Assembly: GCF_963676685.1 (NCBI RefSeq)
Contig: NC_092354.1
Coordinates: 77,438,001 to 77,502,000, forward strand
Reading direction: 5' to 3'
DNA: 64,000 bases
Source of the DNA: Mytilus edulis
Lineage: Eukaryota
Both the position numbers and the translations under genes were made by a program. The stretch's first letter is position 1, and each line of letters begins with the position of its first letter. Positions 1 through 64,000 of this stretch are shown here, in pieces. The notes under the pieces are model-generated. The model saw only the letters and a program-made list of their open reading frames with translations, made no database searches and was not told where the DNA came from.

Positions 1-3000
1 CGTTTGGGTTCCCTGTACAGAAGCGTTGACTATATACTGGCGGTTGAGGTCCTAAAATAATATGATTTATATAAAACAGTTATAATAAAGTGATATCTCA
101 CAATTCTTTTTTTTATAATTATTTTATGCAAATGATATATGCCGGATTTGTTATAACATGAGCAACACGACGGGTGCCACATGTGGCACAGGATCTGATA
201 TCCCCCCTAGTTTTCGATGGGGTTCGTGTTGCTTATTCTATAGTTTCTATGTTGTGTCATGTGTACTATTGTTTGTCTGTTTGTCTTTTTCAATTTTACC
301 CATGGCGTTGTCATTTTATTTTCGATTTGTGAGTTTTACTGTCTCACTGGTATCTTTCGTCCCTCTTTTTAAACACACTATATTCTCCATTTTCCCTAAT
401 CACTATTTTTGGCCACATATCTCTTTTGCAGCTCCTTTTTTAATCTACCTCATATAGTTAACAGTCTCGACCGCTTTAGACTTAGTCTTGGCCATCAAAT
501 TTCGTCTCAGCTAGTCTAAATCAACCTATAAAACTCAATTATCTACCCCTGGAGAGGAGTATAGATATTACGAAATTCCAGGTTTTTATTGTAGTTTGGT
601 TCATTGCTGTCAAATGAAGGGATTTAGTAAAAAGGTTTAAAAAACTAGAAATTTCAGTTCTTATTAAATTGAAATATCCACCTTTGATTGCTATGATAGT
701 TTTCAAATCAACTAGAGTTTTCAAAAAACTCTACAGCTATCTTAATATTACTTTGATCTAAAGAATGGCAGGTTGTTTTGTAAACTGGTGCATTGCTGTC
801 AAATCTAAGTATTTAATTCATAGGTATAAAAAAGCTAGAATTTTAAGTACGTACTTTTTTTAGCAAGTGCCCTTTAAAATGTATGTTACTTTTTCAACTC
901 AAATTGGATTTTCTTTAAACTATACAGCTATTTCAGTTATATATTGATCTAACAAAATGCCAGGTTGTTTAGTACTGTGGTCTACGTTTTCATTTCTCAA
1001 GATTACATTTTTAGGTAAAAATTTAAAAATAGTTAAGACTAAATTCAGATAGTCATCTTTTTTAAAAACTTCTATAAAATTTTCAAATCATCTTGGATTT
1101 TTGTTCAAATCAACAGCTACATAAATTGATCTTATAAAATACCAGGCTATTTGGTTAATTGGTTAAATGCTGTTTTGATTTATAAGTATTTATCTGAATT
1201 TAGCAAAACTAATTTCTTTGCTTTTTTTCTATCAATAAAATCCAAAAATATGACTACAATACACCAAACAAAACAACCTGGTATATATAATTGAAATAGC
1301 TGTAGAGTTTTATGAAAATCTAAGTAGATTTGAAAATCTGAAATGCTTTTTTACCTATTACATTTTTTACGACGGGGTCTTTTATGGCCGACTATATGAT
1401 TGTTTGGTTTTTTTTTCATTGTTGTAGACTGTACGGTACCCTATAATTGGTTTATATTATATCTTCTTTATTTGAACTCTGGTCGATATTGGTCTCGTTT
1501 GCAATCGTACCATATCTCCTTATGTTTATAATAATTTGCGTATTTAAAACAATCATTCTTATCCTTGCTTTAAGATAAAAACAGATCCAGCAATCTTATT
1601 TTAACCATCTAAAATGTATACCATAACACCAACTTTTCATCAATATATCATAAAATCTCTATCCATCTGATAATGTTTACTTTCTCAAATAAAATGCATC
1701 AAATGTTAAATGCTGATTTTGATTTTCACGGCCTATTTTCTTTTCTTATTACAACCAATTTCACATGATTAAATTCTTTGGGGATTACCTCTATTTATAG
1801 GGATCTGACGAATCATGTTTATCAAGAACAAATAATTAATTATACACCTATTCTCTACGGATGCTTATCGTTTAAAACGTACAAGTAAATAACACGAGAT
1901 AGGGACATTACTATAGTTCATTTACTCTTATAGTATTAATGCTTAATTTGAAGGGGTTATTGATGTATGGAAACCAAGTTTGTGTGAATTACGTTTGTAG
2001 GTGATCGGCATTGGTTACACACATCAGCAAACAAATACCTATGAAATCCACCAACAATATTCATTAGAAGCAAAATAAATTTACAGAAACAATGGGACTT
2101 GCTACCGGTTTGTTACTAACAGGTGCAACCTTTTGGTGGGGCTCATGGGGCTTAGTCTTTTGTTTTCTATATATTTTGTTGTGTATACTATTGTTTGTCT
2201 ATTGATTTCATTTTCGTTTTTGTCATACTGTGGTCAGTTTACTTTCGATTTATGAGTTTTAATGTCCATTTTTCGCCACTTTTTATAGAACTATTGTAGG
2301 AATGTATTATTTAAACATCATTGTGTACATGGCGCTTATTTACTAAATTATTTACAATATTAGAATTATCAATTGCATAGTATTCTATATATATTTTACT
2401 AACATTTAATTGAATTCAGAAAAACTTATAGATTATCAATTACTTACCTTTACATGTTTTAAAACAGTTATCTGAAAATAAAAAAAAATATACATAGAGT
2501 GATTGATTGGTTTATAAAAAGGAAGATGAGGTGTGAATGCCAATGAGACAACTCTTTACAAGAGACCAAATGGCACAGAAATTAACTACTGTAGGTCATC
2601 GTACAACCTGCGATAATGTGCAAAGCAAACTCATACAGCTATAAAGAACCTCCAATTGACAAAAGAGAAAACTTACGGTCTAATTTATGTACAAAATAAT
2701 AAACGAAACACAAACTGTTACACTGCAACAAATGACAACTACTAATGATCACTAATCTACAGGCACCTGACTAATTATGAATACCATGAACATATATTTG
2801 CAAACGTTAACATATTATAATTTAAGACGACTGACATGCGTTTGAAATACTAAGGCTTTTTTTTTACCTCAGACATAGATTACATTAGCTGTATTTTGCA
2901 AAAAGTTTAGGAATTTTGGTCCTCAATGTTCTTTTTACCTTATTTGGCCTTTTTAACTTTTTTGGATTCTAGCGTCACTGATGAGTCTTTTGTAGACGAA

Positions 3001-4418
3001 ACGCCCGTCTGATGTATATACTAAATTTAGTCCTGGTATCTATGATGAGTTTATTTGTATATTCTTCCAATTCCGTGTCTCTTTGATCAACAAAATATTT
3101 AGAAACTCTGTTTATGGTTTGCGTGAACCTCAAAATATTTGTCAATTTGTGCATGTGCATGAGTTCGATGGGCTAAAATTAATTGCTGTCGTTGTCTGGG
3201 TTTTGCTGATACTTTTGATATTACCTTCAACGTTTGTATTACGTTCGGATTTTTAAATATTTCGGCCTCTTGTATCAAACTGAAAATATATTTATGTCAA
3301 CATGTGCATCTTTTCAGTGAAGTTGGTTAAGTTTAGTACTATATGCTGTTAAATACTAGTTAACAAATGACTGTCATCAGTAGGAACGGAGTGACATTTT
3401 AATAGTAACATAAACTAAGTGCGGTAATGCTTTATGTCAAAATGTTTCAACAATAAGTACACCTGTGTTATCTTCTGCGGATTGGTTGCAGATTGACTTT
3501 TATGTTAATACAATTAAAGATAAAACCAAATTAGGAACACATCTAATCTTCGTCATTATAGATATAGACATCAACACAAAGATACAAAATCACAAAACGA
3601 AGAGTAGATTTACACAAATGGGACGTGGTATGATCAAACCTATAGCTTATTAAACAACAACTAATCTAGTGTTTATAATCAACGGGGTTGTAATGGGGAA
3701 TCGTTTTACAAAAACCACTTGTATTCTAAGTCTAATAATCAACGAGAAACGTGCAATGAGCGAACGAGCGAACATAAAGCTACTTCACATAGGAATTGAC
3801 GAGAACGCGCCTGGAAAGAACAGTCAAATTCAGATAAAATAAAATAGAAAAAGAATACTGTAAAATAACTTATTTTCGCGCCTTTTCTAGCCGACTTTGT
3901 TTTGCCTTTTCTAGCCGACTTTCCGGAGATTTAATTTTGCGATTTTCAAATTTACTTGATGTAATTAGACAAGCAAAGATCAAAGATTTCCATATTCGGC
4001 ACGATTGGTATTCGCGTTATGTTTCTACTCGCGATAGTCTCGAAAACAAATCGCTCGCCAAAAATAAGTTGGTAATACAGTATATCGAATGTAAATTAAA
4101 TATCTCACCTGTTTTATGTACTGTATTCCAACCTGTTGTTTGTATTGTCCTTAAAACAGGACACACAGACGTTCCAATGTAACACTGTTTTGTTATAGAA
4201 TTAAATGAAGCCAGAAAACAATCATCATTTCGTCCACATTTTGTTGCACATTCCGTTGACGAACGGACTTTTATTTCTTGTAAATTAGATAGATCTGATA
4301 TCTTTTTATCTTTTTCCATAAAATAAAATATTGATTTTACATTGGCCGAAGATGAAAGAGATGTTAATGTAACAAAGCATAAGATTTCCAGAGAAAATAT
4401 TTTTTCCCTTGTCTGCAT
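1..4418 (-). CDS. Secreted PAN/Apple-domain protein, 3' part outside window; coding exons 4418-4109, 2471-2448, 51-<1
   Basis: ATG at 4418 gives a signal-like MQTREKIFSLEILCFVTLTSLSSSA, then the PAN-type pattern STECATKCGRNDDCFLASFNSITKQCYIG. Donor GTGAGA follows 4109. A 24-nt micro-exon (ttttcag...gtaagt) adds DNCFKTCK. Acceptor ttattttag at 52-60 gives GPQPPVYSQRFCTGNPN. All junctions are phase 1 and in frame. Confidence 0.75.
520..1345. repeat. Degenerate ~190-bp tandem repeat (about 3.5 units) followed by an inverted partial unit
   Basis: The motif tttcaaatca...acagcta...ttgatct...caggttgttt recurs near 701, 892 and 1081; its reverse complement lies at ~1265-1340. Confidence 0.65.
2972..3015 (+). 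ncRNA. Minimal type-I hammerhead ribozyme within a Penelope/retrozyme-like repeat (~2850-3056)
   Basis: GCGTCA-CTGATGA-GTCT(TTTGT)AGAC-GAAA-C(GCCC)G-TC-TGATGT. The conserved core is present and stems I-III pair (two G-U pairs in stem I). Predicted cleavage is after C3009. Confidence 0.85.
3856..4082. mobile_element. MITE with TACTGTA...TACAGTA termini in intron 1 of the PAN gene
   Basis: Imperfect TIRs tactgtaaaataacttattttcgcg / cgccaaaaataagttggtaatacagta. Confidence 0.6.
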
Positions 4419-6829
4419 TGTTGAAAGATTTTTAAATGAAATTAAATCACAGCCAACATTTCCGATAAGATAATCAGTCAATGGTAATATGTTTATTGGA
4501 TTTCATTATTGTAACTACTGCGGTGTTGTTTAACTAGCATTGATCCAATCAGCATGTGGCATGCATTCATTAGACCTAGGTGAAATTAAAAAAGGAACAG
4601 CTTACAACTTGCACTGGTTTCTTGAAGTATTCTTCGGGATAGTAATACTTTCTTTTTTAGTTTATGGTATTTGTTTGTTATGTATCGCAAATGTCTAATT
4701 AAGTAAAATATTTGAATTACGCCACATACATTTAAATTTTAGGACAAGCATTTGAATGATGTTTACTACGTAGTCTTGCCTCTAATTGTATTTGAAATTT
4801 TCTGTTATAATATACATATATATATATTTATGATTAAAATATTGCTTCTGGTTTGAAATAAGCTATAAGATAAAAATGCAATGCACTATTATTTATTCGG
4901 AATACAAGAATAACACAATTGGAGTTCATTACATGCAATTTGACTAAATTATTGATTCTTTGTCCAAGCTTTACTATTAGTATACAATACTTTATTATTA
5001 AACATCAGACGCATAGGTGTACAAGAGGACATCATATATACTCAATACTTTATACTTAACATAATAATGCATGCACGGCAAAATACAGCAACATGTCAAT
5101 TTACAAATTACTATAACATTCAACTCAAATAAGACAAACATAATCATAAATATCGTTTAAAGTTATTTAAAAAAAAATTGCATGACAACGTATTAAAAGC
5201 TGTTTTAATTTGTACATGTTGGATTTGCATTATACTATTGTGGTACATATTTATTCCGAAGCTGTTTTATTTCCGGTTTTTGACATTTAAATAGATAATT
5301 AAATTCATCTCCTACTCATTTTAACAGAGATAACAAATTCGCTCTTTTTGAGTAAATAGTTTTCCAAATTAATTCCTGTTTGCATTTTGTATAGATTGAA
5401 CCTATTGAAGAGTTATTCATTAAGAAAGAGAAATGTTGGATACATTGATAATTCAGTTGTTGTGAAATTATGTTCTTTAAGCCCAGTTTATCCATTGGAA
5501 GTTGATCTTACCAAGTAAAAGTAATTCCAGTTTCGTCAAATATTTTTGTCAAATATGAATTTTACGCACGTCATTTATCAATTTAAATTGTGTGGGGTAT
5601 CAAAAATGTAATTTGAGCATTTATTTATACACGTAGGATCACTTTCTGTTCTAGTAATTATAGCGGCAGCCAATGAAATAGCTAAATAAAGCTATATAGT
5701 CCAAACAACATGCTATCTAGCGAATACAAAATGGCGCCGTGAAGGTTATCTCTAATGACGCCATTTTCATAGGCTAGCCATATACATGTAGCATATCGTT
5801 CAACATATATAGATGTCTAAGACAAAGCTTTTATACTAGCTGCTGCGATATTGAACGCAATCAGGATAAATTCACTCTTATCAAATTCACGTAATTTTCA
5901 ATTCATGTCAATATCACGTGAATTTCACCTCAGACGAGGAGGGAAGAAATATACCAATGGGACAGTCAAACTCATAGATAAAAATATAAAATGACAACGT
6001 CATGGCTAAAAAACGAAAAAGACAAACAGACAAATAATTGTACACTAGACAAAACATAGAAAACTAAAGACTAAGCTACACGAGTTTATACCTGAAACTA
6101 GCATGCATGCAATTCTTTTCACATGCAATTCACGTGCATTTTTAAAATAAAATAATAAGATTAACGAAAAAAATGAATTAAAATCATGAAAACTACCAAT
6201 GGTTGTTTTTTCAAAGTTCACAAATTTCGTGTCAAATATTTTTACCCAAGTTTCCATATAACAGTTTATGTACGTCAATAACAGTTTTCTTGGTTGACCT
6301 TCATCGTTGACCTTTCAAGGCCGAAATCTGAAAACCAATGGTGTATACAGTTTATAGTCTTTCTCCGACACAAGAAAGGACAACACTGTATTGGCATGAC
6401 TCCAACAATTCATTTGACTATACATAAGTTTTAATTGATGTTTTTATTGGTAGACACTTTTCATATGCTCAAGCAGTTACAAAACTGTATCAGTTTTCAA
6501 TAGAAGTTATATATCAAATACTTTGATATCGTAGTTTTTATTATCAACAAATATCTGATCTTTTACATGTTATGTGTCAGGGTATATACCATATTTATTA
6601 TTTATTATATTTATTCTGTTTTGACATTTATACTCCATGGATGGAACATTAAATGTGCATGATTTAAAAAAAATTTACGCATCCTTTCCATTTTTATGCT
6701 ATCGACTACTCGTCAAAAAATATTTCACTCGGTCTGTTTTGTTGAAAAATATGGAAACTAATTTATTGTTGTGAGGTTTACGGATTGTCAAATTTAGTAA
6801 ACAGCAAAAAGAAACATGGATATTGGGAA

Positions 6830-7980
6830 AAAAGTAAAATCACAAAAATACTGAACTCCGAGCAAATTTCAAAACGGAAAGTCACTTATGATTTATCAAG
6901 TGGCAAAATCAAATGATAAAACACATCAAACGAATGGACATCAATTGTCATATTCCTTACTTGGTACAGGCATTTTCAAATGTAGAAAATGGTGGATTGA
7001 ACCTGGTTTTATAGCGGTAAACCTCTCCCTTGTATTACTGTCGCATCAAATTCTGTTATATTTACAACGGTGCGTGAACAAAATAGACATAATCGGTAAA
7101 ATATCAAAAAATATGGTTACAGCAGTCATCACTTTGTTACAATCTCAAAACAAACAAACATTTACAAAAAAGCACAATAAGCATCTATCAAATTAAAAAG
7201 ACACATTCCTTGTTTTGCGTATAAGGCGTCAGAAAATATAAACGTCAAATAGGAAGAAATTTTGTCGTTCAATGTATATTCAAAACATTTATAAATTTCA
7301 CATGGGTAATAGTGGTATGCAGGGTTAAAAATCAAAAGTTATGTTAAAATTAATTTAAGAAACGGACCAAGATTCAAGTTCTTTAGAATTTTAAAAAAAC
7401 CATATATGGTTAATACCACTACGCGGGTAAAATAATTTTGTCGTTTGTGGTTCAAAGTATTATCAAATTAATAATAGAACAATAACATAATGACGGGATC
7501 TTTAAAAGTTCAGAGTCACGTTATAAGAACCAAAGAAACACAAAAAACCCATATTCAAAATACACCAGCAAAAAGGAAAGAAAATGCAAACACATTGACG
7601 GGATGAATAAGTACCGAGCCACGTCAAATGGAAAAGTCTACATCCAAATAAGAAACTCCAGTATACTGATCACTTGTTCCTCTGTGTAGCATGCTTTACC
7701 CTTTTGTTCATCTTTAACAAAATATGCCTTATGATATACTCAAGTAATAAATTTATAGCGTATGCTACCATTTTTATGTTAAAAGGCATTGCGGATTATT
7801 TCTGTCAGGCGATTTTTCAATTTCACATGGGGAATGGTGGTATTCAGGGTTGAAAAATCAAAAGTTTTGATAGAACTTATTTCAGAAAAAGACCAAGATT
7901 TAAAATTATCTACAAATTCTTTAAAAACTTTTAGAATCCACATATGGTAAATACAACTACGCACTTGAGGTAAGCACGTG
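6830..7980 (-). mobile_element. Penelope-like retroelement relic (RT fragment plus terminal region)
   Basis: ORF 7779-7994 contains SIKTFDFSTLNTTIPHVKLKNRL, a PLE RT motif (FDFSTLYT.IPH). A second degenerate copy of this segment is near 7295-7425. The end sequence aagtaaaatcacaaaaatactgaact recurs at ~58302. Confidence 0.7.
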
Positions 7981-7984
7981 TATA

Positions 7985-10029
7985 ACATGTACACTAAGAT
8001 AGTTTATTCCGATGACGGTCCGATGCGTATTGCAATCATCGGATTATTACGAGAGAGGTCACGCTGAGGTAACTCTATACGGAAAACATGTCGGCGAATT
8101 ATTGTCTGGGAAGCCAACATTTTTCAAAAATGTAAAAGTCTTCTAAATTTGAACAAATTAAGAAGTTTTCTTTAGCAAAAAATATATATACATACGTTTT
8201 TGTTAACAAAAAGTAGTCATTTAATTAAAAAACATGATTTTGCATTTTTGTTTTATTTCGAGTTGCATTTGTCTTTATATATTAATCTGTATTAGGTCTT
8301 TCCCAAACGGAATACAAAAGCAGACAATGACTAGAAGAGAAGCACAGTGGTTTCCATGGGACGGTCTGTGGTAAATTGGTTTTCACACAAAACTTAAAAT
8401 AATTGCTAATTGAATTTAAAAAAAAGAATGACATATGCTATTTATGTTATTGAAAAATGCCCTACATTTCCTTGACACTTAATTAGTTATTCAGTAAAAG
8501 ATATGCAAAATTTCAGTTCAAAACTGTTAGAAACTTTTGTCACGTAGGCCTACTATGAATTTCATTCACAAATAGCACATGATAGTAAAAAATAGCAATT
8601 AGAAATAAAACAAAAGCTTTCTCTGGTTTTCCATTTCAAAAATAATAATAAAGCTAGAACAGTGTATCTCTCCAATCCTATTATGAGAACAGTTTTCTAT
8701 TCGAATTAGTCCAAAGTTTTCTACGCAATAAAAATGCACAGCTGATTTCAATGTTTATCAATGAACCAATTGTTCTTGTGTATTGTGATCAACAATAGTG
8801 CATTAATATTAACACTGTTAGTGTGTTGGGGCTGTCAAATTAGCTGTTTATTATCCTTTATTATATTTTTTCTAATTTCAATGGCATTATTACATTGGTC
8901 ACTCCGTTCACATAAACAAATATTTCAACAGAACAGCAGTTGAAATGAGTTTGATAAAAGAAAGAAATGTCACTTTTGTTGTTATAAGAGGCTCCAGTGG
9001 ATTTTACATGTACACTAAGATAGTTTATTCCGATGACGGTCCGATGCGTATTGCAATCATCGGATTATTACGAGAGAGGTCACGCTGAGGTAACTCTATA
9101 CGGAAAACATGTCGGCGAATTATTGTCTGGGAAGCCAACATTTTTCAAAAATGTAAAAGTCTTCTAAATTTGAACAAATTAAGAAGTTTTCTTTAGCAAA
9201 AAATATATATACATACGTTTTTGTTAACAAAAAGTAGTCATTTAATTAAAAAACATGATTTTGCATTTTTGTTTTATTTCGAGTTGCATTTGTCTTTATA
9301 TATTAATCTGTATTAGGTCTTTCCCAAACGGAATACAAAAGCAGACAATGACTAGAAGAGAAGCACAGTGGTTTCCATGGGACGGTCTGTGGTAAATTGG
9401 TTTTCACACAAAACTTAAAATAATTGCTAATTGAATTTAAAAAAAAGAATGACATATGCTATTTATGTTATTGAAAAATGCCCTACATTTCCTTGACACT
9501 TAATTAGTTATTCAGTAAAAGATATGCAAAATTTCAGTTCAAAACTGTTAGAAACTTTTGTCACGTAGGCCTACTATGAATTTCATTCACAAATAGCACA
9601 TGATAGTAAAAAATAGCAATTAGAAATAAAACAAAAGCTTTCTCTGGTTTTCCATTTCAAAAATAATAATAAAGCTAGAACAGTGTATCTCTCCAATCCT
9701 ATTATGAGAACAGTTTTCTATTCGAATTAGTCCAAAGTTTTCTACGCAATAAAAATGCACAGCTGATTTCAATGTTTATCAATGAACCAATTGTTCTTGT
9801 GTATTGTGATCAACAATAGTGCATTAATATTAACACTGTTAGTGTGTTGGGGCTGTCAAATTAGCTGTTTATTATCCTTTATTATATTTTTTCTAATTTC
9901 AATGGCATTATTACATTGGTCACTCCGTTCACATAAACAAATATTTCAACAGAACAGCAGTTGAAATGAGTTTGATAAAAGAAAGAAATGTCACTTTTGT
10001 TGTTATAAGAGGCTCCAGTGGATTTTACA
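7985..10029. repeat. Apparently identical 1021-bp tandem duplication (7985-9008 / 9006-10029)
   Basis: Identical ORFs at 8761 and 9782 (offset 1021). The junction has 3-bp ACA microhomology. Confidence 0.95.
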
Positions 10030-10639
10030 GAATAAAGAATAATGATAAAAAAAAAAGACAGAATGGATTACTTATAAAAAAATTAGAGAATAAAAGGCAA
10101 ACATTATGAAGAATAGGGTAAAATGGGGTTCTTAAAATTATAACATGTATAAGGCATAGAATAACATTTGCAAAAATAATAAGAATTCAGACAAAATGAT
10201 AATAAAAAAAAAGAGTACCACACATCTAGAATCTAGAATCTAGAATCTTATAAACAGTAATTTAGACAAAACGGCTGGCATTTGGTATATCGATATTTTT
10301 TTCGATAAAGAATAAGTAGCCTTTACGGTGGTCAAGTACTGCGATGGGGTCAATCGCGTAGGAAATCTTAGCAGGATCAATAAATTAATTAATTGAATTA
10401 TGACGAAACATTCTGAAAAATTTAAAACTGTCTATCAAAGTGATTATCTTTATGATAACGATCAGTATATTAGAAAATCAAAGATTAAAATATTACCGTT
10501 TAACAATACTAGAAAAACAAGATTGCTCTCTTAAACATTTCAATGATATAAAATATGTAAACAAACTGTCTCATCAAAAGGTTGCCAAAGAAAAAATACA
10601 AAAAGAAATAAAATATAAATGTGTAACCGCAGAAATGAG

Positions 10640-10940
10640 TAACTTAAGCAGAATTTGCCAAAACTTTTGGGAACTGTTGATCATCAATGCTTTTCAACTT
10701 CGTACTTTATTTGGCCTTTTTAACTTTTTTTTATTCGAGCGTCACTGATGAGTCTTTTGTAGAGGAACGTGCGTGTGGTGCAAATACAAAATTTCAATCC
10801 TTGTATCTATGATGAGTTTATTAACAATCACTAGGTCGATGCCACTGCTTGTGAAGTTTTTTTATTCCCTGAGGGTATCACCAGCCCAGTAGTCAGCACT
10901 TCTGTGTTGTATGAATTATCATCGATATGGTCATACATAT
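10640..10940 (+). mobile_element. Retrozyme/PLE-like repeat carrying a degenerate hammerhead (10739-10781)
   Basis: Same flanks as the 2972 copy and CTGATGAGTCTTTTGTAGA, but the GAAA core and GTC cleavage triplet are mutated (gaggaacgtgcgtgtgg). Confidence 0.75.
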
Positions 10941-11049
10941 AAATCCTCATTAACTCTTTTGATTTTACTTACATAGTTTACAGTGCATGCACCAATATGT
11001 TTATTCCCGCCATTCCATAGCATTGACACATGTGTTACTTACAAACGCT

Positions 11050-14000
11050 TCTTTTTCGGGTTTGCCTCGCGGAAAATCGATTATATTTTAGGACGAAAAT
11101 GTACTCCCAAATTGGGTTGTGTGATTTGACCTCAGCTCAGAGAAATGTTTGAAACGGTAATTTGGTAAATGTAGAATTAATTAAAAGAACGAAGATAACC
11201 TATATACCAAAGGGAACAGCATTCAATATACTACATGGTGAGAAGAAGAGAATAAACGCATAATAATGACTTATTTTTTTACCTTTTGTGCAATTTATTT
11301 GAAGACAGCACTAAAAAAAGAACATTACACCTACATAAAATGAGAACAATTCCCTACTTTTGAACACCTTTATAAACCTTGTATCAATCATTGATAAAAG
11401 ATTACAGTCGGTAGAAAAATGAATTGACAAATTTGGTGAACTAAAAAATATTATTACATCTCTGACAAGTAGAGTTATTACAAATGAAAAAAGCTTACAA
11501 ACATGTCAAGGCAAAATAACCGAACTTGAAAACAACATACAAGAAGTAGGAAATTTATTCGATAACCTAATATCTCAATGGGATAAAAACAAGAGCCTCA
11601 ATGACAAGTATTCCAGTGAAATTGACAAAAACCAAAACAAGCATAAATAAGGTTTCCGAGGACATTTCTGAAATTAAGTCACAAAGTACTTCCACTGAAT
11701 GTAACTGCCAAAATGAACTAGAGCATCTCAAAGAAAGAGTAATTGACTTATCTTGTCCCTCTGTGAAGAACAATCTCATCTTTACTGGTCTTTATGGGGT
11801 AAGAGATGAAAACACCGAAGAACTTCTCCGAGGTTTCCTCTATAATGAAATTGGTATTGATCACAAAATTGAATTTGGTGATGTCCACCGTTTTGGACGA
11901 AGTCAGCGTGGTATGAGACCATTCGTCGCACGATTAATCCTATATCAATACGATTTGCAGTATGTGCTAGAAAATGCTTACAGGTTACAAAATACTAGAT
12001 ATGGTATTAAACAGCAGTTTCTGAAAGAAATAGAAGACAGAAGGAAAAATTGAATCCAATCATGAAGGGAGCAAAGCACAATAGAAGAAATGTGAAACTT
12101 GTTCGCGACCGACTCTATATCAACAATGAACTGTATGAGATACACGATGACAACGACACATTTGACCGCCAAAGACATCCAAAAGAACGTAAGGATGCCA
12201 CACCTGGAAACAAACATTCGACGCCAAACTCACAAGGAGATCGCAGATCCACGAAACGGCCTCGCAGAAACTCAACCCCTTCAAGATGGTAGGAGCGCCA
12301 AGGAGTGCACCACATTAACACTTCGAACTTAACGTTTTTGGCACAACTTTTGGGAATTTTTAATTCGCAACGGTCTTCAACTTTGTACATGCTTGGCTTT
12401 ATAAACATTTTGATATGAGCGTCACTGATGAGTCTTATGTAGACGAAACGCGCGTCTGACGTACTAAATTATAATCCTGGTACCTTTGATAACTTTTTAA
12501 GTCATGAATCTGGTGCTAAATGTAGGGAAATTGACAATGTAAATATAAGTGCCAATGATGTTTATATTGAAAACAGTAATCTTATAAATGATTTGTCTGA
12601 TTGTAATATATTTCGTGGGCAACAATATAATGTTATAAACCTATGTACTAATGATTATAATACAATAGATATAACACCCAGTAATATACCTGTAGGGAGT
12701 AATACATGTACTGATGAAATATATGATCAGATTAATATGATATTTGATGTAAATGTTGAGATTGAAAATGCAAACATTTTAGATGTTGACAATCCAAATG
12801 CTCTAAGCAGTGTATCTTTAGATCTGTCTCAGGCAAAAGCTACAAATATTCAAAACATAAACCTCATTTACATAAATTGTTGTGGCCTAAAACATAAGTT
12901 ACAATACCCAGAATTCGAAAATTTATTACAAAAACATGAAATTTTATGCTTTGTTGAGACCAAAACTGTTAATATGGATGAACTTTGTATTTCGGGATAT
13001 AAGATAAAAGCCAAAAATAGACTTAAGATATCTAGAGTGAAATCCGGTGGAATTGTACTCGGGTTTAGGGAAACTATCTCTGACTGTAGTCAAGTAATTA
13101 AGACACATAGTAAATTTGTTTTATGGTGTAAGATTTCAAGATTATTCAAAGACGGGGATGTTATTCTCTGTGTTGTGTACATACCGCCAGAATACACTGC
13201 TTATTTGTCACCTGATGCTTTCGGTGAAACTAAAAGCGAGTACCTATAACTCTCATCCAAATATGAAAATATAGTTATGTTCGCGAATTTTAACGCCCGC
13301 ACGGCCAGGATAAAGATTATATTTTTATTGACGAAAATGATAAAAAATAATGAGTTAGAAGGTTTATCTGTTAATGATGTATGTAACCTAAACCTTTTTA
13401 ATATACCTATAGATCGTAATAGTATGGACAAAGGGAAAAACCGTTACGGTAATCAATTACTTGATGTATGTAAATGTAACAGTTTATTATGAATGGAAGA
13501 CTAGCTACTGATGGAGTTGGAAAATTACCTGTAGAAACGCAAGTGTAGTAGACTATTGTTTATGTAATGTTAATTTTATTGCAAACATTATTAATTTGAA
13601 CGTTTTTAGAATTTTTGCATTTGTATTCATATGTAAATTTCGGATTGTATATATGTTTAAATTGTGATCAATCTGTAAATGAACACATTGAACAGAATAA
13701 TTTTACTAGTCAATCAAATATAAAAGTTAATAAATGGGATCACGAAAAGAAACCTGAATTAAGAGAGAATTTAAATTTTGAAAAACTAGACAGTTTATTA
13801 CATGTTTTAGTAAGTGTAGATTTGCAAAGTATTAATGATGACATGATAAACTCTTTTGTGGATGAGATCGGATTAATCCTAATAGAATCCACAAGGGAAA
13901 AATTTAGGAACAAGACCAGATAACCCGAAAAAACGAGCATACAAAAACATGTGGTGATGATATGATTATTAACGAATATATTAAGACTTCTGGCGATTTT

Positions 14001-15970
14001 TTTATTGATGTTTATGCTGCATTGTTGAACTTGATTTTTAGAACTGGAATAGTACCAGTATCTTGGGTAATTGGAACGATCAAGCCATTTTATAAAAAAC
14101 AAAGGCAATAAGTTTGATTCTAAAAACTATAGACCCATTACTATTGTAATTTGTATGGGTAAATTTTTTACAGCTATTTTAAGTAACAGACTTGCAAAGT
14201 TCTCTGACGAAGTTTTACTACTCAATGAAAATCAGTGTGGATTTAGAAATGGTTACTCAACTTGTGATTCTATCTTTACATTGCACTCTTTTTTTGAAAT
14301 TTTGAAATTAAAAAAGAAAAAAATGTTCTGTGCTTTTGTCGATTTTGAGAAAGCATTTGATACAGTGACTAGAGATGCTTTATGGTATAAGATGCTAGTA
14401 AATTATATTAATGGTTTTATGAATAAAATTATTCATAACATGTATGCTGATATAAAATCATGCTTGTCATACAAGGGTCAGAAATCTGATTATTTTCCAA
14501 GCAACATTGGTCTAGGCCAAGGAAAGAATTTATCCCCTTTTCTTTTTTCGCTTTATTTGAACGATTTGGAAGGTTTCTTTTGTAACAGAAGTTTGACAGG
14601 CTTAAAAACAATTTTAGATGCCATAGAAAACGAACTAGATATATATATTAAACTGTTTGCAATTCTTTACGCAGCCGATACTGTATCAATGGCTGAATCA
14701 GCCACAGAACTTAATTTGTTATTAGAAAAATTCGAATCATATTGTAATGTTTTGAAAAATGAAAGTCAATGTAGACAAGACTAAAATCATGATTTTTTGC
14801 CGTGGTAGACAACCTGTTAATCTTGAATTTAATTTTGGTAACTCTGATTTAGAAATTACCTTGGGATTTATTTTTCTAAAAATGACTCATTTTTAAAGCA
14901 AACAAGAATCATCTCGCAAAAAAAGCTACGAGAGCCATATATGAAGTTATCAAAAAGGGGAGAAAGCATGGCTTATCCATAAGCTGTCAATTATATTTAT
15001 TTGATAAATTGGTTAAACCTGTTTTACCCTACGGCTGTGAAATTTGGGGATTTGGAAATAATGATATATTAAAAAGGGTTCATTTGAAAATTTGTAAACT
15101 TCTTCTCCATCTTAAATCTTCTACCCCGAATTGTTTTATATATGGAGAATTATGACGTTATCCTATTAGGTTAGATATCTAGGTTCGCATGATTTCATAC
15201 TGGGTGAAATTGAGTTTTAGCAAACCCAGTAAATTATCAGCAATTGCATACAAATTAATGTTTAGTTTATCTCATGGAAATAATGTTGAACTTTAATGGA
15301 TGAAATGTATAGAATTTATCCTTAATGACACTGGTTTATTTTATGTATGGTTAACTCAAACTTGTATAAATGACATTTGGTTAAAGACTGTTGTAAGAAC
15401 ATCTCACCAAGATCAATTTAAACAAACATGGTACTCAGATATTCAAACGAGTTCTAAAACATTTTAGCCTTTTTAAGGATTTTTTCGGATTCGAAAAGTA
15501 TTTAGACATTTTTGAAAACCGTGATACTAATACATTATGTCAATTTAGACTCATTAACTTCAGATTACCTATAGAAAGTGGAAGATGGAAAAAAATTCAG
15601 CGAGATAAAAGAATATGCGAACTATGTAACTTTAAAGATCTTGGAGATGAAGTCCACTATGTAATGAAGTGAAAATGTATGGCTATAGAAAGACAAACGT
15701 ATGTTGCTAAAAAGAATATTGATTATCCAAACATAATTAAATTAAGGAAGTAATGAATATGACAAAACAACCATATTTAAAAAAGCTATGTACATTTCTT
15801 TGGCATATTAATTCATGTGTGTGTTCTCCTGGATAAATTTAACTTGTATTTGTAAATAGTGTACATATCATGTTTTCTCTAATTTATAACTGTGCTATGT
15901 ATTACATTTTACCTCTGTATACCATTGTATTGACGAAGGTTTGTCAGAATAAAAATATATATATATATAG
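11050..15970 (+). mobile_element. Decayed near-full-length non-LTR retrotransposon (CR1/L2 group): ORF1, AP endonuclease, reverse transcriptase
   Basis: ORF1 fragments (KNNLIFTGL...VHRFG...RPFVAR; VRDRLYINNELY). APE motifs (INCCGLK, CFVETK, VYIPP, NFNART). RT motifs (NYRPIT, QCGFR, AFVDFEKAFD, QGKNLSPFLF, LYAAD). C-terminal LPIESGRW...RICELC. AATAAA plus (TA)n tail. Many stops and frameshifts. The 5' boundary is approximate. Confidence 0.9.
12419..12462 (+). ncRNA. Intact minimal type-I hammerhead ribozyme in a repeat fragment (~12330-12497) between LINE ORF1 and ORF2
   Basis: GCGTCA-CTGATGA-GTCT(TATGT)AGAC-GAAA-C(GCGC)G-TC-TGACGT. Stem I is 6 bp and stem III is the palindrome ACGCGCGT. Predicted cleavage is after C12456. 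Confidence 0.9.
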
Positions 15971-17006
15971 TATGCATAGGTTTTTAATTGAGTTTCTAAT
16001 ATTTGCTTTAGGGCTTTTATGATAAGGCATTTTACGCAAACATGTTTCAAATGCCAAAAACATAGTCTGTTTTATATTTAGAGTAGGAACAGAACTTGCC
16101 TTGTGACCGGTCACCAACTACACGTGTAAAATGAAATGTATTCTTAAAGGATATAGTTTTAAGTTTCAAAGATGAATATAGTAAATATATTGCAATACTT
16201 TATCACAGATATTGTCGAAATTTGAAATTTAAATACTTGAAAAGAACATACAAATTGAGTTATCCATGTTCTAGACACAATAACAATGATTATCGCTATT
16301 TTACGAACTTTTCCCTAGATCTTGGTGACTGATAATTTCCTTTTTCAGCGGAGGAGAGAGTAATATGAAAATAATCGATAGAAACTAAGCGAACACGTGC
16401 CGTTGTCAATGAAATTAACAATGTCTTCAAAGGTCAAATTGCGATAAAAAGATTATCATGATCAAGCGAGAAAATCAATCTTGTTGAGATAACCAACGAT
16501 AATCTATATGTGTCGTTTCTCGCCGTATGATATTTTTATGATGACGTAAAATAACAATTGCTATCATAGATTTTATCATTAAAAATATTCTGTTCTTTAA
16601 CTTGTTATATGTCAGGGTATATTCCATATTTGTTATGTCTTTATTTTCCTTTCATCAAGCCAGAAAACTGTGGGTAGGCTACAACATAAGAGTATTTGAT
16701 ATTAATCATAACTCATACATCATTTATTTTTATATTGTTATGAAACAATCTCTTCTACGTCAATATATTTTACAAATTTGAAATCAATATATACTATAAG
16801 ATTCTATTTCAAAGTTTAAAAAAGAAACGTTATTTATTGAACTTAGTTTCAAATACGTCTGTTTGAAAAATTAACCTTGTTATTGTATTAATTCAAACAA
16901 AGGAATATTATCTTCATTTGAAAAACAAATCGGATATAAAATCGATAATATTATTCATCAAAAGTGACCTATATGTATATGAACTCCCATGTTAACAATT
17001 ACTTAC

Positions 17007-20000
17007 GTTGCTCGCATTCACATCTCCGACAATGTGGTTCGTCATATTTTATACACGATGGTTCACAGTCGTGAGGCATTGGTGGACAATTGGCTGAAAA
17101 GTTTATACACAACTTATTTTATTGCGACTTCTAATTTACACGTGCAGTAAGAGTGTATTTCACAGTGTGTTCGAATATTTAATAAAGCACTACTTCTAAA
17201 ATTGCCTATACGACAGTTTATTTCCTTCTGTTTTGTTGGCTGATAGCGTTTGATTTTGACTGTTTAATGGACTTCCCTTGTTTGTTATATATTTGTATAA
17301 ATATTATCGTTGTGATAGCTTACATATATGTTTTTCGGGACACTAATACAAGTGATCTGAGAATGATTTTGCTACTTATATAATTTATAAGCGTACAAAC
17401 CTTGATGATGACATGTTGAAAATGGACGTAAATATATTAAAAAATCATATGGTTATTTTACAGTTAGAGTATAAATGTATAAACAATCATCCGAATAAGT
17501 TAAAAGTTATATTATATCAACCAAAGGAACGACTGGATTTCAAATATCATTTCCTGACATAGTACCGGCATTTTACGAGTAAAATGGCGGTTGAAACCTA
17601 GCACATTGTTGTTGTTTTTTTAATCCAACTCATATCGCATTTCTTTTTCTTTCAATTTAAAATGAGTGATATATCATATGCTTCATGTTATAATGTGTTT
17701 TTGTTACAGCTCATGTCTTTGAGTGATTCCCGTTTGAATGGTTTTACACTAGTAATTTTGGGGCCCTTTATAGCTTGTTGTTCGGTGTGAGCTAAGGCTC
17801 CGTGTTGAAGGCCGTACTTTAACCTATAATGGTTTACTTTTTAAATTGTTATTTGTATGGAGAGTTGTCTCATTGGCACTCACACCACATCTTCCTATAT
17901 CTATATATGTATATATATATCAACATCCCAAAGAATTCATAAAATATTGTATTGCCACAATGATACCTGAATTCATTCTTCCCGTAGATCCACCACCCAT
18001 CATCGCTGCACCTCCGCCAGAGAATGATCCACCCGAGTGGGATCCACCTCCTCCAGAAGATGACCCTCTGCCACCAGAATATGAGCTACTACCACCTGAA
18101 TATGAGCCACCGCCACCACTGGTATATCCTCTTCCTCCAGTTGTTCCACCATTGGATACAAGATGTCCGATAATGACTGAATAAAATATAGTGTTTGTCT
18201 CTACACATAAGTTACATGTATTAAAGTTAACCATACAATTACCAAATTTCAAGCAAATGAAAGCATGTAGATAAAAATTAATCCGAATTTATTCAGAATG
18301 TGCTTATTCGGGAAACATATATTGTGTTAATAATATTTAAAGATATCTTTCAAATAATTTGAATTGTTTATAACATTTCTGCAATTGAATTTGAGACAGA
18401 ATACTTTTTGATTTGTAGTGAACACTGAACCAATTACAAGTTTCCAGCAGACAAATAAAAGTAAAACTAATTTCGTTTGTTCCCATACCTTTTTTTCTAA
18501 TCTTACACACATGATTCAAATCAAATCGAGTTAGATGTACTTACAACTCTTTTGTGGTTGTTTTTCTCCACAATTATTACAAGTTGTTTGTGACTGTGTA
18601 AAGTAAACTTTCTGCGGCTGAGGCTTTGGTTTAGTAATGTAAACGATTTGTTGTTGTGGCTTTGGTCTGTTGTACACATTTTGTGGTTTTGTTTCACATC
18701 CATGACATGTTTCTGTTTGAGTCTGTGTAACATAGACCACTTTTTGTGGTTGTGGTTTCTGTATGTACACGACTTGTGGCTTTGGTTTCTGATATACAAC
18801 CTTGGTACCACAATTTGTACATTCTGTCTGTGGTTGTGGTTTTTGCACGTATACGACTTGTTGTTGAGGTTTTTGAAATACAACTTGGGTACCACAATTT
18901 GAACATTCGGTTTGCAGTTGTGGTTTCTGAACGTAGACGACTTGTTGTTGAGGTTTCTGATATACTACCTGGGTACCGCAATCAGTACATTCTGTATGAG
19001 GTTGGACGACAACATACTGTTTCTGTGGTCTGACATAGTGTTGTTTAAATCTGTCTATATCATCACAGTCGACGCAATCTAGAAAACAGAAGATGTAAGT
19101 AACAATCTAGAAGATACAAGATGTTAAAACATATTCTAGAACGTAAGATGTAGGACACATTCTAGAAAATATAAAATGTTAGACACTTTCTAGAAAGTAT
19201 AAGATTTCAAACACATAATAGAAAATAAAAGATGTAAGAAACATTTTTGAAAAAAACTAGATGGTACACACATTCTAGAAAATACAAGATGTTAGACACA
19301 TTCTAGAAAATACCAGATGTTAGACCCATTCTAGAATATACAAGATGTTGGACACATTTAAGAAAGTACAATATTTTAGACACATTCTAAAAAATACAAG
19401 ATGTTAGACACATACTATAAAGAATAAGACGTAAGACATTTTTTGGAAATTACAAGATGTCAGAAACATTTTAGAAAATACAAGATGTTAGAAACATTCT
19501 AGAGAAAAAATAGATGTTTAAACACATTCTAGAAAGTACAAGATGTTAGACACAGTCTACAATATACAAGATGTTAGACACATTTTTAGTAAATACAAGA
19601 TTTTAGAAACATTCTAGAAAATACAAGATGTTGGACACATTTTAGAAAGTACAAGATTTCAGACGCATTCTAAAAAATACAAGATGTTAGAAACATACTA
19701 TAAAGTATAAGACGTAAGACACTTTCTATTAAATACAAGATGTTAGATTCATTTTAAAAAATACAAGATGTTAGAAACATTCTAGAGAAAAAATAGATGT
19801 TTAGACACATTCTAGAAAGTACAAGATGTTAGACACAGTCTACAATATACAAGATGTAAGAGACATTTTTAGAAAATACAAGATGTTAGAAACATTCTAG
19901 AAAATACAAGATGTTGGACACATTTTAGAAAGTACAAGATGTTAGACACAGTCTAAAATATACAAGAAGTTAGACACATTTTTAGAAAATACAAGATGTA

Positions 20001-23000
20001 AGAAACATTCTAGAAAATACAAGATGTTGGACACATTTTAGAAAGTACAAGATTTCAGACGCATTCTAGAAAATACAAGAAGTTAGAAACATACTATAAA
20101 GTATAAGACGTAAGACACTTTCTATTAAATACAAGATGTTAGACTCATTTTAGAAAATACAATATGTTAGACACAATCTAGAATATACAAGATGTTAGAC
20201 ACTTTATAGAAAGTACAAGATGTAAGACACACTTTAGAATGAGCAAGATGTTAGACACATTCTAGAATGTACAATATGTTAGACACAATCTATAATATAC
20301 AAGATGTTAGACACTTTATAGAAAATACAAGATAATAGACACATTTTAGAATATACAAGATGTTAGAGGTGTAAATCATGGTATATCACATCCGGTTGTA
20401 TACGAAAGTGGGTCTAAAAAATATTCCCTTGAATTTGACAGTTGTAGAAAATTAACCCCGCATTCCAATGCACTTAAAGAGGTAGGGACAATTTGTCGGC
20501 AATTTGTTTCATTCGATAAGATAGGTAAATAATGTTTTAAATAGCCCGATAGATGCTATTTATAGTACATAAAAATACGTCACATCATTTATTTTCATAC
20601 CTTGAACAGGTATTCCTACAAAAACAAGGCCATGACTATTGATTTTTTAATATTGATTTTATTTTATTATTAACATCCTTTATGAAAGGTGCCATACCAT
20701 GTAACTTCTCAAGGAGCCAAATGATATCGAACTAATTCAAATCGTGATTTTCTCATTCTGAATATGTATATCTGTTACACAGTATTTGTCCTGGTCTTTT
20801 AAGGTTTTATCGTCTATAAGATTAGACAAGAAAATACATGTGCATGTATATATTTTAACCGCAGAACATCTTACATCAGTTGGTCATAGATCACCCTGTG
20901 TTACTACTTCGTGTTGTATTGCCTTTTCTGTAATTTTAACAAATCGGCCCTTCGTTGTGATACAGATGCAACAGCTTCTTGATGTTTTACCTACAATCAC
21001 GATTTGTAGTGTAATTGATTTGTTCTGTTATGTTTTTTTATTTTTCTGATGAGTTATGTACCCGTGTATAGACGGTGGTAAAAATTTCAGTACTAGTATC
21101 TTTACAGTTTGTGATTTGGCGACAAAATTGTTGTTGACTGCATTTGTTAAATATAATACCATGTTCAAAAAAGGTTTCGACGAAATGTGTTTTGTTGTTA
21201 TGAAAATTGTATACAATGGCCTTATTTTAAGTTATGTGTATATTACACCCGCAACATGTAGGCTTAATTTCTATAGAATTAATTCTCGTGTTATTGGTTA
21301 TGTACAGGCACCTACATCAGTTTGACGGCAGTTGTCCCTTGGATATATGTAATAACGTAAACACATGAATAGAAAGTAATTCAAGAGTATGGACAGTCAT
21401 AGGATTGCACACAATAAGCGATACATTATTTTTTCTTTGATACACGTAAAATTATTTACTAGTACACTAACTGAATAGTCAAAATGAACCAAAATGACTC
21501 TATGAATCAAGCAAACAACCGAAAAAATATGATAGAAACTTTAAAATTTAATATAACAACACAAAAAAATGCAAAAGTTCTGAGCGAGGTTCGAACCCTT
21601 TCTTCAAAACCGTCATTTATTAGTAGTTCTGTGCTCTACTGGTGAAGCTACGGAGATTCTTATCATTATGACTCTCATTTAGAAACTATATTGGTACAAT
21701 TTATCGATGTTACAATTTTTTCTTTAAAAAGTTGTTTTTTATGTAATAAGAACACACTAAACCAATTTCATTTTTGAAGTAAAAAGTAGTATGAATAACA
21801 ACAGTCATAAAAAGCATAACTTTTCTTTGGTTTGAAATGTCCTTCTTTGGGGATTCCCTGTTTTTTCCACATAAAAACACCCGAAAATCCGGATATTGGA
21901 CTTTCATCCTTTTTTAGGGTTAAATTAACTATTGATCACACATATCATACTATATGTAAATCGAGATATTGATCAAAAAGCATTTTTATTTTTGGTTTTT
22001 ATAGGAAATTTTACTCTCTTGGCACTTTTTGAAATTGGCCCTTCTGTGAAAAAAATCCTCGGCATATTGGCCCTACCTCTTTTTCTGAGTCATAAACATG
22101 TATGTTGGGTGTCTGAAAGCATCATTCTTTTTTATTTGATGGTGGAAAGTTAAGGTTTCATAGTTACCAAAGCAGCTAACCAGTAAATACCAGTGTAAAA
22201 TTTGGGTTGTTTACTTCCGGTGATGGTTACTTTCTTATATGCAATGAAATGTAGTGTAAAATTTACACTGTAGCACTTGAAAGGGTTAAACTTTATTCAT
22301 GCAAAGTATTCCTTTGGTTGAAATAAAGGTAAACCCTGTACATTTTTTTGAAATGACAATTTAACAAAGACTAATAGGGGAAAATTAATGGTGGAATTAC
22401 ACCTAGACACATTCTAGAATATACAATATGTTAGACACAATCTAGAATATTCAAGATGATAGACACATTCAAGAATATACACGATTTTAGACACATTCTA
22501 GAATATACAGGATGTTATACATGTTCTAGAATATACAAGATGTAACACATTCTAGAAAAAAAACAAGATGTTACGCAAATTCTAGTAGATACAAGATAAT
22601 AGACAGATTCTAGAAAATGCCAGATGTTATGGACATTTAAGAGAGTACGAGATATTAAGGGACATTCGAAAATGGCATAAATACCAGTACCTTGTGTTGC
22701 CTATATGTTTACATGCAATATATTTCATATCTATATTGCCCAATGATAAGACGACGCTTACATATTCTGTACAACTGAGGATGGAAAGCTATAAGCCTTT
22801 GCCTTTTCCTGTTTTTTTTAATATGGGATTGTTCAAAATGTTTAGGATTCTTAGAAAACAAGTTTAATTTCGTATCAACATCTCATTTTTATAACTGTAG
22901 TGAATTTTGATTAACAAAATACTAATTTTGTATATCTCTGTGTTATAACCTAAATATAGAGAGTGATTAAACATTCACATTTCTACCTGTGCTAACAATC

Positions 23001-26000
23001 TGAGTCTGGACAAAACTGCACAGCAATACGACAAGTGACTGTAAATTTACAATGTGTTACATGTACCTGTGTTAACTAAATGGGTTTGAACAGCAATAAG
23101 ACATTCACAGGTGGGACAACCGTCTGTACCACATTTATATCCAAGTTGACAAGTTCTGGGACAAGAGAAGGAACTAGTACACTGTACTGCTTGTGGTCTG
23201 TTTACCTCTGTTACTTGAAGTCCTACAACTAATAAAACAGATAAGTGTTTATAATTCGACAGAAGTACCGCGTGTTCGATGGATTCGGTTTAATATCGTC
23301 TTATCTTCTCAGTCTTGACCATTAAATGACAATGTGATATTTATAAATTAACAAATTGAAAGAAACAATTGATTTAAAGAATTATATAACAGTTCTGTAT
23401 TTGTCAATGTTCACAGTAGTGGAATGTTAAAATTAAAGATTGTCATTCTTAAAAACTCTCTTGTATACAAAATATGACATAAAACTATAAGCAACTCCCT
23501 CTATAAATATGATTCTTATTTACCATATGCAATATGTTTTATATTCGCCCTTGCAAACCAATAATTCGTTCTCTAATTATTACCTTGCGGATGAATACAT
23601 TCACAGATTGGGCAGCCATCGGTTCCACACTTGTATCCGACATTACACCCGTATTGACAGTTGAATGAACTGGTACATGTAAATGTATTGACGACTGGTT
23701 TATATGTTTGTACTTGAGTTGTGTATACATACTGTTTCTTTGGAGGTTGGACAACTTGTGGCTGAACTGAAAAATGTAAAAAAGCAATTAAATTCAAAAT
23801 GCACATTGAATCGATTTGCATTTGGTAACACCAGGTTTAATAAACTACAATGTCGTATAGCTTTTGATTTTGGCGAAGGTTTATGCCATTCTTTAGTTTA
23901 GACACTTAATTGAAAATGATTGAACCATTAGGCTTTTATGTCTTTCAATACAGCATAACATTTGTAATTTGTAACAGATTAATGGCAACCTATAGTTTTC
24001 AACATTTAATTCATTTACATACACGTTCTTCGGTTGCAGGCGTATACAGTCGGCATTGGCAACGATTATACTTGTGAATCTATTTATATATAATCCTTTG
24101 GAAAACTATTTTGCTTTATTTGTCTTTCGACAATCATTTTATACAATGTTGTTGATTTTCTTTTATCATTTCTGTATAGTGTTCACTTGGTATTTCAAAG
24201 CGTTGTTTCATATAATTTCCCAATAAACGTTGTATTATATGTTACATATTACCATAAACATATTGTTTCTTAGGAGGACAAAAACATTCTCGGCATCCAT
24301 CAGTTTGAACTGCACCCAACTGGTACCCGGTGTCACATGATTGTATACATAGTTTCAGTGCAGTACATTCCCTCTGTTTCTGTACGACATATTTCACCTG
24401 GTTTGTTGAGACCTGATGATTATTAGTGTGAGTTGACGTAGAACCGCCTGTACCCCCACCAGTATATCCTCCTCCGGATCCTGTATATCCTCCTCCTAAA
24501 AAACTTGGACCACCACCGGAACCTCCACTACCTGTATATCCACCAGAGTTACCACTTCCATATCCATATCCTTAAATGAGGAGAAAATGATGATTGGTAA
24601 TGGAGAACACCTACCCAAAAATAATGAATAACAAACTATTGACCTATCTGCTCCTTTTTGAAGCCGGTTATTAAAAACGATTGTACTTTCTGAAGTCGAT
24701 AGCATACGCTTATATGTAACTATGATCTATACTGGAAGTAGAGTTAACAACAGGACAAGCTCATATGCGTATTGTTCTCTTCACTAGTTCATATAAATCA
24801 ACCGTTAATGGAACAAACGAATTGATTTGTTCACCATTTTTACGTGATGTTTTTAGGTGACGAATATATTGTTTATGTTACTTTGAAATAATAAGATTTG
24901 GTCAACATGACACACCATACTTTTTTTACCTGACCCGGATTCACAAGTACACGAACGGCATCCATCATGTCCAACCGGTCCTAAAGTGTAGGAATTTTTA
25001 CATGATGACATACATAATATTTGTCCTAAACATTGCTTTTCTCCACTTCCGTTTCCGGTTGTTGAACTGCCTGTATGATAGTTTCCTGTTGTTGACGACA
25101 TGATAGATGACATCATATTATTTTTGGGTAACGCCATTCCTGCAGCTTTTTAAAAAAGAACAGAAAAATATCAATTTCGTTTACTAAATGATAACAGTTC
25201 TTTGTGATAATTAAGTTATACAATAACTCATACAATATGTTTTGTATTAGAACAATGTCTGTTTCATATGTCATCGATACACACTAAATGAGAGAAAGAT
25301 GAATAGAGCAGGATTATTATTTTCAACAGATGAAATCTATTTTGTGATATTATATATAGTATCTGTTAAAAAAGATTGAACATCGTATCTTATAGTTGTA
25401 AGACATGTCTTTATTTTGTAATGGTGGGAAAAGGCATGATTGTAGATTGCATTCATACTTTTTATTCTAGAAGATTCAAGAGAGTTCAGAAAATAACTAA
25501 TTGTGCTTTCTATCTGATATTACATATACAAATGAACAATTTCGGAGTGATCGTCATAAATCGAAATAAATCAGAGCTGAATAAAAATAACAAATACATG
25601 GAAAACATATTTTTTTAAGTTAAATCAATATTAATTCGTACACACTCCAAAATATAATAACATACCAGGACCACACGGACAGGAGTGACATCCCATTTCA
25701 TCAACGATTAAGCACCATCGTGGGCACACAATTTGATGACGTACACAACCAAAACTTGATCCACTGAACATTGATGTGTGACCTGGAGAATGTGGTCCTG
25801 ACATAGCCGGATTATTAGAACGTCCACCTCCAGTCATAGGTCCTTGCATTGGACTGCCACCTCCGCCACCAATCATACTTCCCATTCCTGGACTAGACAT
25901 TTGACCATGATTGAAAGGTCCTCCCATTGGGCTAGATCCTCCATGACTTCCTCCGGGCCCACTAGGCATGCCCATTGAACTTGATCCTCCAAAACCGCCG

Positions 26001-26873
26001 CCGGCTCCACTAGGCATTCCCATCGGCATATTAAATCTTTTACTAGCTTTTGATCTAACTCGCACAGGTCTTTGTTTCTGTGAAGTTTCTTTTGAAAAAC
26101 ATACTGAAAAGCATAAGGTACATGTATATAGGATATATGGAATTATAAGAAGTTCAAATATATTTTTGTCACTGTTTCTCACGTTTCAGATAAACATAAC
26201 AATAAATTATAATCGTAATAGACCTCTAATGGCTTAAAGACAACATTTTTTTACATAAATATGCATATCAAAACCATGTTGTAAAAATACTAAGGACAGG
26301 TCGATTAAATAATATTTCTGAATACTAAACGCTGCAAGTGCTTTCAGTGTATTGTTAAACAATATTTTTTTCTTTCATATTGGCTCCTCGATCACAATCC
26401 ATATCGGCATAAAATGTATTTGTTCACAAGTTGAATTGCCCCAAAAAAAACATTTTAATATACTTTCATATTGAAGTAAGACATATGCTGCTGTCTGTGC
26501 TATGGTCGGGTAGTAGTCTCTTTGAAACATTCCAAATTTTCATTCTCAATTTTATTTAAAAGAATGATTTAGAAGAAAGTAAATTTATTTTGAATATTTT
26601 TTATGAAGTTCCATTAATTCTATCAATCTATACTTCCCTTTTCCTTTTAAAACTTGGAAGTTCAGATTTCTTTATCTTTTGATAAATTAATTCACATACT
26701 TTTTGTTATATTCTCAATGTTTCATATATATATATATGATGATAATAAAAAACATACATTGTAGTTACATTCCTTTCTTTGTGAAAATTGAAAGCAACAC
26801 GATACTGTTATATAAATGGTACGAACTTACCCGAAAATGCTATACAGAATAAAAACAATCTGTATAGAGACAT
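17007..26873 (-). CDS. Secreted multi-antistasin-like, Gly-rich low-complexity protein (~730 aa); exons 26873-26831, 26103-25666, 25139-24930, 24570-24253, 23766-23584, 23222-23067, 19078-18545, 18176-17967, 17093-17007; last exon unresolved (candidate ~16142-16106)
   Basis: Signal peptide MSLYRLFLFCIAFSVCFS. All introns are GT-AG phase 1 and the joined frame is open. Six C..C...C..(G)CxxCxC modules (e.g. CTSSFNCQYGCNVGYKCGTDGCPICEC), GM/GS/GY-rich tracts, and TECxxCGTxVVYQKPQ repeats. Confidence 0.85.
17730..17910 (+). mobile_element. Abundant short interspersed repeat (representative copy; relatives at ~1375, 2515, 29330, 37300, 38630, 39540, 47935, 54890, 62520, 63280)
   Basis: Shared core ...ttgaaggccgtac...acctata...ggagagttgtctcattggca..ataccacatcttc occurs on both strands at these sites. 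Confidence 0.8.
19079..20366. repeat. 28-bp minisatellite (consensus TTCTAGAAAATACAAGATGTTAGACACA), about 46 units
   Basis: Period 28 is directly visible (19273, 19301, ...). The array abuts the exon-7 acceptor of the antistasin-like gene. Confidence 0.95.
20367..22404. mobile_element. ~2-kb non-coding insertion splitting the minisatellite, with short TIRs AGGTGTAA/TTACACCT
   Basis: A repeat unit is broken at gatgttag|acacattc. An apparent AG duplication flanks the insert. A tRNA-like A/B-box segment lies at ~21578-21655 on the minus strand. Confidence 0.65.
22405..22670. repeat. Continuation of the 28-bp minisatellite (about 9 degenerate units)
   Basis: Same unit as 19079-20366. Confidence 0.9.
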
Positions 26874-27150
26874 AATAATAAAAATATTCCAAAATTATGA
26901 TAAAACTCGTAAAGGTAGAAAAAAGAAAAAAAAACAGATTTTCAAACAAATAATTTCGTTTGCGCTGTAGTGGTCATATCTAAATAACATTGATAATATA
27001 TGATAGCAGTTTACTTCGTCATAAAGGGAGATAACAACGTGTCTAACAAAGCAGATACGACAGTCGGAAGATAGTGAGGTTGTGGCTAATAGGAAATACA
27101 CTGAAGCAGGTGTTCTGATCTTTGTGGGGGATAGTTCTAAATATAAAGAA

Positions 27151-27151
<1 letters not shown>

Positions 27152-27194
<43 letters not shown>

Positions 27195-27200
27195 GAGAGA
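27152..27200. repeat. (GA)n microsatellite upstream of the antistasin-like gene start
   Basis: agagagagag... run. Confidence 0.9.
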
Positions 27201-28594
27201 ATGAAAAGATATATTTGTAATGCATAGCTTGAGGATGAGCCTCACATTGCAAGTAGGATGCTTTCATTCTGAAGTTATGACTGTTGTGGCTAAATAAAAG
27301 AGAATAGGAGGCAGATGTTCCTTGTCATTTACGTACTATAGATACTAGGTTGTCGGATACCTATCTCATTATTGTTATAATACAAAGTTAGAGATAAAGC
27401 AAATATTACTACTTTTACCAATTTCTGCGTGGAATTAAAATGTATTTCAAGACTAAATAGTAACAAGTCGTTGGTAATTAAGTCAAAATTGCACATTTGA
27501 CATGTTTTGTGAATAATAAATGAAATGTCATCGAAGAATGTTGCAAAAGGAAATAAATGTTCGAAAGTCACAATACCTATAATCTAACATGATTAAGTTG
27601 GTTGGGCTATTTTATTAAAAAGAAATATTTCAAAATCTATCAAAATTTGGAATTGTATATATTCAGACGTTTGTCAATTCGTTGATTGTTTGACTTTAAG
27701 CCATGATGTATTCGGAATATCTACAGATTATCATGAAGCTTCATTACAATGAGAACTGAAGTAATGATTAATATAATTTTTAGCGTGTTACGAAAGTGTT
27801 GTAAAAAGAAGGGCGAATGAAATCAGAGGGACAGTCAAACTCATAGATAAAACTTAAACTGACAACGCCATGGCGAAAAAAAAGAGAGAGACAAATAGAC
27901 ATATAATAGTACACAAGAGACAACATAGAAAATTTAAGACAAAACAAGACAAACCCCATCGAAAACTAGGGGTGATCTCAGGTGCTCTGGAGGGGTAAAC
28001 AGATCATGATCCACATGATGAACGTAAAGTCTGTACAAACATCTGTCTGTTATTGGAGACTCTTAGTTGCCGACCAAATGTTTGTGATTCAAAAGTGCAT
28101 GTCGTTAGGGTTGAGTCACATTTACCCTACTTCACCTTTTATTTATAGTTTTCAAACATTTTATCAACAAGTTACTAGAAACTACTGTAATTATTCTATT
28201 TTAGTTATAATACAAGTTTTTGTTATACTACAGAACAGTATACTAAATGTATTCATATATGTCGTCCTTTATTATTTGAAATGACAATAGATCACGTGTC
28301 TTACGCCTCCTGAGGTTTTTCCAATTTCATATGACAATGCAATAATTTAATTTGCTACAAATTAGTCTTTATTTTTAAAACTCGTTTTTTAACAATTTCT
28401 TTTCAATTTATTGTATATACACACACATTTAAAGCCAAACAATTTTAAAAACAATACATCAAAGATAATTATGAAATGTTTAAGGTCTTCGGAAATTCAG
28501 TAAGAATATATGTTGGACTTATTTCAGGTCACAAATATTAGATATATGGAGAAGAGAACAGGAAAAATATTTACTGCAGTGATCAATAACTAAA

Positions 28595-31500
28595 ATGGAC
28601 GCAGCGTTTGCAAAACGTATAAAAAGAAATCTTGTTTTCTTCAAGGAAAACATCACTCAGTTGAGTAAAGTAATGGACAAGTTAATCGAGACGGACTCTA
28701 TACGTATGGAGGAAAAGGCGGAGATACTAGCAGAAAAAAGTCCGGACACTCAATGTCATATTTTGTTAGAATTGTTGATGAAGCGCGGTGGATTTGATTC
28801 ATTGATTGAAGCTCTGAAAATATCTGGAAACGGTCACGTGGCTGACAAAATATTGAAAACTGATGTTTGCTGTCGAAAAGGTGAGAAAATCAAGAAATAT
28901 TTAAAGCATTTTGGATTTGGTTACTACGATATGACTCTGTTTAGTCTTCAAAGATTCTAACAAAAATATTTATAAAATTCCACATCATTTTGGTCTCGGT
29001 GGATAGTTGTTTCAGTGATAATCAAGCCACTAGTTCTGATAATATATTATTGGCTATCAAAACTAAATGCCTAGTACATCTTTATTTCTCTGTTTAGTTC
29101 TCGAAGATCTTAACAAAAACATGTGTACAAATCCATGTCGTTTTGGACTATGTGGGATAGTTGTCTCGTTGACAATCATATCTCAATCTTTTTATATATC
29201 AATAGCTATCAAAAACTGGAAATATTGTGAAGTTTGTGGTCTCTCCTTTGTCATCAAAGATCATTATACGACTTGGAACAAACATAACAGCGCTTGTGAC
29301 AGATCTATCATCTGTCAACACCTGTCCTAAATCAGGAACCTGTTGGTCAGTGGTTGTCGTTTGTTGATGTAGTTCATATACGTGTTTCTCGTTTCTCGTT
29401 TTTTATCAAGATTAGACCGTCGGTATTCCTGTTCGAATGGTTTTACACTAGTCGTTTGTTTTGGACCTTTATCGCTTACTGTTGAGTGTGAGTTAAGGCT
29501 CCTTGTTCAAGGTTGTACTTAAACATATACTGGCTTACTTTTTACAGGAGTTTTACTACGTAACTGTTCAAGTTAATGTATTAATTTCATAATAAAATTG
29601 AGAATGGAAATGGGGAATGTGTCAAAGAGACAACAACCCGACCAAATAAAAAACAACAGCAGAGGGTCACCAACAGGTCTTCAATGTAGCGAGAAATTCC
29701 CGCACCCGGAGGTGTCCTTCAGCTGGCCCCTAAACAAATATATACTAGTCCAGTGATAATGAACGCCATACTAATTTCCAAATTGTAGACAAGAAACTAA
29801 AATTAAAATAATACAAGACTAACAAAGGCCAGAGGCTCCTGACTTGGGACAGGCGCAAAAATGCGGCGGGGTTAAACATGTTTGTGAGATCTCAACCCTC
29901 CCCCTATACCTCTAACCAATGTAGAAAAGTAAACGTATAACAATACGCACATTAAAATTCAGTTCAAGAGAAGTCCGAGTCTGATGTCAGAAGATGTAAC
30001 CAAAGAAAATAAACAAAATGACAATAATACACAAATAACAACAGACTACTAGCAGTTAACTGACATGCCAGCTCCAGACTTTAATTGAACTGACTGAAAG
30101 ATTATGATTTCATCATATGAACATCAGGCACAATCCTTCCCGTTAGGGGTTTAGTATCATACCATCATAACATATATGAGAAGCATTTTGGATTTACACT
30201 AGTCGTTTGTAAGTCGGTTATATTTTTTTTTAATTTTACTCACAACATAGACAATAGAAAATACAAAACATCAAATAAAATAAATAAACAACAAGACAAA
30301 TCCTAACATATTGCAAGACTATAATGGTTTATTGTGATTCGTACAACTACATGTATATAGACTGAATAGTTGAGGAATGGGACCGATTGTTATTTTTTAG
30401 TACATGTTTCTCTAGTCTTTTAACAGAGACTTTTGTTTACAAGTCAAACCACTAATAAATAAATGCATTTTCGTAGTCCAATCAATACAACAGGCTACAA
30501 CAATTATATTTTAATATTCATTATCCATATTTAGTAAAATTTAATCACAAAGTGTGTATCTTTATTAGAAAAATATCCCCTTGAATGCTTTACATTAAAA
30601 AAAATTCTTAAAGTTGCACTGGGTGCCGCAAATACATTTTCATTCTTATGTTTCAGATAAAACCCAATTACAGAAAGAGGACTCATTCTTTGTGGTAAGT
30701 ATTATAATACTGTTTGTGACGGTGTGATTTAACTTGTGCAGAGTTATTTAAAAAAAAATGAGACTAAATGATACGGATCTCCTTAATTGCCAAAGATGAA
30801 ATTTAGAATATTTGTGCGCGTGACTTTAAATCTTGTGCGCACAACTTTTAATCTTGTGCGCACAACTTTTAAATCTTGTGCGCACAACTTTAAATCTTGA
30901 GCGCACAACTTTAAATCTTGAGCGCACAACTTTTCAACTTGTGCGCACAATTTTTTTTACAGGTCACCGTACGGCCTACATATGCATATTCATGATACTT
31001 CAAACCGTCGCTACATTGTACATGTACGTATATTTTGGCATTGCAAATGTCATGACTGTTAATAACATCCTAAAACTAAATTCATTGACGTTGGATGGAA
31101 TATAAGTGTTAAATACATATTTTTTTGTAATTGTGTGTTATTGGTTTTGAACTAACTGTCAGTAACTTTGAGTACCCTCAGATCTGTACTTTTTGTTTTT
31201 CTTGGGGTTTTTTTTTTTTTGTTGTTTTATGTTGTTTTTTTGGTGAAAGGAGGTATACATACACTGCCATTCATCTAATAAGTTAATCCCTTTGCATTTG
31301 ATTTTTATATTTTTTTTATGATGTACTGTTACACAGTTGTCTTATGTTAGGAGGAGGGTTGGTGACTTCAATCATGTTTAACCCTGCCACATTATGTATG
31401 AGCCTGTTCTAAGTCTAGAGCCTGTTATTAAGTTCTGCTATTTGCTATTTCTCATATTGTTTTTATATATTTTTTTCTTGTGTTGTGCCACTGTCGAAAG

Positions 31501-33361
31501 GAGGGGGTGCCTTCAAACATGTAAAACTCCCAATTCTTTTATTTGCCTGCCTAAAGTCATGAGCCTGTAGTTCAGTGGTTGTCGTTGGTTCGTGTCTGTA
31601 GAAATCATTATAACAGTCTATTAAAGAGCTTTCAACATACATATACTATGAATAAAGTTCATTTGCTTTCTGCTATCCTTTTCAAGTTTACTATACACGG
31701 CGGTCACAGAGTTTATTAGATAGAGAGGGTTGTAATGAATGTTCATAATATACAGATAAACGCTTACATTATTGAAATTTATAGAAAACAAAAAAATGGG
31801 AATTTTGGAAAGGAAAGGAGGAGCCGGGCTAGAAAAAAACAATTGTCCTGTCCCAAAAGTACCTATGACTTTTGATACCTTTTCTGAAATTCTCCAGTCA
31901 TAAAATCTTTTACAAAAATTCATCGGGTCACTAATTATATTATTTAAATAGAGAATTATACAATAAATATATCAATGACCGTGGATTGATTAGTAAACTG
32001 AGAATTGATAGTAAAAAGCAAATACACTTTATTTATAGTAATGAATGTTCATATTGAAATAAATAGAAAACAAAAAAAATGGGAATTTTTTGGGGAAAAG
32101 AGGAGGGGTAGAAAAACAAGTGTCCTGTCCAAAAGTACCTTTGACTTTTGATACCTTTCCTGAAGTTCTCCGGTCATTAAATCTTTCACCAAAAATCATC
32201 CTACAACACTTTACATATTTTAAGTTTAAAACCGCGCTCTAAATGCCCACGGTTTCGCGGTTGTGCGGGTGTGTTCTAGTGTTATTTCTTAAACAAAGAA
32301 GCGAACATACTTTACATTAGATTGTGAATGTTTCTATACATTACAACAAGTGGTTGATTTTCAAAGCACTTTATATGCAACAACCTGAATTTTTAGTATT
32401 TCATAAGAATTGAATTTGTGCAGCTGTTTTGGAGATGCATTGCAAATGCGCGTGGAGTTATGCGTGTTTCGTTGGTATATTTAAACGCAAAACACCACAT
32501 AGTTGCTGTGTATCAATCAAATTGTTGATTTTTTTGTGTGCTCTTTTTCATAATGTAATAATAAAAACAATTTTATCTGCATTGTAGTTTGATGACCGGA
32601 AGGAAGAGATAATTCAATTAATTAAAGAGAGAGAATTGGTCAAAATGAGGTACACTGAACTTTCTACTAAGTACAAGACGATAAAATCTGATAATGAAAC
32701 CAAATCGGATGATATAAAAATTTTGAAAGAGGAAATCGATTCGTTACGGTGTCAATTGGCAGAAGTTGAAAAGAAAGCGTCAAATATAAAAGACGAACTT
32801 AAAAAGCGAGACAAAGAAATTCAAAAGGGGAAACATGTCGAGCTCAGACCGAAGTTATTTAAAGATCGAAAAGATGTTGGAATTGATGCCGTTGATGGTC
32901 CACTGGAAGAGCTTCCGAACGATGTAAGGGGTCACGTTGATTCCGAAGGACTACTTTTTCGAATGGAAGAGCAGACTACCACCATTCAATTACTGACCGA
33001 AGAGGCGACACACTACAACAATTTGATCGCGACATTAGAAGACCAAATCCAGGAACTTAAAGCAACCGTAGATGAAAAGAATAATGATATCATGACTCTT
33101 CGTAATAATGTTGGAAAACTTCAGGTGCACCTCAAAGCTGGGCGTCAAGAAAGAGAGAAGATTTCGGCAGAACTCCGCAAAGATATGGAAAAAAATATGA
33201 AAATTCACGATGAAAGATTTGATCAAATTGACGATAAAATGGAGTATGTTATCAAACTACTTACAATTAACAGAAATGCACCGAGACAATTGGAAGTCAA
33301 TCCAATCAAATCTCCCAGAAACCAGAAACAAAACAAGTACACTAAAAAGTTTGGTCGTTAG
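28595..33361 (+). CDS. CARD + coiled-coil protein, paralogue A (365 aa); exons 28595-28880, 30657-30694, 32588-33361
   Basis: CARD-like exon (RNLVFFKENITQLSKVMDKLIE...LLELLMKRGGFDSLIEALKISGNGHVA). Donor GTGAGA. 38-nt micro-exon DKTQLQKEDSFFV. Heptad-rich last exon. Phases 1 then 0 are consistent. Confidence 0.85.
29587..30183 (-). mobile_element. Interspersed repeat, probably PLE-derived, in intron 1 of paralogue A
   Basis: Its end (aataaaattgagaatggaaatggggaatgtgtcaaagagacaacaacccgacc) matches 26500-26555 in reverse. Class is inferred. Confidence 0.5.
30810..30952. repeat. 20-21-bp tandem repeat with palindromic core TTGTGCGCACAA (about 7 units)
   Basis: aaatcttgtgcgcacaacttt repeated. Confidence 0.9.
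31617..32279 (+). mobile_element. Non-autonomous Helitron-like element with an internal duplication
   Basis: Ends in a GC-rich degenerate hairpin plus GTGTTCTAG|T. Its 3' region matches 52740-52847. 31780-31925 is duplicated at ~32060-32200. The 5' end is uncertain. Confidence 0.65.
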
Positions 33362-33871
33362 ACATAATGGACCACATAATCGAGGGTCTAGATGGATGGA
33401 CCCCCAAGTAATTGTTACCCGTTGATTTTTATACCACTTTTCTGTATTATATTTTATTTTAAACATTATTGTCTATTCTGTATTATTTTTGCTAATTTGT
33501 TTTTATTCTTTATGTGTTGCCCTCTTTTCTGCACCTTTTGCTCATTATTCTCTATTCTTCAAAAATCCATCCATACCTTCACCTAGAATGTTGTTTAAGG
33601 AATGACTGTAATATTTTTGTTTGTCTATGTTCAGTTTGCATCATATTACATCAAAATACGGGGCTCACTGAACAATACGCAGAGCTTGTTAATTACTTAA
33701 AAAATGAATACCACTTCTCTGATGTTATTTCGAATATATGGTTTCTATATACTTTCCCCCTGTAATAATTGTTATATTACATGTAGGTACTTCATGTAAA
33801 GTGAAGGTCACTTCTAGTCTCTTTTGATACGTTTATGTAATATGTATGCATATATAAAAAAAACAACATAC

Positions 33872-35345
33872 AAACAAATGGAAGTGTTTAACGACCTTGA
33901 CTGCCTATGCAGCCCTCGCACGGTCGCGGTAAAAAAACATACTATATAATACTAAACATTAACATAGTTTCGAACAAGATACTAATAAAGAGCTGATGTT
34001 TTACTAGTTTCTATGTACTTTTCCAAGTGCAAAAATGGCTTCTTTCGATTACTCGAGGTCGTTTACGGGAGATATTTATCAATTTGTCAACCAACAGTTT
34101 GCAAAAAAAATAACATGGCTTTATCATGTACCATGTTCGTGAAATAATCAATTTACCTTAAATTGAATCATTTCAGGGACAATAACTCCTAAAAGATTTC
34201 ATTGGATTGTTTTAAACCAATTGTATCATATCTTCAGTCCAATGAGGAAAGCATTTAGTTCTTTGTAAATATATCTCTAAGATTGTCAGACGAGATCTCG
34301 GAACATTGAAAAGTCAAAACATACAACATGACCTTGACCTATTACCCTGACCTCAAATTCATTTTTATTAAGTTCACCAGGATTTCATATACACACACCT
34401 AAAGTATGTTTTACTTACCATTCATGTGATATTTGACATATAACTTTTGTCAAATTCAGAAGGGGAAATAACTGTAGTATGGAGTCTACGAATTGATTCC
34501 GTTAAAATTTGACAATTTTTTCCTAGGATATAACGAGCAATTAAGTTAAATAAATTTGGCGCTTTCTTTCACGGTTACGGAAGAGATATCAGAACAATGA
34601 AAAGTCAAAATTTAGAACTTGACCTTGGACCTTGACCTCAAATTTATTTTTATGAACCCATGACCTCAAATCCGTGTACCTTAGGTATGTATTACTTACC
34701 ATTCATGTGATACATTAACATATCAATTATGCCAAATTCAAAAGGGGAAATAACTGTAATACGGAGTCTACGAGTTGATTCGGTTAAATTTTACATATCA
34801 TCCTCAAGATATATGACGAGCTATTTAGTAAAATAATTTTGTCGTTTTATTTTACGGTTACGGAGGAGATATCAGAACAATGAATAGTCAAGATCTAAAC
34901 ATGACCTTGAACTTTGACCTTGACCTCAAATTTGTTTTAATATGAACCCAGGACTTAAAAGACACGAACATTAGGTCTGTATCAAATACCATTCATGTTA
35001 AACATTGACATATCATTTATGTCAAATTAAAAAAGGGAAATAACTGTCATATGGAGTCGACGAATTGATTTTGTAAAATAACTTTTTCGTTTTCTGGTAC
35101 GGTTATGAAGGATATCTCAACACAAAGTAAATAACTGTTTAGGGAGATACCTCTTTCAATATAAAGTCTAAGACTAAACAGGGTCAGTCCCAAAAACGCA
35201 ATAACTGTTTGATATCATATGCAAAAAAAAATCTAAGAGCCATCTTGCAAAACCACAAAACAGGAAACAAATTTGACGGAAGAAGAAAAAAAAATAATCC
35301 GAACAAAAACAATAAGTCTCTCCCCAAAATAGTGGAAAGACTTAA
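33872..35345. mobile_element. Helentron/HINE-like element with an internal ~285-bp tandem array
   Basis: Units containing tgaccttgacct and ggggaaataactgt at ~34330, 34620 and 34900. Terminal hairpin taagtct..cc...gg..agactta. Confidence 0.65.
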
Positions 35346-35867
35346 CAATACAGAAATAAAGGAGCCGTTTCCAGACGTTCATTTTTACATAACGATATTT
35401 ATTCATCATCTACATATTGATATTTATATCATATATATATATCACGCATGCACTGATAATGTAAAGTTCATACACACATGTACATACACGAACTATTGTT
35501 TTATTTCATTTAGTTGTCTGTCCTTCCTTGATAATTTGTCAATTTTTTTTGTTGTAGTTTTCTGTTTGTCTTTAACTGTTTGTTTTGTTGTAGAATTTTG
35601 ATTATTTATTTATTAAAGTTTAGTTTTATATTAACATTATTATTTTTTTTTAAATTGTTTTGTTTTTGTTATAGGTAGTTCATGTTTGGCTCGTTCAAAC
35701 CAAATATGTCAAGTGTGGATTTTTTTCTTCTAGATTTCATGTTTGTGTAAACTGATCTGATGAATTAAAACTGAATTAAACTGAGAAAAAGTTTAATGTA
35801 AAGTTTGTGAATGGACGACCATGTAAACAAAACACAGCAATTATTTCCCTCATTATTCTCAACATAA

Positions 35868-36140
35868 GGTGGTACCCAAAACTTTCACTTAAATTAATTT
35901 GGCGCGTTTAATTTTCATAAAACTTTGACAAATTATTTACTTTGGCCCTTTAACAAAAATATAAAAAAATCAAAAAATTTGAACCAAGCGTTTTATCAGA
36001 AAAATAACACTGGTTATATAGCAGTTTGACAAACACTAATTTTGATCATTGTGAAGCTTTATATTGCCTTCACAAGGCAACGTAATTAAAACGTTTAGCT
36101 GATATTACAGAGTTATCTCCCTGTAGTGTTAGGTATCACC
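35868..36140. mobile_element. MITE with GGTGGTACC/GGTACCACC termini and TTAA-like flanks (Kolobok-like); other copies at 53576-53848 and partial 41671-41718
   Basis: TIRs plus high similarity among the copies. Superfamily is inferred from TTAA. Confidence 0.75.
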
Positions 36141-38108
36141 ATAAACTGCGTTGATTTTGCTATTTGTTTTTCTATTCGTTCGTAGGGGACCTATATTCGC
36201 CTATGTCTTCTTTATTTGGCCACTGGTGGATCGTTGTCTAATTTGCAATCACGCCACTTTTCCTTATTTCTATGTTAATTGTATTTCCTTTTAAATTAAT
36301 ATTTCTTGGAACCCATGATGTAATTGACATGTATTACGCATGCGTAGTACAGTTAAATTGACATATTGTTGGTATGTACATGTTGGTTGTGATTGTAGTT
36401 TTGGCAACATCTTGTCACAATTACAGTGTTGATATGTAAATCGGGAGAAGAATCTAAAGGTTATTGTTTGTTAGATGCATTGTACATTATGATTGTCCAT
36501 TTTTTTTACTAAATTCCTTAAACATTATTGTCAAAAATTTACTTACTTTCTCCCAGTACTCACATGCACCCCTCCCCATTTAGACATACTGGGGAATAGA
36601 AATATGGTTAATATGCACTACAGGTTTTTTACCGACCGCAGTAAAACCTTTTTCTAATTAAGGTGTACCGTACTACGTTTGGTGGTGCAGAATGTATGCA
36701 AGTATATATATGTACGCATCCGGTCCGATCAACATAGGGGCGTTAAACATGATGCCTCGTGTTGTTGATAGAGTTCCACGCTATGTGTGATTACCATGCA
36801 ACGAATCTTTGAGGGGATCGTAGGAGGGCCTATTCAATTTACCCTTATTTTCCAGTAGCAGTCTAAATTTCACCGAACTTTATCCATGATGTCCTCTATA
36901 GAACAGGACCTGTTTATTGAATTCATTGTTAAATAATTCTCGTCCTGAATATGCATGAAATGTGGACGTTAAGCAACCAACAATCCACCAATCAATCCTT
37001 TGTAATCTTGAAATAAGGTTTGGTTCAATCATTTGTAATCTGTGGAGGATTTTCAGTAACATTTGTGAAAAGAAAACATGGGATGTACAAATTCCACATA
37101 AAAAAAGAAAAAAGAACAAAAATATTGCACTGTGAATGCAGAATGCAGTACGAATTTAAGTATTTACAAGTTTGAGCTTTCTAAAAAGCTGAGGACTGCT
37201 ACGCTCTGTCATAATTTAAGGGTTTACTGATAGGTGAAATTAAAAATTGTTGTATTTAAGATGTTGTTTAAAACTGGCATGATATCTCTCTTTATCTAGA
37301 GATATAGGAAGATGTGGTGTGAGTGTCAATGAGACATCTCCATCCAAATAACAATTTATAAAAGTAAACCATTATAGGTCAATGTACGGTCTTCAACAAA
37401 GAGCCTTGGCTCACACCGAACATTAAGCTATAAAGGACTCCAAACTTACAAGTGTAAAACTATTCAAACGGGAAAACCAACGGTCTAATATGTTCATTAT
37501 AATCATAATTTTCCGATAAACACCCTGCTGTTAATATACAAATACTATTTTACAATTTGAAGCAAATTGTATACTATAATAACCCAACTTAAATACTTCT
37601 ACCAGTAAAATGTTCGTGCACACATCTAATTTACTTTCTTTTTTCTTTCTAATCTGTTCATCTCAAACCTTTTCAATACTTATAATTGTATTCAAAATTA
37701 GTTATTTCGACATAAGTATGACAAGATTACAAACAAATAAAGTAAATAATGAATAATTAAAAATATAATTACATTTAAGGACAAAACACGGTACAATTGA
37801 AAGAAAAAAATCACAAAAGAAAATAACAGTTATATGTTATTTACAAACTGGACAACATTCAGTTCCTTTATCAATATTCTCATTCTTATTGTTATCTAGC
37901 TAATGAAAAAGGATGTTTGCCAAATTTGACAACAAAACAGTCTTAAGTGCTAAAATACATATGTCCACGATTAGTTTAGGTTTTAATTATTATAGAACGT
38001 AGTTTCATATAATTTGGAGTCGAAGTTTCGAAACTCTTTGTTTACTTTAGTTAAGGTTTTAATTTTTGTAGAACATAGTTTGAATCGAAGTGAGATTTGT
38101 TCTTTAAA

Positions 38109-41100
38109 ATGGATCCATGTTTGTCCAAGAAAATAACTAAAAATTGTGAATTTATCGAAAATAATCTCGTCCGCTTGTCTAAGGTTGTAAACAAGTTAAT
38201 GGAGGATGACGTCCTAACACTTGTGGACAAGACAAACATTCTCTCGGCACCATCAAAGGAGACTCAGATTAATATCTTACTGGAGAAACTTATCAATGTC
38301 GGCGGGACAGCTTTCACCTCTTTTGTGGAATCGTTAAATGCAACCGGAAATGAACGTATAGCAGATCAGATACTTCAGACAGATTCGTCGGGTAAGATAA
38401 AAAGTATACATATTAAAAGCAGAAATCTTTTGATACATGTATATGTGCCTGTGGGAAGGGGGCAACATTCGAGAAAAGCGAGACAAACGTCAGTGAAAAT
38501 TAAAATGTTAAACATTTGGGAAAAAAATGATAACCTTTCAACTTTCAACAATTTGAAGAATTTTTGTGTCAACAAAATGAAATAATACTTTCACGAAGCT
38601 AAGAAACACAAATACACAAATGAACTTATGATATGGGCTTTGCTTATTAATTGCGTCCGTACGGTGACCTATAGTTGTTAATTTCTTTGTCATTTTAGTC
38701 TCTTGTGGAGAGTTGTCTCATTGGCAACCATACCACGTCTTCTTTTTTATATTAGTTCTAGGGAGGTCATTGTTTTTTTATCCGTGTTGAAGACCGAACT
38801 GTGACTTTGAGACAAAGAACATCATTAATAAAAGAGTAACTGTTGTTCCTTTGCTTTTTTGTGGTTTTTCTTTACTGTGCGTGTACCGAATAGGAATCAT
38901 GAACGAATACGCATTCTTTTTTTTTTTATTATAATAGATTATTAAATCTTGTTATACATGTATATTAAAGAAGTGTCAAACTTATAGCGTATTTTCTGTC
39001 AATCTTCCTCCACAAAAATGAACCGAATACAAAAAAAAGCTTACTAGGACAATATCCGTGGGATACAAGACAACGTCAGTGAAAATCGCAACACAAAATA
39101 ATACCATGAAAGAGTCATATTATTATTATATCTAAATTACTTGAGATTATTTTAATTTTATGATAAAGTCAACACGACAGAAACGTACAACAAACACATT
39201 TTTTTCTCTTTTTCCTGCAATAAAAATGAGATGGCGTATTGATATTAAATTTGATATTATCATTATTGTGCGTTGGTGAATACAGATATATGTTTAAATG
39301 CCTGTACATAATAAGAAATTGGACATAAAATAATCTGAGAAATATTTAATATATCCAAACACCGTTCTTAAGATTATGTATTTCGTATTGCAGAAGATAC
39401 AGCCATGTCTCGAGAAGAGACCTCGTTCAGTGATAGCACAGTGAGTTAAACTATTTCAAAACAAGTTAGATTCTTCGTAAAAAGCTATAAACCATTTAAG
39501 TACATGTACAATGGAACAATAATATGAATAACGTAAATAAAAGACTCATTGGCAGTCAAACCACACATCTTCTTACTATATATATATTGGTCCCCTTTAT
39601 AGATTGCTGTTCGGTATGGCGTGTATTGAAAGCTGTATTTTGATATGAAATGGTTAACTTTTATACATATTGTAACTTGGATTGAGAGTTGTCTCTTTGA
39701 CACTCATACCACATCTTATTTCTAACTGGGAAATTTCAATACTGTTGTAAGCTTTTCGACAAGAAATAAATCATTGTTTGAATACGAAACAGCTACGTCA
39801 TTTGTGGTGCGTTCTAATAAATTAAACAACACATGAATACTCTTTATTCACAGGCACTTGTTTCTGTCAATATGGGGTTTACTATCCATACCTGTACTAA
39901 GTGTCTGTGTCTTTATTACAGTCTGGTGACTTCTGAGAAAATGAAATCATGTCTTTTTGTTATATACATTTAAGCATGTGCGTTCTAATAAATTACACAA
40001 AATCTTTATTTCAGTCTGGTGACTTCCGAGAAGATGAAATCCTCCATCTTTATAAAGAAAAACAGATGTATAAAGTGAAGCTGTCCGACATGACAACTAA
40101 TTACAAACAGCTCCAGTCAGAACTGACCGTCAAGGAACATAAAATAGAATGCCTGAACAAAGAGATACACAAACTACAGATTGACCTTGAGGAGAACAGG
40201 AAGGGGTTGTTAGAGAACAGTTTCGACGCATTGGAAGGCGACATTTTCCGAAGGATGAATACTGGTGCAAATACCAGGGAACTGATGAGAAAGGTTTTTA
40301 GAATATATCATTTATCGCGTCACGTGTATCAAATATTGCTAGTTTTTAAGAAACGAAATGCATTGAAATAATTGATAAGGATACATTTTATTCACTACCA
40401 TATATGTACTTCCGGTTTTGATTTTCAGATAATACTTAGTAGATACAATACTGACATGAAATGTCTAGTTTCTATACTATTAAACGAGAAGACCTCATTT
40501 TGTGTGTCACTTCTCCTTCCTTCCACAATAAATTAATCATCATGCCTCTGTGTTCTTTACTAGGTAACATGCATAGTCGCATTTGTCATCCATTCTTATG
40601 ATTATTCAGATTTAGTTATTTTGGGAGAAAAACGACAAAATAGGTGTCCGGATATTGTTTCCGTTATCAAACTGACTTTTAGTCATAATTAGGACTTCCG
40701 GTTTTGAACATACACAAGAACAACCAATCGTATGATAGATTACAAAAATGAAAAATAAATAAGCCAATCAGAGCGTTCTCCATATGGTTTTTAGATCGCA
40801 AGAACCACAACTATTATACCTCCTTAGAGTCAATTATGTTTTCGCGTTTATCAACCTGTAAAATACGATTATACTACTATAATATACAGAGACTCGCTGT
40901 ATTCTGTCTACTTTTTTCTGAAAAGTTTACTAACTAAGGGGTCATACCAGTTGCATATATATATATTGAAATAAGTAAAACATGTGGAAAAAAGAATGTG
41001 TCCATATTATACGGATGCCAAGTCACCAATATCATTTACTATATGTTTAGTGGACCGTGAAATGGGGTAAAATCTCTAATTTGGCATTAAAATTAGAACG

Positions 41101-43283
41101 ATCATATCACAGGGAACATATTTACTAAGTTTCGAGTTGGTTGGACTTCAACTTCATCAATAACTAACTCCACAAAAACTTTAACCTGAAGCGGGAAAGA
41201 CGGACGAACGAACGAACGGACGAACAGACTAGAAAACATAATTCCCATAAATGGGGCATACACATTTATTGTTGGAAGTGAAAACTTTAGCCTGAATCCG
41301 GACAGAAGGACGGACAAACGAACGAACAGACGAATAGACTAGAAAACATAATGGGGCATAAAAATTATTGTTGAAAGTGAAAGTAGGATAGAGATTAGAG
41401 GGAGGCGGGACTTATTCGGGACGTCGGGATCGGGTGTTTTTAAGCTCGGGATTTCGGGATTGATCTTTACGGGATGCGAGAATATTTTTTTTTAATTTCG
41501 GGATGTCGGGATATACGAGATAAAAATCCTACCATTTGCATGTTAATAGGGCTCTCAAAAGGAAAAGCACTGATGGATTGTCCTAGAAGCACATTCTATT
41601 AGAATAATTATTATAATGGTCTATAAGCAGTTTCATTTATTTCAATACATGTTTGAAGCGGTGCAATTTTTTTAGCTGATTTTACAGAGTTATCTCCCTG
41701 TAGTGTTAGGTACCACCTTAATATGACGTTGTGTCTTTTTTTTTTTTTTTTATCAAATTTACAATCATAAAGACATTATTCTTTCGGTCGTATTCACAAG
41801 TAATATGGGCCAGAAAATATAAAATCAATGACAGAAATACGCTGTCATATCCCATGAATTAAAGTCCCAAATTAACATATGATACTGGCCTATATAATAA
41901 ACCACTTCCATCTTCAGTTTTAAAAGTTCTGTTAAAGTATTCACATCATTTGATAATCAATGTTATACTCTTTCGACCAGTGTTTTGTTGCCTTATTCTG
42001 GCATTGATACGTAAGTTAAGTTTAAAATTGAACGTGTGTTTCAGGCTCGTGACCTGCAGTTAGCGTTAGACGAAAAGGAAGAAAAAGCTAACAACTTGCA
42101 AAAGGATTTAGAATACTACAGAAGCCAGCTCGACATAGTAGAGAAACAAGTAAAGAAACAGAAAGACGACAACAGCGAAAAAGATACTAGAATAATGATA
42201 CTTAGAAATCAGGTATGGTTACTAAAAACAAACAAGGGAAAGTACAAATAACAAACAACATAGAGTCAACATTCATTAAACTTGTAGAACGATAACATCG
42301 AGGAGGCCCCCCCCCCCCCTCATCGAGGACATATTTTTGAAGATCTAAAGACGTTTACACCTACGTTAATTTGGTTTTTAGTGAAAAGTGTTCTTCTTGT
42401 TTCTCCTTATTTTAAATTGACAGAATACACAAACTAAAACAATCTCAGTCTATTGAGTATTTGTCTTTAATTCATTGACCAATCAAAACACTTGATTTGA
42501 ATTTTAATGAGTACTATAATGTAATGAGCATTTGACATGACACCGCACCATTTATACTTTAGTTTTCGCTATGATTGTTATCAAAGGAGATTTAAATTGA
42601 CTTTAAAGTGATAGGTTTTCTAGGCATTTAAAAATTAAAAAAAAAAAACTACATGAATTAAGGATTGCAACATAATGTAATCAATGAGGTAGTTTATTTT
42701 AATTTTAAAAGTTAAATGCATGCACACAGAACAAGAAAAATCACTTTTGCAACTGATTTGTCTACTATCAAACTATTTTTGTTTATCTCAACTTAGTCGA
42801 CCTATACTGTAAAATCTACATATGCGATCACCTATTGCGTTTATTTCCAATTTGTTCCAGTCCTGATATCCATTAAAATTTGGAGCTACATGTAGACTTA
42901 AGAAAAAAATAAATAATCAATCAAATCCATAAACGTGTATTTGCGTATTATTACAGGTAGGGAAACTCCAGAACTATCTACAAGCCAGTAAACAGAACTT
43001 ATCACGGATCAATAACGAACAAAAACGCATCATGGACCAATGGAATAAAGAACAGCTGGAACGCTTTAAAGAGATAGAAAACAAGATGGAGGGCGGAAAG
43101 AAAGACAACTCCAAGCGATTTAATACACTGGAGGACAAGATAGATATCTTGATAAAGATGATGTCAGCGCAGGGACCTGCATTGCCCAATCTAATTAAGA
43201 GTGTTGAAAAGAGCAAACCTCCTGTGAAAAGTCATAAAGATGCGTATGGAAGAAAAGGAAAATCAAATCGATATAAGAACTAA
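38109..43283 (+). CDS. CARD + coiled-coil protein, paralogue B (367 aa); exons 38109-38391, 39394-39440, 40015-40293, 42045-42212, 42957-43283
   Basis: CARD exon (KNCEFIENNLVRLSKVVNKLME...LLEKLINVGGTAFTSFVESLNATGNERIA). 47-nt micro-exon EDTAMSREETSFSDST. Three phase-0 coiled-coil exons, all GT-AG and in frame. Confidence 0.85.
40471..41670 (+). mobile_element. 3'-truncated Helitron-like element (same family as 50518-52847) in intron 3 of paralogue B
   Basis: Shared 5' end TCTATACTATTAAACGAGAAGACCTC and colinear internal sequence. Confidence 0.8.
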
Positions 43284-44044
43284 ATCAAATGTTGAAGTAT
43301 ATGAACTTCAAGTCTTTAAACCGTTAGGGATTTGTAAAGATGGTTTTCTTTTACTGAATTATTTCTGAATTGTTAGTTGTCTTCTCTTCCCTTTTACAGC
43401 TACTAATTCGTGTCCTCAACAATTAAAATAATTATGACAATTACATGTATGTTATGTGCCGGCAGTTTTTTTTATCAAAACATTGCTAGTTTTGTTGATT
43501 TTTATTACAGTCTTTAAACAACACATGAATATTATGTCGTTTTTCACTAATTATAAAGATTAACTTACACATCTTTATTGTTTTTTGTTGTTTTATTATC
43601 ATTTCATTTAATAAAACAACAAAAAACAATAAAGATGTGTCAGCGCAGGGACCTGCATTGCCCAATCTAATTAAGAGTGTTGAAAAGAGCAAACCTCCTG
43701 TGAAAAGTCATAAAGATGCGTATGGAAGAAAAGGAAAATCAAATCGATATAAGAACTAAATCAAATGTTGAAGTATATGAACTTCAAGTCTTTAAACCGT
43801 TAGGGATTTGTAAAGATGGTTTTCTTTTACTGAATTATTTCTGAATTGTTAGTTGTCTTCTCTTCCCTTTTACAGCTACTAATTCGTGTCCTCAACAATT
43901 AAAATAATTATGACAATTACATGTATGTTATGTGCCGGCAGTTTTTTTTTATCAAAACATTGCTAGTTTTGTTGATTTTTATTACAGTCTTTAAACAACA
44001 CATGAATATTATGTCGTTTTTCACTAATTATAAAGATTAACTTA
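43162..44044. repeat. ~405-bp direct duplication of the end of the CDS and 3'UTR of paralogue B, with a perfect 32-bp hairpin at the junction
   Basis: 43162-43566 is repeated at 43638-44043. Inverted repeat arms are at 43567-43598 and 43609-43640. Confidence 0.92.
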
Positions 44045-44589
44045 TTGTACACGCGTCAGACTATACAATACAATTACACGCGCTTGAATATACAATCATT
44101 GTAAATAGTGAACACCAGTTGAAAACTCAAGATTGTCATTAATTTCCTTTCATCTTCAATCAATATGCATAAACATGATAAATATCGTTTAATGAGGCAA
44201 TACACAAATAAAAAGATGAAAACATTCACATTTCAATTTTCTTTTCCTCCTGTTTGATTTCGGTTCTTTGTATTTCACAATTTGTGTCAATATTTTCAGG
44301 ACAATGATGCACAAATAATTCATTTTGCGAGCTTAATATATATTGCACGAAAAGAGTTTTAAAAAACAAATTATAAGATAAATAATATGTTCTAAAACAC
44401 AAGGAAAAGTAATCTCAGAATACAATAATTAATCGTAATACTGGCTGTTATTCATTATAGATGATAAAATATTATGTAAATAATGTTTCATTGTTTCTAT
44501 CAATTTTAACTTTCTTGTCACTAAAATTATTTTCTTTTGCATATTCTTTTAATATTTATTGCAATAATAAATTTTAATTAAAAAAAAAT

Positions 44590-44730
44590 GTTGTCTTGTC
44601 GCTAAATAGTTTTTTGTCGCTTGTTGTCGCTAAAATAATTCTTGTTGTCGCTTCTTGTCGTTTGTTGACGCTTGTTGTCGCTAAAATTCTTGTTGTCGCT
44701 AAAATTCTTGTTGTCGCTAATTAGTGAGAC
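44590..44730. repeat. TTGTTGTCGCT(AAAA) short tandem repeats
   Basis: Directly visible. Confidence 0.8.
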
Positions 44731-45134
44731 CGCATTTAAGTGTTATCTAACGTCAGCCGAAAATTGGCGGTTTTGGCTATATTTCTCCTCTTCGAATACC
44801 AACGTTTTTAGATGGTATTGATTCACTTTTATATTTCAATTTCAAATACTAGTTGCTTTTATTATATTTAACACTTGTAGCCTGAATATTTGTATAGAAA
44901 TATTAAAACAGAAAAAATCAAATACTGAAGAACTTTATACACGACGAATCACTTACTCGTGTTTAAAAATTCGCTGTTGTTTGCGCACGTGTGTGTACGT
45001 GCATGATTTTGGAAGATAACTCCCAATTCTTTAGATTTTTACGTATAAATGATTTTGATATCTGAAAAAGAATCTTTTTCATATGATAAACTTTATAGTT
45101 GCTTTGTTTGCCTGATCATCAGATACATTAAAAG

Positions 45135-45258
45135 TAAAGGTTCACGACTATTTGCTTGTAATTTACAATTTGTAAAGCATTGATTTTTAACCTTTACTAA
45201 AGGTTCACGACTATTTGCTTGTAATTTACAATTTTTAAAGCATTGATTTTTAACCTTT
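45135..45258. repeat. ~63-bp tandem duplication
   Basis: taaaggttcacgactatttgcttgtaatttacaattt occurs twice. Confidence 0.85.
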
Positions 45259-45746
45259 TGTATCTGAATATGTGTTTGTTTGGAAATTTTTTCTCCTGAT
45301 TTAAAAAATAACAACAACTAATTTTCATGATCTTTTGGAACCATGTAAAAGCATATTCCCCTTCATTTTCAATGGAAACTAACCATTTTCAGCATGTCCA
45401 AAGCCAGAAATCTCAAGCCTTTGTTAGTCTTGTGTATGGTACTTTAAGTTTTGGTTCATCTGTATATTTCGAAGATAGTGTAGCATTAATTTCCCTGACT
45501 ATTGCAATATACAGTATTGTTCGAAGCCAGTTGTATTAAAGAAATTAGAAGACCTTTATACGTCATATCTTAAGTTACATACATAAATATGCATTATCTT
45601 ATATAGTTTTGTCTGGCATATATCCTTGTTCTCATTTGTATAGTTCAGCGACTGAAAATTAAAGGTGTAAGCTTTCGTGCATTAATCGATGTCCATATAC
45701 TAATATAAGCATATATGTTAGTATTTAGCATATGAAATGTGATAAC

Positions 45747-45902
45747 ATAGGCGGATCCAGGGGGCTGGGGGGCCCGGCCCCCTCCCTTTCGTGGGCAAAA
45801 TTTGGTTGATTATATAGGGAATCATTGAAGCATGACTTGAGCATCCCCCCTCTTAGGTCAGTCAGCCGGCCCTCCCTTAGGAAAAGTTCTGGATCCGCCA
45901 TT
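45747..45902. mobile_element. GC-rich MITE with GGCGGATCCAG TIRs; inverted copy at 57845-58012
   Basis: ataggcggatccag...ctggatccgccat, with a shared internal tatatagggaatca.tgaagcatga. Confidence 0.75.
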
Positions 45903-46088
45903 ATCATAATGTAAATAAATATAGTATACCCTGCCTATCATATAAGTACTGTTATTAACAAAATATGACCTTGATATACAATACTTATGATCTTAGTATA
46001 CTATAAAAGTTTGTGCAATTAACCATGCATTCTGTTGTCTTCGGTTTCAACTACGACTTATATGTCGTCCGACCACCAGTAATCCAAA

Positions 46089-49000
46089 ATGGAACCCATA
46101 GAATCCAAACGGATTACAAAGAATTTATTATTTATCAAAGACAATATCACCCAACTTGAGAAAATCATGGATAAACTTATAGAGGATGACTGCCTCGGAA
46201 TGGATGAAAGAGCTGATATTTTGTCGGCCAAGAGGACAGATAAACAATGCCACAAACTACTTGATATTTTACTAAAACGAGGCGGTAATTCTTACTCGTC
46301 ATTCATAGAGGCTTTAGAAGTATCGGGGAATCATCACGTGGCTACGCGAATACAACATAAAGACTTTCAAAAAGGTAAATTGAACATATTTCACCTTTTC
46401 TACCCCCTAACTAATCCTGTTTACTAACATATCGAAAGTAAACTATTTCGATGTCTCAAGCCAGTAAAAAATGAAATTTGTCAATTCCAGAATGTCAGAG
46501 TTGTCACACACAATGTTTCATTTCAGATTCCTTTTGTCTATGAATTTTACGGATGTCGAAAAGAATTTTTTACTATCTTTTGTCATAAAGTCAGATTTGC
46601 AAATTCCAGAATATTAGATTAGGCCCGCACAATGTTTAGTTTACTCAATTTGAATTGGTATTGGCATAATTTAAATGGTTCATCTTATCTGTAAATGACC
46701 AGTAAATAAACCTATGCGTTAGTCCTAAAACTAATTCTAATATGACGTGCTTCCTTCGTTTGTAAACAACACCGTGATAAAAAAAATAAGTAAATACGAA
46801 ATGTACCAGAAGTAAGCTATTATCTGATGTTTGTTGTACAGTAGCATGTACGGGTGTACGTTTGTATTTGCTTATATCCACGCTATTTGACTGTGGTGGA
46901 TACTTGTCTCAATGGCAGTCATAGACTCATACCACATAATATCTATATTTATATGCATTATATTAATTTGCGTTATCTTTTATGATTTCTACAAGTTTTT
47001 TTTAACGTTAGAACAATAATATATAATATATAATGATAATGACTGTTATTCTTTCATGTCATATTTTTATCTGACTGCATGTTCTCTTTTTTTTTTAACC
47101 AGATGGATATTACATAAATGTCTCTTTCTTCAAGATTTATTTGCTGAAATGCTGTTGCGCTTTTGGGTATAAGCATTGAGCCTATAATTGGAACTATACA
47201 TTTGTCAAACTTTGATTTTTATCAATAGCAATATAATAGTCTTTGATAAAAATGAAAATTGTAAAGTTACAATATTTATGCAGCTATCTTTGTATTTTGA
47301 ATTTTAAACTTATAATAATACTAATGGGACCTGTCAATTGAACAATTAAAAAGTAAAATAATTATGTATATTGGATCACGCGTGCGTAACTCCATTGTCT
47401 GGAGATAATAGCTAAAAGTCAGTTTTCAATGTAAATGAATTTAAATATACCGTTTGTTTACACAATAATTGTAAAATTACCCACCGACAACACTATAAAT
47501 GGATTTACAATGGGTTTATTTGATTTTGCATTGATGCATATCTACTTGCAGACGACACAAGCTTTCTGCACGTGAAAGAAGACACATTTACAGTTAATGG
47601 AAAGGTACAGATGAAGTTATATGGAAATTTTGAATTAAAATATACAGTAAAGCCACATATAGATACGCTCTAAATTTGGCTGCTATTAGGGCACTAGACT
47701 TGAAATTCAATAATTGAATTCAAATCAACGTCGAAATCAAAAACAAATACGAGCATATTTGGATTATACAAGAAAGCATCTCTTTAACATGAAGTTGTCA
47801 CGGAAGTATAGAAAGATAAATGAGACTGTTAAGTAAAGTCAACAGCCTGAAATATAAATAATCTGATTGAAATACGAACGTGTAGTTATCAAATTGAATG
47901 ATTGCATGTACCCACGAGAATAATTTTCTAATTATATATAAGAAGATGTGGTATGCGTGACTATGAGGCAACTCTCCATCCAAGTCATAATTTTTAAAAG
48001 TAAACCACTTTACATTATATAGGTCAAAGTAGTCTTCAGCACGGAGCCTTGGCTCACACCGATCAACAAGCTATAAAGAGCACCCCAAATCTATTTTCAC
48101 ACGTGTAGAAACAAAAAAACTTTTAAGAAGTATCCCTCAATGATAAAAAAAAAACCCAAATATTGTATAGGTGGCGGCATTAAAAAAACTGCATTACCAA
48201 ATCAAGAACAAATTAACTATAATAACGTGGATATCAATCTACATGGACATCAAAAGTCATTTGAATAAGCAAACCCGTACTACTGGTGCTCCTATAAAAT
48301 ATGTTATATATGGAGATAAGGCATCACACAAAAACGAATTGCAAATAAATCCATATTTAATCACACGATATAATCACACTCGTTAAAAACTGTCGGTCAT
48401 GTACATATTTTAACATTAAAACTTGACAAGAATTTGAAAAACATTTTTTACCAGGACAAAGGAATATAGGAAGAAGATGCGGTAGTATTACAAATGAGAT
48501 AACTATCCACAAGAGACCAAATGACACAGAAACTAACTTGGTCCCCATTCCGACCGAACCTGCTCGCGTTATCATACATCCAATACTGCCAAGAATACGC
48601 CTACTTTTAGTAATGGTTTTACTGCTTTATCAGTAGCTTGAGTCCAAAGTTGACATTTCTAAACGTATAACCTTGTCTACCTGTTATACATATTTTTAGA
48701 TTGAGTTTGAAGAAGCTGAGGTGATCCAGCTGTACGAGGAAAAAGAAATGTATTTAGAAAGAGTCAAAGAACTCGAAGTCAGCTGTACACTCTTACAGAA
48801 TGAAAATTATCTGAAAGAACACAAAATTGACAAGCTGAATCAGGACGTCTGGCTTTTAAAGCAAAACGCCCAACAGAAGTACGATGAGATAGACAATGTC
48901 GACGAGACATGCGTAGAACATCTCCGGAAGTTAGATGAAGTTGAAGCTCAGTGTAAAACGCTAGAGGAGGAAAATGCTCATTTACAAATAGTCCAAAGAA

Positions 49001-49470
49001 GCTTACAGGAAACTATCAGCGATAAAGAAGTTACGATGAAAAATCTGAATCAAGAACGAGAGTTTTATAAAAAGCAGATGAACATTCTTCAAGCTGATCT
49101 GAGGCAGCTACAGAATGACAATGCAGAAAAAGACGCCAAGATCCAAACACTAAACGAGCAAATACGACAACTAAAAATTGATCTTCAAAATACCCGTCAA
49201 GCCATGGACAAAATGGCGACTGACTCACGCGTTGCTATGGAACAATTGAAAACCGACCACAGCAATCGATTCAATCAGTTAGACAATAAGCTCGATTGCG
49301 TCTTAAAAATGTTGAAAACATCAAAGATGGTTGACGGAAACGTTTTAAAATCAGCAGATGTAAACAAGAATACAAGGAAACAAAGCATAGGGTCACACAA
49401 AACCGAAAATCGTCCATGTACTAATGCTTCCAGAAATAAACCGGGTATAAACCGTAATCAAAAGATTTGA
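46089..49470 (+). CDS. CARD + coiled-coil protein, paralogue C (369 aa); exons 46089-46374, 47552-47604, 48700-49470
   Basis: CARD exon (KNLLFIKDNITQLEKIMDKLIE...LLDILLKRGGNSYSSFIEALEVSGNHHVA). 53-nt micro-exon DDTSFLHVKEDTFTVNGK. 256-aa coiled-coil exon in frame. Confidence 0.88.
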
Positions 49471-50517
49471 GAATTTGCATGTACTTTAATATGCGACTAT
49501 GTGTTAGAATGTAGTATATCGGTTTTATTTATTATACTTGATGACTGATTTTAATAAATTGATTTCTTTCTAAACTTCCTTCATGACATTAAGGATGTAC
49601 TTAGGTGAGGTTTTGGAAATTGGTATCAGATGTTCGGACTCTATTTTTTTTTTCATCAATACAGGGTCAAATATTTGGCCCCATAACTCCCATTTTTTTT
49701 TATATAAAAGACCTCAAAAACTCATAAAACGCCATTTTCCAAAATTTAAGCAGATTTTTTATTTTTGTTTTTTATCTATTTGAGACCAAAATAATATCAA
49801 TGAAAATTTTAGGTAAAAGTCCGGGTCATCCTTAAAGTTTTAACCGCCATTTTTTAAAACTCAGATATCTCGAAACGAAGCTCCATGGCCTATCATTATT
49901 TTTAGCTTATGGAACGACCATTTGATATTCTGGGGGGGGGGGGGGGGGGGGGTGGGGCAGGAGGATTTTGAAAATAAATAACCCAGCCCCGATAATCTCA
50001 AAATTAAATGGTTTGTTCTGTGGTAGTCTGAAAATAAATTACCTGACGTGCAATGTATAGAAAATAAATAACTCAGCAGATCTAATGTATGAGTACCGCA
50101 GTATGAGATGGCACCAGATTCTTCATAAATTGATATTTTTTCCCAAAAAAAATCGGGAAACACTTCCCAAATTTTTTGATAACAAAAGTATAAATATTAT
50201 CTAAATACACTTGAAATGTCTGAAAATTGGTTTCATTTAATTTGAGGTATATTGTCTCACGAAATCTTACCTCACTTTTATTTTAACAGGGCCGTAACTA
50301 AATGTAGGAAATTTCAAAACCAAACGCTTGTCTCCATATAAAAATTGTGTTCACGGCCTTGCAAGAAGAAAGTTCTGTTTTCCCTCAGACGTGTAGCCCT
50401 GAGTTTTCGGGATCAATGTTTCTTATTTATTTGTCTTTTGTTCATTGATTGACCTCCTGTATTCTGTTACTGTTGCATTCCTTTTGTAATCCAGTAATTT
50501 TATTATGAACTTGATCA

Positions 50518-52847
50518 TCTATACTATTAAACGAGAAGACCTCATTTTTGGTGTCGCTTCTCTTCCTTCCACAATAAATCAATCATCATACCTCTGTGTC
50601 CTATAGGTAACATGCATAGTCGCATTTGTCATCCATTCTTATGATTATTCAGATTGAGTTATTTTGGGAGAAAAACGACAAAAAAGGAGTCCGGATATGA
50701 TTCCGTCATCGGACTGACTTTTAGTTATAGATAAGACTTCCGGTTTTAAAGATGCACAAATACAACCAATCGTATGATAGATAACAACAAGAGGCTGTCA
50801 CAACGACAGCAAACCGGATTTATTAACATTTATTTGTGTCCTGGCAATATCACAAGAACCATAACTGATGAACGGTGAAAGTGAAAATCGTCAATATAAA
50901 ATTTGACCTCCATTTTGTCATCAGTATCAACATATTAAAATTTGAAAGAGCTTACAGGTTGAATGGTTCATGAGTAAATGCAACAACGTGAATGGAAACG
51001 CCATTTTACGATCTTTAAAGAACCATAACTCCTGAACGGGGAAAGTCAAAATCGACATTATTGAACTTGACCTCCATTTTGACATCAGTAACAACATATT
51101 AAAATTTGAAAAGCTTTGGTTGACCAGTTCATGAGTAAATGCACGGACACGACTGGAAACACCATTTTTCAATCTTTCAAGAACCATAACCCCTGAACGG
51201 TAAAAGTCAAAATCGTCATTCTTGAACTTGACCTCCATTTTGTCATCAGTAACAACATATTAAAATTTGAAAAGATTTGAATGAACGGTTCATGAGTAAA
51301 TGCACGGACAACATTTGGTTGCCTTCCGCCCGCCCGCCGTGCATCCCCAAATCAATAACCGACATTTTTGTCATAAAAATCCGGTTAAAAATGAAAAATA
51401 AATTAGCCAATCAGAGCGTTCTCCATATCATGGTGTTTAGATCGCAAGAACCACAACTATTATACCTCCTTATAGAGAACAATTATTTTTCGCGTTTATC
51501 TACATGTAAACTACGATTATACTACTTTAATATATAGAGACTCTCTGTATTCTGTCTACTGTTTTTTTTAAATGTTTACTATTTAAGGGGTCATACCAGT
51601 TGTATATATATTAAAATAAGTAAAACATTTGACACAAGTACAACCAATCGTATGATGGATAACAAAAATGGAGAAAAAAAATAAGCCATTTAGAGCGTTC
51701 TCAATATCATGGTGTTTAGATCACAAGAATCACAACTATTATATCTCCTTAGAGAGAACAATTATTTTTCGCGTTTCATATCATGGTGTTTAGATCGCAA
51801 GAACCACAACTATTATACCTCCTTAGAGAAGACAATTATTTTTCGCGTTTATCTACATGTAAACTACGAACATACTACTTTAATATATAGAGATCGACTG
51901 TCTGTATTCTGTCAGGGACTTTCTATGTTAGTATGTTATCATGTTAGTATAGAAAGTCGGCCCTGATTCTGTCTACTGTTTTCTTTGAAATTTTTACTAT
52001 TTAAGGGGTCATACCACTTGCATATATATTAAAATAAGTAAAACATGCTCAACTTCATCTAAAACTACCTCGACCAAAAACTTTAACCTGAAGCGGGACA
52101 GACACGGAGGGACGAACGAACGAACGGATGTACAGACTAGAAAACATAATGCCCATAAATGGGGCATAACAATTTATTGTTGAAAGGGAAAATAGTGATT
52201 TGGCAAAAATGAAAGTAAGGTAGAGATTAGAAGTAGGCAGAACCTTTTTCGGGGCGTCGGGATCGGGTGTTTTTAAGCTCGGGATTTGGGGATTGATCCT
52301 TACGGGATCCGGGAATATATTTTTCGATTTCGGGATTTCGGGATATGCATTTCTTTAAATTCTGCATCTCGGGATTTCATGGTTTTAAGCCCGGGATTTC
52401 GGGATCAGGACCCGTCCGACCACCCCTCAAAATAGCCTTAGTCATTTATACATGATTCATATCCTACCATTGGCATGTTAATAAGGCACTCAAAAGAAAA
52501 AGAAAACACTGATGGATTATCCTAGAAGCATATTTTATTAGACTAATAATGGTCTATATATAAGCAGTTACATTTATTTCATGTTTGAAACGGTGCAAAT
52601 TGTTAATTTGATTTGACTTTTACCAAAAGAAGCATTGTAGCAAAGGAGAAGAATAATTGTGGTCTGAGGCCAGACACACGAAAATAATTGAATTTAACAG
52701 AAAGGAAACAAATATCGGATTTATGAAAAAGGGAGAGGGCTTTTGATACCTTTTGTGAAATTCTCCATACATAATATCTTTTACAAAAAATCATCCTACA
52801 ACAGTCTTCAAGCTGCATATGCCCGCGATTTCGCGGGTGTGTTCTAG
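50518..52847 (+). mobile_element. Complete non-autonomous Helitron
   Basis: A|TC 5' end, subterminal hairpin CCCGCGA-TT-TCGCGGG (52822-52837), CTAG|T 3' end, no TSD. Confidence 0.88.
50786..51388. mobile_element. HINE/Helentron-like element with ~162-bp tandem repeats, nested in the Helitron
   Basis: Absent from the sister copy at ~40740 (empty site ttac|aaaaatg). Subterminal inverted repeat accggattt/aaatccggt. Units at ~50904, 51068 and 51229. Confidence 0.75.
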
Positions 52848-55793
52848 TGAGTTTAAAAAAAAGCAGCCACAGGCTTAACTATGTGAATTCAATTTTTGCT
52901 TTATCATGCACATTGATCTTTTGATGTTGTCCCTAGAAACTTCAGTCTTACACTGAATTTATACATTTTGCTTTGAGACCAAAAATATTGTCAAAAAATT
53001 ATTAAAACAAAACTTCATTTTCAGATTATGAAAGGGTCTTCGGAACACCCAGAAAGGATGATTTTGCATCATTCGTTCTATAGCTTCTTGGGCCTTCAGT
53101 GGCTCCAAAACCCTTTAAAAAAAGAATGTAAAAGATTCATTTCTGCAGAGGTGTTAATCTAATTTGGAAATGGTACATAATGACTTGACTATACTATAGG
53201 TATTATTTATAATAAACAAATCATTTAAAAAATTGTGTTTTCGAATATAAAAAATATAGTTGTGAAAATGAATAAAAAGTCCCTTGCTTTAATGAAAATG
53301 AAAAATCTTGCTTCAATAGTGCAGAAAATGAATAATCTGTCCTCTTAATTTACAAAAATCAATAACCGATCAAAAACAAATCCTCCTGCCCCCCCCCCCC
53401 CCCCCCCCCCACACCCCCCCCCCCCCCCCCCACACACCCCAGAATATCAAATGGTCGTCCCCTTATTTTGTTCTTTCAACATGTAGTATCAATTTTAATT
53501 TTTTATTTTTTTTAAATTTCTAAATGCATCGTTAACACGTGTTTATATGTCATCAAGTCGAAAACAGTGGTTTAAGGTGTTACCCAACACTTTCACTAAA
53601 ATTAATTTGGCTCTTATAATTTTCATAAAATTTTGTCAAAGTATTACTTTGACCCTTTAACAAAACTATAAAAATTTCAAAAATTTTGAACCAACCGTTT
53701 TTAAAAATTACACTGGTTATATAGCAGTTTGACAAACACCAATTTTGATCATTGAGAAGCTTTATATTCCTTTTAATTTACAACACAACGTCATTAAAAC
53801 GTTTAGCTAACTTTTCAGAGTTATTTCCCTGTAGTGTTAGGTACCACCTTTGGCGGGATACTGCAGCGTGTGCGAAATTATTGTAAAACTCTTCGATCTA
53901 CCATACATTCTTTAATGAGGTCTTTAATGCTCTACCTCTAGTGTTTTAAGTAGTGTTTGTTGTATTTCTTGTTGTCTTTTTTTTTTTCATTTTTGCCGTG
54001 GTGCTGTTTGTTTTCCTTTGAATAGTGACTTTTGATTGACCCTCTTGTGATTACCTGTCAGTGGCAAATATCTCATTCATAATCAGGTTGAATTGGGCTA
54101 CGACTTTGTGAAATTAGCTCAAACCATTGTTTCAGGGTCCCTTTTATCTTTACACTATGACGTTTATTTATGCATCATTGTCGCCATATATGTGTTCTCT
54201 GCGTAATAACCTTTTAAATCCATGGAAGCTTTGATCTTTTTATCACATGAACATTTCTGTCCATTTTATTCTTTTAAAACGACAAATGGATTTAAAATTT
54301 AATTCTGTACTTCGCCTAAGTTTGATATATATTTGATATAATCTAATTGATTTTCCGAAAGTGTGATTTTAAAACTGATTATGACACAGTCCACCAATAA
54401 ACTTCAATATAAGATAGCCTTAGACAACTTTGACTGATAACACAGATAGCGAAGAGGAAGGGTGCATTGTTTTATCTCATTGCAATGCAAACTACCGATA
54501 AAGGCAAATACCTCATAAATGATTAATTCCTTTTAACAACAAGGTAAGTTGGAATTTACTTACTTATTTTATAAACTAAAATACATGGCATTTATTCTAT
54601 GATTGGCAATAAAAATAGTTCTTGTTTGTGGTATAGTAAGATCAATGTCGACTGGTTTCTGGTCGATCTTAACTGATAAAGGTCTATCAAACAATCACGT
54701 GTGGTGAATGTACATGTATTACACGAGGTTAGGACCTGTCAACTTATTGAAGCAGAAACAAATAGTACCGGTTGCTGGTATTTTCATTTTAATGTCCGAA
54801 TGATTAAGAATCAGACGTCAAGAAGACAGCAATCTAAAAACAATTGCAATCCATTGAAGACAGTCAGCAGTTCGTGTTTGTTTATGTTATTTAAACGCGT
54901 TTCTCGTTTCTCGTTTTTTATATAGATACGACCGTTGGATTTTAAATGGTTTTACACTAGTAATTTTGAGGCCCTTTATTGCTTGTTGTTCGGTGTGAGC
55001 CAAGGCTTCGTGTTGAATGTCGTATATTAACCTATAATGGTTTATTTTTTATAAATTGTTATTTGGATGGAGAGTTGTCTCTTTGGCACTCATACCACAT
55101 CTTCCTTTATATATATATATATATACAACATGTATACCGGTCAGCCTAATGACAGCCACAAAGTCTTCAATGCTTTTGAAAGTCCTCTTTTTAGCCAGTG
55201 TTTGGAATCGGGATAAGAACTGTTTTAATATGGCCATTGTGAGCTTACAACGCGGTTAGCTTTTAGTAGTTGTTAAGGGTCACGGAGAGACCAGTAATTT
55301 TTTGTCTGATGAATAATTGTCTTATTTCAATTAAACTACCCCCCCCCCCCCCCCCCCTCCCATATTTTTACATTGTATGTAAAGTACATTTTGGTATCAG
55401 TCTAAGAACTTGGAAATTTTCAATAAAAGAATAAGGGACTATTGTTAAATACAACTTTGGAAATTTCGGTAAGAAAACAGGGGTCTATCGTTTATTACAA
55501 CTTTGAGATATTCTGTGCAAGAATATAGGTCTATCATGTGTAAAAACTTTGAAATTTTCGGTGAAAGAATATAGCTCTATCAATTGTAAAAACTTTGATA
55601 TTTTTGGTAAGAGAACAGAGGTCTATCGGTTATTACAACTATCAGTTTTTTTTAAAGGTTCGTTCTATTATTATAACTTTGGAATTTTACGCAAGAGAAT
55701 CTGGGTTTACAGGGAATATAGGTCTATAGAGAATATGGTTCTTTAGGGAATAAGGGTTCATAGAAAATATGGGTCTTTAGAGAATAAGGGTCT

Positions 55794-56488
55794 ATAATAT
55801 AAGTTATATGGTTCGCTACTGACCCCGTACGGATCCATAGAGGGTTAGTTAAATCCATAGGGGGTGAGGCCGGAGGCCGAGTCCCCTATGAATTTTATTC
55901 ACCCTCTATGGATCCGTAGGGGGTCAGTAGTTAACCGTATAACGAATTTATCGGACGCTAGACTTTTTCTGTGGCGTTTTGTTGAAAAATAAACAATGAA
56001 ACACAACACTATTAATAGATGACGTCGCCATTAACGCGTCATGAACCCCATATGAAACTTACTAACCCCATTCAGTCTCATAGGGAGTCACCACGTGACG
56101 GCGTTTAACCAATCACAACGTGATAATCATCTGTGGTCCGATAATATAAGTTATATGGTTCGCTACTGACCCCATACGGATCCATAAAGGGTTAGTAAAA
56201 TCCATAGGGGATGAGGCCGGAGGCCGAGTCCCCTATGAATTTTATTCACCCTCTATGGATCCGTAAGGGGTCAGTTGTTAACCGTATAACGAATTTATCG
56301 GACGCTAGACTTTTTCTGCGGCGTTTTGTTGAAAAATAAACTATGAAACACAACAACATTAATAGATGACGTCGCCATTAACGCGTCATGAACCCCATAT
56401 GAAACTTACTAACCCCATTCGGTCTCATAGGGAGTCACCACTTGACGGCGTTTAACCAATTACAACGTGATAATTCATCTGTGGTCCG
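55794..56488. repeat. Head-to-tail dimer of a 347-bp element, each copy with a ~115-nt palindrome
   Basis: ataatataagttatatggttcg at 55794 and 56141. Arms ctactgacccc..tacggatccatagagggt / accctctatggatccgta..ggggtcagtag. Confidence 0.9.
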
Positions 56489-56699
56489 CTAAAAAGTAAG
56501 AGACCATAGAGAAAATAAGTCTAAAGATAATATGGGTCCAGTGTTAGTTGATTGTATGTGTCTTGCCTGTTTGTCTAGTCATCGTTGCTCTGTCTTGAAA
56601 TTGTACAAATGAAGAAAGTAACAGTATTAATTTGAAACAATACACGCAAATGAAAGAACAAATATTCATAGAGATTTAATTGGTATTCTGATATCAAAC

Positions 56700-57110
56700 A
56701 TTCAACTAAGTCACAATAAAGCCGCCAACAGTCACAGTGAGAGCTTCAACAAAGTAACAATGAGGCCACCAAACGTCACAGTGAGGCCTTCAACAAAGAA
56801 CAAAAAATGTAGCAACAGCCACGATGAGATCCTCAACAAAGAAACAAGTATGAGGACTTCAACGAAGTCATATATGAATGTTGCATGAAGTAACAGTAAT
56901 AGCTTCAAGTTACAATGATGACTTCAACAAAGTCACAATGGTCAAATCCTTCAACAGAGTGATAATGGTCAAGGCCTTCAACAGAGTGATAATGGTCAAG
57001 GCCTTCAACAATGATAAAGTAAAACCATCAATGAAATCATATTAACGCCACCATAGCCAAAGTAAGGCCTAAAATAAACTCCTGTTAAAACCTTCAAGAT
57101 ATGACCTTCA
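56700..57110. repeat. Degenerate short tandem repeats (..ccttcaacaaag/agag..)
   Basis: Motif cttcaaca recurs many times, including near-exact 26-bp units at 56935-57010. Confidence 0.65.
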
Positions 57111-58146
57111 ATGTCCTTTGGACGAGATTTGTAATTTGATCTATGTTAGTTCGTAATGCATTTGTATTTTAGTATCTATTGTTTGTTCTGACTTCTTTTG
57201 TGTCTTTACACCCGTTGCTGATGATCTCTTTATTATGCATGTTCATTGAGACTGATTCTGCTTTATGGTCCAATGGCGTTTTTAGATTGTTTTCAACTTA
57301 TGAGTTTGAATACTTTTCTATTTTAACAGTATAAAAATTATAAAAATCATTTCAATAATTTTTTTTTTTTTGTGACTTCCAAATAAGGTTTTAATCAGTT
57401 AGAGGCAAGAAAACGTAAACACAAAGTAATTTACATGAGGCACAATAGAAAAGTGTTAAGGAAGACATTTAGAAATTTGTACAAGAACGCAGTTGAGTTT
57501 AAAATAAGAAAATCGCAATAATAAGTGCACGCAATAATTTCTGAATTTACAGTACTTTCATTGGTTTGATAAAAATGTGTCCAATCAGATCGAGATATTA
57601 GGGTCTTTGATATATATATATGAATAGTTTTTGGAAATAAACATCCTTTGTATGATTATAGTATCATAAATAAGATATCGCATTTGGTATATATATATCT
57701 GTTTAATTTTACCAGGTTTGTAAACTACTATGATAATTTCTTTGTTTTTAGTAAGTTAAACATGAGTTTCTTGCTTTCGTAAGTCAGAGCAAATTTCAAA
57801 AAGTTAAACTTGTGAGCAAAAATTAATATGAATTAGACATAATTCAGTGGCGGATCAAGATCTTTGCCTAAGGGGGGGGGGGGGGGGAGGGGTGCTGACT
57901 GACCTAAGGGGGGGGCGCTCCACTCATGCTTCAGTGATTCCCTATATAATATACCAAATTTTTCCCACGAAAGGGAAGGGGGGGCCCCCAGGGCCCCCTT
58001 GATCCGCCTATGTAATCAAATAATAAAGTATATTGGATTGTGCTAGTACTCTGTGTATGTCGATTCATTCTAATAGTTAAGCTAAGTTAAGTTTGTTGTA
58101 TATGATGGTTTACTTCTAAGTTATAGTTTGTTTTTATTATTTCAGG

Positions 58147-61100
58147 ATGTGGTTATTACTACTGTACACAGTGATTGTATCGATTATTCCTCTGTTTAGT
58201 ATACCAACAACCCCTCCAATTCGTACACGTATGTTTATACACTATCTTATATGATTTTTATTCTGAAAACTGTAAAATCATGATTTAAAAATGTTAATTA
58301 GAAAGTAAAATCACAAAAATACGGAACTTAGAAGAAAATCAATTCGGAAAGTCCATAATCACATGGCGAAATCAAATAACAAAACGCATAAAAAACGAAT
58401 GAACAAGTCTGTAAGCTGACAGCTATCCATCGACAAAAACGCAAGGATAAGATATCTTTATTTTACATGTAATTAAAAAATGGAGCTATTTTCTAAACTC
58501 AGGTATCAGAATTGCCTTTTGTGTAAAAATAAAAATAAATGTCATAAAGTTTAGTGACCAAAATTTGATATCATGTATAGGAGTTATAAAAACATTTAAA
58601 ATTTACGAAGTGTTCCTCTGCAGTACATAGATAAGAGAAACATCAGTAGAGGAGCGGACAGATATTTTACGGGACGTCGGAATTATACCTATTTTGAGGA
58701 AATTCGGGATTGAGCCTTTATTTTTGTGGGCATTCGAATTTTACCATTATCGGGATTTGAGAATGCATTTTTTATGGAATTCGGGAATAAATGCCTCCGG
58801 TCGCCCATCAAAACAGTAGTTCACGATTTTCAAAACTCCCGAATGCATTTGGAATATACAAAACATGAGATGAATCATATATAAGGGAATCGTTTTCAAA
58901 CGGAACCTCACAGAGTGCGTCAAGGATTAACATTTTCTGCTATGAATGCATCAATAATAATAATAATAATAATAATATATTCTGGTGTCGTAAGATCACA
59001 AAAACAAGTCTCGTGATTTCAGACACAGACACACGTCTAAATCTATTTTTCTTTCATGTGCGCATTACTGATACTAGTAATCGAAGTTAGCATGCGTGCG
59101 CGTTCACGTCGAGTTAAATTTTAAGTTTCTTAGAATAAGAATAAAATATTTTGATGACTATATAACATATATGGTTATCATTCGAAAATATAATTCCAGA
59201 CTGTGAGAAGATAGCAGACGGAACCCCGGGAATTATATCGAAGGTAACCATATATAATATAAAACTATCGACCTATAATACAGCTGTTGGAACCGTCGCC
59301 AAAGTCAGTTGTCTGGATGATGCACTGGTGGTGAATGGGGCCGACACTCTAACATGTCTTTCAAGTGGTCGATGGAGCAGTGCCAAACCCACATGTAAAG
59401 GTAAGTTTTGAAATACAATTGAAAACATTCAGACCTTGAAACAAATACAAAACAAGATAAGAAAAACAAAGCTTGAAAAAATGAACACAAAATGTACTAA
59501 AGCACCATTCTAATCGCCTATTCAAATAAAGAAAAAGAGACTGATGTTCTGTATGTTTTTTTTACTAACTCTCTTTTAATAACACAAAAAACCTTATCCC
59601 TTTTATGTAATCCCCACATGTGATTAAGAGATAGAAATATGGTAAGTTCGATTTTTTCCGAATGGCAATGGTCGTCCTTGTGACTGTGCGAGTTGACACA
59701 GCCAAGTCTGTTCAAAATTACGGCGTTAAATACGATCCCCGAGTAGAGAGATTGCCTTGATCTCTGCATGTAAAGACCACTTGCAACAACTCTTTCATTG
59801 GCCTGTAAGAGACCGAGCTTTCGCATTGAAACAGCTCACTTTCAAAATTTGGGCGCTGAATACGATCCCCGAGTAGAGAGATTGCCTTGATCTCTGCATG
59901 TAAAAACCACTTGCAACAACTTTTTGATTGGCCTGTAAGTGACCTGTTTCAATGCAAAATTTCTGTCCCTATCTAAGCAACCCATCCTATTGAAAGGGAT
60001 AAAAACTGCGAACGAAACGACGTCATATTGAAACATATGGTAAACTTAAATGCAACTTTATTTTCTACAGAACCAGAGATAGTTAAGCCGAAAGACTACA
60101 AGCTGATCATCGGACTCTCTGTGGGAGGGGCGTGTCTTGTTCTTGTCGTTATAATTACTGGTATCATAGTCGGGAACAGAAAACAAACCAAAAAATTGCC
60201 TTCAGAACAAACAGACGCAAGGTAATTATTTACAGTCCTAACACCGATTAAGGACATATACAATGCATATTTTAAAAGTTTTATTTATGCATATTGATAA
60301 GTATAGATTATAACATGCCCTTTTCAATATTGGCCCTGGTATCATCCCGAGACTCCCATATCGGTCTCGAGGCTTCAGCCGAGGGCCGATATGGATCGAG
60401 GGATATTACCCGAGCCAATATGAAGACATGTTATAATTTTTTTATCACATATTTAAGTTCTGCAGAAAAGAGAAAAAATGTCAATTATAACAATTTAATG
60501 AAACATTAAAGGTAAAATCTTATACGTTTTATCACAAACGTGTCGTTACGGATGTAATGACGTCACGTCATTTGTAATCGGGGCACAATAACCAATAACC
60601 TCTTTTTGCCCCGTGCAATTTTGAGGTTTTTACATGTGCAAAACCCGACGAATACTGATCATTCCTAAAACGATTCTCGATGGGGAAAATGAGAGGCGAA
60701 ATATACCAAAGAAATATTCAAAAGCAAAAGTCGAAACAAACCGACGTTTCCGTGTAAAAAAAAACCATACGTAACAAATTAAACACAAAGCAGAAAACCA
60801 AAACTGAGCAACACGAACACCATAAAAAAATTGCTATTTAACATGCAAATTAAAAAAAACTATAGAACAAGCAGGACAAGTAAGCAGTGTTACAGAGTAA
60901 ACATAGCTTATGAAAAACGAAACGAAAACAAGGTCAGTTGTTTTAATACACGGTAGAGGGAAGAAACGTTTCTTTATCCCGGACCACAATCTCAAATAAT
61001 TGAGAAAAAAGACTTAAGTGGAGATATATCTGACACATCTGCCCTTATAGAGATAAACATATAGATATTGATGTCGAATCTACATATCAATGTAAATAAG

Positions 61101-64000
61101 GAATGTGTGTGACGTATCATACTGACTGATATACACGAAAGAATGTTTTATCATTGGACAATGGTGTCTTTATCAGTAAAGATTAACATGTACACTAGAT
61201 GTAAATATTGGGGACTTATATTTGAAGTGGACGAATTATTTCCCTGTTTGAGGCCCTTCATGGGGGGGTCCTAGTAATCACATAATCACCATTTTTTTGC
61301 CAACATAATCACATAATCATTAAATATTTGCTTATCTTTAGTAATCAAATAATCATAAACTAAAAATACAGTCCTAGGTAATCAAATAATCATGAAATAT
61401 TTGGCTTAATAATCAAATAATCATTAAAAAAACGGCCAAGTAATCACATAATCAAAAACCCCATGAGGGCCCTCCTGTTTGTACCGCCAGATGTACTTCT
61501 GAAATAAATATCAGTGTTGGGGTGTTAATAGATATAGCTATATATATATATATATATAGGAAGATGTGGTGTGGGTGCCAATGAGACAACCCTCCATCCA
61601 ACACTATTATTTAATAAAAAAATTAACAGTTACATTGTATCCTATTTTTATCAATAGAATCATATTCAAAACAGTGTGGTCCTGGCCATTGATTGACGAC
61701 CTAAATTATCCCATTGACTGGGACAGATTAGGTGAACGTTTGTCTGTAAAGACCATTGCTCACTTCTTACTTATTATAGAATTTAAACTGTGGGGTCACC
61801 AAAGGTTCTTAACGCCTTTAATAATAAAATAATTCGAAAAATTATTCAGGAATAACTTTTATGTTTTGATTTATATTATTGATATAAATCAACACATCGT
61901 ATTATTCCGGATTCGTTTTTCGAATTGCTTTATTTAGGTGTTGAGAACCTTTGGTGACCCCACAGATTCAGTGTCTTTAACAAGTACATAGTGAGCAGTG
62001 ATTGTTACCGACAAACGTTCACCTAATCTGTCCCAGTCAATGGGATAATTTAGGTCGTCAATCAATGGCCAGGACCACACTGTTTTGAATATGATTCTAT
62101 ATTGAAATGCTATTATTGATTTTTTTTTTTTTTTTTTTGAAATTCTATTATTGTTTTTTTTTTTTTTTGTTTTTTTTTTTGTTTTTTTTTTTTTAGTCTG
62201 TATCTTGGGGGAGCGGATCCTTTTTCCTAATTTGTTTCAAATAGTGTAGGCGAATTGTACGCATTGAGTCATCCTCTAAAACGATCTCTAGTATATATGG
62301 AAATCTTTCTATGGTCTTTTGATAGTCTCGTGTGGTACATTTGAAATGAAAGAGTTCCAGAATGACACAAATATAGATATAAGAAGATGCGGTATGAGTG
62401 CCAATGAGACAAATCTCCATCCAAGTCACAATTTTAAAAAGAAAAACCAATATGTATGTATATGTGGTATGCAAACAAACTTATAAATAAGGCCGTATTT
62501 TTCTCGTTTAAATTGTTTAAATACATTTGTCATTTCGGGGCCTTTTATAGCTGATTATGCAGTTTTGGCTTTTCTCATTGTTGAAGGCCGTACGGTGACC
62601 TATAGTTGTTAATTTCTGTGTCATGTGGTCTCTAGTGGAGAGTTAGTTGTCTCATTGGAAATTATACCACATCTTCTTTTTTTATATCTGATTGTGTTTT
62701 CCATGTAGACTGAATGCAGGCAACAGACAGAAAACGTACTCAGCAGAAATGCAAACAAGATACACGGAACAAGAAACGAATCTCGAAAATCAACCGTAAG
62801 AGTTGTTATATAATATATAATAATTATAATTTGTGTTCTTATATATATAATTATTATAATTTGTCCTTATATATATAATTATTATAATTTGTCCATTTAG
62901 CCATCCTTTCAAATTTTCTACATTTCATGTTGTTTTAAGATATGACATACAAATATAATAATAGAATTAACAACGGGAACTTTTTTTTACTGACGTGAAT
63001 GGAAATGTATGCCGGAAAATTAACAGAAAGACCAAGAATTCCAAGACAAACAATAAACAGTATGGGTATAATGAAAAACAGCAAAACGACAAGAAAACTA
63101 ATAACAAAACTCTACACAGAAACTGAAGACTGCAGGTGCGGTCATGTGATCCAGAAGGTTGATCAGTTTCTGTTCCATTTCATGTAGTCAGAGAATACTC
63201 TGACGTCCAATGGCTGTTTTGAAAGACACCAGTCGTGTTAAAATACATAACCTAACCCTAACCCTTCATTTTTGTACACGAATAAGGCCGTTAGTTTTCT
63301 TTTTTGAATTGTTTTACATCATTTCGGGGCCTTTAATAGCTGACTATGAGGTTTTGGCTTAGCTCATTGTTGAAGGCCGTAAGGTGACCTATAGTTGTTA
63401 ATTTCTGTGTCATTTTAGTCTCTCGTAGAGAGTGGTCTCATTGGCAATCATACCACATCTTCTTTTTTATATACAGCAAAATGGATAAATGAAAAAATAA
63501 AAAAAACTAGAATGTGTCTATAGTACACGGATGCCCCACTCGAACTATTATTTTCTATGTTCAGTGGACCGTGAAGTTGGGATGAAATCTCTACTTTGGC
63601 ATTAAAAATTAGAAAGATCATATCAAAGGGAACATGTGTACTACGTTTCAAGTTGATTGGACTTCAACTTCATCAAAGACTACCTTGATCAAAACGTGTT
63701 TAACCTGAACAGGACAGACGGACAAACGAACGAACAGACTCACAGATCAGAAATCCTTGATAATGCCTCTCTACTATCGTAGGTGGGGCATAAAAATAAC
63801 ACAAAATCATACACAGAAACTGAAGAATGGAGGTGTGCTCATGAGCTCCGGAAAGTTAATCATGTTAATTTGTTCCAATCCATGTAAAACCAGTCGCGTT
63901 AACGTTAGAAAACGTATTATAACACACACATTATATATATATAACTATTGTATTGTATTCTTTTGATTGTATTTGCAGACATGTTTATAAAGTATGGTCA
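58147..64000 (+). CDS. Single Sushi/CCP-domain type-I membrane protein, 3' part outside window; exons 58147-58228, 59200-59400, 60071-60221, 62709-62795, 63979->64000
   Basis: Signal peptide MWLLLLYTVIVSIIPLFS. Phase 1-1 Sushi exon C...VGTVAKVSCLDDALVVNGADTLTCLSSGRWSSAKPTC. TM segment LIIGLSVGGACLVLVVIITGIIVG followed by NRKQTKK. Phase-2 cytoplasmic exons are in frame. A possible non-coding exon donor is at 54544. Confidence 0.85.
60298..60445. repeat. Palindromic element with central GAGGCTTCAGCCGAG motif
   Basis: Arms ttataacatg..ttcaatattggc...catatcgg / ccgatatg...gccaatatgaa..catgttataa. Confidence 0.7.
61251..61473. mobile_element. MITE with 8-bp TSD (CCTGTTTG), filled with TAATCA repeats
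   Basis: TIRs AGGCCCTTCATGGGG / CCCCATGAGGGCCCT. TSD at 61243-61250 and 61474-61481. Confidence 0.85.
61654..62100. mobile_element. Foldback MITE with long TIRs
   Basis: About 90 bp of perfect inverted repeat (atagaatcatattcaaaacagtgtggtcc...aacgtttgtc), extending imperfectly to ~190 bp. Confidence 0.85.
63505..63796. mobile_element. Short HINE-like repeat with (GACG/GAAC)n microsatellite and terminal hairpin; relatives at 40990-41360 and 52050-52170
   Basis: Shared body (ttcagtggaccgtgaa...ttggacttcaacttcatc) and end taatgcc...ggggcataa. Confidence 0.7.

Follow-up and report, generated by a model that had tools for sequence, protein, structure and literature searches.

A tandem trio of CARD–coiled-coil genes in Mytilus edulis as one cluster of a larger bivalve family with a CARD9-like layout and Apaf-1-like CARDs

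The stretch of DNA examined here (the window) comprises 64,000 nucleotides of the genome of Mytilus edulis (contig NC_092354.1) and contains three intact genes (A, B, and C), all on the + strand, which, read directly from the sequence, encode proteins of 365, 367, and 369 aa, respectively. They share one build: a CARD exon followed by a phase-1 intron, a micro-exon of 38, 47, or 53 nt, a coil region of ca. 257 aa, and a basic tail. All 11 exons of the three genes are open, and every intron is bordered by GT and AG. The core of the micro-exon reads KEDS in A, REET in B, and KEDT in C, and the coil starts with EIIQLIKER, EILHLYKEK, and EVIQLYEEK, respectively. The earlier note on this DNA had described such a trio of co-oriented genes, with the phase-1 intron, the micro-exon of 38–53 nt with its core motif, the coil-start motif, and the Lys/Arg-rich tail, and each of these features was indeed found. 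It had also given a last region of 257, 257, and 256 aa; these lengths agree, but only in A and C is the coil encoded by a single exon, since that of B spans three. A reading of the micro-exon motif as TRAF-binding or LC3-interacting, judged by eye, was dropped because it is not kept across the three paralogues.

Exon 1 of gene A (28595..28880, + strand) holds the start codon, preceded by an in-frame TGA at 28580, and the CARD (95 codons and 1 nt, ending at a phase-1 donor). It is followed by the micro-exon (30657..30694, +; 38 nt), which encodes the linker DKTQLQKEDSFFV, and by the last exon (32588..33361, +; 257 codons and the stop), which encodes a coil with a Gly/Pro-containing break and the basic tail. 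Transcript support was checked for this gene only. Contigs from four runs of four different studies join 28880 to 30657 and 30694 to 32588 exactly as modelled, with both joints in one contig per run; these spliced contigs begin at 28459–28565, cover the last exon wholly, and extend into the 3′ UTR past 33500, whereas the unique bins of the introns have zero depth. The transcript contains no further coding exons, and the joining of CARD and coil exons in mRNA without added domains is seen for gene A. Compared with its orthologue in M. californianus (P0007), the CARD of gene A is 92% and the last exon 78% identical, which makes the CARD the best conserved part.

Gene B consists of five exons on the + strand: the CARD exon (38109..38391; 94 codons and 1 nt), the micro-exon (39394..39440; 47 nt with AG/GT borders, encoding EDTAMSREETSFSDST), exon 3 with the first coil segment (40015..40293; 93 codons), exon 4 with further coil (42045..42212; 56 codons), and exon 5 with the end of the coil, the basic tail, and the stop (42957..43283; 108 codons). 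They tile on residues 1–94, 96–110, 110–202, 204–258, and 259–363 of P0164, a transcript-like protein from another sample that is 63–76% identical and provides the support for this gene. Logan contigs of 1.2–1.4 kb also carry B-like ORFs of 364 aa; their size alone suggests that they are cDNA. Identity to the nearest known relative is 63% for the B CARD and 67–76% for the B coil, and this lower conservation of the CARD could, judging from the sequences, reflect relaxed constraint. Upstream of exon 3, the segment 39910..39948 (+) forms a direct repeat with 40003–40041 (92% identity); it comprises a copy of the acceptor and of the first 27 nt of exon 3, lies 93 nt upstream of the real acceptor, and contains an in-frame TGA.

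The CARD exon of gene C (46089..46374, +; 95 codons and 1 nt), its micro-exon (47552..47604, +; 53 nt, encoding DDTSFLHVKEDTFTVNGK), and its last exon (48700..49470, +; 256 codons and the stop, with an unbroken coiled coil of ca. 200 residues and the basic tail) correspond to residues 1–95, 97–113, and 114–369 of the NCBI protein P0001. This model, deposited as “uncharacterized protein MCAP_0864-like,” is identical to gene C and constitutes its support. Exon by exon, P0001 (gene C), P0007, and P0164 are covered without gaps; these three database proteins were used for the whole-protein analyses, and the exons themselves for the genome searches. No literature on the CARD-coil family was found in open-access papers by name, accession, or topic. 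The proteins of this set, put forward before as a candidate undescribed system, are uncharacterised but have already been deposited, under wrong names.

The earlier view of a lineage-specific system of three genes was not supported as it stood, and the trio is not a closed set. At least 13 genes with the CARD–coil–basic tail layout, arranged in several tandem clusters of which the trio is one, occur in the M. edulis genome, and the family is conserved in other bivalves, since the same layout is present in Mytilus spp., scallops, oysters, and a unionid (a freshwater mussel). The further members were reached by searching the genome with the CARD exon; whole-genome searches with the coil exons matched only the paralogues inside the window. 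Databases give the bivalve relatives either no name or a wrong one borrowed from coiled-coil proteins (KIF15-A, Smc-like, rootletin-like, golgin-like, and CCDC30-like). Eight further top CARD hits (P0047, P0048, P0085, P0090, P0092, P0068, P0032, and P0008) were rejected as members because they are multi-CARD proteins, CARD-caspases, or have other layouts. A CARD tree groups all CARD-coil proteins into a single clade (96/98), separate from the CARD-caspases. A, B, and C are most probably old tandem paralogues within this larger bivalve family.

The exon 1 translations of A, B, and C match the Pfam CARD profile (PF00619) with 27.0, 26.4, and 39.9 bits, respectively, all above the cut-off of 23.9. 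The CARDs of A and C are 56% identical, those of A and B 43%, and those of C and B 40%, close to the earlier manual estimate of ca. 55% for A and C with B more distant. The AF2 model of the gene C CARD (pLDDT 89.7) is a six-helix bundle with a broken first helix (3–11/13–19, 23–32, 38–45, 50–64, 68–78, and 82–90). Its top fold match in the PDB (Foldseek) is the CARD of Apaf-1 (TM 0.87–0.89, rmsd ca. 1.1 Å), ahead of CARMA1 (0.80) and CARD9 (0.72). Pfam and the predicted fold thus agree that the N-terminal domains are CARDs. When a profile built from 15 CARDs of the family was run against the PDB, the second CARD of MDA5 came first (3.5e-10), with Apaf-1 at 3e-8, CED-3 at 8.6e-7, and ICEBERG and CARD8 at ca. 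1e-4; CARD9 appears at ca. rank 57, where only part of the domain is matched (E = 0.28), and neither CARD11 nor BCL10 is among the best 60 matches. The single sequence of the oyster member P0190 gave no CARD match in the PDB, so that a profile is needed. Pfam detected CARD as the sole family in the exons and in P0001, with no protease, NACHT, Death, or MAGUK domain, and the polar, basic tails lack a hydrophobic anchor; the absence of a protease, NACHT, transmembrane, or MAGUK domain asserted before is borne out.

In the full model of P0001 (gene C), the CARD helices (3–90) are followed by a disordered segment (93–112; the micro-exon part is predicted with pLDDT < 50), a single helix (115–318), and a disordered end (317–369). 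The low confidence of the linker (pLDDT < 50) and the pTM of 0.29 imply that a fixed contact between CARD and coil is not predicted, although a monomer model cannot exclude such a contact. When the stalk of gene C (113–322) was modelled as a homodimer, the median score of three runs was 0.44 (0.00, 0.44, and 0.46) and that of the best control 0.00; the pass rests on the median, the test is weakly calibrated for eukaryotes, and two long amphipathic helices readily end up side by side in a model. The predicted dimer is parallel and in register, with i-to-i contacts at a 3–4 spacing from 116 to 314 and a partner pLDDT of at least 59, in keeping with the self-association expected for the coil. The coils of A and C are 26% identical, and the Gly/Pro-containing breaks in the stalks of A and B imply that their geometry may differ from that of C. 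In each of the three proteins, the last 40 residues contain 10 K/R versus 2 D/E and are polar, without a hydrophobic stretch.

Judging from these models, the proteins are most likely bivalent CARD adaptors or decoys, and we consider it probable that they are small cytosolic bivalent adaptors in which an Apaf-1/CED-3-like CARD is carried by a tether on a paired stalk that ends in a basic tail. The computed part comprises the gene structures, the transcription and splicing of gene A, the fold of the CARD, the long helix and its predicted pairing, the disorder of linker and tail, and the distribution of the family; which partners are bound, in which direction they are affected, and what the tail does are our inference. 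Each protein would consist of a six-helix CARD, an acidic, Ser/Thr-rich disordered tether of ca. 20 residues supplied by the micro-exon, a stalk of ca. 200 residues, and a disordered polybasic tail of ca. 50 residues. Two copies would pair through the stalk, parallel and in register, placing two tethered CARDs at one end of a rod of ca. 30 nm and two basic tails at the opposite end. The paired CARDs may then bind CARD-bearing partners through homotypic contacts, with the expanded mussel CARD-caspases, or CARD adaptors or receptors, as candidates; bivalves carry many CARD-caspases and other CARD proteins. Binding could either join two partner molecules, leading to activation by induced proximity or to filament seeding, or cap them. 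The basic tail may bring the complex to an anionic surface, such as that of a membrane or nucleic acid, or serve as a nuclear signal. The paralogues have diverged strongly (26% identity between the coils of A and C, 40–56% among the CARDs), which may confer paralogue-specific pairing and partner preference. A constitutive dimer would need extra control against permanent signalling. It is possible, though rather unlikely in this full form, that the proteins are bivalve-own CARD platforms, independent of CARD9. In that reading, constitutive two-stranded coiled-coil rods would display Apaf-1-like CARDs in pairs, and the expanded CARD-caspases or RLR/MAVS-like CARD partners would be activated through induced proximity; each paralogue would have its own trigger or partner code, and the basic tail would determine where assembly takes place.

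Another explanation for this domain order, an N-terminal CARD (1–92), a linker of 20 residues, and a long coiled coil (helix 115–318), is that the proteins are divergent CARD-CC members (CARD9/CARD10/CARD11/CARD14) that would nucleate BCL10 filaments within a CARD-CC/BCL10/paracaspase complex of the mussel, and BCL10, CARD-CC, and type 1 paracaspase have indeed been reported in molluscs (PMC5978004). The mussel and CARD-CC proteins also share the lack of an enzymatic domain and a long dimerising coiled coil (predicted here), and both presumably cluster CARDs. A whole-protein language-model feature search even ranked CARD9 clusters first (0.85, a grade that the tool treats as a lead only), but this lead was not upheld: the CARD alone retrieves only generic CARD clusters in the same search, CARD9 reaches only a partial match at 0.28 in the 15-CARD profile, where MDA5 CARD2, Apaf-1, and CED-3 stand at 1e-10 to 1e-6, and the fold comparison places Apaf-1 above CARMA1 and CARD9. 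A profile of the pan-bivalve subgroup and a single-sequence PDB search give the same outcome, Apaf-1/CED-3/MDA5-like and not CARD9/CARD11/BCL10-like, which agrees with the earlier observation that the CARDs are not of the latter type; moreover, none of the members is named CARD9-like in any source. Invertebrates have been described with a single ancestral CARD-CC that co-occurs with BCL10 and type 1 paracaspase (Staal et al., 2018; PMC5978004), in contrast to the at least 13 copies, many of them tandem paralogues, in the mussel. CARD-CC proteins have an autoinhibitory packing of the CARD against the start of the coil; in the monomer model of P0001 a disordered tether of 20 residues lies between CARD and coil, and packing is not predicted. 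The mussel stalk is also shorter and followed by a polybasic tail. As the CARDs are closest to those of MDA5, Apaf-1, and CED-3, with CARD9 marginal and CARD11 and BCL10 outside the best 60, we regard the layout as CARD9-like and the proteins, on sequence grounds, as not demonstrably CARD-CC members; a divergent CARD-CC origin seems improbable.

The absence of an effector domain (by Pfam) is shared with vertebrate CARD-only proteins (ICEBERG, COP, and INCA) and ARC/NOL3, and the profile also matched ICEBERG and CARD8 (ca. 1e-4). The mussel proteins might accordingly be dominant-negative decoys that use the CARD to keep initiator caspases or CARD adaptors out of productive assemblies, with avidity added by the stalk; tandem expansion with fast divergence would suit host–pathogen regulators, and the duplicated acceptor of gene B could, if used, yield a CARD-only product. 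However, the known decoys consist of a CARD only (ca. 90–110 aa; ca. 90–210 aa if ARC is included) and have no long coil, whereas the mussel proteins have 365–369 aa, of which ca. 257 aa lie beyond the linker and form a conserved stalk and tail. Simple capping needs neither a conserved dimerising stalk of 200 residues nor a basic tail, and bivalency favours joining partners, so that a purely inhibitory role appears unlikely, even though the data do not separate activation from inhibition. The names KIF15-A, Smc-like, rootletin-like, golgin-like, and CCDC30-like, together with weak, below-threshold Pfam matches to coiled coils, could point to structural or trafficking proteins (golgin-, rootletin-, or kinesin-like) that use the CARD as a docking module outside death and immunity. 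These names stem from compositional similarity of the coil, no such Pfam family reaches the cut-off, motor, Smc head, and GRIP domains are all absent, and it is the CARD of gene A that is conserved best between species (92% versus 78%), which renders this explanation very unlikely. Finally, it is hard to see one or more of the trio as decaying, functionless duplicates. Gene B would be the foremost candidate, with a CARD 63% identical to its nearest relative and barely above the Pfam cut-off (26.4 versus 23.9), and a duplicated acceptor with a stop, but open frames and canonical splice sites are kept throughout the 11 exons, the lengths of 365, 367, and 369 aa are conserved, and gene A is transcribed in four studies.

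As bivalent CARD adaptors, the mussel proteins would resemble Apaf-1 and the CED-4–CED-3 pair, which are among the best sequence matches and include the best fold match, in that the CARD would recruit a CARD-caspase; they differ in lacking NB-ARC and WD40 domains and would oligomerise through a two-stranded coil instead of a nucleotide-driven ring. CRADD/RAIDD is likewise a small adaptor, the CARD of which recruits caspase-2, but it pairs the CARD with a Death domain, whereas the mussel CARD is paired with a coiled coil and no Death domain was detected by Pfam. MDA5 provides the top profile match with its second CARD, and MAVS also combines a CARD with a disordered region and a C-terminal localisation element; unlike MAVS, RIG-I, and MDA5, however, the mussel proteins have neither a helicase nor a transmembrane anchor, their tail is basic and polar, and their middle part is a coiled coil rather than proline-rich.

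Apaf-1, PIDD, and PYCARD are reported as not found in molluscs, where CRADD would be the sole activator with a CARD (Krasovec et al., 2024; PMC11463336), which leaves room for CARD-caspase activation platforms. The lophotrochozoan cell-death inventories (PMC11463336) treated CRADD as the sole CARD-bearing activator and did not list the CARD-coil family. This conserved, multi-copy family, expressed in the case of gene A and with Apaf-1-like CARDs on a stalk predicted to dimerise, would thus add to them, as candidates, another class of CARD platforms or regulators. It is likely a case of a CARD9-like layout that arose without CARD9-type sequence, which bears on the ease with which death-fold scaffolds are reinvented. 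The ORFs, of ca. 1.1 kb, encode clonable proteins for probing the control of initiator caspases and CARD hubs in molluscs.

Base-by-base reading of the three regions confirmed the description, given in the earlier note, of three neighbouring plus-strand genes encoding proteins of 365, 367, and 369 aa, each with a CARD exon, a micro-exon linker, a coiled coil, and a basic tail. Gene A comprises 28595–28880, 30657–30694 (a 38-nt micro-exon), and 32588–33361; gene B 38109–38391, 39394–39440 (47 nt), 40015–40293, 42045–42212, and 42957–43283; and gene C 46089–46374, 47552–47604 (53 nt), and 48700–49470. Every intron has GT..AG borders. The phase-1 intron after the CARD was indeed present in all three, phase 0 being regained via the micro-exon, which is of the proposed length (38–53 nt) and carries the expected core motif, i.e., KEDS (A), REET (B), or KEDT (C). 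The coil start E(I/V)(I/L)xLxxE(K/R) and the Lys/Arg-rich tail also occur as described, with 10 K/R vs. 2 D/E in the final 40 residues of each gene. The lengths noted for the last region (257, 257, and 256 aa) are correct, but in B this region is not undivided, its 257 aa being spread over three exons. The CARDs of A and C, estimated by eye to be ca. 55% identical with B more distant, share 56% identity, vs. 43% for A–B and 40% for C–B. A six-frame search of the whole genome with the coil exon of C retrieved the corresponding exons of A (2.3e-5) and B (7.2e-4), with no matches beyond these, and the coils of A and C (26% identity) can be aligned end to end. A, B, and C are hence products of an ancient duplication of entire genes.

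The direct transcript check covered, of the three genes, gene A only, with contigs of four runs from four studies aligned to 28400–33500. Each run yielded one contig of 1031–1494 nt that starts in the 5′ UTR (28459–28565), joins 28880 to 30657 and 30694 to 32588 with the 38-nt micro-exon read through, and reaches the 3′ UTR past the stop. Depth was zero in the unique intron bins of gene A in the four runs, which indicates that these are RNA and that the model of A is exact. Since an in-frame TGA (28580) lies ahead of the ATG, the transcript codes for CARD, linker, coil, and tail only; the supposed joining of the CARD and coil exons, with no further domains, is thus borne out for gene A in four runs. 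Its last exon was present in twenty runs from seven studies. In two stretches of its introns (29590–30180 and 31136–31650), contig depth was very high in each of the four RNA runs (up to ~2e5) and loose ends were numerous; the stretches consist of SINE- or MITE-like interspersed repeats that are transcribed but do not belong to the gene A mRNA. A 21-nt minisatellite (TTGTGCGCACAACTTTAAATC; ~7 copies, 30812–30954) lies shortly 3′ of the micro-exon of A.

Gene C is represented in the NCBI database by P0001, “uncharacterized protein MCAP_0864-like [Mytilus edulis]” (369 aa), which matches the model of C in the earlier note letter for letter, including the micro-exon. The exons of gene B tile gap-free on the B-like protein P0164 (364 aa; 63–76% identity), with lower conservation in the CARD than in the coil. 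P0164 is encoded on contigs of merely 1.2–1.4 kb, and since gene B spans 5.2 kb these contigs are probably cDNA. The Mytilus californianus orthologue of A, P0007 (92% identity in the CARD, 78% in the coil), is misnamed KIF15-A, and its NCBI model holds 21 additional linker residues (96–116) between CARD and micro-exon, without counterpart in the four M. edulis transcript contigs, which represent either an additional or alternative micro-exon in M. californianus or a model error. The system was proposed to be undescribed; its proteins have in fact already been deposited, but they are uncharacterised and no paper on the mussel CARD-coil family was found in the open-access literature.

In gene B the acceptor of exon 3 is duplicated, together with the first 27 nt of the exon, 93 nt upstream (39910–39948 vs. 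40003–40041; 92% identical), and a second short repeat (39807–39829 and 39978–40000) is located nearby; the sequence of this region suggests a local tandem duplication. A C-to-T change in the upstream copy creates an in-frame TGA, so that use of this site would give a CARD-plus-linker product of ~114 aa.

The exon 1 translations of A, B, and C all score above the Pfam cut-off for CARD, which establishes the identity of this domain, and Pfam revealed no other family at its cut-off in any of the exons or in P0001, consistent with the claimed absence of protease, NACHT, and MAGUK domains. Exons were searched individually, and analyses at the whole-protein level relied on database proteins instead of joined exon translations. 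The AlphaFold2 model of P0001, obtained with a ten-member family alignment, consists of CARD helices (3–90), a disordered linker (93–112) that coincides with the micro-exon, a single continuous helix (115–318), and a disordered tail (317–369). When modelled alone (pLDDT 89.7), the CARD superposes best on that of Apaf-1 (TM 0.87–0.89, rmsd ~1.1 Å over 89 residues), with CARMA1 (TM 0.80) and CARD9 (TM 0.72) as lower matches. The predicted homodimer of two copies of residues 113–322 scored 0.44 (median of 0.00, 0.44, and 0.46; partner pLDDT ≥59, run agreement ≥3% of contacts), vs. 0.00 for the best of three controls; in the eukaryote calibration of this test, 17 of 29 proteins whose structures were solved as pairs of one chain attained the mark, vs. 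0 of 30 solved as single chains. Predicted contacts run from residue i to residue i with unbroken 3–4 spacing from 116 to 314, indicating an in-register parallel two-stranded coiled coil, and the prediction supports, rather than demonstrates, dimerisation of the P0001 stalk. In A and B, the stalk is interrupted by Gly/Pro-containing breaks.

The CARD exon of C matched 30 places in the 1.37-Gb genome at E ≤ 1e-3, twelve of these at E ≤ 1e-9, and family membership was assigned where a same-strand coil exon with a basic end was found in the fetched DNA downstream of the CARD exon. A second tandem trio of ~300–315 aa CARD-coil genes is located at C4:2069586–2085264 (loci L031–L033); two of these match NCBI proteins, the third has a partial coil match only, and in at least two the CARD exon is followed directly by one coil exon, with no micro-exon. 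A tandem pair encoding P0014 and P0051 (366–373 aa) occurs at C1:36774763–36782681 (L034 and L035), P0014 having a small middle exon, and further loci with a downstream coil exon were found at C1:103.66 Mb, C11:60.1 Mb, C9:76.9 Mb, C2:6.99 Mb, C1:97.8 Mb, and C1:79.0 Mb. The M. edulis genome thus holds at least 13 CARD-coil genes, arranged as several local arrays, and the layout is also found in M. californianus, M. galloprovincialis, M. trossulus, scallops (Mizuhopecten, Pecten), oysters (Crassostrea virginica, Saccostrea), and the unionid Potamilus; the self-contained three-gene set envisaged in the earlier note is therefore not upheld. These relatives are named “uncharacterized,” “CARD domain-containing protein,” or, mistakenly, after coiled-coil proteins (KIF15-A, Smc-like, MYH9s, CCDC30-like, involucrin-like, golgin-like, rootletin-like). 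In a CARD tree that also took in mollusc CARD-caspases, one CARD-Death protein, and one CARD-TPR protein, all CARD-coil proteins fell in one clade (96/98), separate from these other types. Within it, A, B, C, and the gene at C11:60.1 Mb cluster with weaker support (87/60), and oyster, scallop, and unionid proteins form a pan-bivalve subgroup with two mussel genes. The remaining CARD matches inspected have other layouts. Among the best matches in a 1.8-billion-protein library were P0008, P0012, P0013, P0017, and P0033, with five to seven tandem CARDs akin to the family CARD; P0008 (842 aa) contains CARD repeats and almost nothing else.

The CARD-coil layout is shared with the CARD-CC family (CARD9, CARD10, CARD11, and CARD14), and a language-model feature search with the whole protein placed CARD9 clusters on top (0.85), a result graded by the tool as a lead only; with the CARD alone, generic CARD clusters were obtained. 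A profile of 15 family CARDs searched against all PDB sequences matched MDA5 CARD2 (3.5e-10), Apaf-1 (~3e-8), and CED-3 (8.6e-7), then ICEBERG/NLRC4/CARD8 (~1e-4), RAIDD/NOD1 (~3e-3), and caspase-9 (~0.014). CARD9 reached merely 0.28, covering part of the domain, and CARD11 and BCL10 were absent among the best 60 matches; a single-sequence query and a profile of the pan-bivalve subgroup gave the same pattern. Membership of CARD-CC via the CARD sequence thus failed, at 0.28 for CARD9 vs. 1e-10 to 1e-6 for MDA5, Apaf-1, and CED-3, and the profile search and the fold ranking agree with the earlier view that this CARD is not of the CARD9/CARD11 type. According to Staal et al. (2018; PMC5978004), the CARDs of CARD-CC proteins constitute a group of their own, which molluscs possess alongside BCL10 and which has a single ancestral copy in invertebrates; the mussel family, with its many copies and Apaf-1-like CARD, fits this poorly. 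On account of the failed sequence test and the copy number, we file the mussel proteins as CARD-coiled-coil-like scaffolds, which by analogy may work like such a scaffold, and not as demonstrated CARD-CC members.

As a parallel dimer, the protein would form a rod of ~30 nm, with two CARDs extending from one end on flexible 20-residue tethers and the two polybasic tails located at the opposite end. In the most likely mechanism, such a bivalent CARD module would bind CARD partners through homotypic contacts, and two partners would be either drawn together or capped. It is well established for death folds that initiator caspases are activated through induced proximity and that CARD filaments require a seed. 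Candidate partners encoded in this genome are CARD-caspases with related CARDs (P0128, P0136, P0139, P0141, and P0154) and multi-CARD proteins. Which way the effect goes, which partners take part, and what the tail contributes are matters of inference here, and a constitutive dimer needs extra control. Krasovec et al. (2024; PMC11463336) did not find Apaf-1, PIDD, or PYCARD in molluscs, where they consider CRADD the sole CARD activator; the mussel CARD-coil family, absent from their list, forms a second class of candidates. Proteins that combine a CARD with a coiled coil are already known; new here are the lineage, the type of CARD, the tail, and the expansion in tandem. The finding agrees with the expansion of death-fold genes already documented for bivalves and supplies testable candidates for a specialised question.

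The window (C11:77438001–77502000) is AT-rich (30–36% GC) and also contains minisatellites and a LINE-type retrotransposon (11601–14784) with a reverse-transcriptase ORF (RVT_1, 1.7e-23). On the minus strand, an open frame with a PAN/Apple domain (4017–4481; PAN_3 3.6e-6, PAN_1 1.1e-5) probably belongs to an unrelated gene nearby as one of its exons. A Gly/Ser/Met/Pro-rich open frame of 183 aa (25631–26182), likewise on the minus strand, has a Cys-rich end but matches no Pfam family; it could represent one exon for a secreted low-complexity protein or be open by chance.
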